Origin: an uncultured Mycoplasmatota bacterium
Lineage (GTDB): Bacteria; Bacillota_I; Bacilli_A; RF39; UBA660
Direction: 5' to 3'
Assembly: GCA_947165285.1 (NCBI GenBank)
Contig: CAMUZS010000002.1
Coordinates: 26,302-90,301 of the forward strand
DNA length: 64,000 nucleotides
Shown: positions 1 through 64,000 of the stretch, one piece after another
Layout of the letters: each line of letters begins with the position of its first letter
How positions within the stretch are numbered: the first letter of the stretch is position 1
Made by a program: the position numbers and the translations under genes
The notes under the pieces: generated by a model
Database searches by the model: none
Told to the model about the DNA's origin: nothing
Seen by the model: only the letters and a program-made list of their open reading frames with translations

Positions 1-172
1 AATCTATAGTACATAAAACAAGAATATATAATTGGTATTAGTATTAAAAAATGCAATAACTTAAATCTATGTACTAAAAAAGCATATGGTTTTCTAATAA
101 TCATTTTACTTTCCCCTATTCTCTTAATTATTATACCATATAACTTTTAAAATAAATTAAAAAAATATATAT

Positions 173-514
173 TTACATTTTTTTATTTACTAATAATTGT
201 CCAGGTAATAAATATATATTTTTATTATTATTTAATAATTGTGTCATATCACAATTAAATTTATCTTTTACTATATCTAAATTATCTCCTTGAGTAGTAA
301 TATAATAACTATATCCACTTTTAGGTATTAATAATTCTTGATCAGTATATATATAATCATCATCATTTAATCCATTTAAAGCTGCTAATAATTTTGGATT
401 AATATTATATTGCTTTGCTATTTGATATAAGTTATCTCCTTTTTTTATTGTATAAATTGTAAAATAATCATCACTACTATTTTTAATATCTTCTAATAAA
501 TTATCATCAAACAT
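173..514 (-). CDS. Small protein with two LysM domains and no signal peptide (candidate spore coat/cortex-associated LysM protein)
   Basis: Two LysM-like repeats: YTIKKGDNLYQIAKQYNINPKLLAALNGL and YYITTQGDNLDIVKDKFNCDMTQLLNNNKNIYLLPGQ. The N-terminus is not hydrophobic. Confidence 0.6.
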   Translation of the reverse strand: MFDDNLLEDIKNSSDDYFTIYTIKKGDNLYQIAKQYNINPKLLAALNGLNDDDYIYTDQELLIPKSGYSYYITTQGDNLDIVKDKFNCDMTQLLNNNKNIYLLPGQLLVNKKM

Positions 515-559
515 AAAAAATCACATCCTATAATAAGATATGATTTAATAAATCTTTTG

Positions 560-1678
560 TTAATAAATAAATATCATATTTTCATTGTTGAAATTCCATT
601 CAAAATATTTCATAACCTTTACTTCACCAATAAAAACATCATAATAATACATTGTATCACCAACTAAATAATAAACATAATTATTATTACTATAAACTAT
701 TTTTTTAATATTATTATTTGATACTAATATTTTAGTATTACTAGTTTTTAAATATAAATTATTATTTTCTATTATATAATTTTGATCATATCCATAATCA
801 AATTTTAAAGTATTATTAACTAATTTATACATCGATATATTTTCCAATTTGTTATTATTTAAAATAACACCGTCTTTAAACTCACTACCAACAGTAATCA
901 TTTTTCTTTTTTTAACATCTAATTCATATTCAATATTATTTTTTCTATCAACAATAAAAATACTATTATCATATGTTCCTAAAATATAACTATTAAATGA
1001 TATTTCAAAATTTAATTCCCATATATCTTGTTTTAAATTATTACAATTTATTATTATTAATTTTTTAAAATTGTATTCACTATCATAATCTGGAATAATA
1101 AGATTATCTTTAAATTTAGTAGCAAGACTTATATTATAATAATCATTTTTAAATAAATTTACTTCCTCTGTTTTATTATTATCAATATAATTAAATCCAT
1201 GATAATTATATATCAAATACTTTTTATCTAAAGTATCATATATATCAATATTATTATAAGATTTATAATTAATATCTCTATTGTTCTTAAAAGAACTTAA
1301 ATCTATATTATCAACTAATCTAAAATCTATATTATTATTATCTTTTATACATAAAGGAATAGAATTTGTATTATTGTAATACAAAACAATACAACTAGTG
1401 TTATCACTATTAAAAGTATCAATACCTTTAATTATTTTTTTACCTATATATTTACTATCAAAATTATAGTCATATTTTTTATCATCTTTAGTTATATTAA
1501 TACTATATCTTTTATCATTATTATTAAATACTTCATTGATTTCATAATCATTATATTTATATTTTTTTTCATGATTTTTTGGAATAATACTATTAATTAT
1601 CAAAAAAATCAATAATATAAGTACAATAATAATTACATAAAATCTTGGTTTAAATCTATATTTCTTCTTTTTGTACAT
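560..1678 (-). CDS. Hypothetical membrane-anchored Asn/Tyr-rich protein
   Basis: N-terminal basic stretch followed by a TM helix (YVIIIVLILLIFLIINSII). The rest is predicted extracytoplasmic and beta-rich. No motif recognised. Confidence 0.5.
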   Translation of the reverse strand: MYKKKKYRFKPRFYVIIIVLILLIFLIINSIIPKNHEKKYKYNDYEINEVFNNNDKRYSINITKDDKKYDYNFDSKYIGKKIIKGIDTFNSDNTSCIVLYYNNTNSIPLCIKDNNNIDFRLVDNIDLSSFKNNRDINYKSYNNIDIYDTLDKKYLIYNYHGFNYIDNNKTEEVNLFKNDYYNISLATKFKDNLIIPDYDSEYNFKKLIIINCNNLKQDIWELNFEISFNSYILGTYDNSIFIVDRKNNIEYELDVKKRKMITVGSEFKDGVILNNNKLENISMYKLVNNTLKFDYGYDQNYIIENNNLYLKTSNTKILVSNNNIKKIVYSNNNYVYYLVGDTMYYYDVFIGEVKVMKYFEWNFNNENMIFIY

Positions 1679-2096
1679 ATTTTCTTTTTTCCCTCATCAT
1701 AAAAGAAGAGATATTAGTTTCTATTTCAGGCAAAGCTTTTTTATCAAGATTAGTAATTGTTACAACTTCTTTAACTGTATCGATAATTACTCTTCCCCAT
1801 ATTAATTCTCTTTGAACTTCCATATCATTAAATAAATCTGGAGTAATACTATTTAAATGATACCCCCAAATTAATCCTTTTCTACCTATTAGTATTCTTT
1901 TATTAGTTAAGCAAACAACGCAAGTATCAAAAATATGCCAAAAAGAATCATTTTTTTGACCAGCAAAAGCATAAATAACATATTCATCAGTATTTAAATG
2001 AATATCGATAACACTACAATGTTTTTTTACTCTCCATGCAATTCCACCATGATATTTTTGCAAATATTTACTTAATGTTTCATATGTATTATTCAT
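1656..2096 (-). CDS. Hypothetical protein, possibly a bacterial PH-like (YokE/bPH-type) domain
   Basis: 146 aa, the length and hydrophobic-core pattern of short bacterial PH-like proteins. This is a weak by-eye call. Confidence 0.3.
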   Translation of the reverse strand: MNNTYETLSKYLQKYHGGIAWRVKKHCSVIDIHLNTDEYVIYAFAGQKNDSFWHIFDTCVVCLTNKRILIGRKGLIWGYHLNSITPDLFNDMEVQRELIWGRVIIDTVKEVVTITNLDKKALPEIETNISSFMMREKRKYVQKEEI

Positions 2097-2117
2097 AATA
2101 ATACCCCGTTTCTATTA

Positions 2118-3356
2118 TTAAAATAAACTTTTTATTATATAAAATATTCCAATTCCTATTCCAACTAATAATGCAACTATTAATAAACCTATTATTACTT
2201 TTGAAAAAGTATTAGATTCTTTTTTCTTAGGTTCAACTTTTATTTTTATTTCAGATACACCTTCAACTTTTTCAATATTTTCTTGTTTTCTAACCTTATA
2301 TTTACAATGAATCATTTGATTCTTATTTAATGCATTTAAATTAATAGATGTTTGAGTCATTGCTAAATCTAATTTACTTTCAGGATATTCTTTAGAATTA
2401 ATATTTTCTAAAGATTTAATAGTTTCAATATTAGTTTTATAATTATTTTTTAATTGATTTGCAATATCTTCTTTTATATTATTATCAATTATTAAATTAA
2501 TGCTTTCCAAATACAAACCATAATTATCAGAAATTCCTCTAGATATCTTTTTAATATATGGATAATATTTATGAAATAATGTAGATAATATAGCATCTTT
2601 ATCTATATAAATATTATTTAAAATATAATAACTTTTTACGTCTAGTTCATTATTAAATGTATACACTGGTGATAACTTTTTAAATTTTGAATTAGTATTC
2701 ATTACAACACTATAATTATTAAATGTTCTATTATAATTATTTGATATTAAATCAAAAAATATCATTTTTATATAATCACTTTTTAATAACTCATATTCAT
2801 CATTATTAAGTCTAAATAAAACATTTAAGGTATTTAAAGTCATTTCAATAGCACTAACTATATCCTTTTCTTTATTTATATACATATTAGGTGAAGTTTT
2901 TGGTAAAGAAAAATAATCTTTTAACCATGAAGTTAATGTAATACCCTTTGATTTTATTAAACTTACTAATTTATTAATTAATATATCAACACTAACTTTT
3001 TGTTCATCTTTTTCTTTAGAATCAACATTTACTATACCATATACATTATTTGAATTAATTACTTTAAATATTTTTGTTGAATTAACATCAAATAAATCAG
3101 CTATTTCAGAATTAATTAATTCTAATTCATCTTTGTAACTATCTATAGATGATTTAATAAATCCTTGATATACTAAATCACTTCCAGTATTTGTATCTAC
3201 ATCTTGTGATTTATTTTCAATAGCTACTTCCACAGCATTATCAACCTTAATTGTTGAATTATTGATTATATTAAATAAAATTTTACTTTTCTTATCTTCA
3301 CCATTAATTTTATCAACTAAATAAAAATCATTAGCTATAAAAAAATCCTTATTCAT
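2118..3356 (-). CDS. Hypothetical C-terminally tail-anchored protein
   Basis: 412 aa with a single C-terminal TM segment (VIIGLLIVALLVGIGIGIFYII) and no N-terminal signal peptide. Confidence 0.5.
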   Translation of the reverse strand: MNKDFFIANDFYLVDKINGEDKKSKILFNIINNSTIKVDNAVEVAIENKSQDVDTNTGSDLVYQGFIKSSIDSYKDELELINSEIADLFDVNSTKIFKVINSNNVYGIVNVDSKEKDEQKVSVDILINKLVSLIKSKGITLTSWLKDYFSLPKTSPNMYINKEKDIVSAIEMTLNTLNVLFRLNNDEYELLKSDYIKMIFFDLISNNYNRTFNNYSVVMNTNSKFKKLSPVYTFNNELDVKSYYILNNIYIDKDAILSTLFHKYYPYIKKISRGISDNYGLYLESINLIIDNNIKEDIANQLKNNYKTNIETIKSLENINSKEYPESKLDLAMTQTSINLNALNKNQMIHCKYKVRKQENIEKVEGVSEIKIKVEPKKKESNTFSKVIIGLLIVALLVGIGIGIFYIIKSLF

Positions 3357-3410
3357 AATTTATACTCCACCTACTCTAACATAAATAATTATACCATAAT
3401 CAATTATAAA

Positions 3411-4982
3411 TTACCATAAATCTTTAATATATTCCTTATACCATAATTGAAATAAATAAAGATTAAATAATATACATCCTTGTTCATAGTTTAGTTTTGA
3501 TTTTTTTAAATTATCAACTAATTTGTTAACTTTATTCACATTAAAAAGACCTTGTTCTTTTATAGCATTATCATTTAAATAATTCCTTATATCTTTATAA
3601 AAAAATGTATATATCCACTCTCTTAATGGAATTCCAAATCCCTTTTTTTGACTATTTAAATATTTACTTGGAACATAATCATATAATATTTGTTTTAATA
3701 TATGTTTTTTATCATTATTATAATATTTAAACTTATGCTTAATTTTAAAAGAAGATTCAATAAATTTATAATCACTAAAAGGTATTGCTATATTTAGATT
3801 AAAATACTTTAATGGATAATATCCCTTTAACATTAATCTATTAGAAAAAAATGATTTTATATCATTTAACATATAATTAATTTGATTATTAAAAGAAACA
3901 AATATTGTCTTTTTACATTTATATTTACTATTAACAGCATATTTTTCTATATTATGAATTTTATATTTTAAAATATTTCTAAGAGAAATAATATGTCTTA
4001 TTATAGATCCTTTAAATGTATAATAATCATATATTCTAGATCCACAAAATAATTGATCAGCACCATCTCCAACTAAAATTATATTTTTATTATCAACATT
4101 TTGACCTAAATAAATAATTGGTATAAGAGATGGATCTGCAAAAGGTTCACCATATATTTTAGGAATTAAATTAATTATTTCTTTAACCTTCTTTTCATCT
4201 AGATACAGTTCTTTATGATTTGTTTTTAAATATTTAGCTATTTTTTTTGACTCCTCAGCTTCATTTCTTTCTTTTTCATAAAAACCAACTGTATAAGTAT
4301 TAACTACCTTCTTTTCCTTTTTTAATAATGATGTAATTAAATTAGAATCTATTCCAGCACTTAAATAAACATTTACTATCTTATTATTTTTAGTTCTTAA
4401 TTTTATAGACTCTAATAAATCACTTTCTATTAATCTTTTAGCTTCTTCAATAGTTTTAATCTTATTTTTATTTTTTTTATACATTTTAACTAAATCATAA
4501 TACCTTTTTATTATTACTTTTTTATCATAATAAACATAATTACCACTACTAACTTTATATACATTTTTAAAAATAGTATATGGCTCATTAATATATGAAT
4601 TTTTTAAATAATTAGCTATCATCTTCTTATCAAAAACTAAATCATTTTTATATTTTTTTATAATTAATTTAAAATTATCCGTAACAACAAATTCATTATT
4701 AATCATAGCATAACATAATAACTTAGATCCTAATTTATCTCTTACAGCTTTAATAGTATTATTTTCTATAATTATTATTGCATATTCACCATTTAATTTT
4801 AAAAACAAATCATCATTATACTTTTTATATAATTTTAATACTTTTTTTTCAACACTTATACTTTCACTATTTAAATCATTTAGATTATATATATTTCCTA
4901 TAACATAACAATAATATTTATCATTAAATAAATTATCATTAATAAATATTTTATTATTTACTTTTGTTACTATAATATCCAT
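3411..4982 (-). CDS. Asparagine synthetase (AsnB)-family amidotransferase paralogue lacking the N-terminal Cys nucleophile
   Basis: AsnB synthetase-domain PP-loop YLSAGIDSNLITSLL plus an AsnB-like C-terminal region. The N-terminus is MDIIVTK..., with no Met-Cys start. The gene abuts a GT4 gene. Confidence 0.7.
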   Translation of the reverse strand: MDIIVTKVNNKIFINDNLFNDKYYCYVIGNIYNLNDLNSESISVEKKVLKLYKKYNDDLFLKLNGEYAIIIIENNTIKAVRDKLGSKLLCYAMINNEFVVTDNFKLIIKKYKNDLVFDKKMIANYLKNSYINEPYTIFKNVYKVSSGNYVYYDKKVIIKRYYDLVKMYKKNKNKIKTIEEAKRLIESDLLESIKLRTKNNKIVNVYLSAGIDSNLITSLLKKEKKVVNTYTVGFYEKERNEAEESKKIAKYLKTNHKELYLDEKKVKEIINLIPKIYGEPFADPSLIPIIYLGQNVDNKNIILVGDGADQLFCGSRIYDYYTFKGSIIRHIISLRNILKYKIHNIEKYAVNSKYKCKKTIFVSFNNQINYMLNDIKSFFSNRLMLKGYYPLKYFNLNIAIPFSDYKFIESSFKIKHKFKYYNNDKKHILKQILYDYVPSKYLNSQKKGFGIPLREWIYTFFYKDIRNYLNDNAIKEQGLFNVNKVNKLVDNLKKSKLNYEQGCILFNLYLFQLWYKEYIKDLW

Positions 4983-4984
4983 TT

Positions 4985-7144
4985 TTATACTTCCTTCTTA
5001 AAAATAAAATCTATCCATTCCTCACATATAGTTTTAGAATCTAATATTTTTTGAATCTTACATCCATTTTTACTTAGTTTTTCACTTAATTTTTTATCAT
5101 TTAACACTTTATCAATATTACTTGCTAAATCATCTTCATTACTAAATATTACATTATAATTATCTTTTAATAAATCATTATTAAAACTATTTATAGTAAT
5201 TGATGGAATACCAATTGAAATTGCTTCAAATAAGGCATTTGGCATACCTTCATATTCACTAGTTAAAACAAATAAACTACTTTTATAAATATCATTTTTT
5301 ATATTATTAGACTTTCCCATTAAGAATACTTTATTTTCCAAATTATTATTAATAATATATTTTTGTAATTTATTTTTTAAAGATCCATCACCATATATTT
5401 TCAAAATATAATCTTTATTTTTTATATTACTAAATGATTTAATTAATAATAAATGATTTTTTTGAGGTTCTAATCTACCAACACTAACAATTTCTTTTTT
5501 TCTATTGCCATTAAATCTATTACATATAAAATTATTATCAAGGGGATTATATATTACTATAGATCTTTGTCTTATTTTCTTATCAAAATAATTCTTAGCT
5601 TCATTACTTTGAAATATAAATCCCGTTACCTTATTAAACAGTAATTTTATTAATATCTTATCTCTTAATCTATTAAATTCATATTTTGGATTATTTCTTA
5701 TTGAAACAAAAATTTTCTTTTTCATAAATAAATTAGCAATAATAACTCTATAAGATACCTCTGGTAAAAAAGAAATAATAACATCTGGATTAATATTTTT
5801 TATTAATTTTTTTAATTTAAAAATTCTTTTTACATTTTTTAAAATACAATTTTTCTTAGAGTCATCTAATAAATACTCATTAATATTACTATCCAATAAA
5901 AAGCTATTACTTGTTTTTAATGTATTAATAATACTTACATTATTTCTTTTTATCATTTCATTAGATAAAGTAGTAATTACTCTTTGAGCACCACCATAAT
6001 TTTTTGAACCACTAACAAATAATATTTTATTTTTTAAAATATTCAAATAATAATTTTGAATAAATAAAACACTATCTTTTATATCAAAACCTTTTTCTTT
6101 TATAATATTTGATTGATTTTTTCTTTCACTAATTGGTTTTAATACTTCTTTTATCCATTTATTAACATCTAATTTAACTACTTTTACTAGTTTTTTATTT
6201 AAGATACCATCTTTTACATTATCAGATACTATTACTTTTAAAGATGCTGCTTGAGCTTCAATTAAAGTTAAAGGAAGTCCTTCATAAATTGATGGAATTA
6301 ATAAAATATCAATAGCTTGCATTAACTCATTAATATCATTTCTATCCTTAAGTAAAATAACATAATCATTTAGTTTATGTTCGTCAATATATTTTAGTAC
6401 TTTTGATTCTAATGATCCACTTCCAACAATTATTAATTTAAAGTTACTATCAAATCTTATTAATTCATTTAATAAATATAAAGAAAACATAGGATTTTTT
6501 TGATGTTCTAATCTTCCTATAAAACCCAATAATATTGCATTATCATTTATTCCTAAATCTTTCCTTGTTCTTTTTCTTAAAATGTTATTAAATGCATACT
6601 TATCAACATCTATTGAATTATTTAATACAACACATTTATTTGATTTAGTAACCTTCTTTTTAAATAAATACTCACATGATTTTTGTGAACATCCCATAAA
6701 ATAATCACTAACATATCTTATTTTATGTTGATATATAGCCTTTAATATAGATTTTAACTTCATACCATTAGATGTATTATGTGAATGAGTGATAGTTTTT
6801 ATATTATATTTATGAGCTATTTTAATTATTAATGAGGCAATACTTCTTACATGAATATGAATTATTTTATATTCATTATGATTTTTAAAAAAATTATTCC
6901 ACTCTTTTTTAAATGAAAAATGATTTGTAAATTTATAATAATTCATATAATATATTTTTCCACCAAGACTCTTTATTTCATCAGCATAATATATTTCATC
7001 TTTTCTATCTACAATAAAATCAAATTGTATTTTAGATCTATCAATATTTCTATATAAATTCATAATTAATGATTGAGACCCACCACAATTTAAACTACCA
7101 ATATATTGTAAAATTCTTACTGGATTATTTTTCATAAAATTCAC
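4985..7144 (-). CDS. Fused tandem glycosyltransferase (two GT4-family modules)
   Basis: Two repeats of the GT4 architecture: N-terminal GG..(S/A)Q motifs (SLNCGGSQSLIMNL; NYGGAQRVITTL) and C-terminal E-G-hPhsLhEA motifs (EGLPLTLIEAQAA; EGMPNALFEAISIG). Confidence 0.8.
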   Translation of the reverse strand: MNFMKNNPVRILQYIGSLNCGGSQSLIMNLYRNIDRSKIQFDFIVDRKDEIYYADEIKSLGGKIYYMNYYKFTNHFSFKKEWNNFFKNHNEYKIIHIHVRSIASLIIKIAHKYNIKTITHSHNTSNGMKLKSILKAIYQHKIRYVSDYFMGCSQKSCEYLFKKKVTKSNKCVVLNNSIDVDKYAFNNILRKRTRKDLGINDNAILLGFIGRLEHQKNPMFSLYLLNELIRFDSNFKLIIVGSGSLESKVLKYIDEHKLNDYVILLKDRNDINELMQAIDILLIPSIYEGLPLTLIEAQAASLKVIVSDNVKDGILNKKLVKVVKLDVNKWIKEVLKPISERKNQSNIIKEKGFDIKDSVLFIQNYYLNILKNKILFVSGSKNYGGAQRVITTLSNEMIKRNNVSIINTLKTSNSFLLDSNINEYLLDDSKKNCILKNVKRIFKLKKLIKNINPDVIISFLPEVSYRVIIANLFMKKKIFVSIRNNPKYEFNRLRDKILIKLLFNKVTGFIFQSNEAKNYFDKKIRQRSIVIYNPLDNNFICNRFNGNRKKEIVSVGRLEPQKNHLLLIKSFSNIKNKDYILKIYGDGSLKNKLQKYIINNNLENKVFLMGKSNNIKNDIYKSSLFVLTSEYEGMPNALFEAISIGIPSITINSFNNDLLKDNYNVIFSNEDDLASNIDKVLNDKKLSEKLSKNGCKIQKILDSKTICEEWIDFIFKKEV

Positions 7145-7220
7145 CTTTAAATTATTAATAATTATAATAACATTTTTATAATAATAATTAAAGATAAAAA
7201 CAATGCCCTATGACATTGTT

Positions 7221-8645
7221 TTAATATTGTATTCCCCATAAAACATGATATTTAGCTTGACGTCCACAACAAACACATTTATCATCAATATTATTTTCAT
7301 CTTCAAGAATACATCTAGATTTACAACCTTTTATTTCTTTAATTTTAGTTTCACATGCTTGATCTCCACACCACATTCCATGAATAAAACCTGCTTGATT
7401 ATTTAATATATCTTCAATATCTTTTAAATCATGAGCTTCAAAAGTTAATTCATCTCTTCTTTGTTTAGCTCTTTCATACATTTCTCTTTGGATAGTATCT
7501 AAAAGAACACTTACATATGCAACAATATCCATATTTGATTGAGTAGTTAATTTTTCTCTTGTATCACGTCTAACAACCGTAATAGTATTATTTTCTAAAT
7601 CACGTAATCCAACTTCAATTCTAACAGGTATTCCATTAACCTCAGCTTCTGCAAATTTAAATCCTGGTGATTTATCACTATTATCAATATAACAAGTAAT
7701 ATCTGCTTTAGATAATTGTTCTTTAAATTTATTACATAATTTCAAAACTTTTTCATCATCACCTATTGGAATAATTACAACTTGTTTTGGTGCTATTTTA
7801 GGTGGAAGTACAAGACCAAAATCATCTGAATGAACCATAATTAATCCACCAATCATTCTTGTAGTAGTTCCCCATGATGTTTGATATACATATTCTAATT
7901 TATTATCTACATTTGCAAATTTAATATCATATGCCTTTGCAAATTTTTGTCCAAAATAATGGGATGTACCAGATTGTAATGCAACACCATTATACATTAA
8001 TGCTTCATTAGTTAATGTATATTCAGCTCCAGCAAATTTTTCTTTTTCAGTTTTTAAACCTGTAATTGATGGAATAGCAAGTACTTCATGATGAAACCAC
8101 TTATAAACATCCATCATTTGCTTAGTTTCTTTTTCTGCTTCATCTTGAGTTGCATGAATTGTATGTCCTTCTTGCCATAAAAACTCTCTTGATCTTAAAA
8201 AAGGTCTAGTTTCTTTTTCCCATCTAATTACATTACACCATTGATTATACAATTTAGGTAAATCTTTATAAGATCTAATATGTGTTGAATAATAATCACT
8301 AAACATTGTTTCAGATGTTGGTCTAAAACATAATCTTTCCTCTAATAACTTTGAACCACCATGAGTTATCCAAGCAACTTCTGGAGCAAATCCTTCAACT
8401 AATTCTCCTTCTTTTTTTAATAATGTCTCTGGAATTAATACTGGCATACATACATTAGTATGTCCAAGTTCCTTAAATTTTTTGTCTAAAATACTCTGCA
8501 TTTTTTCCCAAATTGCATATCCATTTGGTTCAATAACCATACAGCCCTTAACTGATGAATAATCTGCAAGTTGTGCAGCCCTAACAACATCAGTATACCA
8601 TTTTGCAAAATCTTGATCCCTTGGTGTTATAGCTTTATTATTCAT
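7221..8645 (-). CDS. proS: Prolyl-tRNA synthetase, archaeal/eukaryotic type
   Basis: Class II aaRS motifs and a C-terminal Cys cluster (CVCCGRQAKYHVLWGIQY) typical of the short ProRS form. The likely true start is MNNKAITP, preceded by AGGAGG; the ORF track extends 17 codons upstream of it. Confidence 0.9.
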   Translation of the reverse strand: MNNKAITPRDQDFAKWYTDVVRAAQLADYSSVKGCMVIEPNGYAIWEKMQSILDKKFKELGHTNVCMPVLIPETLLKKEGELVEGFAPEVAWITHGGSKLLEERLCFRPTSETMFSDYYSTHIRSYKDLPKLYNQWCNVIRWEKETRPFLRSREFLWQEGHTIHATQDEAEKETKQMMDVYKWFHHEVLAIPSITGLKTEKEKFAGAEYTLTNEALMYNGVALQSGTSHYFGQKFAKAYDIKFANVDNKLEYVYQTSWGTTTRMIGGLIMVHSDDFGLVLPPKIAPKQVVIIPIGDDEKVLKLCNKFKEQLSKADITCYIDNSDKSPGFKFAEAEVNGIPVRIEVGLRDLENNTITVVRRDTREKLTTQSNMDIVAYVSVLLDTIQREMYERAKQRRDELTFEAHDLKDIEDILNNQAGFIHGMWCGDQACETKIKEIKGCKSRCILEDENNIDDKCVCCGRQAKYHVLWGIQY

Positions 8646-8654
8646 ATTTATTCC

Positions 8655-8900
8655 TCCTAAAACAAAAAGAGACTGTACTAAAGAAAGTGCTTTCACACGG
8701 TACCATCTCTTATTTAACTCAAATATTGATAACGGAAAAATTTTTCCGGAAGTAGTTTACTACCCCACTCAATGGTAGGAATTATTTAAGTATATAATCT
8801 AGTTTCCACTATCCTAGAATCACTTTTTATATTTAAATAAATAATTATGTCCATCTCAATGTATTAAATAAATGATACAATTTTATGTTTATTTTGTCAA
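8655..8900 (-). promoter_or_regulatory. T-box riboswitch leader (proline specifier CCU) upstream of proS
   Basis: On the minus strand: an aattCCTAcc specifier loop, an AGTAAA-like box, and the conserved T-box agagatGGTACCGtg. Its 3' half can pair with downstream gtacagtctct followed by ttttgtttt, forming a terminator, with an alternative antiterminator. Confidence 0.7.
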
Positions 8901-8904
8901 TAAT

Positions 8905-8938
8905 TATGCTATAATGAAATTAATAATGGAGGCAGTAA
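8905..8938 (+). promoter_or_regulatory. Extended -10 promoter (TGcTATAAT) and GGAGG RBS driving the tandem small-paralogue operon
   Basis: tgctataat at 8907-8915 and ggagg at 8928-8932, 6 nt before the ATG at 8939. The -35 element is poor. Confidence 0.5.
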
Positions 8939-9307
8939 ATGAATATTCTTGATATAAATAAAAATATTTTAAAAAAACAAGAAGAAACTCAAACTACTTT
9001 AGAGAATAATGTTGATAAATATATTGACTATTTATTTAAAAAAAATGCAATTACTTATGGTGAACATTTCTATTTAAAGGAAATATTAATCACATATATA
9101 AATTTAAAAAATGAAAAGAAAAATATAATAGAAAACAACATAAATAATGATAATAAATTAAAAGTATTAAATAACTTAATATTTGATTGTGAACAAATAC
9201 TAGATGATTATGAAATAATAAAAAACGTGAAAGAATCTATGCATTCAAATAAAACTAAAGTATTAGCTAAATATAAACCTATTATTGCTTATAACATTAT
9301 AAAGTGA
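8939..9307 (+). CDS. Small hypothetical protein, paralogue A (122 aa)
   Basis: Shares the motif YIDYLFKKNAITYGEHFYLKEILITYINL with the downstream gene. Good RBS and promoter. Confidence 0.6.
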   Translation: MNILDINKNILKKQEETQTTLENNVDKYIDYLFKKNAITYGEHFYLKEILITYINLKNEKKNIIENNINNDNKLKVLNNLIFDCEQILDDYEIIKNVKESMHSNKTKVLAKYKPIIAYNIIK

Positions 9308-9321
9308 TATAATAATTTCCA

Positions 9322-9627
9322 TTGGGGGAAATCCTTATGGAAAAGTTAGAAAAAGTTATCAATGAACAAAGAATATCATATATTAATTCATTATTTAATA
9401 CAGGTGAAATAACTTATGGAGAATGTGAATATTTAAAATTAATACTAAAAAGTTATAATAATCTTATTAGAATGAAAAATGATCTTATATATGAAGATGA
9501 AATAACTAATATGTATAAAATTTATGAAATTGATAACTATTTAAAAATTAGCAGTCAAACATTAAATAAATATAATGTATTAAGAATAGATTATGAATAT
9601 GTTAAAGCATTAAATAAAGCCTTATAA
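9322..9627 (+). CDS. Small hypothetical protein, paralogue B (101 aa)
   Basis: YINSLFNTGEITYGECEYLKLILKSYNNL aligns with paralogue A. The two genes are in tandem and appear to be co-transcribed. Confidence 0.6.
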   Translation: MGEILMEKLEKVINEQRISYINSLFNTGEITYGECEYLKLILKSYNNLIRMKNDLIYEDEITNMYKIYEIDNYLKISSQTLNKYNVLRIDYEYVKALNKAL

Positions 9628-9646
9628 TAATTATAAGGTTTTTTAT

Positions 9647-10573
9647 TTAATCTAATACAAGTCCTTCTTCTAATATTAAATCTTTAAATACTTCTTTAAA
9701 TCTATCTTTTTCTTTTATTTTAACATCATCATAAACTGTTTTAGTATTTACAATAGCTTCATACACATGCTTAATTTTAACTTCTGAAGAATTATCATAT
9801 AAAGCTTGAGTAAACGAATTTGATAAAATAGTTAATGCAATATCTGGATAACGTGAAGATATTTCATATACTCTTTTATATTCATCAGTCATTTCAACAA
9901 TAAATCTCATTATTTTTTCATTAATAAATGGTGTATATCCCATTTTAATATTCATTTCTTTTTCAAATTTAGGATATGTACCCATCATAATTTTAACAGT
10001 TGTATCTTGCGAAGGTTCCTCTACATCTACTCTTTGAAATCTTCTTAAAAATGCCCTATCTCTTAAAATATATTGTTCATACTCTTCAGATGTAGTAGCA
10101 CCAATCATTTTAATCTCACCACGATCAAGTCCAGCTTTAAACATATTTGCAAAATCCATATTAGTAGTACCATCACTTTTAGCTAATAAATGAACTTCAT
10201 CAATAAAAACAATTGTTTTTTCACGACGCGCTAATTCTTTAACAAGTAAATCTACTCTATTCTCACTTTGATTATCTACATTTAAATTACCAAACAATGA
10301 TGTAACATTTAATTTATATAATGAGTATCCAAATAAAGCATTAGGTACCATATTATTCTTAATTCTATAAGCCAAACCTTCAACTATTGCAGTTTTACCA
10401 ATACCAGCCTTACCAACTAAAAGACCACTTTTTTCTGGTGTTAAAAGAATAAGAATTAATTGTTTAATTTCTTCATCTCTTGCAATAGCAGGATCTGTAA
10501 CATAATCCCTTGCTATTAAATCCTCACCATATCTCTCTAAAATACTATAATTATTATCCATATATATCACCAT
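9647..10573 (-). CDS. Orphan ClpA/ClpB/ClpC-type D1-only AAA+ ATPase (no N-domain, no D2)
   Basis: Clp D1 signature: [34 protein letters not shown] (Walker A), [10 protein letters not shown] (Walker B), and the sensor/arginine region [32 protein letters not shown]. The protein is only 308 aa. Confidence 0.7.
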
Positions 10574-10631
10574 ATTAATTATAACATATTTATATATTTT
10601 ATGTTAAAATATTACAAGGACTGATGATTTT

Positions 10632-11552
10632 ATGTTTAAGTACACTCTAGATAACAAAAGATATCATACACTTAATTATTACTATAAAAAGAAGTATGGA
10701 AAAAAAGTATTTAAAGTATCTTTAAATGCTTCCTTTTCATGTCCAAACAAAATAAATGGTAAAGGGTGTATTTTTTGTTCAAAACTAGGTAGTGGAGATT
10801 TTGCTGGAAATAAAGATAAAGATTTAAAAACACAATTTGAAGAAGTAAAAAATATAATGTTAAAAAAATGGAATGATGCATACTTTATAGGATATTTTCA
10901 AGCTAATACAAATACATACGCACCAGTTGAAGTATTAAAAGAAAAATATGAAAGTATATTAAGATTAGATAACGTAATTGGATTATCTATTGCTACAAGA
11001 AGTGATTGTATTAATGAAGAATGTTTAAATTATTTAGTAGAATTAAATAAAAAAACAGATCTTACAATAGAACTTGGACTTCAATCTATGCATGAAAGCA
11101 CTCTAAAATATATTAATCGAGGACACGATTTAAGTAATTTTGATAATTGTGTAAAAAAATTAAAAGAAAACAATATAAAAGTAGTAGTTCATATTATTAA
11201 TGGACTACCAAATGAAACAAAAGATATGATGTTAAAAACAGTTAAACATTTAAACAAATTACATATAGATGGAATTAAAATACATATGCTACATGTAATA
11301 AAAAATACAGAATTAGCTGATATTTATTTAAAAAATCCATTCCATATATTAACTAAAGATGAATATATTGATATAGTTATTTCTCAATTAGAATTATTAG
11401 ATCCTAAAATAGTTATACATAGAATTACTGGAGATCCAGTTAAAGAAGATTTAATAGAACCAAAATGGTTATTAAAAAAGTTCTGTGTTTTAAACGATAT
11501 AGACAAAGAAATGGTAAGAAGAAATTCTTACCAAGGAAAATTACTAGATTAA
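10632..11552 (+). CDS. Radical SAM protein, TIGR01212 (YhcC-like) family
   Basis: An N-terminal SFSCPN...GKGCIFCS cluster like E. coli YhcC (GGCTFC). A TIM-barrel radical SAM core of about 300 aa. Confidence 0.75.
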   Translation: MFKYTLDNKRYHTLNYYYKKKYGKKVFKVSLNASFSCPNKINGKGCIFCSKLGSGDFAGNKDKDLKTQFEEVKNIMLKKWNDAYFIGYFQANTNTYAPVEVLKEKYESILRLDNVIGLSIATRSDCINEECLNYLVELNKKTDLTIELGLQSMHESTLKYINRGHDLSNFDNCVKKLKENNIKVVVHIINGLPNETKDMMLKTVKHLNKLHIDGIKIHMLHVIKNTELADIYLKNPFHILTKDEYIDIVISQLELLDPKIVIHRITGDPVKEDLIEPKWLLKKFCVLNDIDKEMVRRNSYQGKLLD

Positions 11553-12218
11553 TTATTTAGTTCTTAATTTAACAACAGATATGTTATTATCACCATCTTT
11601 TATTAAAGTTACTTCTGCTTCATCATCATATCCTAAATCTTTAACGTATTCAATTTTAAGAAGTACAACATATGATTCTCTCTTATTTTTATTCTTATCT
11701 TTTTTATCTTCATTTTCAATTTCAAAAGTAGATTTTTCTACTTTTTTTACTTCAACATTACTAACTTCAGGTAATTCTTGTTTTCTATCATCATAAGAAT
11801 TATCATGTACTAATTTATAAATAGTATCTAATACTTTAGATCTATGCATATCCCTTTTATCAGAATAAAAATATTGTGTACTAGTTACCTCATATTTATT
11901 AATTTTATAATTAATTGAATATAAATCTATAACAAATAATTTAGCAACTTGTTTAGCTATTTCTTCTTCTTCTGTCATATCTTTTAATTTAGCAAATTCT
12001 TGTTTATAATAATCAGTTACATTATCATTTATTTCATAACCATATTTTTCAATTGAATCATACACATTAGTAACAACAACTTCTTCTTGTTTTTTGATAC
12101 CTTGTACTTTTCCATATATTATAAGAACAATACCTGCGATTACAAATAATAGTATAATTAAAAATATACCTTTCATCCAATCTTTTTTCTTTTGTTTATT
12201 CTTCTTTTTTTCTTCCAT
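11553..12218 (-). CDS. Hypothetical membrane-anchored protein
   Basis: Lys-rich N-terminus, then a TM helix (IFLIILLFVIAGIVLIIY). The extracytoplasmic remainder has no recognisable motif. Confidence 0.5.
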   Translation of the reverse strand: MEEKKKNKQKKKDWMKGIFLIILLFVIAGIVLIIYGKVQGIKKQEEVVVTNVYDSIEKYGYEINDNVTDYYKQEFAKLKDMTEEEEIAKQVAKLFVIDLYSINYKINKYEVTSTQYFYSDKRDMHRSKVLDTIYKLVHDNSYDDRKQELPEVSNVEVKKVEKSTFEIENEDKKDKNKNKRESYVVLLKIEYVKDLGYDDEAEVTLIKDGDNNISVVKLRTK

Positions 12219-12269
12219 AATATAGGCACCTACTTTATACTTTTATAATTATATCATAAATATAAATTT

Positions 12270-12302
12270 TTACAAAACAAAAAAAGATAGATAAATCTAT
12301 CT
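12270..12302 (-). terminator. Rho-independent terminator downstream of the TasA-like gene
   Basis: Hairpin agatagat..atctatct (12285-12302), followed on the minus strand by a U-run (plus-strand caaaacaaaaaa). Confidence 0.5.
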
Positions 12303-12313
12303 TATTTTTATAA

Positions 12314-13021
12314 TTAAGCTCCTGTATTTGCAACACTTGTTTGTAATTTAGCTGTAAATGATTTTCCTTGATTTTCATTTTGCTTAATACTAGTTTCTTT
12401 AAATTCAAGTACTAAAATATAATTATCAGTTGAATTAGCATTAATTGTTGCATGAGTTAATTCACCAGCAATAGTTGGAACAGCAGTTTCAGTACCAACA
12501 ATATTAGCAGGATCTACAGAATTTTTATATAATCTGTATACAAAATCATTAGAACCAGATGTAGCAGCAGCTAATTGTTCTGGAGTATAATTTCCTGAAG
12601 CATCTTTTTGAACAGTTATAAATTCATTTGTAAGATCAGTCCAACTAATTGTATAAGTTACTGGAATTGTTGAATTATTAGTAACTGAAATAGCTTTACC
12701 TACAGAATATACTGGAGTAGCATCTTTAGTGTCATCAGCATTACTTTCATTTACACAAGTAGTATCAGATAATCTATAACCACTATCACAAGTATAACTT
12801 GTAATTGTTCTACTAATCCATCCAGGGATAATTCCTGTAGCAGTAATTTGAGGTCCGTCACTATATGCAACAGATAAATTTGCAGTAGTTACAGATGTAG
12901 TTTTAGCTTGTTCATTTCCTTCTACAGTAGCTGTAAAGTAAGCGAAAGTAGTACCAACTACAGCAGTTAATAATGTAGCAATTGCTAATACTGTTAAAAA
13001 TACAACATTCTTCTTTTCCAT
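12314..13021 (-). CDS. Secreted TasA/camelysin-like protein with SipW-cognate-class signal peptide
   Basis: The N-terminus LTVLAIATLLTAVVGTTFAYFTA matches the SipW-cognate signal motif (hydrophobic core then G-T-x-A-Y-F-T). A mature domain of about 200 aa, Thr/Ser-rich and beta-rich, as in the TasA/CalY family. Confidence 0.55.
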   Translation of the reverse strand: MEKKNVVFLTVLAIATLLTAVVGTTFAYFTATVEGNEQAKTTSVTTANLSVAYSDGPQITATGIIPGWISRTITSYTCDSGYRLSDTTCVNESNADDTKDATPVYSVGKAISVTNNSTIPVTYTISWTDLTNEFITVQKDASGNYTPEQLAAATSGSNDFVYRLYKNSVDPANIVGTETAVPTIAGELTHATINANSTDNYILVLEFKETSIKQNENQGKSFTAKLQTSVANTGA

Positions 13022-13171
13022 AATTTTCTCCTCTCTCTATCTTATAAATTAATCATAGCAAAATTATCTATAAACTGCAAGAAATATTTATTTTTTTTTA
13101 TCTTTTTTACAGTTATTATTTATATTATTACTTAAAGTAAAAAAAATATACTATAAAAAAAAAGAATGATA

Positions 13172-14437
13172 TTATTCATTCTTTTCTTCTTTTTTTAAAC
13201 CCTTAATTCTTTTTATTATTTTATTCTTACTTATACCTAACCAAATAACTAATATAATACATATTAATAGTAATACACCTGCTCCGATTAACATATATAA
13301 ATAAAAACTATCATTACTTAGTTCATTGAATAATTCTTCATCAAATACTTGGAATGTTTTATTATTTACATCATATAAATAATATGTTGAATTTCCAGTA
13401 TTTAAATCCATACCATAAATAATATAGTATTTATTTAAATCTTTATATTTAAAAGCAACTATTTCATTACCATCAATATTAATTGTAGTTTTAGTAAATC
13501 CTTTGTATGGAATACTATCAATATCTTGTGGAAAAATATTTAAATTTGATTGTAGTGAAATATATTTAGTATATTTTCCATCATTATATTTAAAGAAATA
13601 TGTATTACCAGATTCATCTTTTAAAGCAATAAGTGTTATATTATTTAATTCATTTTTAAAAGCAGGTACTTCCACTCCATCTATTGTAATTTTTTCTTCA
13701 ACATATCCTTCAGGAATCTCTAGATTTTTACTATTTTTTACAATTGTATAATTTATTCCATTAACACTTACATTTATTGGATTATTATCCTTTACATTAA
13801 CTATAACAACATATGTTTGTTTAGCTCCACTTTCAGCAGTAACAATAATTTCAAATTTATTGCTTCCTTCAACTACTTCTTTTTCTCCATCTCCTTCAAC
13901 TGAAGATTTAGAATCTTTTTTTGTTGTATTAATCTTAACTTTATCAACAGTTGATGGAACTTCTACACTATATTCAAAAATGTCATCACTAAATTCTGGT
14001 GTAAGTTCATATCCTTCTACTTCAATTTTTTTCAAAGTATTAATTGTTGAAGCTGGTGCTGGTTCTCTAACATTAACAGACTTAGAACCTGAAAGATTAA
14101 TTGTACTATATGATGTATCAGTAATATCCCCTGATAAGGTAAATGCTATAGTTCCTAAAGATGATGCTTTACAAGTTGTTGAAAAAGTCTTTGTTCCATT
14201 CTCTCCATTTTCATTCTCGCCAGACCATTCATTACTACATCCATATGTATTACCAGATGATATAATTTTTATATGCCAAGATCCAGCATTTCTAATAGTA
14301 ACTGATGCAGTTACACTTTTACCATTTTCAATTGATGCTGATGAAACATTAAACGAATATGAGGGTGCTGCACTAACAATTAAACTAAAGCATCCCATAC
14401 ATATCACACTAAATAATAAATATTTTAATTTTTTCAT
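13172..14437 (-). CDS. Surface protein with signal peptide, cadherin-like beta-sandwich-type domain and C-terminal TM anchor
   Basis: Signal peptide MKKLKYLLFSVICMGCFSLIVSAA. The segment LKKIEVEGYELTPEFSDDIFEYSVEVP...KFEIIVTAESGAKQTYVVIVNV resembles the bacterial cadherin-like domain pattern. C-terminal TM helix LIGAGVLLLICIILVIWL. Confidence 0.45.
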   Translation of the reverse strand: MKKLKYLLFSVICMGCFSLIVSAAPSYSFNVSSASIENGKSVTASVTIRNAGSWHIKIISSGNTYGCSNEWSGENENGENGTKTFSTTCKASSLGTIAFTLSGDITDTSYSTINLSGSKSVNVREPAPASTINTLKKIEVEGYELTPEFSDDIFEYSVEVPSTVDKVKINTTKKDSKSSVEGDGEKEVVEGSNKFEIIVTAESGAKQTYVVIVNVKDNNPINVSVNGINYTIVKNSKNLEIPEGYVEEKITIDGVEVPAFKNELNNITLIALKDESGNTYFFKYNDGKYTKYISLQSNLNIFPQDIDSIPYKGFTKTTINIDGNEIVAFKYKDLNKYYIIYGMDLNTGNSTYYLYDVNNKTFQVFDEELFNELSNDSFYLYMLIGAGVLLLICIILVIWLGISKNKIIKRIKGLKKEEKNE

Positions 14438-14453
14438 AAATCATAACTCCTTT

Positions 14454-16175
14454 TTATTTTTGACTAATATTATCCTTATTTAATAAAAATCTTCGCAATT
14501 TTAATAAATTAGCAGAGTTCACATCATCACCATTCATTATTTTTGCAGATTCCATAAATGCTCCAGACAAATTATCCTTACCAATTAAATATCTTCTCAT
14601 TTTCAAAAGATCAGCAGAATTTATTTGACCATCTCCAGTTAAATCACCATAAACTACAACAGTATAAGATGTACCATTAGCAAATGTAATAGTTTGTCCT
14701 GTCTTAATTAAACCATCACCATTTATTTGAATAGATGAATCTTTAGATTTTATTTCATCTATACTAGCACCTATTTCAAAACCTCTAATAAATCCTTCTT
14801 TTATAGAACCACCTATATTACTTACAGCTGAAGATATTTCTGAAGATGAAGAATTGTTTTCACTACTTCCATTATAAGTATATGTTGCACATATTGTACA
14901 TAGACCACCACTTGCATAAACTAGTCCAGCTTTAACAGGATTTTCTGCAGACGATGATGCACCTATATTATAAAAATTAAATAATCCTGAATAAGTAGTT
15001 CCCTTATATTCAAATTGTTGTCCTGTTGTATTAAACTCACCTATTTCTTGAACAGATAAAGATGCTAGATAAACAGGATTAACATTTGCATTTTTTCCTG
15101 CTTCTAAAAATATTGAAGAATAAGATTGATTATCAATAAAATCCATTCCACTTATATAACTTTTTCTATTCAATACCCCTTGAATAACACTTTCAGGTAT
15201 ATCAATATATGACAAATTTTCAAACATAAATACATAAGATTCATTTAAAAAATTTCTTGGATCTAAATAATAAGCAGTTGTTGCTTGATTAGGTTTATAC
15301 CATCCCTTTTCACCAGTTCCAATTGCATTTCCTTCACTACATTCAACTAAAGCACAATCAGTACTTTGAATTGCACCAGTTTCTTTAAATACAGCTGAAG
15401 CTTCTTCGATAGTAAGACCTGTTTTCATCGGAGTAAATGTCCAATTATCATGTTCTTGATGTAACTGTCTTAGATATGGTTTATAACTATCTGGAAAATC
15501 CTTAATCATATTTTCAAATGCATCATCTGTTTTATCAGTAGTTCCTAAGTTTGCTTTCTTTCCTCTTGGATGAGCATATTCACCTGCCATATTTTCATAC
15601 ACAGGAATTGAAAAACTAAAAGGTAAATTAAATGATCCATTTTTATAATAAGAAGTAGATGAAGATACAGCCTCAGTAGATGGTGCAGTAATATTAGATT
15701 GATATAAATGAGAATAAATAGAATAATGTCCATTTGGATTAACATTAAATTTTTTTAAATAAGAAGTAAATTGACCTTTTGCAATATATCCATTAGCTAT
15801 CCATTTAGCTCCACCAACGATTGCCTTTTTAGGAGTATTCCATGGTCTATCATATGGATTATCTAAAGATTGAGTTGTTATATATTTAGAACAAATATAT
15901 CCCTCTTTTGAATTATAACTTACCTTTAACCAACCATCATCACAACCTTCACCAGAAACTTTTTTATCATCAATAACAGTTACTTTAGTATTAGTATTTA
16001 AAGTATCTAAAATATCACTATTTTTAGTACTAGGATTTTGTCTAAATCTAACTCCATCAGTAGAAACTCTTGCTTCATATGATGCAGCCTTAACATTAAT
16101 TGGTACAACAAATAAAGAACAGAAAGTTAGAGAAATAATCATAATAATAGTAAATGCTTTTTTTATCTTAACCAT
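14454..16175 (-). CDS. Secreted SH3b-domain protein with central putative GH73-like glycosidase region and C-terminal type-I dockerin
   Basis: Signal peptide, then an SH3b-like segment (YEARVSTDGVRFRQNPS...GWLKVSYNSKEGYICSKYI). The C-terminus has two dockerin Ca-binding repeats (DLTGDGQINSADLLKMRRYLIG; NGDDVNSANLLKLRRFLLNK). The central region weakly resembles N-acetylglucosaminidase (LASLSVQEIG...GLFNFYNIGA). Confidence 0.55.
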   Translation of the reverse strand: MVKIKKAFTIIMIISLTFCSLFVVPINVKAASYEARVSTDGVRFRQNPSTKNSDILDTLNTNTKVTVIDDKKVSGEGCDDGWLKVSYNSKEGYICSKYITTQSLDNPYDRPWNTPKKAIVGGAKWIANGYIAKGQFTSYLKKFNVNPNGHYSIYSHLYQSNITAPSTEAVSSSTSYYKNGSFNLPFSFSIPVYENMAGEYAHPRGKKANLGTTDKTDDAFENMIKDFPDSYKPYLRQLHQEHDNWTFTPMKTGLTIEEASAVFKETGAIQSTDCALVECSEGNAIGTGEKGWYKPNQATTAYYLDPRNFLNESYVFMFENLSYIDIPESVIQGVLNRKSYISGMDFIDNQSYSSIFLEAGKNANVNPVYLASLSVQEIGEFNTTGQQFEYKGTTYSGLFNFYNIGASSSAENPVKAGLVYASGGLCTICATYTYNGSSENNSSSSEISSAVSNIGGSIKEGFIRGFEIGASIDEIKSKDSSIQINGDGLIKTGQTITFANGTSYTVVVYGDLTGDGQINSADLLKMRRYLIGKDNLSGAFMESAKIMNGDDVNSANLLKLRRFLLNKDNISQK

Positions 16176-16326
16176 TTTTCCAACTTCCTTTCATATTCCT
16201 TTAAATTATAACATAATTTTTAATATGTGTAAAACATATTGTAAATTATATATGTAAAGACTATACAAAAAAATTCCTTGTTTATTATTAAAACTTATAA
16301 TATAATATTCTAAGATAAAAGAGGTT

Positions 16327-18363
16327 ATGATAATGAAAGCATTTGTACATAAATTAAAGAAATCAAATAAAGTATTTTTATCACTTTATTTAATATCCTT
16401 AATAACATATATTGTTTTTTATAGTATTTTTACAATAAATATACTTCATTTAAGCAATATTGAAACAGGAATTAGAATAGTATTACTAGTATTTTTTGGA
16501 CTATGGTTATTAATGTGGTTTATAACTGGATTAGTATTCTTATTTACTAAAAAATATAAAAAAATGATTATTTTAATAGTATTTACACTAATTTTTTCTG
16601 GAATATTTGGAGTAAGTAGTTATTATATAAATAAAATATATCAAACAGTAGATGGTATGAGTAAAGACAAAGTTGTATATACATCAAATTTAATAACATT
16701 AAAAGATTCTAATTTTGACAGTAATAGTAAAATAGGAATGATTAATGATTCTAATGACGTTGAAGGTTTTGTATTAGGAAATAAATTAATTAAGAATAAT
16801 TCATTAACTAATGAAATAAATAGATATGATGACTACTTAATAATGCTTAATGATTTATATACTAAAAAAATTGATGCTGCTGTTGTATCAGGAAATTATA
16901 TTATAAACTTTTCATCTGAAGAACAATTTGAAAATATAGAAAAAGAAACTAAAATAGTTTATACACTATCTGAAGAAATGAAAAATCAAGATAATGTATC
17001 GTATACAAACAAAAAATTAACTGAACCATTTACAGTACTTTTAATGGGTGTTGATTCAGAAAATGATGGACTTAATGCTAATCAAGCATTTAATGGAGAT
17101 ACATTAATGTTAATTACTTTTAATCCTAAAACATTAACAGCTAGTGTGTTCTCAATTCCAAGAGATACATTTGTTCCAATAGCATGTAGAAACGGAGCAT
17201 ATGCAAAAATAAATTCCGCAGCTGCATCTGGTACAAATTGTGTAATTAATACAATTAAAAATCTTACTGATATAGATATAGATTTTTATGTTAAGATTAA
17301 TTTCAAAGGTGTTGTAGATTTAGTTAATACAATAGGTGGAATTACAGTAGATGTAGAAAAGCCTTACTTTAGATATAATAATGGTATAGATTATCATGGA
17401 CAAGTTTGTGAACAAAATTCAAATCGTGATTTTGGTAACAGTACTGTTTGTATAGATCCAGGAGTACAAAGATTAAACGGTGAACAAGCTTTAGCTTATT
17501 CAAGAAATAGACATCAATATATTGGATCAGATTTAGATAGAGTAAAACATCAACAACAAGTAATAACAGCCTTAGCAAATGAAGTTAAAAATCTTTCATC
17601 ATTTGAACAATTTGAAGGAATTTTAAATGCAGTTGAAAAAAATATGGATACTAATATGAAAAATGAACAAATATTATCACTATATAATGTTGCTAAAAAA
17701 ATAGCATTAACTGCATTAAGTGGAAAAACAGATGAAATAGTTTCAATTAATCATACATATTTAGAAACTTATTCTCTTCCTGTATGGATAGGATATTCTA
17801 GAACATCCGCTTTAGGATATTATAAAGATTCATTAAATGATATAGTTAAAATGATGAAAATTAATCTTGAATTAGAAGAAGAAAAAATAACTAAAAATTA
17901 TGAAATTGATTATAATGAAAACTATGAATCAAAATATTATGGAGAAAAAATTAGATCAAATCAAGTACAAATACTAATGCCTAATTTAATAGGAAAATCT
18001 AAAGAAGAAGCAAGTAATTGGATTACTTCACAAGGAAAAACACCATCAATTAAATATGTTTCCCCTGGTGAAGCTCATTACAATTCTAGTGTAGGAAGTG
18101 GAGTTGTAGCTGATCAAGATATTCATATAGATTCATTAATAAATAATGTAGGAACTATAACAATCTATGTTAATGAAGGAAAAACAAATGTTATATCAGA
18201 AACAATAATAAATAATACAAACACTAATCAAGAAGATAAAAAAGAAGAAACTACTAGTAACGAAGTTCAAAAACAAGAAACTAAGACAGAAGAAAAAAAG
18301 GAAGAACAAAATAAAGAAACTGAAAATAAAGAATCTGAAAGCAAAGAAGATAATAAAGAATAA
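16327..18363 (+). CDS. LytR-CpsA-Psr (LCP) family glycopolymer-peptidoglycan ligase with N-terminal TM helices, a PASTA-like C-terminal module and acidic tail
   Basis: LCP core: LLMGVDSENDG...GDTLMLITFNP...SIPRDTFVPIA...AKINSAAASG. The later segment VQILMPNLIGKSKEEASNWITSQGKTPSIKYVSPGE...GVVADQD...GTITIYV fits the PASTA pattern. The tail is E/K-rich low complexity. Confidence 0.75.
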   Translation: MIMKAFVHKLKKSNKVFLSLYLISLITYIVFYSIFTINILHLSNIETGIRIVLLVFFGLWLLMWFITGLVFLFTKKYKKMIILIVFTLIFSGIFGVSSYYINKIYQTVDGMSKDKVVYTSNLITLKDSNFDSNSKIGMINDSNDVEGFVLGNKLIKNNSLTNEINRYDDYLIMLNDLYTKKIDAAVVSGNYIINFSSEEQFENIEKETKIVYTLSEEMKNQDNVSYTNKKLTEPFTVLLMGVDSENDGLNANQAFNGDTLMLITFNPKTLTASVFSIPRDTFVPIACRNGAYAKINSAAASGTNCVINTIKNLTDIDIDFYVKINFKGVVDLVNTIGGITVDVEKPYFRYNNGIDYHGQVCEQNSNRDFGNSTVCIDPGVQRLNGEQALAYSRNRHQYIGSDLDRVKHQQQVITALANEVKNLSSFEQFEGILNAVEKNMDTNMKNEQILSLYNVAKKIALTALSGKTDEIVSINHTYLETYSLPVWIGYSRTSALGYYKDSLNDIVKMMKINLELEEEKITKNYEIDYNENYESKYYGEKIRSNQVQILMPNLIGKSKEEASNWITSQGKTPSIKYVSPGEAHYNSSVGSGVVADQDIHIDSLINNVGTITIYVNEGKTNVISETIINNTNTNQEDKKEETTSNEVQKQETKTEEKKEEQNKETENKESESKEDNKE

Positions 18364-18365
18364 AA

Positions 18366-18395
18366 AAATATCACTTTTAAGTGATATTTTTATTT
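18366..18395. terminator. Bidirectional rho-independent terminator between the convergent LCP gene and PFOR
   Basis: Hairpin atatcac-ttttaa-gtgatat (18368-18387) flanked by A-runs on one side and T-runs on the other. Confidence 0.6.
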
Positions 18396-21300
18396 ATCTG
18401 CAATACTTTTATATTCATCATATCTCTTCTTAGCATATTTAATATTTAATGACAATAATTCTTTAGCTAATTCTGGATTTTTTGTAACCAACGACTTATA
18501 TCTTATTTCATTCATTAAGAAATCCTTATACTTTGAAAAATCTGGTTCTCTAGAATCTATATATAATTTTTCATCAATAGGATTATATCTCATTAAAGTT
18601 ACATAGCCACATTCAACAGCTAATTTTTGTTCATTTGTCGATTCACACATTCCACCTTTTATACCTTGTTCAATACATGGAGAATAACATATAACTATAC
18701 TAGGTCCATTATGTTCTTCAGCTTCTTTAAACGTTTTAATTGTTTGAATAAAATTAGCACCAAGAGATACCATACCAACATAACAATTTGGATAATTCAT
18801 AGCAATTTTAAACAAATCTTTCTTAGGTGTTTTTTTACCTAAATTAGCAAATTCTGCTACTTGACCAAAGTGAGATGATTTAGACATTTGACCACCAGTA
18901 TTTGAATATACTTCAGTATCTAAAACAATAATATTAACATTTTCATTTGAAGACAATATATGATCTATTCCACCAAATCCAATATCATATGCCCAACCAT
19001 CTCCTCCAATAATAAAGACTGATCTAGAAGGCATATAATTTATTAGATCTTTCAATTCTTTTGGAATTTTTTTATTTTCTAATTCTTTTTTTACTTGATT
19101 TGTTATTTCATAATCATTAATATTATTTAAATACTTTTCATATAGTTTTTTTACATTTTTATCAACGCTATCAATAGAATTATTAATAATATTAATTATT
19201 CTTTCCCTCATTTTATTATATGATATTTTCATTCCATAACCAAATTCTGCATTATCTTCAAATAATGAATTAGCCCAAGGTATACTATATGGAGTAGAAG
19301 GAATAGAACCACCATATATTGAAGAACATCCAGTTGCATTAGCAATAACCATCTTATCTTGAAATAATTGAGTTAATAATTTTATATATGGAGTTTCTCC
19401 ACATCCAGCACATGCACCACTAAATTCAAATTTTGGTTTTTCTAATTGACTTCCTTTAATACTATATTTATCTAATAATTTAGGATTATCATAATTATTA
19501 AACATATCATTAACATAATCCTTATTACTTAAATCAATTTGACCAAAAGATAAAGCTTTTTTATTCTTCTTGCCAGGACAAATATTAATACATAATCCAC
19601 AACTTAAACAATCTTCTTCACTAACTAATACCTGATAATTATATTCATTATTACCTAACAACATAATCGAATTATCAGTTCCTTTTTCAACAATAAAAGG
19701 CCTAATAGCAGCATGAGGACATACAATTGAACACATACCACATTCTATACAATTATCTTTATCCCATTTAACAACACTATTTTGAACTGCTCTTTTATCG
19801 TTTTTAGAAAGATTATTTAAAAATTTACCATTTTTATGTTCCAATAAATCACTTACTTTTAAGTCATATCCTTTACGATGTTTAATCATATTATAAAGTC
19901 CATTAATCTCTTCTTTATTTGTATTAGTCATTGGAATATCACTATTTAACATTTTAATAGAATCTAATGAAGATTTAATAGCATTAATATTAGAATTAAT
20001 TATATCAATTCCCTTATTCTTAAATTGATTTTTAATGTTTTCAGATAATGTATTATAAGCATCATTATATTCCAATAGTTTTAAAATAATGATTTCTATT
20101 ATTTTACTTATTTTTCCTTTTATATTATTTTCATTAGCTATTTTATCAGCATCAATTAATAACACTCTTAATTTTTTTTCATTTATTATTTTTTTTACTT
20201 CATCTGGTAAAAAATTAATTAATTCATTTGAAGACTTATTAGTATTAATTAAAACTGTAGCATTCTCTTTTAAATTATCAAATAAATCAAAAGTATTAAC
20301 GTAATTATCTTTTGTTATTACTAATAAATTAGGACTAGTTACATAAAATGGATAATTAATACTATTTTCAGATATTCTTAAATGTGAAATAGTTACTCCA
20401 CCAGATTTTTTACTATCATATTCAAAATAACCCTGGACAAAATTACTAGTATTATAACCTAATATTTTCATTATATCTTTAGAGGCGCTAACCATACCGT
20501 CACTTCCAAAGCCATAAATCAATACCTCTTTTAAATCTAAAGAAAAATTATAATCTATTTTATCTATACTTAAATTTGTAACATCATCATTAATACCTAT
20601 AGTAAAATTATTTTTTAAATTTGTTTCCAACATATTATAAACCGCTAATATATCATTTGGAGTAGTATTTTTTGAAGATAATCCATATCTTCCACCGACA
20701 ATATTAATATTTGAATCTTTTAAAGCAGCTAAGACATCTAAGTATAATGGTTCTCCAATACTACCAGCTTCTTTAGTTCTATCTAATACTGCAATAGAAT
20801 TAACACTACTAGGAATAACATCTAATAAATGTCTTTGACTAAATGGTCTATATAAATGAACTTCAACTAATCCATATTTTTTTCCATCATTATTTAATTT
20901 ATCAATTACTAATTTAATTGTGTCACAAACACTACCCATAGCAACAATTACATGCTTAGCATCCTCTGCTCCATAATAATTAAATGGCTTATAATTAGTA
21001 CCCATCATATCATTAATTTTATTCATATAATTACATACAGTTTCAATAGTATTTTCATAATCTTTATTTCTAGCTTCAACACTTTGAAAATAAATGTCCT
21101 CATTTTCTGCTAAACCCATTTGAAAATTAGATGAAACATTTAATGATTCATTTTTAAAACTATTAATAGCATCAAAATCAACTATTTTTAATAACTCATT
21201 TTCATCAATAGATTCTATTGTATTTATTTCATGAGATGTTCTAAAACCATCAAAAAAATGCAAAAAAGGAACTCTAGATTTAATTGCGCTTAAATGAGCT

Positions 21301-21758
21301 ACTGCAGCTAAATTTTGGGCATCAAAAACATTAGTTGAAGCAAGCATTGCAAACCCAGTTTGTCTTGTAGCATAAATATCACTGTGATCACCAAAAATAG
21401 ATAAAGCATGAGTAGCTATAGTACGTGATGCAACATGAATTACACCAGGAAGACCCTCACCAGCCATTTTATACATATTTGGTATCATTAATAAAAGTCC
21501 TTGTGAAGCAGTAAATGTTGTAGCTAATGATCCACTAATCAAAGCACCATGCATTGCACCTGCAGCCCCTGCTTCACTTTGCATCTCAACTAAAGAAACT
21601 TTTTCATTAAATATGTTTTTCTTTTCATTAACATTTGATAATTTATCAATTTCACTAGCCATTGGAGATGAAGGTGTAATTGGATATATTGAAGCTATTT
21701 CACTAAAAAGATATGCTATATCAGCACAAGCAGTATTACCATCAACTATTTTTTTCAT
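18390..21758 (-). CDS. nifJ: Pyruvate:ferredoxin (flavodoxin) oxidoreductase
   Basis: 1122 aa. N-terminal pyruvate-Fd OR domain; two 4Fe-4S ferredoxin motifs (CIECGMCSIVCPHAAIRP; CLSCGLCINICPG); TPP-binding region GGDGWAYDIGFGG. Confidence 0.95.
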   Translation of the reverse strand: MKKIVDGNTACADIAYLFSEIASIYPITPSSPMASEIDKLSNVNEKKNIFNEKVSLVEMQSEAGAAGAMHGALISGSLATTFTASQGLLLMIPNMYKMAGEGLPGVIHVASRTIATHALSIFGDHSDIYATRQTGFAMLASTNVFDAQNLAAVAHLSAIKSRVPFLHFFDGFRTSHEINTIESIDENELLKIVDFDAINSFKNESLNVSSNFQMGLAENEDIYFQSVEARNKDYENTIETVCNYMNKINDMMGTNYKPFNYYGAEDAKHVIVAMGSVCDTIKLVIDKLNNDGKKYGLVEVHLYRPFSQRHLLDVIPSSVNSIAVLDRTKEAGSIGEPLYLDVLAALKDSNINIVGGRYGLSSKNTTPNDILAVYNMLETNLKNNFTIGINDDVTNLSIDKIDYNFSLDLKEVLIYGFGSDGMVSASKDIMKILGYNTSNFVQGYFEYDSKKSGGVTISHLRISENSINYPFYVTSPNLLVITKDNYVNTFDLFDNLKENATVLINTNKSSNELINFLPDEVKKIINEKKLRVLLIDADKIANENNIKGKISKIIEIIILKLLEYNDAYNTLSENIKNQFKNKGIDIINSNINAIKSSLDSIKMLNSDIPMTNTNKEEINGLYNMIKHRKGYDLKVSDLLEHKNGKFLNNLSKNDKRAVQNSVVKWDKDNCIECGMCSIVCPHAAIRPFIVEKGTDNSIMLLGNNEYNYQVLVSEEDCLSCGLCINICPGKKNKKALSFGQIDLSNKDYVNDMFNNYDNPKLLDKYSIKGSQLEKPKFEFSGACAGCGETPYIKLLTQLFQDKMVIANATGCSSIYGGSIPSTPYSIPWANSLFEDNAEFGYGMKISYNKMRERIINIINNSIDSVDKNVKKLYEKYLNNINDYEITNQVKKELENKKIPKELKDLINYMPSRSVFIIGGDGWAYDIGFGGIDHILSSNENVNIIVLDTEVYSNTGGQMSKSSHFGQVAEFANLGKKTPKKDLFKIAMNYPNCYVGMVSLGANFIQTIKTFKEAEEHNGPSIVICYSPCIEQGIKGGMCESTNEQKLAVECGYVTLMRYNPIDEKLYIDSREPDFSKYKDFLMNEIRYKSLVTKNPELAKELLSLNIKYAKKRYDEYKSIADK

Positions 21759-21819
21759 TTATACTCACACTCTCTTATTACAATTATATATCTTTTCATA
21801 AAAAATAAAAAGTAACTTT

Positions 21820-22971
21820 TTACTTTTTATTTTTTTTCTTCTTCCTATTTTTAGATTTTTCATTCATTATCTCATGTTGTTTTTTAACTAATTCTTTTTG
21901 CTCTAATTCTTCCTTTATAATTGTACTTTTATGTTTAAATAAAATGTCTGTTTTCATTACAATTAATAGTAAAAATATCATTAATATTACATATATTATT
22001 ATAGCTTGTTTTTGATCACCTATTGCAAAAAATACAGAAACAGCACTAAATAAAATAGTAATAAAATATATTATTAAAATAGTATTTTTTTGAGAAAATT
22101 TCATTTTTAAAAATTGATGATGTAAATGTTCTTTATCAGGATTTGTAAATGGATTTTGATGTTTTAATAATCTTCGAATAATCGCAGATGCTGTATCAAA
22201 TATAGGTATGGCCAAAATTGAAATAGGTACAACAATTGATGTTAATGTAGTAGCTTTGTAACCTAATAAACCAATTACACTAATAATAAATCCTAAAAAA
22301 TAACTACCTGTGTCTCCCAAAAATATTGATGCAGGTGGAAAGTTATGTACTAAAAATCCTAACGTTGCTCCAGCCATAATTAATGATAATATAACATCAA
22401 GGCCACCTCTTTGATTTAATATAAAAGCAATAATTGCAATAGTAATAAAATATATTGAAGATATACCTGAAGCCAATCCATCAAGGCCATCAATTAAATT
22501 TATTACATTCATTACAGCAACAATAAATAATATAGTTATTATCTGACTCCAAGGAGCACTAAAGTATAAATTTAAACCAAATATAGTAATCTCATTTAAC
22601 ATTAAATTACCATATATACATACAGTAGCTGCAGCAATAACTTGAACTAAAAACTTATATTTTGCCTTTACTGGATTAATATCATCAATAATACCACATA
22701 AAACTATTAAAAAACTTCCGATAAGCACTGAAAGCATCATCGTAGACTCTCTTGCATAAAGCATATAACCTAACATAAATGATAAAAATATTGCAAGGCC
22801 ACCTAATCTAGCAATTGGCTTTTTATGTATTTTTCTTTCATTAGGCATATCAATGGCGTTAATATGAATAGCCACTTTTCTTATAATTGGTGTAATAATG
22901 ATACTAGTTAAAAACGTAACCAATAATACAACATATATATTATGACCATTTACTGTTATATCCATAAACAT
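21820..22971 (-). CDS. Polyprenyl-phosphate N-acetylhexosamine-1-phosphate transferase (TagO/WecA/MraY family) with Lys-rich C-terminal tail
   Basis: Multi-TM protein with PNERKIHKKPIARLGGLAIFLSF and other MraY/WecA-like loops. The C-terminus ends ...NEKSKNRKKKKNKK. Confidence 0.8.
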   Translation of the reverse strand: MFMDITVNGHNIYVVLLVTFLTSIIITPIIRKVAIHINAIDMPNERKIHKKPIARLGGLAIFLSFMLGYMLYARESTMMLSVLIGSFLIVLCGIIDDINPVKAKYKFLVQVIAAATVCIYGNLMLNEITIFGLNLYFSAPWSQIITILFIVAVMNVINLIDGLDGLASGISSIYFITIAIIAFILNQRGGLDVILSLIMAGATLGFLVHNFPPASIFLGDTGSYFLGFIISVIGLLGYKATTLTSIVVPISILAIPIFDTASAIIRRLLKHQNPFTNPDKEHLHHQFLKMKFSQKNTILIIYFITILFSAVSVFFAIGDQKQAIIIYVILMIFLLLIVMKTDILFKHKSTIIKEELEQKELVKKQHEIMNEKSKNRKKKKNKK

Positions 22972-23003
22972 ACTCCATTCTTTAATTATTATACATTAAA
23001 TAA

Positions 23004-24725
23004 TTATTTTTTTAAACTATTTATTTTTTTATAAAATTTATTATTCTTAAGTAAATTATTATGATCTCCATCTCCTATTATTTTACCTTTTTTTAAAATA
23101 ATAATTCTATCACTATTTTTTATACATTCTATATCATGAGTAATCATAATTATTGTATACTTTCCTTTTAATTTATCAATTAATTCATTAATTGATTTAA
23201 TAGCATCTCTATCTAAATTATTAGTTATCTCATCAAAAAGTAATATTTTGGCATTTGTTAATAATACTCTTGCAATCGCTAATCGCTGTTTTTCACCACC
23301 ACTAAAATTAGTTGCATCATCATTTAAGATAGAATCATACTTTTTTTCTAAACTATTTATTTTTTTATCTAAACCAACAATTTTACATACTCTTTTAATA
23401 TTTCCAAAATTGTTATCAATTAATTCTAAATTCTCTTTTATTGATAAATTAAATAAAAATGGTTGTTGAGTAACTAATGCTATATTATTTCTTATACTTT
23501 CTTCATCAAGTTCATTAATATCATAATTATCAAGAAAAATTTTTCCACTATTTAAAGAATACATTTTAGTTATTAAAGAAAATAATGTAGATTTACCTGA
23601 TCCATTATCACCTATTATTGTATTAAAAGAATTCTTATTTATTATTAAATTAAAATTACTTATTATTTCATTATTATTATCATATGAAAAACTTACATTC
23701 TTAAACTCAATATTACCTTCTAGTTTCCCAATTTTTTTCTTACCAAAAGATTCCCTATCATAATCTAATATAGAAATAATTCTATTAAATGATAAATCAA
23801 ATTGGCCAAAATTATTAACTAATGTAGATAATCTTGTAGTAAAATTAAACACTTTTCCTCTATTCATTAAAATAAGTATAAAAGTCGAAGTTGTAAGTAA
23901 TTCATTTTTAATTAACAACATAGATAATAATATCATACCACCTAAAAATATAGATTCTAAAAAGTTAGTTATTTTAGAATAGTAATCTAAATAATAATTA
24001 CTTTTATATTCAAGTTCACTAATATTTTCAAAAGAATCATTAGTCTTTTCTTTAAAATTATCTTTTAAATTAAGTGTTTTTATATCCTTAACACCTCTAT
24101 ATATTTGACTTAACAAATTAGAATTATCATCTAATTTTTTTAAATTAATATTTTTATAATACAAACTTTTCTTTATTCCATAATATCTTATTAAAAAAGT
24201 AATAACACAACATATAAAAAAATATAGACCAATAATAGGATTTAAAAAAAGTATAACTATTAATGTACCAAAACTAGAAAAAATAGATAAAAAACTATCT
24301 TTTATTACCGTAAAATAATTAGATATTCTAGATGTATCAGATTGTATCTTATTTAAAAAATTACCCTGACCATAAATATGAAATACATTAATACTTAAAT
24401 TAAGTGTTATGTTACAAACATATTTTCGTATATTAAGCACCATTTTTTTTCTAAGCTTTAAAAATATCTTTGTAGATAATAAATTACATATTACATTTAC
24501 TACCTTTACTAATGCAGATATTATAAGAAATACAATTACTAAATTAAATTCTTTATTTAGAATATTGTTTATCATAATACCACTTATAGTTGGTAAAAAT
24601 ACAGATAAAATAGTAGCAATAAAAGACAATATTAAAAAAATTATAATTTCTTTTTTACAATTATTTAAAAAAAACTTAAATCTTTTAAAATTACTAATAT
24701 ATTTCTTCATGCTAATACCTTCCAA
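23004..24725 (-). CDS. ABC exporter, fused permease-ATPase (MsbA-type half transporter)
   Basis: Six N-terminal TM helices; Walker A IIGDNGSGKSTL; signature FSGGEKQRLAIARVLL; Walker B ILLFDEITNNLD. Confidence 0.85.
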   Translation of the reverse strand: MEGISMKKYISNFKRFKFFLNNCKKEIIIFLILSFIATILSVFLPTISGIMINNILNKEFNLVIVFLIISALVKVVNVICNLLSTKIFLKLRKKMVLNIRKYVCNITLNLSINVFHIYGQGNFLNKIQSDTSRISNYFTVIKDSFLSIFSSFGTLIVILFLNPIIGLYFFICCVITFLIRYYGIKKSLYYKNINLKKLDDNSNLLSQIYRGVKDIKTLNLKDNFKEKTNDSFENISELEYKSNYYLDYYSKITNFLESIFLGGMILLSMLLIKNELLTTSTFILILMNRGKVFNFTTRLSTLVNNFGQFDLSFNRIISILDYDRESFGKKKIGKLEGNIEFKNVSFSYDNNNEIISNFNLIINKNSFNTIIGDNGSGKSTLFSLITKMYSLNSGKIFLDNYDINELDEESIRNNIALVTQQPFLFNLSIKENLELIDNNFGNIKRVCKIVGLDKKINSLEKKYDSILNDDATNFSGGEKQRLAIARVLLTNAKILLFDEITNNLDRDAIKSINELIDKLKGKYTIIMITHDIECIKNSDRIIILKKGKIIGDGDHNNLLKNNKFYKKINSLKK

Positions 24726-24751
24726 TAAAAATATTATACTAAAAATCTAAT

Positions 24752-26353
24752 TTATTTAAAAGATTTTATATTATGAAAATACCATAGTTGAAAAATATAA
24801 TAATTCCATAATACAATTGCTCTTGAATAAACAGGATATTTTTCATAATAATTAATTAGTTTTATTAATTCATCATATTTAAATATTTTTTGTTCATCTA
24901 TATAATCTTTTTTAGTTATCTTTTTTATATCATCTAATAAAAAATCTTTCATCCATTTTTTTATTGGTATACCAAAACCATTTTTTTTATAATTATCAAA
25001 ATATTTTTTATCTATATTATTATATAAAACTTTACTAAAAATATATTTATTATCTCTATTATTATCTATTAAGTCATTATTATATTCCATAAATTTATAT
25101 AATAAATCTACATCATAAAATGGAGTATAATAATTCATTTTTAGATTTTTTAATATATGAATATTTTTGTTTTTAACTTTTTCAGAACCAATATGACCAT
25201 ACAACTCTAAATTAGATACTTCATATGAATATTTTTTATTTAACTTTATTACTTTTCCTTTATAACCCACTAAGTTATCAGAATAAGCAAAACGTCTTAT
25301 TATTGGAACTTGTAAACGTTCACTATAATTTTTAGGAATTCTTATTTTATGAGTATATTTATATAATAATTCTTTATAATATTTAATATTATTAAAACTA
25401 TTATTTATCTTAAATAAATCAAATAATCCATCTACACCTTCACCTGCTAAATAAAAATCATTTTTTTCTTTAATATTTTCCATCATGTAAATACTTGGAA
25501 TAATTGATGGATCTGCAAAAGGTTCATCATAAATTAATGGAATCTTATTAATTATTTTTTTTACATCTTTTGTTTTTAATATAATACTATGATGATTAGT
25601 TCCAATATAATTTGCTATTATTTTTGCATTTTCACTTTCATCTATTTCATCTTCGAAACCTAAAGTATAAGTATTAATTTTATTTTTATAATACTTTGAT
25701 GCAAGTAAACAAAGTAATGTTGAATCTTTACCACTACTTAAAAATATTCCTACCTTAGAATTTTTACTTCCATATTTACAAATACAATTAAATAATAAAT
25801 CTTCTAAATTATTAATATTTTGTTCTTCACTTAACTTATTCTTCTTAATATCTTTAGCTTCTTCACAAATATCAAAATATTTAATTATTTTTATATCATC
25901 ATCATATTTTAATATACTACCTTTATTTAATTTATAAGTATCTAAATAAATTGTATCACTTTCATATATATATGAATATCCTAGATAATTTGCAATAGAT
26001 TGTTTATTAATTTTTAGATTTAAACTACAATTATTTTTAATTAATGATAATTTATTAGAAAAAAACAAAATACCATCTTTATGATAATAATATAATGGTA
26101 AATTACCTAATTTATCTTTAATAATAAATAATTTATTATTATCAACAATAAAAACATTATAATTACCATCAAGATAATTAACAAAATCAAGTGATTTTTC
26201 TTTATATAATTTCTCAATATACTTAATATCACTTAACTTAGTATTATTTATGATATAACCATCAATAAAAATAAAAAGATTATCTAATTTTTGTACAACA
26301 TTATCTATTTTAATTGAAATCTTATTATTTATTATACTTCCTTCAATTTTCAT
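24752..26353 (-). CDS. Second AsnB-family amidotransferase paralogue lacking the N-terminal Cys
   Basis: PP-loop IFLSSGKDSTLLCLLAS and the AsnB-like synthetase domain. The N-terminus is MKIEGSII... with no Cys2. It overlaps the upstream GT4 gene by 11 nt. Confidence 0.7.
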   Translation of the reverse strand: MKIEGSIINNKISIKIDNVVQKLDNLFIFIDGYIINNTKLSDIKYIEKLYKEKSLDFVNYLDGNYNVFIVDNNKLFIIKDKLGNLPLYYYHKDGILFFSNKLSLIKNNCSLNLKINKQSIANYLGYSYIYESDTIYLDTYKLNKGSILKYDDDIKIIKYFDICEEAKDIKKNKLSEEQNINNLEDLLFNCICKYGSKNSKVGIFLSSGKDSTLLCLLASKYYKNKINTYTLGFEDEIDESENAKIIANYIGTNHHSIILKTKDVKKIINKIPLIYDEPFADPSIIPSIYMMENIKEKNDFYLAGEGVDGLFDLFKINNSFNNIKYYKELLYKYTHKIRIPKNYSERLQVPIIRRFAYSDNLVGYKGKVIKLNKKYSYEVSNLELYGHIGSEKVKNKNIHILKNLKMNYYTPFYDVDLLYKFMEYNNDLIDNNRDNKYIFSKVLYNNIDKKYFDNYKKNGFGIPIKKWMKDFLLDDIKKITKKDYIDEQKIFKYDELIKLINYYEKYPVYSRAIVLWNYYIFQLWYFHNIKSFK

Positions 26354-27536
26354 CTAGTACCCTTTCCCATTTTTTTAATATTTTTTCTTTACTAAAATCA
26401 CTAACTCTATTTATTGATTTCTTTTTATAATTATCATATAACTTTTTATTATTTAATAATTCTAATATTGCATCTTTTAATATTATTTCTTCCTTAGTTA
26501 ATTTATAATTAGCTTTATATTTTTTATAATCACATATTGGAACTAATACTCCATATTCTTCAAAAGAAATATTATTAACAAAATTATCATTATCTTTTCT
26601 TATAGATAAAATTTCTTTAGTTCCACCATAACTATCACTAGCAATAATTGGAAGAGAACAAGCAAGAGATTCTAACAATACATTTGGCATTCCTTCATAA
26701 AAAGAATTTAAAACAAATAATTTAGAATTATACATATACTTATATATATTTTCTTTAAAATCAAAAATAAAAACTTTATCATTTAAATTATAATCATTAA
26801 CTAATTTTTTATAATACTCTTTTAATGGTCCCCTTCCAATTAATACTAATTTTATATTGTTATCATATTTTACAATTTCATTAAAAACCCTAATTAAATG
26901 CCATTGACCTTTTTGTTCATTATATCTTCCAACAGATAATATAACATCATTTTTAAAAATATTCATTTCTTCCCTAGATAGTTTTTCTTTTTTTAATTTA
27001 TTAATATTTTCAATATCTAAATAGTTTTCTATAACGACACTATTATTTTTATCCAATTTATATCTTTTAATTTGATCTTCTTCAACACTTTTTGAAACAT
27101 TAATAACTTTATCAACTCTCTTAATATATTTTTTATATAGTTTTATAAATATTTTAAAAATTATAGATTTTGGTAAAAAATGTTTATTAATTCCCATGTA
27201 ATTTCTAGTTGAAAAATATATCTTATCACCAGCTTTGCTTAAATAATTAAATACGCAATATTTCATTATAAAACTAATAGAAATATCAATATTTAATTCT
27301 TTTTTTATTCTTTTTAATTTAGAAATTCCTTTAAACATTACTCTACTTATTCTAAGTTCTTCTATTTCAATAATATTAACATCTGGTATATAGTCGGCAT
27401 TATCTAACGTTCTAACAACTAAAGTAATGTTATATTTATTTTTTAAACTATTGCATAAATTATATATTACTTTTTCAGCTCCACCTGATGTCATATTTCC
27501 AATTAAAAACAATATATTTTTCTTCATGAGAATCAC
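26343..27536 (-). CDS. Glycosyltransferase family 4
   Basis: IGNMTSGGAEKVIYNL N-terminal motif and EGMPNVLLESLACSLPIIAS C-terminal motif. Confidence 0.8.
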   Translation of the reverse strand: MILMKKNILFLIGNMTSGGAEKVIYNLCNSLKNKYNITLVVRTLDNADYIPDVNIIEIEELRISRVMFKGISKLKRIKKELNIDISISFIMKYCVFNYLSKAGDKIYFSTRNYMGINKHFLPKSIIFKIFIKLYKKYIKRVDKVINVSKSVEEDQIKRYKLDKNNSVVIENYLDIENINKLKKEKLSREEMNIFKNDVILSVGRYNEQKGQWHLIRVFNEIVKYDNNIKLVLIGRGPLKEYYKKLVNDYNLNDKVFIFDFKENIYKYMYNSKLFVLNSFYEGMPNVLLESLACSLPIIASDSYGGTKEILSIRKDNDNFVNNISFEEYGVLVPICDYKKYKANYKLTKEEIILKDAILELLNNKKLYDNYKKKSINRVSDFSKEKILKKWERVLDEN

Positions 27537-27550
27537 CTTATCTAATTATA

Positions 27551-28516
27551 CTATTTCTTTTCAATTACTTTATATAATGTTGAACAATTACAACTCTTTG
27601 CATTACAAATAAATTTCTTTGTAATCTTACAAATATTATCATTTAAAATATTACCTAATTTTGTATTTATATTTTCATTACATCTATAAACATCTCCAAT
27701 ATTACTAATTGCTATAGAATTTATTCCAGCATCACAAATAAAACCAGAAGGATTAAAATTATGGGTCTTATTTATAGACATTGAAAATATATTTGTTTTA
27801 GAAAAATAATGTGCTTTACCATCTTTAGTTACTACCATAATTCTATTACTAGGATTTTTATTTAACTCATTTTTTACTTTATCACTTATACTTTTTTTAT
27901 AATTTCTTATAGGTACAAATTCAACTTTAAAGTTTTTAGAATACTTGTTTTTAAAATCCAAATATAAATCATAATCAATATCTTCAATTAATGGTATATT
28001 AATAGTTGTTTTAATATTTTGTTTATTATTTAATATTTTAACTTTATTTATAAACTCTTTCTCATTAGTATAAGCTTTATAATAACTGCAACTAAAATTT
28101 ATTTCTCTATTTTTTAATTTTTTAAACATTTTAACAAATTGTTTTAATATCTTTTTATCCGCAGACATATTAGTTGTAATATTAAATTTAATCAATCCAT
28201 CAAATTTACAATTAATTAATTTATTCATAATATTAAATATATCTTTTAAAATTGTTACTTCACCACCAATTAAGTAAAAATGTAATATATCATATTTTGA
28301 ATTTAAATTATTTTCTATATATAAAATTATCTTATCTAATATATTATTTCTTAAATCTAATGATTCATTTTTTGAATCTTTTATATGCTGTTCTTTATTA
28401 CCTTGAATACAAAAATCACAATTATAATTACATACTCTAGTAACATTCCATCTTATAACATACGTACCCTTTTTTATAATTTTATTTTCTATTCTAACTA
28501 TATCACTATTATTCAT
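27551..28516 (-). CDS. Radical SAM enzyme with C-terminal Cys-rich (SPASM/twitch-like) region, embedded between GT4 genes
   Basis: CNYNCDFCIQG is a CxxxCxxC motif about 30 aa from the N-terminus. The C-terminal third carries seven Cys (FICDAG...YRCNEN...NICKI...FICNAKSCNCS). Its start codon shares a nucleotide with the stop of the upstream GT4 gene. Confidence 0.65.
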   Translation of the reverse strand: MNNSDIVRIENKIIKKGTYVIRWNVTRVCNYNCDFCIQGNKEQHIKDSKNESLDLRNNILDKIILYIENNLNSKYDILHFYLIGGEVTILKDIFNIMNKLINCKFDGLIKFNITTNMSADKKILKQFVKMFKKLKNREINFSCSYYKAYTNEKEFINKVKILNNKQNIKTTINIPLIEDIDYDLYLDFKNKYSKNFKVEFVPIRNYKKSISDKVKNELNKNPSNRIMVVTKDGKAHYFSKTNIFSMSINKTHNFNPSGFICDAGINSIAISNIGDVYRCNENINTKLGNILNDNICKITKKFICNAKSCNCSTLYKVIEKK

Positions 28517-29673
28517 TATATAACCTCATTTATTAGATTTAACCATTTCTTTATTATTACATTTTTACTATAATCTTTTTTTCTAATTGATGATTGTTTA
28601 ATATAATAATTTCTTTTATTGTTATCATTTAATATCATTAATATAGCCTTTGCTAATAATTGTTCTTTTAATGTAATATAATCTTTATTATGTTCATTAA
28701 TAAATGATGGAACTAAAATACCATATTTCTTCTCTTCAATATCATCTACAAACGTATTTATATTTTCATCATCAATTATTTCTATTGAACCACCATATGA
28801 AGACGTTGATATTATTGGTAAATCACAATTTATGGCCTCAATTAAAACATTAGGAAAACCTTCATAATCAGATGCTAAAACCATACACTTAGCATATTTA
28901 AAAAACTTAAAAGGATTTTTATAATATGACATTAAAAATACATTATTCTTTAAATTATATTTATCTATTAAATCATTTAAGTAATCTTTTTGATTTCCCC
29001 TACCAAATATTAATAGTTTTGCATCACTTTTTTCTTTAACTACAATACTCATTGATTTAATAATATGTTCATGTCCTTTATGTTCAACAAGTCTTGCCAT
29101 ATCAATTATCATATTATTGCTGATATATTTTTTTTCGTTTTCTTCTATTTTTTCTTTAATACATTTATTTATTAATGCATCATCACAAAAGTTTTCAATG
29201 ACAACTGTTTTCTTCTTTTTAGAATGATATTTTTTTATTTGATCATCATAAACACTTTTTGAACAACATATAACTTTATCACAAAAAAGTAATGATATCT
29301 TATGATATATATATAAAATAAATTTTTCTTTTTTAGCAGATAAATGATTTCGAACAGATATAAAAACCTTATCCTTACACTTAGACAATATATTATAATA
29401 ATTATATAATGTAGTATAACTTATTGTAACATCTATATTATTTTCTTTTTTTATCTTTTTTAACTTTTTTATAGCCTTTAATCTTTTATGTTTTGAATTA
29501 AATTCCAATATTTCAATAGTTTTTACATTACAATCATAATCGAATGAACACTTATCAGCACATACTAAAATAACATTATGATATTTCATAAGTTCATTTG
29601 CTAAATTAATAATAGATCTTTCAGCACCACCATTATTTAGATTTCCAATTAATAACATAATGTTCTTTTTCAT
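28516..29673 (-). CDS. Glycosyltransferase family 4
   Basis: LIGNLNNGGAERSIINLANEL and EGFPNVLIEAINCDLPIISTS motifs. Confidence 0.8.
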   Translation of the reverse strand: MKKNIMLLIGNLNNGGAERSIINLANELMKYHNVILVCADKCSFDYDCNVKTIEILEFNSKHKRLKAIKKLKKIKKENNIDVTISYTTLYNYYNILSKCKDKVFISVRNHLSAKKEKFILYIYHKISLLFCDKVICCSKSVYDDQIKKYHSKKKKTVVIENFCDDALINKCIKEKIEENEKKYISNNMIIDMARLVEHKGHEHIIKSMSIVVKEKSDAKLLIFGRGNQKDYLNDLIDKYNLKNNVFLMSYYKNPFKFFKYAKCMVLASDYEGFPNVLIEAINCDLPIISTSSYGGSIEIIDDENINTFVDDIEEKKYGILVPSFINEHNKDYITLKEQLLAKAILMILNDNNKRNYYIKQSSIRKKDYSKNVIIKKWLNLINEVI

Positions 29674-29730
29674 AATGTTCTCCCTCTTATATTATACATG
29701 ATAAGATATTTATTTACAAAGATTATATGT

Positions 29731-29763
29731 ATTAAAAAAGTTGATAACTAAAAAGTTATCAAC
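29731..29763 (-). terminator. Rho-independent terminator after the antiporter gene
   Basis: Perfect 10-bp inverted repeat gttgataact/agttatcaac (29740-29763), followed by a U-run on the minus strand, immediately 3' of the stop at 29768. Confidence 0.65.
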
Positions 29764-29767
29764 AAAA

Positions 29768-30733
29768 TTATATAAATAAAATATAGCTATAATAACATAT
29801 AAATACTATTAAAAATATTAATCCTTTTTTTCTTGAAATTTTATGATTTTTTAATGAAAAGATAAATAACAATAGAGCCGCTAAAATCATTGCAATAATA
29901 TCAATATGACCTATCGATATATTTGGAATATTTCCAAATATTGTAACTGGAATTCCAATAACTATTCCTATATTAAAAATATTACTACCAACAACATTTC
30001 CAATTGCTATATCATATTCACCTTTTCTAGTTGCTATTACAGATGTTACAAGTTCTGGTAATGAAGTACCAAGTGCAACAATAGTTAAAGCTATTATTCT
30101 TTCACTAACACCTAGAAGCGAAGCAATTTTAGAAGCACTATCAACAACCATATTACTACCAAATATAATAGCTAATATACCAAAAGCAGTAAACAATAAA
30201 GCTTTTGCTATCGGCATTGATTTTTCATTATCATCATCATCACTAACCTTATTCCTAGCCATTGATATTAAATAATAAATAAATACACTAAAAAATAATA
30301 ATACAACTATTCCATCACTTCTTGTAAACATATTAATAGAGTTTTTATCAAAAACATTATCAAGTAATAATACAGAGAATAATAAAGTAATTAATAATGT
30401 AATAGGCAATTCTTTTTTTACAGTATTATTTTTAACATTTAATGGATGAACTAATGATGCAATACCCAGTATTAATAATATATTTAAAATATTACTACCA
30501 ATAACATTACCTAAAACTATATCACCACTTCGAACAATCATCGATTTAATACTAACTGCAAATTCTGGAGCAGAAGTACCAAAAGCTACAATAGTAAGAC
30601 CAATTAACATCTTTGATACCTTAAAATATTTTGCAACTCCACTAGCACCATCAACAAAAATATCAGCACCCTTAATTAATACAACAAAACCAATGATTAA
30701 TAAAACAATTTGTAATAACATAATTTCCTCCAT
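29768..30733 (-). CDS. Ca2+:cation antiporter (CaCA/YrbG family)
   Basis: Two alpha-repeat motifs (GNVIGSNILNILLILGI; GNVVGSNIFNIGIVIGI); about 10 TM helices. Confidence 0.8.
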   Translation of the reverse strand: MEEIMLLQIVLLIIGFVVLIKGADIFVDGASGVAKYFKVSKMLIGLTIVAFGTSAPEFAVSIKSMIVRSGDIVLGNVIGSNILNILLILGIASLVHPLNVKNNTVKKELPITLLITLLFSVLLLDNVFDKNSINMFTRSDGIVVLLFFSVFIYYLISMARNKVSDDDDNEKSMPIAKALLFTAFGILAIIFGSNMVVDSASKIASLLGVSERIIALTIVALGTSLPELVTSVIATRKGEYDIAIGNVVGSNIFNIGIVIGIPVTIFGNIPNISIGHIDIIAMILAALLLFIFSLKNHKISRKKGLIFLIVFICYYSYILFI

Positions 30734-30822
30734 AATCTACTATAATAATATTATCATAACAAAAAAACTATATCAAATTTTACTTGATATTTAATTTTAT
30801 TTTTGATATATTATTAACACAT

Positions 30823-30896
30823 GCAGGTGTGGTTCAACGGTAGAATATAACCTTGCCAAGGTTGAGACGAGGGTTCGACTCCCTTCACTTGCTCCA
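30823..30896 (+). tRNA. tRNA-Gly (anticodon GCC), CCA encoded
   Basis: 74 nt cloverleaf. Acceptor stem GCAGGTG/CACTTGC; anticodon arm TAACC-TTGCCAA-GGTTG; T-arm GAGGG-TTCGACT-CCCTT; ends in tCCA. Confidence 0.9.
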
Positions 30897-30908
30897 TTTA
30901 AAAAAATA

Positions 30909-30936
30909 GCTAATCCAATAGGGATTAGTTTTTTTA
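30909..30936. terminator. Terminator hairpin following the tRNA (also 3' of the convergent small CotF-like gene)
   Basis: gctaatcc-aata-gggattag followed by ttttttt; A-run on the other side. Confidence 0.6.
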
Positions 30937-30959
30937 TGATTCAAAATAAAAAAAGAATA

Positions 30960-31217
30960 TTAAGATTCTTTTTTACATAATTTATCATATGTTTGTTTAA
31001 TAGTTTTCTTATCAATATTTTTTACTTGATACCATCCACATTTTGTCATTTCATTATATACTCTTTCTTGATGTTTTAATGTTTCATCTAATCCACAAAA
31101 TAATAATTCTTTTATTTCCTTATTAGAACTTTCAAGCGTTCCATGAACATATACTTCTACTGTGCTTTTTAAAACTAATAAATAATTTTCCATTAACAAT
31201 TGATCTGTCATTAGCAT
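30960..31217 (-). CDS. Spore coat protein F (CotF/Coat_F domain)-like small protein
   Basis: 85 aa. ...ELLFCGLDETLKHQERVYNEMTKCGWYQ matches the Coat F domain C-terminal signature (..GWY.). Confidence 0.45.
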   Translation of the reverse strand: MLMTDQLLMENYLLVLKSTVEVYVHGTLESSNKEIKELLFCGLDETLKHQERVYNEMTKCGWYQVKNIDKKTIKQTYDKLCKKES

Positions 31218-31396
31218 TCTGCCTCCATTTTATTTAATAATTTTTCTTCCATAGTATAATGTTTTTTTATCTCCTTTTCTATAAACGAAACTAAGTTTTC
31301 ATCTTCTAAAGCATTTACAATATTATTTAATATATCAATAATATTTTTTTCATGGTTTATAGCATCTTCTAAATATAATAATTCTTTTTGTGTCAT
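31211..31396 (-). CDS. Small helical protein, probable N-terminal partner of the split CotF-like pair
   Basis: 61 aa. Overlaps the downstream gene by 7 nt, the arrangement seen for two-gene Coat F-like pairs in clostridia. A weak call. Confidence 0.35.
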   Translation of the reverse strand: MTQKELLYLEDAINHEKNIIDILNNIVNALEDENLVSFIEKEIKKHYTMEEKLLNKMEAEC

Positions 31397-31451
31397 ATTA
31401 TTTCCTCCTGATACTATTATTTACAAAAATAAAAAAAGAATACAATGTATT

Positions 31452-31766
31452 CTATTTTAGTTTAACAGCTGTACCATATGCAATTATTTCTGCAGCACCT
31501 TGCATAACTGCAGATGATCCATATCTAACACCAATTATTGCATCAGCATCAACTTTTTTTGCTTCTTCGATCATTCTTTCAGTTGCAATTTGTCTAGCTT
31601 CTTTTATCATTTGTGTATAACCTTTAATTTCTCCACCAACTAATGTTTTAAAACCAGCCATTATATCTCTACCAGCATTTTTTGATTGAACTATTTCTCC
31701 TTTTACTAATCCCAATGTTTCCTTAATAGTTTCTCCAGCAATAGTATCAGTACTAACTATTTTCAT
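31452..31766 (-). CDS. YbjQ/UPF0145 family protein
   Basis: 104 aa. ...AIIGVRYGSSAVMQGAAEIIAYGTAVKL matches the UPF0145 C-terminus. Confidence 0.7.
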   Translation of the reverse strand: MKIVSTDTIAGETIKETLGLVKGEIVQSKNAGRDIMAGFKTLVGGEIKGYTQMIKEARQIATERMIEEAKKVDADAIIGVRYGSSAVMQGAAEIIAYGTAVKLK

Positions 31767-31836
31767 ATCTTACACCTCCTTTATAAATATATATCTTTTA
31801 ATTAGATTATCAAATAATTACAATAAATTCAATATT

Positions 31837-32214
31837 TTAATTAAAGGCTAATTCAACGTCTAAATCATTATCATTAAATGCTATATATAAAAAAATACAA
31901 CCGCTAATAAAAATCAATAAAGACGAAATAAACGATAATAAATTTAACTTATATTTTTTATCATTAACATAAATTTTTTTTAAACTATCATACGAATCTT
32001 TTAAAAAATATAAATAAACTATTATTAATATTGAAAAAATTAAAATCATAATCTTTTGATATTTATCTTTACTTTTAATATCATTATTTATAAAATATTT
32101 TCTTTCTAAATTGTTTGAATAAAAACTTAATATTATTATACCAATATATGTAATCCATATTATTTCTTCAATTTTTAGTTCTTTTAATTTATTATTTAAT
32201 TGAGAATAATCCAT
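31837..32214 (-). CDS. Hypothetical small membrane protein (three predicted TM helices)
   Basis: Hydrophobic segments only. Confidence 0.4.
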   Translation of the reverse strand: MDYSQLNNKLKELKIEEIIWITYIGIIILSFYSNNLERKYFINNDIKSKDKYQKIMILIFSILIIVYLYFLKDSYDSLKKIYVNDKKYKLNLLSFISSLLIFISGCIFLYIAFNDNDLDVELAFN

Positions 32215-32258
32215 AATAGATTATATTTTTAAAAAAAATAAATAGAATTATTATCTAT

Positions 32259-32939
32259 TTATTTTTTTGGAAATATACTTACTAATTGGCTAGCAAATTC
32301 ATAATAATTCTGTGTTTGAAGTACTACTTTTCCTGGACCAGTTATTTTAGTTAAAAATAAACCTTCTCCACCAAATAACACATTCTTTACTCCTTGAACT
32401 GGAACAACTTCATACTTACATGTTTTATCAAAATAAACAACATTACCTGTATCAATTAATATAGATTCACCAGGCATTAATTGTTTTTCTTTAATATTTC
32501 CATCAACTTCTAAAAATACTAGACCATTGCCATGAATATCTTGAAGAACAAAACCTTCTCCACCAAATAATCCTGCTCCAAATTTTTTTGTAAATGTAAC
32601 ATCAAAAATTACTCCTTCTTGAGCACATAAAAACGCACCTTTTTGAGCTATTATTCCAGGATGATCTGTTGATAAATTAATAGCAACTATCTCTCCAGGA
32701 ACAGTTGAAGCAAACGCTATTGTTTCTCCATCTCTTAAAGAAGTGTAAGTATTCATAAAAATACTCTCACCAGAAAATAATCTTCCTATAGCTTTAGAAA
32801 GCCCTCCATGTGTATTTGTTTTCATCTCAATATTTTCTGATCTCCATATCATTCCACCTTTTTGTGTATATAAACAATCACCTTTATTTAGTTTAAATTC
32901 TACAGCTGGAACAGTATCACCTATTATTTCATATTTCAT
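32259..32939 (-). CDS. AIM24/TIGR00266 (DUF124) family protein
   Basis: MKYEIIGDTVPAVEFKL...KGAFLCAQEGV...FGGEGFVLQDIHGNG...GESILIDTGNVVYFD...LFGGEGLFLTKITGPGKVVLQT follows the family consensus closely. Confidence 0.8.
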   Translation of the reverse strand: MKYEIIGDTVPAVEFKLNKGDCLYTQKGGMIWRSENIEMKTNTHGGLSKAIGRLFSGESIFMNTYTSLRDGETIAFASTVPGEIVAINLSTDHPGIIAQKGAFLCAQEGVIFDVTFTKKFGAGLFGGEGFVLQDIHGNGLVFLEVDGNIKEKQLMPGESILIDTGNVVYFDKTCKYEVVPVQGVKNVLFGGEGLFLTKITGPGKVVLQTQNYYEFASQLVSIFPKK

Positions 32940-32984
32940 ATTACCCTCCTATAATAATTATATCAAATACAAAATATTAATTAT

Positions 32985-33018
32985 ATAAAAAAAATAAAAG
33001 TAGACATTTTTAGTCTAC
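32985..33018 (-). terminator. Rho-independent terminator of argS
   Basis: gtagac-attttta-gtctac hairpin overlapping the stop codon, with a U-run on the minus strand (plus-strand aaaaaaaataaaa). Confidence 0.6.
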
Positions 33019-34751
33019 ATTTTTTCTGGTATTTCCATTCCAAGTATATTTACTAATTTAGTCATTGTATTACTCAACAATTTAGTAATAAATATCCAAG
33101 ATTCTCTTAATTCATTATCATCTTGAATTAATATTTTATTGTTATCATAAAAAGAATTATAAGTTCTAGCTAATTGATACAAATAATCAGTTATAAAACT
33201 TAATGATCTATCTTCAAAAGATTTATTTAAAATTGAATCAACTTGTAATAATTTAACAATTATATCTCTATCATATTTATCATTTAATTTAAATAATTTA
33301 TTAAAAGAAATACCCTCATCTTGAGCTTTTTTAACTAATGAATTCATCCTAACAATTGAATATAATAAATAGACTCCAGTCTTTCCATTTAGATCACAAA
33401 ACTTTTCAATATCAAATATATAATCAGTTGATCTTACAGGAAGTAAATCAGCATATTTTAAAGCAGCTACTGATACAATATCTGCAATCTTATTTCTGTC
33501 TTGATCACTAAAACTAGAATTAACTTTTTTTAATGTTTCATCTTTTACTGATTTCATTAAATTATCAAGTGTCATTACTCCACCATCTCTAGTTTTAAAA
33601 GGTTTACCATCAATTCCATTCATTGTTCCAAAACCAAGATGTTCTAATTTAATATTTTCAGAAACTATCTTTGTTTTATAACAAGCTCTAAATACTTGTT
33701 CAAAGTGAAGAGATTGTCTATTATCTACTACATACCATATCTCATTAGGATTTAAATTATTAACTCTATCCCAAATTGTTGCTATATCAGTAGTTTCGTA
33801 AGAAACTGACTTATTAGATTTAACTAATAATAATGGAGGTATTTCCAATTTATCATCTACGCGAGATACATCAACAATTTCTGCTCCTTCACTTATTCTA
33901 GTATAATTATTACTTTCCAAATAATTTATTACATCATTAACAAATATATCTGCATCACTTTCACCATTCCAAAGATCAAATGAAACATTTAATTTATCAT
34001 ATAGAACTTTTATACTATCCACTGATACTTTAACAATCTTTTTCCATAAATCATAATAACCTTTTTCTTTATTTTGTAATTTTGTAGTGATAATTCTTGC
34101 TTCCTCTAAATACTCTTCATCTTCTTTTGCTTTATTACTTGCAATTGGATATAATTCCTCTAATTCTTTATTAGTTATAATATCATCATTTGGATAATCT
34201 CCATCATAATTTTCATCAAAATAAACCCAATCAGGATGTCTTTTCTTTAATTCTAAAATAACTAATCCAAGTGGACGACCCCAATCTCCTAAATGAACAT
34301 CAGCAATAACATTATATCCCAAAAATTTAGCAAGACGCTTTAGAGCTTCTCCAATATTAGCGGATCTTAAATGACCAACATGCAATACTTTTGCAACATT
34401 AGGTCCTCCATAATCCATTATAATATTTATATTATTTTTTTCATATTCACTTAATACAAATTCGTTAAAATATTTAATTAAAGATTCATTATTAAAAGTA
34501 ATGTTAATAAATCCAGGACCATCAACAGTTGCTTTTTCAATATCACTTTTATCTAACTTATCAACTATTTCATTAGCAATATCAATAGGATTTTTATGAT
34601 ATTCTTTTGCTAGTGGCATTACTCCATTAAATTGATAATCACCAAAATTTTCATTTTGTGCAGGAAGTAATTTGACTCTATCAACACTATATCCTAATAG
34701 TTTAATAGTATTAAATATTTTTTCTTCTTGTATTTTAATAAAATCTTTCAT
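33015..34751 (-). CDS. argS: Arginyl-tRNA synthetase
   Basis: 578 aa. Class I HIGH-type motif PNVAKVLHVGHLRS and a C-terminal DALR anticodon-binding region. Confidence 0.9.
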   Translation of the reverse strand: MKDFIKIQEEKIFNTIKLLGYSVDRVKLLPAQNENFGDYQFNGVMPLAKEYHKNPIDIANEIVDKLDKSDIEKATVDGPGFINITFNNESLIKYFNEFVLSEYEKNNINIIMDYGGPNVAKVLHVGHLRSANIGEALKRLAKFLGYNVIADVHLGDWGRPLGLVILELKKRHPDWVYFDENYDGDYPNDDIITNKELEELYPIASNKAKEDEEYLEEARIITTKLQNKEKGYYDLWKKIVKVSVDSIKVLYDKLNVSFDLWNGESDADIFVNDVINYLESNNYTRISEGAEIVDVSRVDDKLEIPPLLLVKSNKSVSYETTDIATIWDRVNNLNPNEIWYVVDNRQSLHFEQVFRACYKTKIVSENIKLEHLGFGTMNGIDGKPFKTRDGGVMTLDNLMKSVKDETLKKVNSSFSDQDRNKIADIVSVAALKYADLLPVRSTDYIFDIEKFCDLNGKTGVYLLYSIVRMNSLVKKAQDEGISFNKLFKLNDKYDRDIIVKLLQVDSILNKSFEDRSLSFITDYLYQLARTYNSFYDNNKILIQDDNELRESWIFITKLLSNTMTKLVNILGMEIPEKM

Positions 34752-34802
34752 TATATCGCCCCTATTTTCTGTATATATTTTATCAATTAATTTAAAAACA
34801 AT

Positions 34803-35537
34803 CTACTTTTTTCTTACTTTTTTATAAACATTTGAAATACTATAAATATCATTAAACTCTCTACTAGAGTTATTTAATAATTCGACTAATTCAACCGGAA
34901 TTTTATTATAAAAACTAGTTTTTTCAGGAAATAATTCCCAAATTCTATATTTAATGTTGCTATTTATAATTAAATTATTTTTAAAAACTTTTATAAATGG
35001 AGAATAAGAATTATGATCAGATAAAATATATTGACTAATTTTGTTATTTACTTTCTTTTTTATAATATCAGGATGACTATTATATATATAACTTAAATGA
35101 TTTTGCAATTTAGATCCTGAAAATTTAGTTAAATCAAATTCATAATCTAAAAATTGATTTTCAACTATATTTTGTTGACTGTAATATAAATGAGGTTCAT
35201 TATTGTAATTTTCTAATTGTAATTTATTAATTCTATCATTTAATAAATTAATCTGAACTACAAATGATAAAGGATCATCTAAATTAACTATATATCTATC
35301 ACTATTTTTTAAATATTGTTTATATTCATCTTCTTCAATATATACACCATATATATTTTTATCATTAACTAAAACATTTAACTCATGATTTCCAGTAACA
35401 AAAAATTTTTCATTGTTACATGTAATAAAATATGGATCTTCTATTTTAGAAATATAATCTAGTGCTTTATTAATATATTTTTCTAAAGATTCATATGATT
35501 CATTATTTATCTTTTTAAAACTAAAATTACTATCCAT
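34803..35537 (-). CDS. Hypothetical protein
   Basis: 244 aa with no recognisable motif. It sits between argS and asnB. Confidence 0.4.
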   Translation of the reverse strand: MDSNFSFKKINNESYESLEKYINKALDYISKIEDPYFITCNNEKFFVTGNHELNVLVNDKNIYGVYIEEDEYKQYLKNSDRYIVNLDDPLSFVVQINLLNDRINKLQLENYNNEPHLYYSQQNIVENQFLDYEFDLTKFSGSKLQNHLSYIYNSHPDIIKKKVNNKISQYILSDHNSYSPFIKVFKNNLIINSNIKYRIWELFPEKTSFYNKIPVELVELLNNSSREFNDIYSISNVYKKVRKK

Positions 35538-35603
35538 TTAAAAGCCCCCAAACATAAATATTATTTTACAAACATATATGTAAAAAGTCAATTAAAAAGA
35601 AGC

Positions 35604-37424
35604 TTATGCTTCTTTAAAATAAACATCATACCATACTAAGAAAGTATATATTGTCCATACCTTTTTATAACAATCTTTTTTACCACTTTTATGAAGTTCT
35701 AATAATTTCAATATTTTCTTTTGATTAAACAAATATGCTGCTTCTTCACTTTCAAATTTTACCTTTATTGTATTATATAAGTCATCTTCTTTTATCCATT
35801 CTCTTAAAGGAACTGGAAAGCCTAATTTTTTCTTTTTATATGATTCATTAGGAATAACGCTTTTAGCCGCTAATCTTAATGCTGGTTTAGTTGTTTCACT
35901 ACTTATTTTTGCACTTAATGGCAAATTTTTAGCAACATCATAAACTTTATCATCTAAAAATGGAGTTCTTGCTTCTAAAGAAAACATCATTGTATTTCTA
36001 TCAACTGCATGTAAAAAATCCTTGACTAACCAATAATAATAATCCACTATTTGTCTTTTAGTTGTATTATCCTTTCCTTTATTATTTTCATATAATTTTC
36101 TTACTATACTAGTTGGTTTAATCTGATTATTAAAATTTACTATATTAATGGCATCTTTATCTCTAAATACCCTTCCTAATCCAATATTTTGATCTTCTAA
36201 CTTTTGGCCACGACGATATATAAAATTAAATCCTCTAATATCAGGAAATATAGATGCAATACTTGAAGCAATATGTCTTAAGAAAAAAGGTATTTTCATA
36301 TACCAACTTTGTGATATATCTTCTAAATATGTTTGATATCCTCCAAAAAATTCATCAGCACCTTCTCCAGACATTACAACCTTTACATCACGTGATGCAA
36401 TTTCTGCTACAAAATAAAGAGCAATCGCAGATGGATCTGCTAATGGTTCATCCATATAATACATAATTCTTTTAAAATTACTAATATATTCATCTTTAGT
36501 TATCTTTTTAGAAGTATTAGATATTCCTAATTTATCAGTTAAATCCTTAGCATAAGAAATCTCATCATATTTTAAATTATCATATCCAACAGTATAGGTT
36601 TTATCTGGTCTTGCAAGTGAAACAAGATAAGATGAATCTATACCACTAGATAAAAATGATCCTACCTCTACATCACTAATCTTATGATATTCAACACTAT
36701 TTTCCATAGCATTTCTTATATCTTTAACAATAGTTTCCATATCTTGTTCTTTTGGATTAATATCAAGTTCAAAGTACTTTTGAATATCTATATTATCATC
36801 TTTATATAATAATGTATGTCCAGGTTCTAAACGATATACACCTTTAAAGAAAGTTTCTTCAGTTGGAGTTGAATTAAAACAAAGATAAGATGCTAAAATT
36901 TCCTTATTTAATTCTTTATTAAATTTAGGATGATCTAAAAAGCATTTAATTTCTGATGCAAACATAAATGTATCATCAAACTTAGCATAATAAAGTGGTT
37001 TAATTCCCCATTTATCTCTTGCCATAAATAATTCTTTATTTTTTATATCATATATAGCAAATGCAAACATACCTCGCAAATGATTTACTACATCTTTACC
37101 CCACTCTTTATAACCATAAATTATAGTTTCTGTATCAGATTTATTTTGAAACTTATATCCTTTATTTTTTAATTCATCTTTTAATTCTAAAAAATTATAT
37201 ATTTCACCATTAAAAACAATAACTAAAGACTTATCATCACTAAACATTGGTTGTGCACCAGTATTTAAATCTATTATTGCAAGACGCCTATGAGCTAAAG
37301 CAATATTATCGTCAATATAATATCCTTCTCCATCTGGTCCACGATGAGCTATCCTATTAGCCATTTTTATTATAGTTTCCTTTTTATCCTTTTCTTTATT
37401 TATAAATCCTGTTATTCCACACAT
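35604..37424 (-). CDS. asnB: Asparagine synthetase B (glutamine-hydrolysing), intact Cys2 nucleophile
   Basis: Begins MCGITGFI..., the class-II glutamine amidotransferase start. PP-loop SFLSSGIDSSYLVSLA. Confidence 0.9.
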   Translation of the reverse strand: MCGITGFINKEKDKKETIIKMANRIAHRGPDGEGYYIDDNIALAHRRLAIIDLNTGAQPMFSDDKSLVIVFNGEIYNFLELKDELKNKGYKFQNKSDTETIIYGYKEWGKDVVNHLRGMFAFAIYDIKNKELFMARDKWGIKPLYYAKFDDTFMFASEIKCFLDHPKFNKELNKEILASYLCFNSTPTEETFFKGVYRLEPGHTLLYKDDNIDIQKYFELDINPKEQDMETIVKDIRNAMENSVEYHKISDVEVGSFLSSGIDSSYLVSLARPDKTYTVGYDNLKYDEISYAKDLTDKLGISNTSKKITKDEYISNFKRIMYYMDEPLADPSAIALYFVAEIASRDVKVVMSGEGADEFFGGYQTYLEDISQSWYMKIPFFLRHIASSIASIFPDIRGFNFIYRRGQKLEDQNIGLGRVFRDKDAINIVNFNNQIKPTSIVRKLYENNKGKDNTTKRQIVDYYYWLVKDFLHAVDRNTMMFSLEARTPFLDDKVYDVAKNLPLSAKISSETTKPALRLAAKSVIPNESYKKKKLGFPVPLREWIKEDDLYNTIKVKFESEEAAYLFNQKKILKLLELHKSGKKDCYKKVWTIYTFLVWYDVYFKEA

Positions 37425-37442
37425 TTATATCACATCCTAAAT

Positions 37443-39635
37443 TTATTTTAAAACTTTTTTATAATAATTATATTGCATAATAAGTTTTGACATATTGATA
37501 CGATTAGCAACTACTTTATTCATCTTACTTACATAATCTTCTGGTATATCTTTTCCATCTAATGCAATAAATTTTCCAGTCGCAGCATTATACCTACCCA
37601 AATCACTTATCCAACTACGATCTGTAAAAAACGCAAGTCCATTTTCAGTAGAAAATATATCTTTTCCAATAATTAATCTAGAATCATATTTTACGTTAAA
37701 CATATTTAGTACAGTTGGAAGTACATCAAGTTGTGTTGTAATTTTATCAATAACTTTATGTTCAGAATTATTATTCCATATAATTAATGAAGAATGATTA
37801 ACTTCAAATCTTTCATCTCTTTTATAATCAGATAATTCATTAATTGTATTAATATTCATAGAATATGGATAATGATCTGGTACAATAACTATTACCGTAT
37901 CATCTAATTTATTTTCTTCAGTTAATTTATTAATTATTTGTTCAACTGCCTTATCAAGTTCAATATTAGCTGCAACATAAGCTTTAGCTTCCTCTGACAT
38001 TTTTAAATCAGATACTTTATCTTTATTTCTTCTAGACATATTATTTCCAGAAAATGACCATGGCATATGACCAGATACACTTACATAATAAGTCATAAAT
38101 TTATCTTCTTTAATAAAATCATCTAATGTAACATTAACCATATCATAATCAGATTGTGGCCATAAATTACAATTCATTTTCTTTTCAAGACCATTTCCTC
38201 TTGCTAAAAATTTATCAAATCCCATACTCTTTAAATATTTATTACGATCTTGAAATCCTCCATAATTTGGATGATATGCATTAACTTCATAACCTAAATT
38301 ATTAAAAACATTACCAAGTCCATATGGAAAGTAATTTGTACCACCTCTAAAATATGTACTTAGCATTCCAAGATTAGCAAATAAACCAGTCAAATCTTGA
38401 AATTCACCACCTAATGTACTTAAATTTACTGGTGTATAAAAATTAGTAAATTCAAATCCTTCATGAGATAATTTATATAAAGTTGGTGTATATTTTTCAG
38501 ATATTGCAATATTATTTAAACTTTCACCCATTATAAATATTAAATTCTTTCCTTCATATATTCCTGTATATTCATTTTTATAAGTTGGATTTTGTTTGCT
38601 AAAGTATTCATGCATACTTTTAATAGTAGAATTACTTTCTCCTGCAATTAAACCATCAAAATCTATATCTTCCTTATTTGGTTCAAAAGTAATTTCCTCT
38701 TCGTTATTATTTTCTATAACTTCAGGTATTTCATCTAATACTACTTTTTCTTCAATTGGATTAATAATTCTTTTAATATCTAAGTATGTAGATACATTAA
38801 TTCCCATTTTTTCTACATTCATTGCATTACTATCAATATTATAAAATAACTCTTTAATTTCATTATTACTATTTATAGAAATAATAAACAATACAATGCT
38901 TACTGCTAAAAATAATAAGTTTAATGTAAATTGTTTTATATTATTTTTTTTATAATTAATTTTTTTATTAAATAAAATTATAACTATAAAAGGTATAATA
39001 AATAATAATAAGAATGAAAAGTTTTTTAATACTTCAGAAATAGTAGTATCCATAAATGCAACAGCTTGATCACTTATACCTAATAAATGAAATGAAAAGA
39101 AAGTATTAAATATTCTTTTAAAAACAAACAATCCAAAATAACAACCACTTAATAAGAAAACTATAATAAATGATACTATCTTATTAAATTTATCACTAAA
39201 CAATCTTGTTATTATATTTAATATAACAGACATAATTAAAGCAAATAATCCAAAGTATATTATTTTAGTTGGAAACATAGAATTAAAATCAAATATAGTA
39301 ATTTGATATATTAATTCTATAAATAATATACTTATAAAATATACTAATCCTAAATTAATTTTTCTTTTTTCTTTTTCTTCTTTAGTTGGTTTTATATTAT
39401 TTATTTCAACTTTTAAATCTTTATTTTCAATAATAGCTTCTTCATTTTTTACTTCAGTTAATATAGGTTCACTTTTAACTGTAGTTCTTTTTTTAACAGT
39501 TGTACTTTTTTTAACTGTACTAATCTTTTTCTTTGGTGTAACATTTTTCTTTTTAGGTGTTGTTTTAGTAGTATTTTTTTTGACAGTATTTTTCTTAGTA
39601 GTAGTACTTGTTTTTTTCTTAGGCATAAAAATCAC
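37443..39635 (-). CDS. LtaS-type sulfatase-family membrane protein (lipoteichoic acid synthase-like / phosphoglycerol transferase) with an about 100-aa Lys/Thr-rich N-terminal tail
   Basis: Five TM helices, then an extracellular alkaline-phosphatase-superfamily domain (FIMGESLNN..., VIVPDHYPYS). The N-terminus is MIFMPKKKTSTTTKKNTVKKNTTKTTPKKKNVTPKKK... Confidence 0.7.
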   Translation of the reverse strand: MIFMPKKKTSTTTKKNTVKKNTTKTTPKKKNVTPKKKISTVKKSTTVKKRTTVKSEPILTEVKNEEAIIENKDLKVEINNIKPTKEEKEKRKINLGLVYFISILFIELIYQITIFDFNSMFPTKIIYFGLFALIMSVILNIITRLFSDKFNKIVSFIIVFLLSGCYFGLFVFKRIFNTFFSFHLLGISDQAVAFMDTTISEVLKNFSFLLLFIIPFIVIILFNKKINYKKNNIKQFTLNLLFLAVSIVLFIISINSNNEIKELFYNIDSNAMNVEKMGINVSTYLDIKRIINPIEEKVVLDEIPEVIENNNEEEITFEPNKEDIDFDGLIAGESNSTIKSMHEYFSKQNPTYKNEYTGIYEGKNLIFIMGESLNNIAISEKYTPTLYKLSHEGFEFTNFYTPVNLSTLGGEFQDLTGLFANLGMLSTYFRGGTNYFPYGLGNVFNNLGYEVNAYHPNYGGFQDRNKYLKSMGFDKFLARGNGLEKKMNCNLWPQSDYDMVNVTLDDFIKEDKFMTYYVSVSGHMPWSFSGNNMSRRNKDKVSDLKMSEEAKAYVAANIELDKAVEQIINKLTEENKLDDTVIVIVPDHYPYSMNINTINELSDYKRDERFEVNHSSLIIWNNNSEHKVIDKITTQLDVLPTVLNMFNVKYDSRLIIGKDIFSTENGLAFFTDRSWISDLGRYNAATGKFIALDGKDIPEDYVSKMNKVVANRINMSKLIMQYNYYKKVLK

Positions 39636-41749
39636 TCCTTAATTAATGATAATTGCACTTTTTCTCGAGATTTATCTATATTATCTACATAACATTTTAT
39701 TATATCTCCAACATGAAGATAATCATTTATATCTTTAACAAAAGATTTAGAAACTTTAGATATATGAATTAATCCATCATCATGAAGACCAATATCAACA
39801 AATGCACCAAATGTTGTAACGTTTCTTACTACACCCTCAAGTTCCATACCAATATTTAAATCATCTATAGTTAAAATATCACTCTTTAAAATTGGAGCAG
39901 GAAGTTCATCTCTAGGATCTAAACCTGGAGACAATAATTCCTTAATTATATCTTCGATTGTATATATATTTGAATTATACTTTTTAGCTAATTCATTCTT
40001 ATCTAAATTTTTAATTTTTTCCTTAAATGAACTATCATTAATATTATTAACATTTAATCCTAAATCATTTAATATATTCATAGTTAATTCATAACTTTCT
40101 GGATGTATTCCTGTATTATCTAAAGGATTATTACTTTTAGGTATTCTTAAAAAGCCTATAGCTTGTTCATATACTTTATCTGATATACCTTTTACCTTTT
40201 TTATATCTTCTCTAGTAGAAAAAGGTTTATTTGATAATAATGCTTTAATTGAAGGTTTAGTTAAACCAGAAATATATTTTAATATTGATGGAGAAGCTGT
40301 ATTAACATTAACCCCTACTTCATTAACTACTTTAGAAACAGTAAAATCTAAATTTTCACTTAGTTCTTTTTGATTAACATCATGTTGATATTCACCAACA
40401 CCAATTGATTTAGGATCTATTTTAACAAGCTCAGATAATGGATCTTGTACTCTTCTTCCAATTGATATTGCACTTCTTTTTTCAACAGTTAAATCTGGAA
40501 ATTCTTCCTTAGCTAAATCAGATGCTGAATAAACACTTGCACCAGCTTCACTTGTTATTATATACTTACAATCCATCCCCTTTATAGTATTTGCAATAAA
40601 AGCTTCACTCTCACGAGATGCTGTACCATTACCAATAGATATTAAATTAATATGATATTTATTAATTAATTCTCTAACAACTTTTTCAGAGTTTTCAATA
40701 TCATTATGTGGTTCAGTTGGATAAATAACTTTAATATCTAATACATTACCATTTTCATCTAATACTGCCAATTTACAACCTGTTCTAAAAGCTGGATCAA
40801 ATCCAAGAACTACACTATTTTTAATAGGTCTAGTTAATAATAATCCTTCAAGATTATGTCCAAAAGTTTCAATTGCTTTTTTTGATGATCTATCAGTTAA
40901 TTCTGATCTAATTTCTCTTTCTATTGATGGTAGAATTAATCTCTTTAAAGCATCTTTTATAAAATCCTTAACATAATCACATACAAAAGAATCTTTATTT
41001 TTAATTATTTTACTTTCTAAGAATTCAATAATTTTATCTTTATCATAATCTAAATCAACTTTTAATATTTTCTTATCTTCACCACGATTAATTGCTAATA
41101 CATGAAAATGTTTTGACCATTTTATTGGTTCAGAAAACTCATAATACATAGAGTAAGTTTTATTTTCATCTAATTTTTCATCTTTTAGTTTTGAAATTAT
41201 GCTTCCATTATTAAAAATAAAGTTTCTAATATATTTTCTATAATATGCATTATCTGAAATCCATTCAGCAATAATATACCCAGCATTCTCAATGGCTTTA
41301 TCAACTTCCATATTATAATTACTTGCAAGAGTATTCATATCACCATTTATAGGAAAAGACATTATCTTTTTAGCTAAAGGTTCCAAACCTAATTTAATAG
41401 CTTCAGTAGCTTTAGTTTTTTTCTTTTCTTTAAATGGTCTATATATATCCTCAATTTCCGTTAACTTTGATGCATTCATAACTTGATTTTTAATATCGTC
41501 TGTTAACATTCCTTTTTCGTCTATTAATCTAATAACATCTTCTTTTCTTTTAAACAAATTTAATTGATAATTATATTCATCTGAAATAGTTCTAATTTGA
41601 TCTTCATTTAAGTTTCCAGTAGCTTCTTTTCTATATCTTGCAATAAAAGGTATAGTAGCTTCTTCACTTAATAACTGAAGTACAGCTTTTATTTGTTTAT
41701 CACTTAATTCTAATTCATCACAAAGCTTATTAATTATTGTTTCATTCAT
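39632..41749 (-). CDS. tex: Transcription accessory protein Tex (YqgF/RuvC-like, HhH and S1 domains)
   Basis: The N-terminus ...IPFIARYRKEATGNLNEDQIR is the Tex signature. A C-terminal S1 domain (GMELEGVVRNVTTFGAFVDIG). Confidence 0.9.
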   Translation of the reverse strand: MNETIINKLCDELELSDKQIKAVLQLLSEEATIPFIARYRKEATGNLNEDQIRTISDEYNYQLNLFKRKEDVIRLIDEKGMLTDDIKNQVMNASKLTEIEDIYRPFKEKKKTKATEAIKLGLEPLAKKIMSFPINGDMNTLASNYNMEVDKAIENAGYIIAEWISDNAYYRKYIRNFIFNNGSIISKLKDEKLDENKTYSMYYEFSEPIKWSKHFHVLAINRGEDKKILKVDLDYDKDKIIEFLESKIIKNKDSFVCDYVKDFIKDALKRLILPSIEREIRSELTDRSSKKAIETFGHNLEGLLLTRPIKNSVVLGFDPAFRTGCKLAVLDENGNVLDIKVIYPTEPHNDIENSEKVVRELINKYHINLISIGNGTASRESEAFIANTIKGMDCKYIITSEAGASVYSASDLAKEEFPDLTVEKRSAISIGRRVQDPLSELVKIDPKSIGVGEYQHDVNQKELSENLDFTVSKVVNEVGVNVNTASPSILKYISGLTKPSIKALLSNKPFSTREDIKKVKGISDKVYEQAIGFLRIPKSNNPLDNTGIHPESYELTMNILNDLGLNVNNINDSSFKEKIKNLDKNELAKKYNSNIYTIEDIIKELLSPGLDPRDELPAPILKSDILTIDDLNIGMELEGVVRNVTTFGAFVDIGLHDDGLIHISKVSKSFVKDINDYLHVGDIIKCYVDNIDKSREKVQLSLIKE

Positions 41750-41821
41750 TTATTACCACCATTTATATTATACAATATTTATATAATATTAAAAAGACAA
41801 TTATTAATTATTACAATTGAA

Positions 41822-41848
41822 AAATCTTTACTATTAAAGTAAAGATTT
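41822..41848 (-). terminator. Putative terminator hairpin 3' of the YihY-family gene
   Basis: Perfect 11-bp inverted repeat aaatctttact-atta-agtaaagattt. The flanking U-run is weak. Confidence 0.35.
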
Positions 41849-41862
41849 CTACATTGTAAACA

Positions 41863-42762
41863 TTAATTGTTTACATTTTTATTATTTACTTTCTTACTAG
41901 AAATATTCTTTCCTTTTTTTGGTAAATCATTATTAGATATTTCTTTTAACTCATCTTTTCTATAATTTAAAGCTAAACCAATAACAAATATATTAGCTAA
42001 CAAATAAACCCAAAGCATCAATACTATTATATTAGCAAGTCCTCCATAAAAAATAGAATAATGATTATAATGATTTATATAAAATGAATATATTCCAGTA
42101 GCTAATATCCAACCAAATGAAGTAAATAATGCTCCATAAGTTGTTTGTTCAGACGGAATATTTTTATCTGGTGCCATCGTAAATAATAATTTAATAAAGA
42201 AAAATATTATTAACCATGATAATGGACCATTTAATATATTAATAATATTTTTTAAAGCATTACTAACACCAGAATTAATATTAATATTACTTAAAAGTTC
42301 AATAATTTTTTGACCAAATAATGGTACTATTAAAATAAAAATAAATAGTAAAATCAAAAATATTGTCATAACCATTGATTTAATTCTACGTCTTAAAAAT
42401 CCTTGATCTTTAATACCATAGATAGTATTTGAAGTTACAATTATTGAAGAACATCCATTTGAGGCAAAGAAAAAACCTATTAATAAAATAACAATAAAAC
42501 CAAAAGAAATATTAACGTTATTTATTTCAGGGATTATTAATTTAGCCAATTCAGCTCCAAAAGCCCCTTCAATAAAATGTTCAAATACATCAAATGATAA
42601 ATTTAAATAACTAGCTGCGTAACTAACTAATGTCAAAGTAGGAACAATAGACAAAATAAAAAAGAAAGCAAGTTGTCCAGGTAAAACTAACATCTCAGGT
42701 TTTTTTATTACAGTTTTAAAATTATTAACAAATTTTTTTACTCTCTTTTTCATGAATATCAC
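41863..42762 (-). CDS. YihY/BrkB (virulence factor BrkB / former RNase BN) family membrane protein
   Basis: About 300 aa with six TM helices. The N-terminus ...LPGQLAFFFILSIVPTL is typical of the family. Confidence 0.65.
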   Translation of the reverse strand: MIFMKKRVKKFVNNFKTVIKKPEMLVLPGQLAFFFILSIVPTLTLVSYAASYLNLSFDVFEHFIEGAFGAELAKLIIPEINNVNISFGFIVILLIGFFFASNGCSSIIVTSNTIYGIKDQGFLRRRIKSMVMTIFLILLFIFILIVPLFGQKIIELLSNININSGVSNALKNIINILNGPLSWLIIFFFIKLLFTMAPDKNIPSEQTTYGALFTSFGWILATGIYSFYINHYNHYSIFYGGLANIIVLMLWVYLLANIFVIGLALNYRKDELKEISNNDLPKKGKNISSKKVNNKNVNN

Positions 42763-44772
42763 CTAAATTTCTTGCTTCTTTTCTTTCATATCATCTACAG
42801 CTTCATTAATTGCATCTTCAATTGTTTTAATATCATCTTCTATCATTGAATATGAAATGATAGCACTATAATCATATGGAAGTTTTTTAAACTCTCTAAC
42901 TAACTTTCTAATATAACTTTCTACACTTCTTCTTTCATATCCAACTAAATATATTAAGAATTCATTACCATCAGTTCTCATAATATCACTATTATCAAGT
43001 TGTGTTCTAATTAAAATATTAGATGCAGCCTTAATTTGTTTATCTCCTTCATCATAACCAAAAGTATCATTTATTTCTTGAATCTTATTTAAATCTATTA
43101 TAACTGTTGCTTGAGGATATATACTATTTTTATTCCAAACAGAAATATTTTCATTTAAATAATTTCTATTTTTTAATGATGTTAACTGGTCAATAAATTT
43201 AATCTTATCTTCTTTTCTAATCTTTTTAGAAATCTTAATTTTCTTAGTAGACTTATAAAAAATATAAATTAATAATATAATAGCTACTAAAATAATTAAA
43301 ATATATTTTGCCATTTGGCCAAAAAATGATCCTTTTTTAATTGTACTAGAATAATCTTCTAAACCAGATATTTTTAAATACTCTGGATTTTGTGAAGTTA
43401 TATAACCATTAAATAATTTTATAAATGAATCATCAGCATTTAATTTAAAATTATATGTTTTATCAATAGTATTACTATATCTTATAGTATAATTCTTTAA
43501 TTCATTATTATTCATATAATTATAAGTAGCTTCATCAAGCATTATTATAATATCTTTTTTAGATAATTTTTTTAATTCATCTATACTTTTATAAGTTTTA
43601 ACATTAATATTTGTAACACTAGATAATTGATTAAATAAAATACTATTTTCTAATACATAAACATCTTTATTTTTCAAACTATTTAATGAATTAACAACTA
43701 AATTATTATTATTTTTAGCTATAACAACATAAGAATTATAAATATTAGTATTTACAGTTTTAAAATCATTAATATCATTATAATAATTAAAGTAAATATC
43801 TACTTCACCTTTATTTAAAGCATTAACAAAATTATTATAGTTTTTATACCTAATGTATTTGAACTCTACACCAGATAAATCACTAAATCTCTTCAAATAT
43901 TGAGATACAATACCACCATAATTTCCACCTATTAATACTTCATAAGGACTATTATTAATTAAACCATATCTATATACTTTACTCTTAATATTAGCTAAAT
44001 CAATTTCAGTTAAATTCAAATTATACATTAAAGTATTTAATAAATTAGAATCTATATATCTATTTAAATTATCTTTTTTCCATGAATTAAAATATTTTTT
44101 TATGATGTTAGAAAATACATCATTATCTTTCATTTCATAAACATAATAATTTTTAATATCACCTAGATAATATACAATCTTATAATTATTTTTAACAATA
44201 GATCCAATATATAAACTTCTAGGGACAACCATATAATTTATATCACTAGATTCATTAAATGCCTTTTCTAAATCACTATAACTGTCATATAAAGTAAAAT
44301 TAACATTATTTAAATATGATTTAATATAATCACTATCATTTTTTAATATTCCTATTTTCTTATCAGATAAATCACTATTATTTCTAATTATTAAATCAGA
44401 TTTAGAAATCATAACATAATAATCTTCGTATAATACTACTGATTTTTCATCCAAAACATTAGTCATTTTAAATCCATCATTAACATTAATTTCATTCAAA
44501 TTATATGTAATTGGATTAATTTTTAATTGATATTCTTTAGAAAAATCTTGAATAAAATCAAAAAATACACCATATCCATTATTACCAAATATATCAACAT
44601 TATTTAATACATTAACATTTTGAACTGTTGATAAATTAGAATTAATCCACTTTTTTTCATCAACAGTTAATTTACTCTCATCATGAAGTAAATTAATTGT
44701 AACAATAGCTCCTACAGCTATAATTACTAATATAATAATTGTAATAATAGATCTTTTTAACCATTTTTTCAT
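42763..44772 (-). CDS. Membrane sensor with large extracytoplasmic domain and cytoplasmic degenerate GGDEF domain (D-G-N-E-F)
   Basis: Two TM helices flank an extracytoplasmic region of about 450 aa. The C-terminus IDLNKIQEINDTFGYDEGDKQIKAASNIL...RTDGNEFLIYLVG aligns with the GGDEF consensus, except that the GG(D/E)EF motif is DGNEF. Confidence 0.65.
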   Translation of the reverse strand: MKKWLKRSIITIIILVIIAVGAIVTINLLHDESKLTVDEKKWINSNLSTVQNVNVLNNVDIFGNNGYGVFFDFIQDFSKEYQLKINPITYNLNEINVNDGFKMTNVLDEKSVVLYEDYYVMISKSDLIIRNNSDLSDKKIGILKNDSDYIKSYLNNVNFTLYDSYSDLEKAFNESSDINYMVVPRSLYIGSIVKNNYKIVYYLGDIKNYYVYEMKDNDVFSNIIKKYFNSWKKDNLNRYIDSNLLNTLMYNLNLTEIDLANIKSKVYRYGLINNSPYEVLIGGNYGGIVSQYLKRFSDLSGVEFKYIRYKNYNNFVNALNKGEVDIYFNYYNDINDFKTVNTNIYNSYVVIAKNNNNLVVNSLNSLKNKDVYVLENSILFNQLSSVTNINVKTYKSIDELKKLSKKDIIIMLDEATYNYMNNNELKNYTIRYSNTIDKTYNFKLNADDSFIKLFNGYITSQNPEYLKISGLEDYSSTIKKGSFFGQMAKYILIILVAIILLIYIFYKSTKKIKISKKIRKEDKIKFIDQLTSLKNRNYLNENISVWNKNSIYPQATVIIDLNKIQEINDTFGYDEGDKQIKAASNILIRTQLDNSDIMRTDGNEFLIYLVGYERRSVESYIRKLVREFKKLPYDYSAIISYSMIEDDIKTIEDAINEAVDDMKEKKQEI

Positions 44773-44777
44773 ATTTT

Positions 44778-45302
44778 TTATTCCTTATCATTCTTTTCTT
44801 TTATTGGGTTATTATTATTCCAAACTAAATTAGAACCTTTTACATTTTTTGCACCCATAATTTTAAATCCTTCAGTATTTTCAGTTGCTTCTTGATATAA
44901 TGTAAATTCAAAATCATAAAAGCCTTTCTCTTGATCACTAAAATTTTCTAATGATTTAACTGCAATTGCCTGAGCATCAGTTAATTTTGCACTATCTTTA
45001 AACACAAGTTTTATATATATAATTTTACCAGTTATATTTAATTTAGCAGTTTGTACACTATCTTCGCTTTCTAAATTAGATACAATAGAATTAATTTTAT
45101 CATTATTTATTTGGACATTTTCAATGCCTTCCAATCTATTTCCATATTTAGAACCACCATTTCCAAAATAGAAATATTTAAATAATAAAATAACACTTAA
45201 AATTATACAAAAACCTGCAATAACAAGTAAAACAAATAAAGTTTTATTATTCTTTATAAAATTTTTCATAAAATCACTCTTTTCAGTAAAATAATTATAC
45301 AA
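44778..45302 (-). CDS. Hypothetical membrane-anchored protein
   Basis: An N-terminal TM helix and an extracytoplasmic domain of about 130 aa. Confidence 0.45.
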   Translation of the reverse strand: MYNYFTEKSDFMKNFIKNNKTLFVLLVIAGFCIILSVILLFKYFYFGNGGSKYGNRLEGIENVQINNDKINSIVSNLESEDSVQTAKLNITGKIIYIKLVFKDSAKLTDAQAIAVKSLENFSDQEKGFYDFEFTLYQEATENTEGFKIMGAKNVKGSNLVWNNNNPIKEKNDKE

Positions 45303-45355
45303 TAAATTTTAAATACTTGCAATTGAATTACTAAAAAAATAGGATTTCTCCTATT

Positions 45356-45586
45356 TTATTCAATTGTTATATTATTATTACCAATACTTTGATCAACAGT
45401 GTCATTAGTTTCATTACTATTAATTATATTCTCATCTAATTTGATAGTTTCTAAAACTTCATTCTTTTTACTCTTTTTACTTCTTTTACTATCAATTAGA
45501 TAACCTATTAAAGCAAATATAAGTACGATTACAACAACTACAAACCAAATATAATTGTTTGCTAAAAATACGCTTATATCATGCAT
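45356..45586 (-). CDS. Small membrane protein
   Basis: 76 aa with one TM helix (IWFVVVVIVLIFALIGYLI). Confidence 0.4.
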   Translation of the reverse strand: MHDISVFLANNYIWFVVVVIVLIFALIGYLIDSKRSKKSKKNEVLETIKLDENIINSNETNDTVDQSIGNNNITIE

Positions 45587-45601
45587 TATATTTCCTCCCT
45601 T

Positions 45602-46714
45602 TTATTCACTTACAGTTGAAGTATTTTCTTGTTCACCAACAATATTAATACTTTGTCCAGATGGTTGAATTTGAATGAATGTATTTCCATCACTTACATC
45701 AATAGTTTTACCATCTAAATAAGTATATTTTGTTTGTTCTTCTCTAGATGACTTAGACCACTTAATCTTAGTAGCATAACCATTAGTTATATAATATCCT
45801 TCACCACTACCAATATTATTGAAATCTTGTCTTCCTTTATCATCACCAGCAATAGATGAATTACTTACTTGATAAGTAATTATATTTTTAAAATGATATT
45901 GATTACCAGTTACATAATCTTTATGTTCTTTTCCATTTACAAATCTTAAATAATATTTATTTTCTTTATCATAAACATATTTATCAGTAACTGAATTAGA
46001 ATATCTAATACTTACTTCATCAGCTTTTTGTGAATTTTCATTATCACTTAAATTTACTTCATTAGTAGTATAATTTAATAATAATCCTTTATTTGTTTCA
46101 CTTCTATATTTTAATTTTTCACTTGCTTTATTTAACATTTCCATAGTTGTAAATCCAGTATGTTCCATAGAAATATTTAGATTTTCTCTATAAAAATATG
46201 TACCAGAATAAATCAATCCATTTATATTATTAATACCCATGGTTTTTATATCACTTTCAGCTTGTGGAGACCAACCCCAGTGAACATAATATGCATCATT
46301 TTCCATAGCGTAATCTAAAAAATAATGTCTTGAACTTCTTACAGAACCTATTTTAGCAGTATTTTGATCTTTAAATAATGCCATATATCTAGTCATTCCA
46401 CCCTCAACAATAAGTTCATATATAATATATGCATCTTGTAATCCAGAGTGATAAAGTCTTGCAGTTGGGTGGTTATTAATCATTACTGCATATGGTCTAC
46501 TTTTTGAATTAACATCCACTATTGAAATCTTAGGTTCTTCCTTTTTAACTTCTTCTTTAACCTCATTATTAGATTGAACATCTTCTTTTTTATTATTTAA
46601 ACATAATACTAACACAACTATAAGTGCTACAATTAACAATAACATAATACTTAGAATAATAACTTTTTTCTTAGTCCATTTAATATTCTTAAACTTTTTT
46701 AATAACTTCCCCAT
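45602..46714 (-). CDS. DUF3048 (YerB-like) family membrane-anchored protein
   Basis: An N-terminal TM helix, then ...RPYAVMINNHPTARLYHSGLQDAYIIYELIVEGGMTRYMALF...SVRSSRHYF, resembling the DUF3048 N-domain consensus. Confidence 0.45.
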   Translation of the reverse strand: MGKLLKKFKNIKWTKKKVIILSIMLLLIVALIVVLVLCLNNKKEDVQSNNEVKEEVKKEEPKISIVDVNSKSRPYAVMINNHPTARLYHSGLQDAYIIYELIVEGGMTRYMALFKDQNTAKIGSVRSSRHYFLDYAMENDAYYVHWGWSPQAESDIKTMGINNINGLIYSGTYFYRENLNISMEHTGFTTMEMLNKASEKLKYRSETNKGLLLNYTTNEVNLSDNENSQKADEVSIRYSNSVTDKYVYDKENKYYLRFVNGKEHKDYVTGNQYHFKNIITYQVSNSSIAGDDKGRQDFNNIGSGEGYYITNGYATKIKWSKSSREEQTKYTYLDGKTIDVSDGNTFIQIQPSGQSINIVGEQENTSTVSE

Positions 46715-46751
46715 ATATATTCCTCTACTTTCTAAAATATTATATCACATA

Positions 46752-47180
46752 TTATAAATTTCTTCTAGCTTCTCTTTCTAAATCTCTTTTTTTAATCGTT
46801 TCTCTTTTATCATATATTTTTTTACCCTTACATATTCCTAATTTAACTTTAGCAATATTTTTTTTGAAATATACTTCTAAAGGAACAATTGTAATACCAT
46901 CTTTTTCCTTTAACTCTCTAATTTTTTTTATTTCTTTTTTATGTAGTAATAATTTTCTAGTTCTTCTTTCATCATGATTAAATCTATTTCCCTTATCATA
47001 TTTTGATATATACATATTAATTAAAAATATTTCATTATCTTTAACAATTCCATAAGAATCCCTAATATCACATTTTCCTATTCTTATAGACTTTACTTCA
47101 GTACCTTTTAATTCAATTCCACATTCAAATGTATCCAAAATATAATATAAAAAATTAGCTTTCCTGTTCTTTATCTCCAT
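46752..47180 (-). CDS. smpB: SsrA-binding protein SmpB
   Basis: MEIKNRKANFLYYILDTFECGIELKGTEVKSIR...RTRKLLLHKKEI... The true start is probably at MEIKN, so the ORF-track start is an upstream in-frame extension that overlaps the end of rnr. Confidence 0.85.
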   Translation of the reverse strand: MEIKNRKANFLYYILDTFECGIELKGTEVKSIRIGKCDIRDSYGIVKDNEIFLINMYISKYDKGNRFNHDERRTRKLLLHKKEIKKIRELKEKDGITIVPLEVYFKKNIAKVKLGICKGKKIYDKRETIKKRDLEREARRNL

Positions 47181-49284
47181 TATTATCATCTCTTTCTTCC
47201 ACAATTTCAAAATCAATTGTAGACGTTAATTTACTAGCAGCCACACATTTTACTTTAACTTTATTACCTACACGGTATGATTTTTTTGTGTTTTTACCAA
47301 TCATCGATAAAAGTTCAGGAATATAATTATAGTAATCACCTTTTAAACTACTTATATGTACTAAACCTTCAATTAAATTAGGTAGTTCTACAAAGAAACC
47401 AAAATTAGTAACCCCACTAATTATTCCAATAAATTCTTCTCCAACATGACTTTCCATGAATTCAGCCATTTTTAAAGAATCAACTTCTCTTTCAGCATCA
47501 ACTGCAGCTATTTCTCTTTCAGTAGAATGAGCAGCAACTTCAACTAACGACGTATTTAAAGTATCAATCGTAGTCATAGACATATCATGTTCGATTAAAT
47601 ATTTTTTTAATAATCTGTGAACACAAAGATCTGGAAATCTTCTTATAGGAGAAGTAAAGTGAGTATATGCTTTTGATGCCAAACCAAAATGTCCTAAATT
47701 ATCTTTAGAATACTCTGCCTTTCTCATACTTCTTAAAAGTAATGTTGATAGTATAGTATATTCTTTTTTATCTTGCAACTCTTTTAAAATTCCTTGCATT
47801 GCAAGTGGAGTAAAGTTTTTATAATTTCCTTTTAATCTATATCCAAGTATTTTAACCAAATTTAAAAATTCTTCAACCTTTTCTGGTTTTGGATCTTCAT
47901 GAATACGATAAATAAATGGCAAATCCATATTATATATTGTTTCAGCAACACATTCATTTGCAGCAATCATAAAATCTTCAATTAATTTTTCTCCATCTTC
48001 TCTAACTCTTTTAACTACATCAATTGCATGACCTTCTTCATCTTGAATAATTTTAGCTTCATCTAATTCAAAATCTATGTATCCCCTTTTAATTTTTTCT
48101 TTTCTTAAAATATGAGCTAATTCATTCATTTTTATTAATATATCTTTATATGGTTCATATCCTTCATCAACTTGATTTCTCATTAATATATTATTTACAT
48201 GCTTATAAGTCATTTTTTTATTACTTTTTATAAAACTAGGAAATATTTCATAATTAATTCTTTTTCCAGTTTTATCAAATTCCATAACACATGACATAGT
48301 TAAACGAATAACATTTTCATTTAAAGAACATATTCCATTTGATAATTGATGTGGAATCATTGGAATTACAGTATCAGCAAGATATGAAGACGTACCACGC
48401 TCATATGCAGCATCACCAAGAGCACTATGTTCTTTTACATAATTAGAAACATCGGCTATATGGACACCTAATATATAAGAATCATCTTTAATATTTAAAG
48501 AAATAGCATCATCAATATCTTTAGTATCATCACCATCAATAGTAAAAATAATTTCATTAGTTAAATCTCTACGATTACTTAATTCACTATTATCTACAAT
48601 ATCTGGTATATCTTTTAATTCTTCTTCAACTTCATTACCAAATTCAGGATATATTCCATATTTATAAGCAATAGATAATATATCAACACCTGGATCATCT
48701 TTGTGACCAATAATAGTTAATATATCAGCTCTATATTTATTTTTAGTTAATTCCTTAGTAACTTTAACTAATACTTTATGACCTTCGACAACATTATGAG
48801 CACTATCTGGATTAATCTCAATATCTAATTTTTTCTTTTTATCATCTAAATCAAGATAGATTTTATTATTTTTAAAATAAATTGTTCCAACAAGAGTTTG
48901 TAAATCTCTTTTAATAATTCTTAAAATTCTACCTTCTCTTTTAATCTTTTTATCAACAATTTCACACAATACATCATCACAATCAATTGCACCATTAATA
49001 TTTTTTTCATCAATATATATATCTTCTTCTTTAGGAACACTAACAAATCCAAATCCTTTTTTATTAATAGATAGTTTTCCAATTTTTAAGTTAGTACAAT
49101 TTTTTAATAATATATATTTTTCTTTCTTAGTATAATAAATAATATATTCATTAACCAATTCATTAACTACATCTCTTAAATCACTTAGTTCCTCAGGTGA
49201 TGTATATCCCATTAAATCATTTATCTCAATTAATGACTTTGCTTCATATACATTATCTAATTTTTTTATAACATCTTCTTTCAT
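47155..49284 (-). CDS. rnr: Ribonuclease R
   Basis: 709 aa. RNB catalytic domain (DIDDAISL...; HFGLASKAYTHFTSPIRRFPD) and a C-terminal S1 domain. Confidence 0.9.
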   Translation of the reverse strand: MKEDVIKKLDNVYEAKSLIEINDLMGYTSPEELSDLRDVVNELVNEYIIYYTKKEKYILLKNCTNLKIGKLSINKKGFGFVSVPKEEDIYIDEKNINGAIDCDDVLCEIVDKKIKREGRILRIIKRDLQTLVGTIYFKNNKIYLDLDDKKKKLDIEINPDSAHNVVEGHKVLVKVTKELTKNKYRADILTIIGHKDDPGVDILSIAYKYGIYPEFGNEVEEELKDIPDIVDNSELSNRRDLTNEIIFTIDGDDTKDIDDAISLNIKDDSYILGVHIADVSNYVKEHSALGDAAYERGTSSYLADTVIPMIPHQLSNGICSLNENVIRLTMSCVMEFDKTGKRINYEIFPSFIKSNKKMTYKHVNNILMRNQVDEGYEPYKDILIKMNELAHILRKEKIKRGYIDFELDEAKIIQDEEGHAIDVVKRVREDGEKLIEDFMIAANECVAETIYNMDLPFIYRIHEDPKPEKVEEFLNLVKILGYRLKGNYKNFTPLAMQGILKELQDKKEYTILSTLLLRSMRKAEYSKDNLGHFGLASKAYTHFTSPIRRFPDLCVHRLLKKYLIEHDMSMTTIDTLNTSLVEVAAHSTEREIAAVDAEREVDSLKMAEFMESHVGEEFIGIISGVTNFGFFVELPNLIEGLVHISSLKGDYYNYIPELLSMIGKNTKKSYRVGNKVKVKCVAASKLTSTIDFEIVEERDDNNGDKEQES

Positions 49285-49296
49285 GTAATATCACCT

Positions 49297-50565
49297 TTAT
49301 ATTCTATATTCATTATCATTATCACCAGGTTTTAAAACAGTTGAACTCTTTAATTTAACAATTGGAAGAACCCTAAATCTATTAAAAAATCCATCATATC
49401 CTTGATTACATCTATTATAATAAGAGTAACCAGATAATCCTATATTATTATTAAAATCCTTATTTAAAATATGTATATTATAATTACAACCATATTCATA
49501 GACACTAGTAATAATAAATTTATAATCAAAATCTATATTAAATTTTGATATAACATTATCATTATTAAGAAGAGTTTCATAGTCTTCTTCATAAACAGAA
49601 AAACTAGTAAAATATGTATTATTATAACTACTATAATAATTATTTAATAATTCATCTAATTTATCAATATTTCTAATAACAGAATTAGATACAACATATT
49701 CATTAGATAAAGAAGTAGCAGCTAAAATTGGAGTTTTACCTTTAATAATAACGACCCATTTATTTATTTTTCCATAAGTATCATTTCCAGCATTATAAGT
49801 AACAACATCCCCAACATTTAAATCACTTGGTGAATATTGAAATTCTTGCCAACTAGCATATAAAACCAATCCTCTTGAAAAATACTCTTTACCTTTTAAT
49901 ATTTTACCAGATGAATCAATTACTAAATCTCCATTTCCATTTTCTTGAGAATAATAACCTTTAAATGTACCCCTAGTCTTAGAAGGAACTTCTATTTTAT
50001 CTACAGCACGAGTACAACTTTCATCAAAATAAATACCAGTTTTTGTATTAATATAAATTTCAGGAGTACCAACATTTGTTTGAGTACCTGAACTTAATGT
50101 TACCTTAAAAGTATTACTTCTTGAAAAGTCATTATTATAAGATTCAACTTCATTTACAGAAACTACTTTAGCTTTTTTTTCTAATTTAGAACCTTCACCT
50201 TGCCAATAAATCCATACATAATCATTTTCTAATTTCATTTCTTCATTACTAATTAAATCTGATTCATATAAATTCTGTAAAAGAATAGCACAATATATAG
50301 GTCCAGAATTTTCTCTACAATTTGCAAATAATTCCTCTCTTGAATGATTACCAGAAATAATGCTATTTCTTGTTTCTTCATTAGAATCAACAGCAACTAA
50401 AGCCGCTTCCATTACTTTATTTTTATACTTTTCTTCTTTTTCTTTTTCAGTTTTAGTATTTATATTAGTCATATTAATAAGTATTACAGTTGAAGCTAAT
50501 GCTATTAAAGCAATCGTAGCAATTAATTCAACTAAAGTAAATCCATTTTTTTTCATGACTCTCAC
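49297..50565 (-). CDS. Large type IV pilin/pseudopilin-like protein (prepilin N-terminal methylation motif)
   Basis: N-terminal MKKNG|FTLVELIATIALIALAS is a class-III prepilin signal (G-F-T-L-V-E). It is followed by a Cys-containing domain of about 390 aa. No pilB, pilC or pilD is in the window. Confidence 0.65.
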   Translation of the reverse strand: MRVMKKNGFTLVELIATIALIALASTVILINMTNINTKTEKEKEEKYKNKVMEAALVAVDSNEETRNSIISGNHSREELFANCRENSGPIYCAILLQNLYESDLISNEEMKLENDYVWIYWQGEGSKLEKKAKVVSVNEVESYNNDFSRSNTFKVTLSSGTQTNVGTPEIYINTKTGIYFDESCTRAVDKIEVPSKTRGTFKGYYSQENGNGDLVIDSSGKILKGKEYFSRGLVLYASWQEFQYSPSDLNVGDVVTYNAGNDTYGKINKWVVIIKGKTPILAATSLSNEYVVSNSVIRNIDKLDELLNNYYSSYNNTYFTSFSVYEEDYETLLNNDNVISKFNIDFDYKFIITSVYEYGCNYNIHILNKDFNNNIGLSGYSYYNRCNQGYDGFFNRFRVLPIVKLKSSTVLKPGDNDNEYRI

Positions 50566-50613
50566 CTATTATTAAGTATACAATAAAAATGGCAAAAAAA
50601 AAAGTCATAAGAC

Positions 50614-50841
50614 TTATTTAGTAATAAATAATATAAATGATATAACAAAAAATACTATACCAAAAAAAGCAGTTAATCTTGTTATAAGAAGTTCTAAACC
50701 TCTTTCTTTTTGCTTTTGAAACAAAGCTTCATTTCCACCACTAATTATTTGCCCAGAATCACTAGCCTTATTGCTTTGTAGTAAAACTAGAACAATTATT
50801 AATACAGATATTACTAAAAGTGCGATTTCCATTACTCTCAC
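50614..50841 (-). CDS. secG: Preprotein translocase subunit SecG
   Basis: 75 aa. LLVISVLIIVLVLLQSNKASDSGQIISGGNEALFQKQKERGLE matches the SecG consensus (LLQ.GKG.G.S..FG). Confidence 0.8.
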   Translation of the reverse strand: MRVMEIALLVISVLIIVLVLLQSNKASDSGQIISGGNEALFQKQKERGLELLITRLTAFFGIVFFVISFILFITK

Positions 50842-50899
50842 TTCCTTTTCACAATAAATAATTTACCATAAATATAGAAAATTTGCAAGAAAAAAGCAA

Positions 50900-51172
50900 T
50901 TATAGATGTTCTATAATTGCCATATTCTTATCAATTTTATCAATTAAGTCATTTATATCATATTTACTAAAAATTTCTTGAAAATTAGAACTGTCCATTA
51001 AAAACATAGGATAATATGTTTTAAAAATATCTTTATAGTTTGAAATACCCAATTCTTTTAAATATTCAATATTTGATTTAACTACATCTTGATTATTTTC
51101 TAAATCATTTTTTAATTCACTAGGAATACTAATATTTTCTAAATTTTCATCAATAAAACTCATTTTTATCAC
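50900..51172 (-). CDS. Small hypothetical protein with a single mTERF-like helical repeat
   Basis: NIEYLKELGISNYKDIFKTYYPMFLM resembles the mTERF repeat pattern (fL.s.G.s...i.k.yP.il). A weak call. Confidence 0.3.
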   Translation of the reverse strand: MIKMSFIDENLENISIPSELKNDLENNQDVVKSNIEYLKELGISNYKDIFKTYYPMFLMDSSNFQEIFSKYDINDLIDKIDKNMAIIEHL

Positions 51173-53164
51173 CTATTTAACCTTTAAATTTAATATATCT
51201 AAAACTAAATTCATGTTATCTTCAGATAATCTCGAATCATGTAATAAACTAGCTAATAAAACCAATTCCTTACTAGCATCACCAAATATTGATAATAAAT
51301 AATTTATACTTCTATTAACTTTATTTTTAGAAAAAGATATTCCAGAAATAACATAACTATTTTCAGTTTCTTTATATTTACCTTTTATAGTTTTTAAAAC
51401 ACTTACATAATCATCTAAATAATTGTTACTAGCTAATTCAAAATTATCATTTATCTTATCAAGTTCATCAATTAATTCTTCATTATTAAGTAATTTCTTA
51501 GCAACACTATTAGTTTTATCCCTATCTAATATCTCATTTAATTCAACTTTTTTCTCTAAAACTTTATCTAGAACCTCTTGTCTTAATACAAATGATTGAT
51601 AAACACACTTATTATGACTTACAGTTTTATATGGAATTTCACTTCTTTTTAAAAATAACAATCTGTTAACTAATTCAACAATATTGGAAACTAATACTTC
51701 AGGATAATATTTTAATAAGTCTTCCTCACCAACGTTTATTATCATATCCATTCTATTTGCTAACTCTACTGGAGATAAAGTTAAATCCATTAATGCAATT
51801 TTACCATCACTTTTTTTAAGATTAACATGATAATCTAATAATATTTGTAATGATTTTTTAAAATCAACAGGATTTAATGATAATACTGGAGCAAATTTAG
51901 ATATTTGATCATCATCTAAAACAATGTTATTTTCTTTTAACTCAATATAATTTCTTAATAATGGTTGTAATCCTTTTAGATACATTGATAATGGAATTAA
52001 TTTAGGATTAATATCATTTTTATTTAAAACATCAATTAACTTCTCAATATCATCACTAGAATAACTTACCAATATTTCAGGACTTAATTTAATATCATCA
52101 TCAGTTTTTCCTAATTTATCTATAATAAGTGAATATTTATTCTTAAGTGAATTATCACCTAAAATACTAGGATAATCATATACAAAATCAATATTTAAAT
52201 CCTTAGATTTTAGAAATTCAACATTTTCTTTTAATAATTCTTCATTTACATCTAAATCTTCTTCATTAAACTTAGAACAATCAAATCCATTATCAGTTAA
52301 AATTGATTTTATTTTATCAAAATCTCTCATTGGGGCAACATCTACTGGAGATAGTTTAACATCTTCATCATTATCTTCCAATACAATTTCAGAATTATCA
52401 TTAGTATCTGAGTCATCATCAATTTTTGCATCTTCTATAACTGGTTCAACAAAACTTTCTTCTTCGTTTTCTTGAACTTCATCTATTTCATTATTTTCTT
52501 CTTCTTGCTCTTCAACTATCTCTTCATTTTGAACAGTAGTTTCAACTGCATTATCTTTATTTTCAAAATAAGGAATTAAGTCATCCTCTGGGAATAAAAT
52601 GATTTTTGCAGCAGCCATTGCATCACTATCTTCAAAACCAACGTGTGCTAAAGTTTCTATTACTTCGTCTCTTGTTTTATTAATATTACCTGTTTTAGCT
52701 AATTCAATCAATTCAATTAAATTTTCTTGATATCTCTTAGCATCAGATAATTGCATATCTAATTTTGAAAGTTCATCTTCAGCATTCTTAATAACATTAG
52801 TAGAATCATTTACTTTATCAGTTAATTCCTTTATATTACTTTCTAACTCTTCAATTCTTTCAGGAATCTTTTTTAACTCACTTTTTAAATTTTCTAATAA
52901 ATTAACCGAGTTTCCCAATTTTTCAAGTCCTGGCATAAATGTATCAATATTAGCAAATCTTTCATTTAATTCAGAGGCTTTACTAATATCATCTATATCT
53001 TTTTGAATATCTTTTATATTTTTTTCAAAAGATTTCTTTTCTTCCTCTGCATTATTTTTACTATCTTGGGCTCTATCGATTCTCTTATTAAATGATTCTA
53101 AAATTAAACTTTCATCACTAGTTAGATTGTTAATTTTATCTAAAATATCACTAGTACCATTCAT
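51173..53164 (-). CDS. Hypothetical 663-aa protein: N-terminal coiled coil, acidic linker, C-terminal array of mTERF-like helical repeats
   Basis: N-terminal heptad-rich region, then a poly-E/D linker. Repeats of about 30 aa follow: VEFLKSKDLNIDFVYDYPSIL / IIDKLGKTDDDIKLSPEILV / LIDVLNKNDINPKLIPLSMYL. Confidence 0.35.
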   Translation of the reverse strand: MNGTSDILDKINNLTSDESLILESFNKRIDRAQDSKNNAEEEKKSFEKNIKDIQKDIDDISKASELNERFANIDTFMPGLEKLGNSVNLLENLKSELKKIPERIEELESNIKELTDKVNDSTNVIKNAEDELSKLDMQLSDAKRYQENLIELIELAKTGNINKTRDEVIETLAHVGFEDSDAMAAAKIILFPEDDLIPYFENKDNAVETTVQNEEIVEEQEEENNEIDEVQENEEESFVEPVIEDAKIDDDSDTNDNSEIVLEDNDEDVKLSPVDVAPMRDFDKIKSILTDNGFDCSKFNEEDLDVNEELLKENVEFLKSKDLNIDFVYDYPSILGDNSLKNKYSLIIDKLGKTDDDIKLSPEILVSYSSDDIEKLIDVLNKNDINPKLIPLSMYLKGLQPLLRNYIELKENNIVLDDDQISKFAPVLSLNPVDFKKSLQILLDYHVNLKKSDGKIALMDLTLSPVELANRMDMIINVGEEDLLKYYPEVLVSNIVELVNRLLFLKRSEIPYKTVSHNKCVYQSFVLRQEVLDKVLEKKVELNEILDRDKTNSVAKKLLNNEELIDELDKINDNFELASNNYLDDYVSVLKTIKGKYKETENSYVISGISFSKNKVNRSINYLLSIFGDASKELVLLASLLHDSRLSEDNMNLVLDILNLKVK

Positions 53165-53232
53165 AATAGCACACTCCTTTATTATTCTTTTTAATTATAG
53201 CAAATATAATAATAGTTGTAAATCAAAATCTA

Positions 53233-53270
53233 TAAAAAATAAAAACAATTTATACATTTATATAAATTGT
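53233..53270 (-). terminator. Rho-independent terminator of the pheST operon
   Basis: 10-bp stem acaatttata-cattta-tataaattgt (53245-53270), with an A-run upstream on the plus strand giving a U-run on the minus-strand transcript. Confidence 0.6.
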
Positions 53271-53296
53271 CTTTATTTTTTATATTTATATTATTT

Positions 53297-55672
53297 TTAC
53301 TTATCTCTTAATATTGCATTAAATTTTGATGTAACATTGCTTATTATTTTATTAAATACTTCCATTACTTCATCATCACTTAATGTCCTTGTTGGATCTG
53401 AAAAGATTAAATTAAATGCTATTGATTTTTCATCATTTCCAACATTATCTCCAGTATAAACATCAAATATATCAATACTTGTTAATAATCTTCCACCACT
53501 TTTTTTAATAGTATCAATTATTTCTCCAGCTGTTATTTCTTTTTTTACAATAAATGCCATATCTTTAGCTATTTCAGGATATTTTGATGCTTCCTTAAAT
53601 TTAAGTGATTTTACAATAAATTGATTTAATAATGTCATAGAAAATTCACAAACATATACTTCATCTTTTAATAACGCTGGATGAACTCTACCTATAATTC
53701 CAATTTGTTGTTTATCAATTAATATAGATGCACATACGCCAGGATGTAACTCTTTTACTTCTGCTTTTTCAAATGAATATCTATTTTTAAAACCTAAATA
53801 TTTAAATAGATTTTCTAATATTCCTTTAAGAACATAAAAATCATCCTTAACAATTACTTTATTTACTAGATTACTAATATAATTACCTTTTAACAAAATA
53901 GCTACTTTTTGATCCTCTTGATATTTACTATCATAAGTTTTTGCTATTTCGTATATATTAATATCATTAACTTTTCTAGCTTTATTATATTCATATGTTT
54001 GAATTAATGAAGGTATTAAAGATAATCTTAAAGCTTCTTTATCACTGGACATTGGATTAGGTAATAATAACACATCTTTATTGTCATAATTAAACATATT
54101 TGCTTGTTTAGAAGTAACTAATGTATAATTTCTATCTTCATTTAATCCTAAATTTCTTAATCTTCTTGAAATAGATTTTCTGATTGCTACATCACCAACA
54201 TAAACTCCCCTTTTAGTAGGAACTACAGGTAATGTATCTTTTAAATTATTATAACCATATAATCTTCCAATTTCTTCAGCTATATCTGCTTTATTAGGTT
54301 CAACATCTAATCTTCTTCTAGGAATAATTATATGAAAAATTCCATCATTTAATTCATATTCAAAATCTAATTTTTCAAGTTGCTCTTTAACATCATCATC
54401 ATTCATTTCCATACCTAAAACATTATTTAAATCCATAGTTGTAACATCTACTGTTTTTAAAGTTTTATCAATTTTATCATGCAATACTTGACCTGATAAA
54501 ACTTCTCCACTTGCATATTCCTCTAAAAGTGAACAACATCTATTCATTGCCTCAATAGTATATTCATAGTTCAATCCTTTTCCATATCTTTTTGAAGCCT
54601 CTGATTTTAAATTTAATCTAGCTGAAGTTTTAGTTATTGAAAATGCATCAAATATAGCAGCTTCTATAAAAATATTCTTAGTATTATCATCAACTTCAGT
54701 ATTAAGCCCACCCATAACACCTGCAATACATGTAGGATTAGTTCCATCAGTAATAACAATATCATTAGGTGTAAGTATTCTTTCAACTTCATCAAGCGTA
54801 ACTAATTTTTCATTTTCTTTAGCATCCCTTACAGTAACAACTTTTCCAAGCTTATCTGCATCAAAGAAATGTGTTGGTTGACCATATTCAAGCATTACAA
54901 AGTTAGAAATATCAACAACATTATTTATAGGTCTCATTCCAGCTGCAACTAATCTCTTCTTTATCCATTCTGGAGATTCACCAATTTTAACATTTCTAAC
55001 CATTTTTCCTAAGTAATAAGGACATCTTATAGTTTCAACACTTAAACTAATATAATTATTAACATCATCATTAACTTCTTTAAATTCTATTTTTGGATAA
55101 TTAACTCTTTTCCCTAAAACAGTACCTATTTCATGAGCAAATCCAATATGATAATAACAATCATTATTTCTATGTTTATGAACATCCAAATCATATAATG
55201 TATCTTCTAATCCTAAATATTCTAATGGATCCTCACCAACTGGAGCATCACTTGGTAATTCTTCAATTCCTTTATTATAATTTTCTTCATTTTTTTCTTC
55301 TAAACCAAGTTCAAACAAAGCACATATCATACCATTAGATTCTTCACCACGAATTTTACCACTCTTTATTTCAAAATTTCCAGGTAAAATAGCACCAGGC
55401 AAAGCAACAATTACTTTAATACCTTTTCTTACATTAGCTGCACCGCAAACTATTTGAATAATCTCTTTTCCAACATTAACCTTACACACATGTAAATGAT
55501 CAGAATCTGGATGATCAACACATTCAAGGACTTCTCCAATAACTAAATTATCAATATGATTTGAAATAACAGCTTCAACATTAATTCCAGCTTTAGTTAC
55601 TTTTTGAGCTAATTGTTTTAAATCTTCTCCTTCAAGATCTATATAATCTTTTACCCAATTAATTGATATCAT
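53297..55672 (-). CDS. pheT: Phenylalanyl-tRNA synthetase beta subunit
   Basis: The true start is MISINWVKDYIDL, the typical PheT N-terminus with a tRNA-binding domain. B3/4, B5 and FDX-ACB regions follow. Confidence 0.95.
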   Translation of the reverse strand: MISINWVKDYIDLEGEDLKQLAQKVTKAGINVEAVISNHIDNLVIGEVLECVDHPDSDHLHVCKVNVGKEIIQIVCGAANVRKGIKVIVALPGAILPGNFEIKSGKIRGEESNGMICALFELGLEEKNEENYNKGIEELPSDAPVGEDPLEYLGLEDTLYDLDVHKHRNNDCYYHIGFAHEIGTVLGKRVNYPKIEFKEVNDDVNNYISLSVETIRCPYYLGKMVRNVKIGESPEWIKKRLVAAGMRPINNVVDISNFVMLEYGQPTHFFDADKLGKVVTVRDAKENEKLVTLDEVERILTPNDIVITDGTNPTCIAGVMGGLNTEVDDNTKNIFIEAAIFDAFSITKTSARLNLKSEASKRYGKGLNYEYTIEAMNRCCSLLEEYASGEVLSGQVLHDKIDKTLKTVDVTTMDLNNVLGMEMNDDDVKEQLEKLDFEYELNDGIFHIIIPRRRLDVEPNKADIAEEIGRLYGYNNLKDTLPVVPTKRGVYVGDVAIRKSISRRLRNLGLNEDRNYTLVTSKQANMFNYDNKDVLLLPNPMSSDKEALRLSLIPSLIQTYEYNKARKVNDINIYEIAKTYDSKYQEDQKVAILLKGNYISNLVNKVIVKDDFYVLKGILENLFKYLGFKNRYSFEKAEVKELHPGVCASILIDKQQIGIIGRVHPALLKDEVYVCEFSMTLLNQFIVKSLKFKEASKYPEIAKDMAFIVKKEITAGEIIDTIKKSGGRLLTSIDIFDVYTGDNVGNDEKSIAFNLIFSDPTRTLSDDEVMEVFNKIISNVTSKFNAILRDK

Positions 55673-55673
55673 A

Positions 55674-56720
55674 TTAGTTGTCCTCCCTTCTATCAAAAGG
55701 TTTAGTCTCTCTTAAATCAGTATTATAAAAAGTTCTAATATCATTAATTCCATATTTTAACATTGCACATCTTTCTGCACCAAAACCAAAAGCAAAACCA
55801 GACCATATTTTAGGATCATAACCACAACCCTTTAAAACATTGTAATGAACTACTCCAGCTCCACCAATAGTAATCCATCCAGTATTTTTACAAATATTAC
55901 AACCTTTTCCCTTACAATTAAAACATGAAATGTCCATTTCAACAGATGGTTCAGTAAATTGATAATATGATGGTCTAAATCTTGTTACTGTATCATCACC
56001 AAATAATTTTTTACATATTATTGAAACAGTACCCTTTAAATCAGATAATTTAATATTTTTATCAACAATTAAACCTTCAATTTGAGTAAATTGATGAGAG
56101 TGAGTCGCATCATCATCATCTCTACGATAAGCTTTACCAGGACAAATAATTCTTACTGGCTCTTTACCCTCTTTAGATAACATTGTTCTAGCTTGTACTG
56201 GAGATGTATGAGATCTAAGCAATAATTCATCATCTTTAACATAAAAAGTATCTTGAGCATCCCTAGCTGGATGACCTTTAGGAAGACCTAATAATTCAAA
56301 ATTAAACCTATCTTCTTCAAGTTCTGGTCCATCAACAACATCATATCCCATTGACATAAAAACACTTTCAAAATCTTCAATAACACGTTCTAATATATTA
56401 GGAGATCCAACAACAATTTCAGTAGCAGGTAATGAAATATCAATAGATTCCTTTTCTAATTTTTCATTTAATAAATTATTGTTAATAACTTCTTCTTTAT
56501 TAACAATTAAATCAGTTACTTCATTTTTTAAATTATTAACTAATTGTCCAATACTTTTTCTTTCTTCTTGAGAATAATCTTTCATATTCTTCATCAATTC
56601 AGTAATACATCCTGATTTACCAATGTACTTTGCTTTTAAATCAACAATGTCTTGTAACTTATTAACATTATCTAAATCACTCTTTAGATTTAACTTAATT
56701 TGATTTATTTTTTCTTCCAT
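55674..56720 (-). CDS. pheS: Phenylalanyl-tRNA synthetase alpha subunit
   Basis: The true start is MEEKINQIKL. Class II core (FRPSYYQFTEPSVEMD; GGAGVVHYNVL). The ORF-track N-terminal extension runs into the T-box leader. Confidence 0.95.
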   Translation of the reverse strand: MEEKINQIKLNLKSDLDNVNKLQDIVDLKAKYIGKSGCITELMKNMKDYSQEERKSIGQLVNNLKNEVTDLIVNKEEVINNNLLNEKLEKESIDISLPATEIVVGSPNILERVIEDFESVFMSMGYDVVDGPELEEDRFNFELLGLPKGHPARDAQDTFYVKDDELLLRSHTSPVQARTMLSKEGKEPVRIICPGKAYRRDDDDATHSHQFTQIEGLIVDKNIKLSDLKGTVSIICKKLFGDDTVTRFRPSYYQFTEPSVEMDISCFNCKGKGCNICKNTGWITIGGAGVVHYNVLKGCGYDPKIWSGFAFGFGAERCAMLKYGINDIRTFYNTDLRETKPFDRREDN

Positions 56721-56740
56721 AACAATCTTCCTTTCAAAAA

Positions 56741-56995
56741 AATAAAAAACCCAGAATATGGGACGACAAAATGCCGCGGTACCACCCAAATTCTAGATTT
56801 ACTAGCACTTTAATAGAATAACGCCCTATTAGCGATTATAAACTCCATTTATTGAAAATTCATTATTAAATTATATTATATTGTCTCACCAAATCAATAT
56901 ATCTCTGTAAAAATAAATATAATAACTACTTTATAAATATCAACATTTATTTATATGGATATTATAACACATTTTATTATAAAATAAAGAAAAAA
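56741..56995 (-). promoter_or_regulatory. T-box riboswitch leader (Phe specifier UUC) with terminator, upstream of pheST
   Basis: Minus strand: AGTAAA box, a tTTCt specifier region, the conserved T-box aatttGGGTGGTACCGCGGc, then the terminator hairpin cccatattctggg plus a U-run. Confidence 0.8.
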
Positions 56996-57005
56996 ACTGA
57001 AAATA

Positions 57006-57545
57006 CTAATAATTTTCAGCCTTAATTTCAAAATAACTTTGAGGATGAGCACATACAGGACAAACATTAGGTGCTTTTTTACCAATTACAACATGTCCAC
57101 AGTTTCTACAAATCCAAATCTTATCTTCATCTTTAGAAAATACTACTTCATCATCAATATTTTGAAGTAATTTTCTATATCTTTCTTCATGATGCTTTTC
57201 TATTTCTCCAACCATTCTAAATTTTGCAGCAATATCTGTAAATCCTTCTTCTTCAGCAGTTTTAGCAAAACCATCATACATATCTGTCCATTCATAATTT
57301 TCACCATCAGCTGCAGCTTTTAAATTTTCAGTAGTAGTTGGAATAACACCACCATTTAATTCCTTAAACCACATTTTAGCATGTTCTTTTTCATTATTTG
57401 CAGTTTCTTCAAATATAGCAGCTATTTGCTCATATCCATCTTTTTTAGCTTTAGAAGCAAAATAAGTATATTTATTTCTAGCTTGAGATTCTCCAGCAAA
57501 AGCAGCCATTAAATTCTTTTCAGTTTGACTTCCCTTTAGTTCCAT
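57006..57545 (-). CDS. rbr: Rubrerythrin
   Basis: Ferritin-like di-iron motifs (E..H) and a C-terminal rubredoxin-like CRNCGH...CPVCAHP. Confidence 0.9.
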
Positions 57546-57566
57546 TATTATTACCTCCTAATAAAA

Positions 57567-57938
57567 TTATAACACATTATTATTGCATTTTTTTATAATT
57601 TTTCTCATTCTTTTTTTATCTCTTTTATCAAATAAATACTTTTTATAACAGCATTTAATATTTTTAATATCAAAAAGTTTTTTTGGAAAATATATAATAG
57701 AATCCATTAACTCATTATCAATATATTCAATTCTAATATCTAAATAGGATAATAAAATATTATTAGAAAAAATCCCTTTTTCTACAAACATAATATAATC
57801 TCCACATTTATTATTTAATAAAGTATTACACATATTTGTATAATATGCTCTTTCATATAAATATTTAATATCATATTTATCATCTTCATTTATATTTAAT
57901 TCATCTATAAAATCTAGTACATCACCAAAATTATCCAT
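57567..57938 (-). CDS. Hypothetical protein (123 aa, Cys-containing, basic C-terminus)
   Basis: No recognisable motif. Confidence 0.4.
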   Translation of the reverse strand: MDNFGDVLDFIDELNINEDDKYDIKYLYERAYYTNMCNTLLNNKCGDYIMFVEKGIFSNNILLSYLDIRIEYIDNELMDSIIYFPKKLFDIKNIKCCYKKYLFDKRDKKRMRKIIKKCNNNVL

Positions 57939-58023
57939 ATACTAATCCTTTCAAAATATTAAATACTATATTATCATTACAATTTTTATGTGTCAATACA
58001 ACAAAAAAACTAGGAATACCTAG

Positions 58024-58269
58024 TTACATTTGTGATTTTAATATTCTAGTAAGGATAATAATCATTTCAGGATCAGTAACTGCTTTAACATAAACATCAG
58101 TTCCTTTAATCATTTCCTCTAAAATTTTAACCTTATTAGGAATAATGTCTTTATTATCATCAACACCCATTGCTAAGAAATATTTAATACCACCATACAT
58201 AGTTTCATTTAATAATACATATTTCTCATTACTAGCAAGGCTTATAATTGTATTAATATTTAATCCCAT
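58024..58269 (-). CDS. Small DUF1292-like protein
   Basis: 81 aa. ...EKYVLLNETMYGGIKYFLAMGVDDN...VKILEEMIKGTDVYVKAVTDPEMIIILT fits the DUF1292 pattern (YrzB-like). Confidence 0.4.
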   Translation of the reverse strand: MGLNINTIISLASNEKYVLLNETMYGGIKYFLAMGVDDNKDIIPNKVKILEEMIKGTDVYVKAVTDPEMIIILTRILKSQM

Positions 58270-58287
58270 TTTTATTCTCCTTTATAC

Positions 58288-59154
58288 TTAAGCAGCTTTT
58301 TTTCTGCCTTTACCTTTTTTCTCTTCTACTTCATTTTCTTCTTCTTTTGTGAAATCTTCAACATTATCTACATGAACAAAACCTTCATCAACATTTTGTG
58401 CGGATTCAATTTCGTCAACAGAATCTTCTTTTATATCTTCACTAGGAAATTCATTAGATTCTTGAATAGGAGTAATATCTTCAGAATATTCACTAACACT
58501 ATCATCTAGATTAGTTTCTTCAACAGGAGGTAATACAGCTTCTTCTACTGGAGCATATTCTTCCTTTGCTTCCTCTAATTCAGCTTTAGTTTCTTTAGCA
58601 TTATTTAACTCATCTTCTAAACCTTTAGCTAAATCTTCTAAACTATCTGTAACAATTTGAGTTGGTGCTTCTTCAATATCAACAACTTTATCTTCACTAT
58701 AATTATTTTCTTCAGAATTTTTAAATACTTCGAAATCATGATTAAGAATTGCTTGTGCTCTATCTAAAGTTTGTCCTCCAAGATTTAAATCATTATCAAT
58801 AATTTTAACTAAATCATTAGATAATTCATCATATGAATCAACACCTAGTGGATCTGTTAAATCTTTTTTAATACTTTCTAAATCTTCCATTTCAACTCTT
58901 AAATTATCAATTGCATTATTTAATTCATCAGTATCCTTTTGAACTTCAATTTGATTAGCAACACTTGAATATGCATGAGCATTTTTTAAATTACCAATAC
59001 GATATTCGCATATTTTTACTAAATGATCAACATCCTTTGCATAATATTCTTTAAAGCAATTGTTTAAAATATCAAGTTTCTTTTCTTGATCATTTAAAAG
59101 CATAATTTGTTTTTCTAAAGTATTTTTAATTTCTTCTATTCCCATATCTAACAC
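58288..59154 (-). CDS. Hypothetical acidic coiled-coil protein with basic C-terminal tail
   Basis: 288 aa. An N-terminal helical region; D/E-rich; ends KKGKGRKKAA. Confidence 0.45.
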   Translation of the reverse strand: MLDMGIEEIKNTLEKQIMLLNDQEKKLDILNNCFKEYYAKDVDHLVKICEYRIGNLKNAHAYSSVANQIEVQKDTDELNNAIDNLRVEMEDLESIKKDLTDPLGVDSYDELSNDLVKIIDNDLNLGGQTLDRAQAILNHDFEVFKNSEENNYSEDKVVDIEEAPTQIVTDSLEDLAKGLEDELNNAKETKAELEEAKEEYAPVEEAVLPPVEETNLDDSVSEYSEDITPIQESNEFPSEDIKEDSVDEIESAQNVDEGFVHVDNVEDFTKEEENEVEEKKGKGRKKAA

Positions 59155-59233
59155 CTATCCTATTATATACTATTAACATTTTATCATAGGAATTTTTAAT
59201 TTGCAATAAAAAATAAATAAAAAAGATTAGAAT

Positions 59234-59578
59234 TTAAACTAATTCTAATCTTACTTCTAAAGCGTCGTCTCCAACTCTTTCTTTTAATTTAATGATTCTT
59301 GTATAGCCACCATTTCTAGTTTCATATTTTTTAGCAAGTTCATCAAATATTTTTGATACAACTTTTTTATCATTATGTAAGAAAGCAAGTGCTTTTCTTC
59401 TTGAAACTAAAGTGCCCTTCTTACCATATGTAATCATTTTTTCTACATATTTTCTTGCTTCTTTAGCACGAGCATTTGTAGTAACTACATATCCGTTTTC
59501 TATAACAGTTTTAGTAAGACCTGCAAGAATACTTCTTCTAATTCTTGATTCTCTATTTAATTTTCTATAAATTGCCAT
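59234..59578 (-). CDS. rplQ: 50S ribosomal protein L17
   Basis: MAIYRKLNRESRIRRSIL...GGYTRIIKL matches the L17 consensus. Confidence 0.95.
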   Translation of the reverse strand: MAIYRKLNRESRIRRSILAGLTKTVIENGYVVTTNARAKEARKYVEKMITYGKKGTLVSRRKALAFLHNDKKVVSKIFDELAKKYETRNGGYTRIIKLKERVGDDALEVRLELV

Positions 59579-59593
59579 AATCTTACCTCCTTA

Positions 59594-60544
59594 CTAATCG
59601 TTAAATTTAAGACCCATCTCTTTAACTTTATCAATTACTTCTTTAAGAGATTTTTTACCTAAATTTCTAATCTTAGTTACTTCTACTTCTTTCTTATTAA
59701 TTAAATCTTGAACTGTATTTACTCCAGCTCTTTTTAAACAATTATATGCTCTTACAGAGAACTCAATTTCTTCAATAGGAGTTTCTAATGTTCTAGTAAT
59801 AGTATCTACTTTCTTTTCAGCCATCATACCAGAGATGTTAGAAATATTATTTAAATCAGATACAATATTTAAATGTTCAATTAAAATTTTTGCTGATAAT
59901 GCCATAGCTTCTTCAGGAGTCATAGCACCATTAGTATAAACATCCATTATTAATTTATCAAAATTTTCATTTTGTCCAACACGAGTTGGTTGTGGATCAA
60001 ATGCAACTCTTTCAATTGGAGAATAAATAGAATCAATTGCAATTACACCTGCTTGATCTCCAAATAATTTTTGATTTTGTTTAGAGTCAACATATCCTCT
60101 ACCATTACTTACAGTCATTTCCATTTCAATAGATCCACCTTTTACAAGGTTACAAATTACTAAATCAGGATTAATAATTTCTAAATCTGAATCACATTTA
60201 ATGTCTCCTGCTAAAACTGCTCCTTCTTTAGATGCAGTTAAAGTAACTTTTTTAACTTCATCTCTATCACTTGCATGATTTAAAATTACAACACTTTTTA
60301 GATTAAGAATAATTCCTGTTACATCTTCAACTATTCCATCTATTTTTTGAAATTCATGCATAACACCTGTAATTTTAACTGATGTTATTGCACTACCTGG
60401 AAGAGAAGAAAGCATAACTCTTCTTAATGCTGTACCTAAAGTTTGAGCATATCCTCTTTCTAAAGGTGCAAGTTCAAATCTTCCATAGTGATTATTTTCA
60501 ATGTATTCTGTTATTTTGTATTCTGGTTTTTCAAATTTTATCAT
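59594..60544 (-). CDS. rpoA: DNA-directed RNA polymerase alpha subunit
   Basis: The true start is MIKFEKPEY... An alpha-NTD and a C-terminal alpha-CTD (EFSVRAYNCLKRAGVNTVQDL). The ORF track adds an 18-codon upstream extension. Confidence 0.95.
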   Translation of the reverse strand: MIKFEKPEYKITEYIENNHYGRFELAPLERGYAQTLGTALRRVMLSSLPGSAITSVKITGVMHEFQKIDGIVEDVTGIILNLKSVVILNHASDRDEVKKVTLTASKEGAVLAGDIKCDSDLEIINPDLVICNLVKGGSIEMEMTVSNGRGYVDSKQNQKLFGDQAGVIAIDSIYSPIERVAFDPQPTRVGQNENFDKLIMDVYTNGAMTPEEAMALSAKILIEHLNIVSDLNNISNISGMMAEKKVDTITRTLETPIEEIEFSVRAYNCLKRAGVNTVQDLINKKEVEVTKIRNLGKKSLKEVIDKVKEMGLKFND

Positions 60545-60563
60545 ATCTCTACCCCATCTCTTT

Positions 60564-60950
60564 CTAAATTCTTGGTCTCTTTGGTGGACGACAACCATTA
60601 TGTGGAATTGGTGTTACATCAGTTATTGATGTAATTTCAAGTCCTGCAGTTGAAAGTGCACGAATAGCATTTTCTCTACCTTGACCCATACCTGTAATAA
60701 TAACTTCAACTTTTTTAACACCAGCTATATCCATAGCATTTTTAGCAGCAGCTTCTGCAGCCATACCAGCAGCATATGCTGTCTTTTTCTTAGAACCTTT
60801 ATATCCAATAGTTCCAGATGATGCCCATGCAATAGCATTACCATCTTTATCACTTATAGTAACTAAAGTATTATTAAAACTTGTAGTAATATGTGCTTGA
60901 GCTTCTGGAATATTTTTCTTAACTTTTCTTTTTCTTCTATTATAAGCCAT
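60564..60950 (-). CDS. rpsK: 30S ribosomal protein S11
   Basis: ...[16 protein letters not shown]...[11 protein letters not shown]... matches the S11 consensus. Confidence 0.95.
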
Positions 60951-60961
60951 ATTCTAACCTC

Positions 60962-61336
60962 CTATTTACCTGCTTTTTTCTTATTAGCAACAACTTTTCC
61001 TTTACCTTTTCTAGTTTTTGCATTTCTTGATGTTCTTTGTCCACGAACTGGTAAACCTTTTTTATGTCTAACACCTTGATAAGAATTGATTTCCATCTTA
61101 TTTTTAATGCTTAATTGTACATCACGTCTAAGATCTCCTTCAACTACATATTTATCAACTTGACTTCTTAATGCTGCAACTTCTGCATCAGTTAATTCAC
61201 TACATTTTTTAGTTCTTTCGACTTTTGCATCATCACATATAGTTTCTGCTAAATTTCTACCAATACCATATATTGCTGTTAAACCAATAACAATATGTTT
61301 ATTATTTGGTAATTCAATATTTTTAATACGTGCCAT
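60962..61336 (-). CDS. rpsM: 30S ribosomal protein S13
   Basis: MARI...IGLTAIYGIGR...GLPVRGQRT. Confidence 0.95.
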   Translation of the reverse strand: MARIKNIELPNNKHIVIGLTAIYGIGRNLAETICDDAKVERTKKCSELTDAEVAALRSQVDKYVVEGDLRRDVQLSIKNKMEINSYQGVRHKKGLPVRGQRTSRNAKTRKGKGKVVANKKKAGK

Positions 61337-61350
61337 ATTCTAACCTCCTA

Positions 61351-61706
<356 letters not shown>

Positions 61707-61708
61707 TT

Positions 61709-62455
61709 TTATTCTCCCGTCAATATTTCATAACCTGTTTCCGTAACTAGTACTGTATGTTCAAAGTGAGCAGATGGCTTTCCATCTTCTGTAACAATTG
61801 TCCAATCATCATCTAATAAACATACATGTTTTGTACCAAGATTAAGCATTGGTTCTATAGCAAATGTCATTCCAGCTTTCATAGTTAATCCAACACCTTC
61901 ATCTCCAAAGTTTGGAATATCAGGATCTTCATGTAATTTTGTACCTATACCATGTCCACATAACTCTTCAACAACACCTAATTTATGTCTATGAGCACAT
62001 TTTTCAATAGCATGAGATACATTTCCTAATTTTGCACCAGCTTTAACTTCTTTTAATCCTTCCATTAAAGCTTCCTTTGTATATTTTAACAAATCTTCTT
62101 TATCTTTTGTAATTGTTCCAACAGGATAGGTAGCAGCACTATCAGAATGATAACCTTTATAACTCATAGAAATATCTAAAGTTACAATATCACCATTTTT
62201 TAATTTTCTATTACTACCTATACCGTGAACAACTTCATCATTAACAGATATACATATATAACCTGGATATCCTTGATAATTTAAACTAGAGGAAATACAA
62301 TCATGTTCTTTCATAAATTTTCCAGCTAATTCATCAATTTCTTTTGTAGTAATTCCAGGTCTTAATTGACTTTCTAAATACTTGTGACATAAATAGTTAA
62401 TATGTCCTGAATGTCTCATTAATTCTATTTCTCTATCACTTTTAATACTAACCAT
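61709..62455 (-). CDS. map: Methionine aminopeptidase type I
   Basis: 248 aa with the pita-bread fold metal ligands (D..D..H..E..E). Confidence 0.9.
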
Positions 62456-63103
62456 TTATATTACTCCTTCAACACTATTATAAATATTATTAATATCTTG
62501 TTTAGCACTTATAGTAACTAATTTATATTTATCTTTATAATAGTCTAGAACTGGTTTTGTTTCATTCATATAATTATCAAATCTAATTTTAAATGTTTCT
62601 TCACTATCATCAGATCTAGTAATTAAAGAACAACCACAATTATCACAAATACCATCAATTTTAGGCTTTAATTCAGTTGAATACTTATTGTATCCTTTTT
62701 TACAATTAGGACAAGTTATTCTTCCTAATGTACGTTTTAACGCCTCATCAAAATCGATATCTAAATATATCACAGCATAATCAGTAATATTTAATTCATT
62801 AAATAAATCATCTAAAGTATTAGCTTGTGCTATATTTCTTGGAAAACCATCTAAAATAAATTTTTTTGATTTATCCATATTATCGATACATCTTTTTAAA
62901 AGTTCTAAAACTATTTCATCACTTACCAGCTTACCAGAATCCATCAACTCTGTAATAGTTTTAGCAATTTCATCATTATTATTTCTTGCATCTCTAAGTA
63001 AATCACCTGTTGAAATATGAATATATCCATATTTTTCAGTTAAGAAATTACTAACTGTTCCCTTGCCAGCAGCAGGGGGAGCTACAAAAATAATATTTTT
63101 CAT
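62456..63103 (-). CDS. adk: Adenylate kinase (with zinc-binding lid)
   Basis: P-loop GPPAAGKGT (here VAPPAAGKGT). The lid has CPNC...CDNC. Confidence 0.95.
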   Translation of the reverse strand: MKNIIFVAPPAAGKGTVSNFLTEKYGYIHISTGDLLRDARNNNDEIAKTITELMDSGKLVSDEIVLELLKRCIDNMDKSKKFILDGFPRNIAQANTLDDLFNELNITDYAVIYLDIDFDEALKRTLGRITCPNCKKGYNKYSTELKPKIDGICDNCGCSLITRSDDSEETFKIRFDNYMNETKPVLDYYKDKYKLVTISAKQDINNIYNSVEGVI

Positions 63104-64000
63104 CTTCTTCTATATCCCTTCTTATAACTTCTACTAATTAATGAGCTTTCAAATTGCTTATTAGTTTCAATAGCAACTCCAACTACAATTAATAAACCAG
63201 TACCTCCAATAGTTACAGAACTAGAAAGTCCTGAGAACTTAGAAAATAATATTGGAAGTATAGCTATAATAACTAATAGAATTGATCCGACAAAAGTAAC
63301 CCTTCCAAGTGTAGAAGAAATATACTTTTGAGTATCAGCACCAGGTCTTATACCAGGTATATATCCACCAGCCTTATTTAAGTTTTTACTCATTTCTTCA
63401 GGATTCATTTGTAACATTGTATAAAAATATCCAAAAAACATTATTAAAGCAATATACAAGATCATTCCTGTCCAAGAAGTATAATTAATATAGTTATTTA
63501 CAAAATTAATTGCATCTTGATTATTAATTAAATTTACAACAGTTACTGGAATAGTAATTAATGTTGAAGCAAAAATTACTGGAATAACATTTGCTGCATT
63601 TAATTTAATTGGTAAGAAAGATTGTTCTTTACCATATGCAACATTTGTTCTATTAGAATATTGAATAGGTATTCTTCGTTCAGCAATTTGAGTATATACA
63701 ACCCCAACAATAATTAATAAATAAATTAATATAAATAATATAAATAATATAATACCAACTGAATTTGTACTGTTTGCTACCAATTCAGTATATGCAGATG
63801 TAAATGTTGTAGGCATTGATCTAACAATACCAGCCATTATTAATAATGATGTACCATTACCAATTCCTTTTTGAGTGATTTGATCACCAATCCAAATAAG
63901 GAAACAAGTACCAGCAGTCATTACTAATGTTGTTTTTAATATTTCCGCTGATGTCATATTTTTCATATAAGCAATTGTTAATACATATGCTTGAACAAAT
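63100..64000 (-). CDS. secY: Preprotein translocase SecY, C-terminal portion (gene continues beyond window end)
   Basis: Multi-TM C-terminal region of SecY. Overlaps the adk start by 4 nt (ATGA). The N-terminus lies outside the window. Confidence 0.85.
   Translation of the reverse strand, partial: FVQAYVLTIAYMKNMTSAEILKTTLVMTAGTCFLIWIGDQITQKGIGNGTSLLIMAGIVRSMPTTFTSAYTELVANSTNSVGIILFILFILIYLLIIVGVVYTQIAERRIPIQYSNRTNVAYGKEQSFLPIKLNAANVIPVIFASTLITIPVTVVNLINNQDAINFVNNYINYTSWTGMILYIALIMFFGYFYTMLQMNPEEMSKNLNKAGGYIPGIRPGADTQKYISSTLGRVTFVGSILLVIIAILPILFSKFSGLSSSVTIGGTGLLIVVGVAIETNKQFESSLISRSYKKGYRRR

Follow-up and report, generated by a model that had tools for sequence, protein, structure and literature searches.

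HygY, NeoN and AviX12 are radical SAM carbohydrate epimerases of antibiotic pathways; they are about 300 aa long, combine one C-terminal auxiliary-cluster domain with an extra conserved cysteine, act on sugars without a partner enzyme, and are encoded among glycosyltransferase genes. The protein that we describe here, encoded in a window of 64,000 nucleotides (the whole stretch of DNA that was analyzed), is likewise of this size, has a comparable predicted domain plan and cysteine complement, and is also encoded among glycosyltransferase genes. However, no sequence relationship was detected between its family and these epimerases, the two having been likened via the literature and not by direct alignment; moreover, the epimerases serve actinomycete secondary metabolism, whereas the window family belongs to primary cell-envelope glycan loci of gut anaerobes. 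Other sugar-acting radical SAM enzymes with solved structures, BtrN, SpeY, BlsE and DesII, show 11-16% identity and a cysteine pattern unlike the CX17C...CX4CXC of the window family. The B. subtilis peptide epimerase EpeE (YydG; PDB 8ai1) compares with a TM-score of 0.44 and an identity of 15-16%, but its own peptide substrate is encoded adjacently and no such ORF exists at the window gene. Among curated models the best match of the window protein, of its core family and of distant relatives is the STM4011 family (NF038073), with which a Cys-rich C-terminal segment is common; nonetheless, scores of 40-70 bits against a cutoff of 200 (53.1 bits for the window protein, over residues 237-319 only) make them non-members. 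For STM4011 itself, nothing functional was found in the literature.

At the level of the locus, the Gram-positive assembly of wall glycopolymers by TagO/WecA, glycosyltransferases, ABC transporters and LCP ligases, as well as the Campylobacter Pgl pathway, employ the same set of functions as is found in the window, even though all window scores against TagO/WecA and Pgl equivalog models are far below threshold. Our literature search found no paper linking a radical SAM enzyme to either the TagO/WecA wall glycopolymer or the Pgl pathway. A 36-kb plasmid of Brachyspira hyodysenteriae carries uncharacterised radical SAM genes among group-1 glycosyltransferase and rfb genes, and the presence of this radical SAM block correlates with colonisation and virulence (PMC4267127). 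In both cases an AT-rich gut anaerobe has radical SAM genes lying among GT4-type transferase genes in a locus for a surface glycan; by tblastn, the plasmid genes and the window family show no relationship.

With 45 homologues at E<1e-30 in a search of 5.8 billion proteins and a confident AlphaFold model (pLDDT 90.5; a partial TIM barrel with a C-terminal beta-hairpin), the radical SAM gene (Table 1) is a real feature, far above chance. The extent assigned to it by the first-pass annotation holds, with the strand being minus; the plus-strand frame over the same interval has many stops. Its product is a member of the radical SAM superfamily: it matches PF04055 (Radical_SAM) with 40.4 bits (E 4.6e-10), the Pfam gathering threshold being 29.5, has the partial TIM-barrel core and a GGE SAM-binding motif at residues 84-86, and contains the canonical CxxxCxxC motif that had been recognized at first reading, with C29, C33 and C36 each conserved in 100% of 108 distinct homologues. 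The protein is predicted to be soluble, with neither a TM segment nor an amphipathic anchor.

Table 1. Coordinates, in the window, of the radical SAM gene, of its operon and of associated features.
Feature	Position	Strand	Remarks
Operon boundary	29691..29763	minus	terminator-like hairpin 29763-29740 after Na/Ca exchanger gene; promoter-like TTGTAA-17-TATAAT 29719-29691 ahead of first GT4
Upstream GT4 glycosyltransferase	28516..29673	minus	385 aa; TAA stop overlaps radical SAM ATG by 1 nt
Radical SAM gene	27551..28516	minus	321 aa; ATG 28516-28514, TAG stop 27553-27551
Codons C29-N-Y-N-C33-D-F-C36 (CNYNCDFC), radical SAM [4Fe-4S] site	28409..28432	minus	
Residues 261-311, twitch-like auxiliary-cluster region	27584..27736	minus	C261-x12-G274-x4-C279 hairpin, then C304-x4-C309-x-C311
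Downstream GT4 glycosyltransferase	26343..27536	minus	best NCBIfam match PglJ-like, sub-threshold; 11-nt overlap with AsnB start
AsnB-type glutamine amidotransferase	24752..26353	minus	533 aa; orthologue of second of tandem AsnB pair in L001, L004
Half-size ABC exporter, MsbA/PglK-like	23004..24725	minus	candidate flippase/exporter of lipid-linked glycan
WecA/TagO-like polyprenyl-phosphate N-acetylhexosamine-1-phosphate transferase	21820..22971	minus	Glycos_transf_4 132.7 bits; 11 TM-like segments; priming enzyme
LCP (LytR-CpsA-Psr) glycopolymer-peptidoglycan ligase + PASTA fusion	16327..18363	plus	LytR_cpsA_psr 144.8 bits; candidate final step
Split-off second part of system	3411..7144	minus	double-GT4 fusion (4985-7144) and AsnB paralogue (3411-4982)

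The gene is the second in an operon of overlapping or closely spaced genes that runs from the upstream GT4 through the radical SAM gene, a second GT4, AsnB and the ABC exporter to the WecA/TagO-like primer (21820-29673, minus strand). The promoter-like site ahead of the operon is assigned by position only, such sites being not enriched over shuffled sequence. Both flanking genes encode GT4 enzymes with Glycos_transf_1 and Glyco_transf_4 domains (Pfam), and orthologues of the upstream one adjoin the radical SAM gene in four homologous loci (L001-L004) at 50-53% identity. The translational coupling between two GT4 genes proposed by the first-pass annotation was borne out by domain annotation, which places it within a GT4/AsnB/ABC operon, and so was the one nucleotide shared by the upstream stop and the radical SAM start (TAATG, 28514-28518), ahead of which a GAGG Shine-Dalgarno sequence is found. 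On the other side, a gap of 14 nt had been given, which applies only if the second GT4 starts at the GTG at 27536; because this GTG is part of a ribosome-binding site (AAGGTGA) that precedes an ATG at 27527 by 5 nt, the ATG is probably the true start and the gap 23 nt. The GT4 enzymes resemble PglJ, PglH and TuaC, all at sub-threshold scores.

The exporter, of 573 aa with its TM domain at the start, has the domains ABC_membrane and ABC_tran and MsbA as its best match. Together with the glycosyltransferases, the primer and the LCP ligase, it completes what the window encodes of a lipid-linked wall glycopolymer pathway of the TagO/WecA type, although the connection of the LCP ligase to this pathway is one that we infer, because its gene lies 3.5 kb from the operon on the opposite strand. 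In L001 and L004, where two AsnB genes stand in tandem beside the radical SAM gene, the first of them is orthologous to the AsnB paralogue of the split-off cluster. Two further second-cluster proteins, of 412 aa and 372 aa, were considered as Wzy-like candidates and rejected, since neither matches a Pfam family and both contain just one membrane anchor. The window has neither a UDP-sugar dehydrogenase nor a beta-helix gene. It does contain, 9 kb away, an LtaS-like gene that is unlinked in homologous loci.

The C-terminal third of the radical SAM protein had been described as carrying seven further cysteines in support of an auxiliary SPASM or twitch domain. The motifs then listed (FICDAG, YRCNEN, NICKI and FICNAKSCNCS) are all present in the translation, but of the 11 cysteines of the protein only six fall in the last third (261, 279, 296, 304, 309 and 311), and five of these are conserved. 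As expected for auxiliary-cluster cysteines, the five are retained in 97-100% of the 108 distinct homologues (C261 100%, C279 99%, C304 98%, C309 99%, C311 97%; homologue P0039 is without C304), whereas C296, in NICKI, is found in 2%; the family thus has eight conserved cysteines overall. In enzymes of the SPASM/twitch lineage, the radical SAM core is followed by a hairpin with the consensus CX9-15GX4C. This signature is satisfied by C261-x12-G274-x4-C279, in which the glycine is 100% conserved and within which the AlphaFold model places strands at residues 267-270 and 275-277, so that the lineage proposed at first reading stands. A full SPASM domain, in contrast, requires at least seven cysteines, which serve two auxiliary clusters and among which there is a Cx2-4Cx5Cx2-3C block (PMC5682303). 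That second block is absent, the five conserved C-terminal cysteines ending with the spacing C304-x4-C309-x1-C311, and neither PF13186 nor TIGR04085 matched the protein at E<=0.01. Hence, the domain is most likely of the minimal twitch type, with a single auxiliary [4Fe-4S] cluster predicted from the cysteine pattern.

The family is small and uncharacterised, comprising about 45 clusters at 50% identity, and homologue searches returned no named relative; at E<1e-10, relatives number 539. The 55 loci that we collected for the family (42 after removal of redundancy) come without exception from MAGs and metagenomes of the gut or rumen and represent at least five phyla; carriers of the non-redundant loci include MAGs of Bacilli, Clostridia, Coriobacteriia, Bacteroidales and Planctomycetes. 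A glycosyltransferase lies within four genes of the radical SAM gene in 23 of the 34 usable loci and directly adjacent to it in 16, while the remaining 11 have no recognised glycosyltransferase within four genes, some of these being high-GC contigs on which our crude ORF calling is unreliable. GT4 or GT2 enzymes, Wzy-like (Wzy_C) proteins, ABC or ABC-2 transporters, Bac_transf priming transferases and AsnB recur as neighbours, as do UDP-glucose dehydrogenase, NAD epimerase, MBOAT/SGNH and beta-helix proteins. Among Bacilli MAGs the whole module (the radical SAM gene, both GT4s, AsnB and the ABC gene) is kept at 42-55% identity. The survey of homologous contexts that the first-pass annotation had suggested thus places the gene in cell-surface glycan loci of several phyla. 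Glycosyltransferases apart, no partner is constant across the loci.

Since the gene is kept within clusters for cell-surface sugar polymers in several phyla, a sugar is a likelier substrate than a peptide. A fused GT-A-like domain in one full-length family member points the same way, although at a sub-threshold score (22 bits against a cutoff of 27). Domain architecture, cysteine conservation, fold class, the layout of the operon and the link to glycan genes across phyla are all directly observed; this context makes a sugar substrate, and the order of steps given below, the most likely arrangement. We thus consider it probable, with considerable room for doubt, that the protein works in the cytoplasm and tailors a sugar on the pathway to an undecaprenyl-linked wall glycopolymer. 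In such a pathway, the WecA/TagO-like enzyme would prime the lipid carrier, undecaprenyl-phosphate, the two GT4 enzymes and the double GT4 of the split-off cluster would lengthen the glycan, and the AsnB-type amidotransferases would convert a carboxylate, probably that of a uronic acid, into an amide. Before export, the radical SAM enzyme would attack an unactivated C-H of a sugar, present on a nucleotide-sugar donor or on a lipid-linked intermediate, and remove its hydrogen atom. The MsbA/PglK-like exporter would then carry the product outward, and the LCP ligase would join it to peptidoglycan.

As to the reaction itself, our tentative guess, made by analogy, is a redox-neutral epimerisation in the manner of HygY and NeoN. 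The auxiliary cluster would be held by four of the conserved cysteines, leaving the fifth to give the hydrogen atom back on the opposite face. A cysteine hydrogen-atom donor together with a twitch cluster is known in radical SAM epimerases (PMC13012085, PMC5682303), and the title of the HygY paper supports the same combination; replacement of the donor cysteine in HygY is reported to yield a dehydrogenase. Epimerisation requires no partner enzyme and so fits the absence of a constant partner besides glycosyltransferases. It is only the cysteine count and this missing partner that lead us, with low confidence, to prefer an epimerase over a dehydrogenase or decarboxylase. C-methylation, which had also been put forward, is unlikely, because a class B cobalamin-dependent methylase would need a B12-binding domain and the protein has no match to PF02310 and no room for it before the motif. 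A role as a glycyl-radical activase was likewise set aside; one homologue is named 'organic radical activating enzyme', yet no locus contains a glycyl-radical enzyme.

The strongest competitor, rather unlikely and behind epimerisation, retains the glycan-tailoring role and changes the chemistry to a two-electron oxidation of a sugar hydroxyl as in BtrN or SpeY (the twitch cluster accepting the electrons), or to a radical decarboxylation like that of BlsE or another transformation of a hexuronate. The four essentially invariant cysteines 261, 279, 309 and 311 would suffice for a fully ligated electron-transfer cluster, and genes pointing to uronic acids are found repeatedly nearby. A gene for UDP-glucose dehydrogenase directly adjoins the radical SAM gene in L025, L037, L038 and L050; pectate-lyase-like beta-helix genes lie immediately upstream in seven loci (these Pel9A-like proteins were identified by Pfam and missed by an iterative HMM search from pectate-lyase-like clusters); and AsnB amidotransferases are present both in the Bacilli group and in the window. 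However, the association may be unspecific, since glycan loci of all kinds often contain uronic-acid genes, and the window has none of the dehydrogenase or beta-helix genes. Moreover, the top families of the loci include no recurrent aminotransferase or reductase to which a keto-sugar could be passed on.

The fold of the protein could be taken to favor a quite different role, the maturation of a RiPP, in which the radical SAM enzyme would act on a small precursor, possibly glycosylated by the GT4s and cyclised or amidated by AsnB, and the ABC transporter would export the product. The closest structures belong to SPASM/twitch enzymes, most of them peptide-modifying (SkfB, ChlB, SuiB, EpeE, PqqE, CteB and TigE), with TigE and EpeE, an epimerase with one auxiliary cluster, being the only Foldseek matches of the model; sugar-acting radical SAM enzymes are nevertheless equally distant structurally. 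In addition, AsnB weakly matches lasso cyclase models, the exporter scores well against bacteriocin-exporter models, and a distant relative from Photobacterium, which has the C-terminal Cys domain, adjoins a small hypothetical gene, HlyD and a C39-peptidase ABC transporter in a cluster of the peptide-export type. The exporter of the window, however, aligns with the bacteriocin-exporter models only from their position ~146 on, and a profile search found no C39 peptidase domain in it. As the first-pass annotation had noted for the flanks, no precursor is apparent: divergent homologous loci have no small ORF (12-110 aa) in common, and the radical SAM gene is separated from its neighbours by tiny gaps, mostly -53 to +138 nt. 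No RRE or PqqD-like N-terminal domain was detected with Pfam, and the 28 residues ahead of CxxxCxxC leave no space for one; an RRE domain is, for that matter, not universal in RiPP radical SAM maturases, EpeE being without it. Finally, the WecA/Bac_transf primers, Wzy-like polymerases, ABC-2 permeases and sugar-nucleotide enzymes of these loci build lipid-linked polysaccharides and not peptides. Taken together, we find this alternative improbable.

Marginally more improbable still is that the enzyme acts like anSME and modifies a residue of a pathway enzyme or of a glycoprotein acceptor. The STM4011 family, its best NCBIfam match, is placed in a cassette with a sulfatase-like hydrolase, and the GT4s resemble the protein-glycosylation transferases PglJ and PglH; both resemblances are sub-threshold, that to STM4011 far so and confined to the C-terminal 80 residues. 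Neither a sulfatase family nor any other single protein family is constant across the loci, the anSME model TIGR03942 is not among the matches of the radical SAM protein, and the distance and lack of linkage of the LtaS-like gene do not speak for it as a target. Least probable of all is that the polyprenyl carrier or a glycolipid anchor is modified instead of the sugar, as the association with lipid-linked glycan assembly might allow, given that the protein is devoid of membrane-binding elements, is placed by fold search nearer to enzymes with soluble substrates, and comes from loci in which lipid-biosynthesis genes do not recur.

Returning to the tailoring of a sugar, it is possible, although we would not count on it, that this family is the first of its kind to edit sugars in the assembly of a primary cell-envelope glycopolymer, by an oxygen-independent radical epimerisation or oxidation of a nucleotide sugar or an undecaprenyl-linked intermediate. 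If so, strict gut anaerobes would gain sugar stereochemistries or oxidation states beyond those provided by the usual NAD-dependent nucleotide-sugar enzymes, and cross-phylum horizontal transfer of the gene would spread the diversification of surface antigens. Should the edited sugar be lipid-linked, radical SAM sugar chemistry would reach from antibiotic pathways to cell-wall assembly, and unusual sugars would be predicted in the walls of the carriers; should the enzyme be an ordinary nucleotide-sugar tailoring enzyme, the annotation would be useful and hold no surprise. In gut and rumen anaerobes, the glycans of the cell surface influence susceptibility to phages, recognition by the immune system and colonisation, and many of the loci encoding them carry radical SAM genes that, to our knowledge, nobody has characterised. 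A compact family with a confident model, eight conserved cysteines, a six-gene operon and candidate substrates makes the proposal directly testable in vitro.

Several observations concern the remoter surroundings of the family. A family profile found nothing among PDB sequences at E<=0.1, and matches to the homing endonuclease I-MsoI in a single-sequence PDB search were dismissed as an artefact of composition, arising from a Lys/Asn-rich segment. Distant relatives (80-130 bits) are heterogeneous, one lying beside a family-B DNA polymerase on a virus-like contig, and for this reason were not used to infer function. In P0092, where an additional domain separates two radical SAM domains, this middle domain resembles the C-terminal half of a GT4 in the right register, but with an hhalign probability of 16% and no Pfam match it was dropped as evidence.

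The gene under study encodes a radical SAM (rSAM) protein with the motif CNYNCDFC (C29-x3-C33-x2-C36), and it exceeds the gathering threshold of the Pfam Radical_SAM model (40.4 versus 29.5 bits), in keeping with the first-pass annotation. The coordinates proposed there delimit the 321-aa open reading frame exactly, provided that it is read on the minus strand, the plus-strand frame being full of stops. On that strand the order GT4-rSAM-GT4, with a glycosyltransferase gene on either side, is seen as described, and the rSAM start overlaps the stop codon of the upstream GT4 gene in TAATG, with GAGG ahead of it; the rSAM stop codon is TAG. The 14-nt gap claimed between rSAM and the next GT4 gene holds if the latter begins at the GTG at 27536 of the mechanical ORF. 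This GTG is itself part of a Shine-Dalgarno sequence (AAGGTGA) that precedes an ATG at 27527 by 5 nt; the ATG is therefore the more plausible start, and 23 nt the more likely gap. The first GT4 gene is closely preceded by a terminator-like hairpin and a promoter-like site. GC content is 19.6% in the operon and 24.9% elsewhere in the window.

Genes and clusters of the window discussed in the text
Feature	Position	Strand	Remarks
GT4	28516-29673	-	first operon gene
Radical SAM	27551-28516	-	second operon gene
GT4	26343-27536	-	third operon gene
AsnB-type amidotransferase	24752-26353	-	11-nt overlap with GT4
Half-size ABC exporter	23004-24725	-	best match MsbA, also PglK-like; no C39 peptidase domain
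WecA/TagO-like priming transferase	21820-22971	-	11 TM-like segments
LCP (LytR-CpsA-Psr) ligase fused to PASTA domain	16327-18363	+	three N-terminal TM-like segments, C-terminal PASTA
Second low-GC cluster	173-7144	-	GC 18.7%
719-aa fusion of two GT4 units	4985-7144	-	in second cluster
AsnB paralogue	3411-4982	-	in second cluster

Eleven cysteines are present in the rSAM protein, six of them in its last third (C261, C279, C296, C304, C309 and C311), where seven had been counted. Across 108 distinct family sequences, C29, C33, C36 and C261 are conserved in 100%, C279 and C309 in 99%, C304 in 98%, C311 in 97%, C103 in 55%, C143 in 11% and C296 in 2%, such that the five candidate auxiliary-cluster cysteines (C261, C279, C304, C309 and C311) are kept in homologues. 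C261-x12-G274-x4-C279 matches the CX9-15GX4C hairpin, whose spacing is common to SPASM and twitch domains, and an AlphaFold model (pLDDT 90.5, pTM 0.89) has strands at 267-270 and 275-277; the last conserved cysteines are spaced C304-x4-C309-x-C311. SPASM domains carry two auxiliary clusters and at least seven cysteines, including a Cx2-4Cx5Cx2-3C block (PMC5682303), and twitch is a truncated form with one cluster (PMC13012085). With five conserved cysteines and no match to the SPASM profiles of Pfam and NCBIfam, the earlier reading of a SPASM or twitch domain stands for twitch and falls for full SPASM. The sequence thus supports a twitch-type C-terminus, which we infer would hold one auxiliary cluster.

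A search of 5.8 billion proteins returned no more than 45 homologues, hardly any of them named; identity to the nearest is 44-47%. When 1.84 billion representatives were searched with a profile, about 45 full-length members scored above 300 bits, after which scores fall sharply to about 130 bits and pass into a heterogeneous tail, with 539 proteins at E<1e-10. None of the curated NCBIfam models covers the protein or its relatives; STM4011 is the top match in every case, at 40-70 bits versus a cutoff of 200, and we found no functional literature on STM4011. The family profile matched no PDB sequence at E<=0.1.

Genome and metagenome scans plus exact look-ups yielded 55 loci with a family member, or 42 once redundancy at 90% identity is removed. 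Every locus stems from gut or rumen material, and they belong to Bacilli, Clostridia, Lachnospiraceae, Coriobacteriia, Bacteroidales and Planctomycetaceae; two loci contain two rSAM paralogues each. GT4 or GT2 genes lie within four genes of rSAM in 23 of the 34 loci with enough flank (directly adjacent in 16), and AsnB as well as ABC and ABC-2 transporters recur, which bears out the co-occurrence that was to be surveyed. Other recurring neighbours are a Wzy_C-type polymerase/ligase, Bac_transf priming transferases, UDP-glucose dehydrogenase (adjoining rSAM in four loci), NAD-dependent epimerases or decarboxylases, MBOAT and SGNH acyltransfer pairs, and a GHMP sugar kinase with a nucleotidyltransferase. 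In Bacilli MAGs, rSAM, both GT4s, AsnB and the ABC exporter are kept together at 42-55% identity. We regard this as a twitch-type family in its own right, as yet uncharacterised, whose association with cell-envelope glycan loci is solid and testable but will be no great surprise to the specialist.

A right-handed beta-helix protein (pectate-lyase or Pel9A-like) is encoded directly 5' of rSAM in seven loci from different phyla (L007, L010, L016, L055, L011, L027 and L025) and immediately downstream in L005. Of the neighbours that recur across phyla, this apparently exported protein is the one most specific to the cytoplasmic rSAM; in L055 it is fused to an Acyl_transf_3 domain.

Two fusions are taken as leads rather than as proof. 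P0077 is a complete family member with a 260-aa N-terminal domain that bears an LDAGDG motif and gives a sub-threshold GT_PLOD match (22 bits versus a cutoff of 27). P0092 (992 aa) consists of two rSAM halves, both distant relatives of the family, around a domain of about 320 aa and unknown type; this aligns weakly with the C-terminal half of GT4 (hhalign probability 16%) and may be a GT-B C-terminal half. A further distant relative, P0097 (112 bits), directly follows the gene of a family-B DNA polymerase on a contig of 4.3 kb (L029, 279-3802), an arrangement suggesting that part of the wider superfamily belongs to viruses or mobile elements.

As to a peptide (RiPP) substrate, all intergenic ORFs of 12-110 aa within 5 kb of the rSAM gene were compared between loci, and matches occurred only among near-identical contigs, in agreement with the initial failure to see a small precursor ORF. 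Gaps on either side of rSAM are mostly -53 to +138 nt, there is no room for an RRE domain ahead of residue 29, and no peptidase domain was found on the operon ABC exporter. A Photobacterium damselae plasmid (L030; NZ_CP150465, 156074-164343) encodes an rSAM protein that matches only the C-terminal cysteine segment, next to a toxin-activating acyltransferase, SelO, a GT2, a 95-aa hypothetical protein, HlyD and a C39-peptidase ABC exporter, and may belong to a system for a secreted peptide that is modified, for instance by glycosylation. Given this peptide-export-like setting, the C-terminal cysteine domain alone does not imply a sugar substrate.

On balance, the rSAM protein probably tailors sugars in the cytoplasm, as an enzyme of an undecaprenyl-linked pathway for a wall glycopolymer with WecA/TagO-type priming. 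No TM segment was found in it, which argues for cytoplasmic work before export; its substrate would be either a nucleotide-sugar donor or the lipid-linked intermediate, and its step would fall between those of the GT4 enzymes or run in parallel with them. Its chemistry we offer as a proposal only. By analogy, epimerisation is tentatively favoured, without being likely in itself, because four of the five conserved cysteines could ligate the cluster and the fifth return a hydrogen atom, and because no follow-up enzyme (aminotransferase or reductase) was found as a recurring neighbour across the loci. A cysteine returns the hydrogen atom in EpeE (PMC13012085, PMC5682303), and the title of the HygY paper names a cysteine as hydrogen-atom donor. 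Dehydrogenation (BtrN-like) or hexuronate transformation (BlsE-like) are serious alternatives to epimerisation, since UDP-glucose dehydrogenase, AsnB and beta-helix proteins recur as neighbours. C-methylation, also suggested in the first-pass annotation, is unlikely, there being no cobalamin domain.

Twitch radical SAM enzymes that act on sugars are familiar from antibiotic pathways; we found no literature that connects a radical SAM enzyme with the assembly of Gram-positive wall glycopolymers. The presence of radical SAM genes in glycan loci has been noted before. A Brachyspira hyodysenteriae plasmid, for instance, carries six radical SAM genes among group-1 glycosyltransferase and rfb genes (PMC4267127), which, like the rSAM gene of the window, lie in a glycan locus but are unrelated to its family. 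Reminiscent of these is a rumen metagenome contig (L060, 1341-8098) on which five distant rSAM paralogues in tandem (42-96 bits against the family HMM) precede a UDP-glucose-dehydrogenase-like gene.

The LCP-PASTA protein, a combination of which we know no description, together with LtaS-like, LysM, SH3 and dockerin proteins also encoded in the window, indicates that the host is a walled Firmicute. The second low-GC cluster additionally holds a bPH_3 protein, a LysM protein and two anchored proteins without Pfam family (412 aa, C-terminally; 372 aa, N-terminally). Its AsnB is the orthologue of the first, and the operon AsnB that of the second, of two tandem AsnB adjoining rSAM in L001 and L004; the ancestral locus thus appears to have been split in this genome, the cluster looking like the split-off half of the same system. 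A third AsnB-family gene (35604-39635 region, minus strand; 606 aa, full GATase and Asn_synthase), directly downstream of that for a 730-aa LtaS-like, sulfatase-family membrane protein, probably encodes a true asparagine synthetase. Outside the glycan system, an unrelated rSAM gene with Radical_SAM_C (PF16199) lies at 10632-11552 on the plus strand.

Follow-up and report, generated by a model that had tools for sequence, protein, structure and literature searches.

The window analysed here, a stretch of 64,000 nucleotides, carries on its minus strand a pair of adjacent genes located between pheT and secG, where an earlier note on this DNA had placed them and where the open reading frames confirm them. 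Upstream of the pair lie pheS and pheT; downstream come secG, a pilin-like gene, rnr and smpB, in this order. The base composition of the pair is the same as that of its flanks. The two genes and their predicted regulatory sites are, in the direction of transcription:

53234..53280, minus strand: hairpin and T-run 3' of pheT, likely the pheST terminator and the upstream boundary of the unit
53194..53222, minus strand: promoter-like site, composed of TTTACA, a 17-nt spacer and TATAAT with extended TG
51173..53164, minus strand: large gene, 663 aa, with its ATG at 53164 and its stop codon TAG at 51175-51173
50900..51163, minus strand: small gene, 87 aa, with its ATG at 51163; partner of the large gene
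50895..50921, minus strand: intrinsic terminator hairpin as called by the scan, with 12 pairs and TTTTTTCTT, followed by a T-run

The large gene, whose ATG is preceded by GGAG (53177-53174), has the size of 663 aa that had been given for it. The small gene had been described as encoding 90 aa, which corresponds to a mechanically listed ORF having a GTG start that abuts the upstream stop. The ATG at 51163, which gives 87 aa, is almost certainly its true start, because it is preceded by TAGGTGA and because 74 of the 74 homologues start there. The TAGGTGA, its ribosome-binding site, overlaps the stop codon of the large gene.

The pair had also been proposed to possess its own promoter region behind a pheST terminator, and sites of both kinds were found. 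The RNA of the post-pheT hairpin folds with a dG of -17.2 kcal/mol (z -7.7; none of 200 shuffles folds as well), and was missed by the consensus terminator scan because its stem is nearly all A-T. The promoter-like site (53222..53194) shows 11 of 12 consensus matches and is, by consensus match only, the best of the region; an equivalent TTTACT-17-TATAAT with extended TG is present upstream of the large gene at a distant locus (L003). At the other end, the terminator hairpin is formed from the final codons of the small gene, A-I-I-E-H-L-stop. Among 22 distinct related 3' ends most form this hairpin as well, its place being taken by a separate downstream hairpin in loci L007 and L026, and in an alignment of 18 sequences 95.5% of the cells are paired, compared with 28-56% in slid controls, with compensatory changes in two pairs. 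These predicted sites support a single transcription unit comprising the large and the small gene, having its own promoter-like site and its own conserved intrinsic terminator.

Architecture of the large protein and its small partner

The large protein, of which a full-length AlphaFold2 model was made, has the following regions:

52691..53164, minus strand: aa 1-158, N-terminal helix, then a long antiparallel coiled-coil hairpin
52559..52690, minus strand: aa 159-202, small helical module, INKTREEVVETL.HVGF...AAK.ILFPEDDLIPYF, conserved family-wide
52319..52558, minus strand: aa 203-282, acidic intrinsically disordered linker, as judged from composition and model
51581..52318, minus strand: aa 283-528, seven to eight degenerate mTERF-like three-helix units
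51176..51580, minus strand: aa 529-663, C-terminal subdomain of helices and a beta-hairpin, with a conserved FSKNK.NR.NYL segment

The heptad-rich coiled coil that had been recognised in the sequence is modelled as a pair of long helices, 20-69 and 100-158, that turn back on each other with their apex near a conserved PGL. The helical module that follows (helices 165-175, 179-190 and 196-201 in the model) ends in LFPEDDLIPYF; the trimmed alignment displays an L-[IM]-F-P-[ED]-x-G-L motif in this module, and its residues F177 and F191 are nearly invariant among 68 diverse members of the family. The linker deserves its earlier description as extremely acidic, with 32 Asp/Glu versus 4 Lys/Arg, a net charge of -28 and a pI of 4.05. 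Its residues 203-276 have a pLDDT below 50, and both its length and its sequence differ among homologues.

The repeats of about 30 aa proposed to follow the linker are likewise found, as units of 30-35 aa that each comprise one long helix and two short helices, with P-x-hydrophobic-L at the last helix in six of eight units (YPSIL, SPEIL, NPKLIPL, APVL, YPEVL and IPY). Compared profile to profile, blocks of units match with hhalign E values of only 0.004-0.09, which is marginal, and the DNA has no tandem repeat of the unit period. The units are thus very degenerate in sequence, and the repeat character is therefore mainly structural. The model of the C-terminal domain has a pLDDT of 92 and a pTM of 0.86; the AlphaFold2 models place the beta-hairpin of the C-terminal subdomain at strands 603-606/609-612 and a second one (513-516/519-522) just upstream, inside the repeat region. 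Among the 68 members, 88-94% have a basic residue at positions K615 and R618.

Similar to what had been proposed, the small gene carries an mTERF-like repeat. Its profile aligns over 71 columns with units one and two of the domain in the large protein (hhalign E 0.0025), and this sequence comparison strongly supports a relationship of the 87-aa protein to these two units of the solenoid. The motif FLMD..F..F.KY..DL is invariant among its homologues.

Family distribution and genomic context

Close homologues number 60 for the large protein and 74 for the small protein; both proteins being conserved, the pair is not a product of chance. Out of 1.84 billion representatives, 210 clusters formed at 50% identity belong to the family (E <= 1e-3), which is restricted to one clade of very AT-rich, uncultured Bacilli from gut and rumen. 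Wherever a locus is long enough to show it, the small gene is located directly 3' of the large gene, as checked by tblastn in 25 related loci and the window; the same holds in loci L026-L028, while the large gene of L007 (P0176) is too diverged for tblastn.

In distant relatives the gene order is ruvA-NT5C-ruvB-pair-pcrA-NTP_transferase-(ligA). At least 14 distinct loci, belonging to several lineages, have the pair upstream of pcrA, and in eight of them it also lies downstream of ruvA-NT5C-ruvB; ligA follows in L007 and L026, and L014, L015 and L017 have no pcrA match within the flank present. Being closed by a terminator of its own, the pair is syntenic but not co-transcribed with pcrA. In the clade of the window, by contrast, the pair sits between pheT and secG-rnr-smpB, away from pcrA. 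The housekeeping insertion described in the earlier note is a property of this clade and does not extend to the distant relatives, where the pair lies between ruvB and pcrA; the ruvAB/pcrA context of the latter is probably the ancestral one.

In one lineage two ORFs take the place of the large gene, which is naturally divided after unit 3. In about 35 shorter proteins the match to the profile lies at the C-terminal end and covers only positions 2-115. An alternative code reading UGA as Trp was rejected for the shorter proteins: the stop in L026 is a TAG, followed by a ribosome-binding site and a new ATG, and this is therefore a true gene fission.

Comparison with mTERF proteins and other helical repeats

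mTERF proteins are commonly regarded as a eukaryotic, organelle-specific invention. When the domain model was searched with Foldseek, the top four matches were mTERF proteins, and in two independent structure-search methods mTERF proteins hold all top ranks, with moderate fold scores. TPR, HEAT and PPR proteins are absent from the top ranks of both searches, no TPR, HEAT, HAT or PPR solenoid profile or fold match was obtained for the domain, and the next class, the TAL effector and BurrH DNA-binding repeats, has clearly lower scores than the mTERF proteins. The model itself displays the elements of the mTERF fold, i.e. a superhelical solenoid built from tandem units, each about 30 aa long and made of three short helices. 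An assignment of the repeats to TPR, HAT or another alpha-solenoid class with no mTERF match had been named in advance as the outcome that would speak against mTERF resemblance, and the result went the opposite way.

This resemblance is not membership of the mTERF family as defined by PF02536, which has a gathering threshold of 23.1 bits. Sub-threshold matches recur in two of 22 C-terminal domains (best E 1.1e-4), in three of 68 diverse full-length members (E of 0.0021 or higher), in P0176 (17.4 bits) and, with a best E of 3.9e-5, in eight of 34 small proteins, of which any other family matches at most three. Among the window proteins and their homologues no reported score reaches the gathering score, and the window's two proteins have no PF02536 match whatsoever. 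A search of the C-terminal-domain profile against all PDB sequences returned no mTERF chain, its sole match being ribosomal protein S20 with an E value of 0.29, which was rejected as chance. No catalytic or known domain was found using Pfam, NCBIfam, PADLOC, PHROGs and the PDB sequence profile: single-sequence Pfam and NCBIfam scans gave coiled-coil noise only, and the Pfam matches to MukF_M, Pex14_N and ABC_tran_CTD in single members were treated as chance. An mTERF helical-repeat fold of the C-terminal domain is nevertheless strongly supported by the modelled structure, with which other fold classes do not compete.

With the eukaryotic organellar mTERF proteins (PF02536; human MTERF1, MTERF3 and MTERF4, as well as the mitoribosomal mS93 and mL114) the family shares degenerate units of three helices, about 30 aa long and stacked in tandem into a curved solenoid, a Pro that starts the last helix in most units, and the weak but recurrent PF02536 signal that never attains the Pfam threshold. 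It differs from them in being bacterial and chromosomal rather than nuclear-encoded and organelle-targeted, in being strongly acidic rather than basic, in the regions fused to its solenoid (a coiled-coil hairpin at the N terminus, then the conserved helical module and the disordered acidic linker), in having an extra C-terminal beta-hairpin subdomain, and in always being accompanied by a small two-unit partner gene.

Just one prokaryotic mTERF-like family has been reported before, namely pTERF, characterised in 2024 in Nucleic Acids Res (PMC11417379), so that the earlier note's view of bacterial examples as uncharacterised is outdated. The pTERF proteins, with pTERF1 (MBQ3414883.1) as an example, are composed of 3-11 near-identical tandem repeats, the period of which is implied to be 35 aa by the table identifier TR_35 of pTERF1, and bind specific dsDNA at nanomolar Kd (PMC11417379). 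Both families are prokaryotic, occur in metagenome-assembled genomes of gut and rumen Bacillota, have three-helix units like the mTERF motif, and are not detectably similar in sequence to the eukaryotic mTERFs. Going by the description of pTERF, the present family is set apart by its degenerate units, as opposed to near-identical tandem repeats, and by its coiled coil, acidic linker, partner gene and negative charge; the members whose accessions were checked, MBR1416963.1 and MBE6159308.1, are not pTERF1. The family is a new variant on the known mTERF fold, and its approximately 200 clusters, fixed chromosomal positions, constant partner and constant architecture mean that the mTERF fold is established in a bacterial lineage. 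The TAL effector and BurrH repeats, for their part, differ by having two-helix, near-identical units and a basic DNA-binding surface. The antiparallel coiled-coil hairpins of the HP0958/CT398 type (COG1579) and of the prefoldin type are also among the closest known systems.

Acidity, ligand and possible function

The large protein has a pI of 4.42 and a net charge of -63, the most negative of the 41 ORFs in the window (median pI 6.24). By composition, its C-terminal domain has a pI of 4.85 and a net charge of -16; among the 68 diverse members this domain has a median pI of 4.70 and a median net charge of -24 (range -35 to 0), and the small subunit has a median pI of 4.5. Judged on composition alone, the family does not consist of basic proteins as mTERFs do. 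MTERF1 holds nucleic acid in a basic groove, and to our knowledge the characterised mTERF-fold proteins all bind DNA or RNA. As the pair is strongly acidic and canonical mTERFs are not, a nucleic-acid-binding function does not simply carry over. Since both subunits, including the solenoid, are acidic, a basic protein, or a complex of protein with nucleic acid, is a more probable main ligand than naked nucleic acid; the acidity thus suggests a ligand class new for the mTERF fold. Conserved basic positions are few (K343, K451, K455, R501, K615 and R618) and could, in spite of the net charge, make up a local patch that binds nucleic acid. Because of its acidity, and because it adjoins DNA-repair genes in distant relatives, the pair probably does something other than the organellar mTERF proteins.

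Our preferred, still tentative explanation, to which we assign a probability of about 45%, is that the two-gene unit encodes a non-enzymatic mTERF-fold adaptor complex tied to DNA maintenance. The large and small proteins would associate, the small one sitting on the solenoid as a docked partner or a cap, the coiled coil would serve as an oligomerisation device or reach arm, and the complex would act as a binding adaptor in DNA maintenance, a role proposed because of the ruvAB-pcrA-(ligA) context in distant relatives. It might modulate a helicase or recombination protein, partly perhaps by nucleic-acid mimicry. The pair is also a testable candidate for an uncharacterised core function, which may be linked to PcrA, RuvAB and LigA, in poorly known uncultured gut Bacilli with small genomes. 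A more specific version, which we consider improbable, makes the pair a new bacterial genome-maintenance factor, an acidic mTERF-fold complex that would regulate a PcrA/UvrD-type helicase or the RuvAB-type recombination machinery through direct protein binding or nucleic-acid mimicry. If true, this would be a function new for the mTERF fold, and the diversification of that fold in Bacillota would be either independent of its organellar use or older than it.

A solenoid that binds specific dsDNA sites, as a terminator, repressor or polar replication-fork barrier in the classical manner of mTERF and pTERF, is also compatible with the synteny with pcrA, ruvAB and ligA and with the conservation of several basic residues; the acidic linker would then serve for autoinhibition, as a tail that mimics DNA, and the coiled coil for dimerisation. 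The TAL effector and BurrH DNA-binding repeats form the next structural class, and both pTERF1 and pTERF2 bind specific dsDNA with nanomolar Kd (PMC11417379). However, the units are degenerate compared with the near-identical tandem units of pTERF, and the acidity extends beyond the linker to the repeat domain itself in all 68 diverse members, a composition that argues against sequence-specific dsDNA binding of the pTERF kind. We regard this mode of action as unlikely.

We regard as quite unlikely a role in RNA or ribosome biology like that of MTERF3, MTERF4, mS93 and mL114, involving the binding of rRNA or structured RNA or the chaperoning of ribosomal proteins. An acidic surface would fit basic ribosomal proteins, and the neighbours in the window's clade are related to translation and RNA (pheST, secG, rnr and smpB). 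This pheT/secG context, however, is found in one clade only while the pcrA/ruvAB context is widespread, the predicted sites have the pair transcribed separately from its pheST and secG neighbours, and an acidic domain speaks against direct RNA binding.

We likewise give little credence to a convergent likeness, in which the domain would serve as an alpha-solenoid scaffold of a generic kind, acting for example in cell division, chromosome organisation or the envelope, with neither an evolutionary nor a mechanistic link to mTERF. Moderate fold scores, a PF02536 gathering score that is never reached and a PDB sequence-profile search without an mTERF chain are consistent with it, acidic coiled-coil proteins are common among bacterial scaffolds, and pilin-like genes adjoin the pair in the window's clade. 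Against it, mTERF proteins top two independent structure searches from which TPR, HEAT and PPR are absent, PF02536 is the most recurrent Pfam match of the small protein (8/34 versus 3 or fewer), and the Pro-containing third helix appears to fit the described mTERF motif of a conserved Pro plus regularly spaced Leu/hydrophobic residues (Roberti et al. 2009, via PMC11417379), for which the published positions are 8, 11, 18 and 25.

A defence-system or phage origin was rejected on the basis of PADLOC, PHROGs and a tblastn search that gave no match to the pair among 50,697 records of phages and 72,556 of plasmids. Mobile or defence-related cargo, suggested by the first impression of an insertion between conserved genes and by weak PADLOC matches to DruC, JetC, LmuB and ZorA, is highly improbable, as these matches all fall in the coiled coil (aa 5-232; E 5.5e-5 to 7e-3) and are therefore coiled-coil noise, while the pair occupies stable syntenic positions across lineages and matches its flanks in base composition.

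Transcription unit of the large and small genes

The gene encoding the 663-aa protein (large gene) and the adjacent small gene, together the pair, are located on the minus strand of the window in the order pheS, pheT, large gene, small gene, secG, a prepilin-motif protein gene, rnr and smpB:

55674..56789, minus, pheS
53297..55696, minus, pheT
53234-53280, minus, hairpin with T-run 3' of pheT (dG -17.2 kcal/mol, z -7.7)
53222..53194, minus, promoter-like site TTTACA-17-TATAAT with extended TG, the best in the region
51173..53164, minus, large gene (663-aa ORF)
50900..51172, minus, small ORF as listed, beginning at a GTG that abuts the upstream stop
50921..50895, minus, terminator-like hairpin overlapping the small-gene stop codon
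50614..50841, minus, secG

The small product is 87 aa long, and not 90 aa as proposed in an earlier note made from the sequence alone, since the ATG at 51163 is preceded by TAGGTGA and all homologues start there. Based on the post-pheT hairpin, the promoter-like site, a GGAG 10 nt 5' of the large-gene ATG and the terminator-like hairpin, the pair looks like a self-contained bicistronic unit, in agreement with the suggestion of that note that it has its own promoter after the pheST terminator. The post-pheT hairpin consists of an A-tract paired with a U-tract (21 bp) and could therefore terminate transcription in both directions; it was missed by a consensus scan because its stem is nearly all A-T. 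The stretch upstream of pheS (56790-57005) gave neither a T-box nor any other Rfam match at gathering thresholds, and the sole RNA gene detected in the whole window is a tRNA-Gly(GCC) (30823-30896, plus strand).

The terminator of the pair is built from coding sequence: the last six codons of the small gene and its stop (A/T-I-I/V-E-H/Y-L-stop; window 50895-50921, minus strand; 10540-10564 in the related locus L003) provide the 5' arm, loop and 3' arm of an 11-12 bp hairpin, which is followed by a T-run. Most of 22 distinct 3' ends can form this hairpin, among them ends from lineages only approximately 30% identical in the large protein. In an 18-sequence alignment 95.5% of the cells are paired, compared to 28-56% with the 3' partner slid, and two pairs have changed on both sides in a compensatory manner, one from G-C to A-U and the other from A-U to G-C, each in four sequences. 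The C-terminal peptide A-I-I-E-H-L is thus under a double constraint, as protein and as RNA hairpin. At least two loci, L007 and L026, are without the coding hairpin and possess a separate hairpin and T-run just downstream. As the large gene of L003 is likewise preceded by a promoter-like site, the pair forms a transcription unit of its own even in loci where pcrA comes next, which weakens a strict operon argument with pcrA and leaves the synteny unaffected.

Distribution and genomic context

Word-indexed searches identified 60 large and 74 small close homologues, all unnamed or "hypothetical"; accession-checked members of the family carry no annotation other than hypothetical protein. When 1.84 billion representatives were searched exhaustively with a profile, 210 clusters were retrieved at E <= 1e-3, and 129 reached E <= 1e-10, the domain being C-terminal in proteins of ~580-870 aa among the longer matches listed. 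Every carrier among the species-representative genomes is a metagenome-assembled genome of an uncultured gut or rumen bacterium, with records labelled Bacilli, Bacillota, Erysipelotrichaceae, Tenericutes or "Mycoplasma sp. CAG:956". Some hosts, at least, seem to form spores and not to be Mollicutes-like, since L003, from a distant lineage with the ruvAB-pair-pcrA order, carries genes for SpoIIIAH, GerE and a Germane-domain protein (220-1937).

Gene context in the window and in 25 related loci was surveyed by tblastn with reference proteins. The small gene lies directly 3' of the large one in every locus with continuing sequence; the large gene of L007, too diverged for tblastn, was recovered as the profile match P0176. 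The location between secG and pheT reported in the earlier note holds for the window's clade, with an identity of at least 56% in the large protein, where the order is pheS-pheT-(ABC transporter)-pair-(pilin-like genes)-secG-rnr-smpB, but not for distant lineages. In these, as sampled in at least 14 distinct loci, the pair is found immediately upstream of pcrA, which encodes a UvrD-family helicase, and of an NTP_transferase gene, the latter followed by ligA in L007 and L026; in eight loci the pair is immediately downstream of ruvA, NT5C and ruvB. The pcrA-linked arrangement is probably ancestral, because it recurs in the distant lineages sampled while the pheT/secG order is restricted to the window's clade. 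The pair is a conserved two-gene unit of constant pairing, with pcrA/ruvAB synteny in distant lineages and conserved acidity.

Between secG and rnr, the window encodes a 422-aa protein (49297-50565, minus strand) with a prepilin-type N-terminal methylation motif and weak ComGE/ComGF-like matches. The stretch between the pair and secG in L001 (10320-14075) contains three unannotated ORFs and the gene of a 730-aa protein that faintly matches N_methyl.

About 35 clusters comprise shorter proteins whose C-terminal end matches only the first 115 profile positions. This truncated pattern is that of L026, whose large gene is split after the third repeat unit, as it is in L027 and L028 (one lineage):

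8001-9407, first ORF of L026, 468 aa: coiled coil, linker and units 1-3
9418-10215, second ORF of L026, 265 aa: remainder of the domain

This is a true gene fission; a recoded stop codon is ruled out by the TAG followed by a ribosome-binding site, an ATG and the separate 265-aa ORF.

Architecture and predicted fold

The coiled coil, acidic linker and repeats of about 30 aa described earlier are all visible in the composition of the large protein and its full-length AlphaFold2 model (38-sequence alignment, mean pLDDT 80.9). A short N-terminal helix precedes two long helices (20-69 and 100-158) that fold back onto one another, and a small helical module (165-175, 179-190, 196-201) with the conserved LFPEDDLIPYF at its end. 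Residues 203-276 are disordered (pLDDT <50); the linker (203-282) contains 32 Asp/Glu versus 4 Lys/Arg, and differs in length among homologues. The C-terminal domain is compact (modelled alone with AlphaFold2 and 22 sequences: pLDDT 92.1, pTM 0.86). From residue 283 to ~528 it is composed of seven to eight units of one long and two short helices with a period of 30-35 aa, most carrying a P-x-hydrophobic-L element (YPSIL, SPEIL, NPKLIPL, APVL, YPEVL, IPY); the final ~150 aa add further helices and two beta-hairpins. The units are strongly degenerate (block-versus-block profile-profile E only 0.004-0.09), and no tandem repeat of this period was found in the DNA.

In a Foldseek search with the C-terminal domain, the best four matches were all mTERF proteins (MTERF1 with probability 0.98), with weak E-values (0.2-0.5) and low TM-scores, as is to be expected for solenoids of differing superhelical pitch. 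No TPR, HEAT, HAT or PPR proteins, the control classes named in the earlier note, were among the matches listed. The Pfam mTERF family PF02536 appeared below threshold in two of the 22 C-terminal domains (E 1.1e-4 at best), in 3 of 68 diverse full-length members and in eight of the 34 small proteins (E 3.9e-5 at best); among the small proteins it was clearly the most frequent family. This sequence-level link is no more than suggestive. The window's own large and small proteins gave no PF02536 match, and a profile search of PDB sequences retrieved no mTERF chain. Since the PF02536 matches are only sub-threshold, we assign the domain, based on its model, to an mTERF-like predicted fold and not to the Pfam family.

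The small protein is strongly conserved, with the invariant motif FLMD..F..F.KY..DL..K..KN; longer versions, from distant lineages, have an additional N-terminal L..LGF..EEI element. In hhalign, its profile matches units one and two of the C-terminal domain of the large protein (71 columns, 28% identity, E 0.0025), and by this comparison the small protein is best regarded as a relative of the beginning of the solenoid that stands on its own. No catalytic domain was found in the pair.

Charge and putative function

Characterised mTERF proteins contact DNA or RNA via a positively charged surface, and charge is the main departure of the pair from them. The large protein (pI 4.42, net charge -63) is the most negative among the 41 window ORFs (median pI 6.24), and its acidity extends beyond the linker: the pI is 4.57 for the repeat region and 4.85 for the C-terminal domain as a whole. 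Among 68 diverse members this domain has a median pI of 4.70 and a median net charge of -24 (range -35 to 0), the small subunit has a median pI of 4.5, and conserved basic positions are few (K343, K451, K455, R501, K615, R618). We propose that the large and small proteins form a complex, with the coiled coil as a putative oligomeriser or arm, which would act as a binding adaptor for DNA maintenance; as its ligand, a basic protein or a nucleoprotein is more probable than naked nucleic acid. Classical sequence-specific DNA binding, with the acidic tail being autoinhibitory, is unlikely: the prokaryotic mTERF-like proteins pTERF1 and pTERF2 do bind dsDNA with nanomolar Kd (PMC11417379), but the acidity of the pair is not confined to its linker. 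By analogy with MTERF3, MTERF4 and mS93, a role in rRNA or ribosome assembly could be considered, and appears improbable beside the recurrent pcrA/ruvAB neighbourhood. Equally improbable is a solenoid scaffold merely convergent with mTERF, with the weak Foldseek E-values on one side and the mTERF identity of the best four matches on the other. An origin from mobile or defence elements is effectively excluded; phage and plasmid collections contained no match.

In the literature searched, the 2024 pTERF report (PMC11417379) was the sole account of prokaryotic mTERF-like proteins. By its description, pTERFs are DNA-binding proteins of near-identical tandem repeats, whereas the family of the adaptor proposed here is set apart by degenerate repeats and by a different architecture, charge and partner gene; we rate it as a new form within an already known fold class.

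A second very acidic ORF (58288-59145, minus strand; 285 aa, pI 4.15, net charge -49), without a Pfam match, is located downstream of rpoA (59594..60598). Mostly very basic proteins (pI 9-9.7) are encoded at 1-7000 and 23000-30000, where G+C content is 17-20% versus 22-30% elsewhere; several have glycosyltransferase-like N-termini, and these stretches may be surface-polysaccharide loci.
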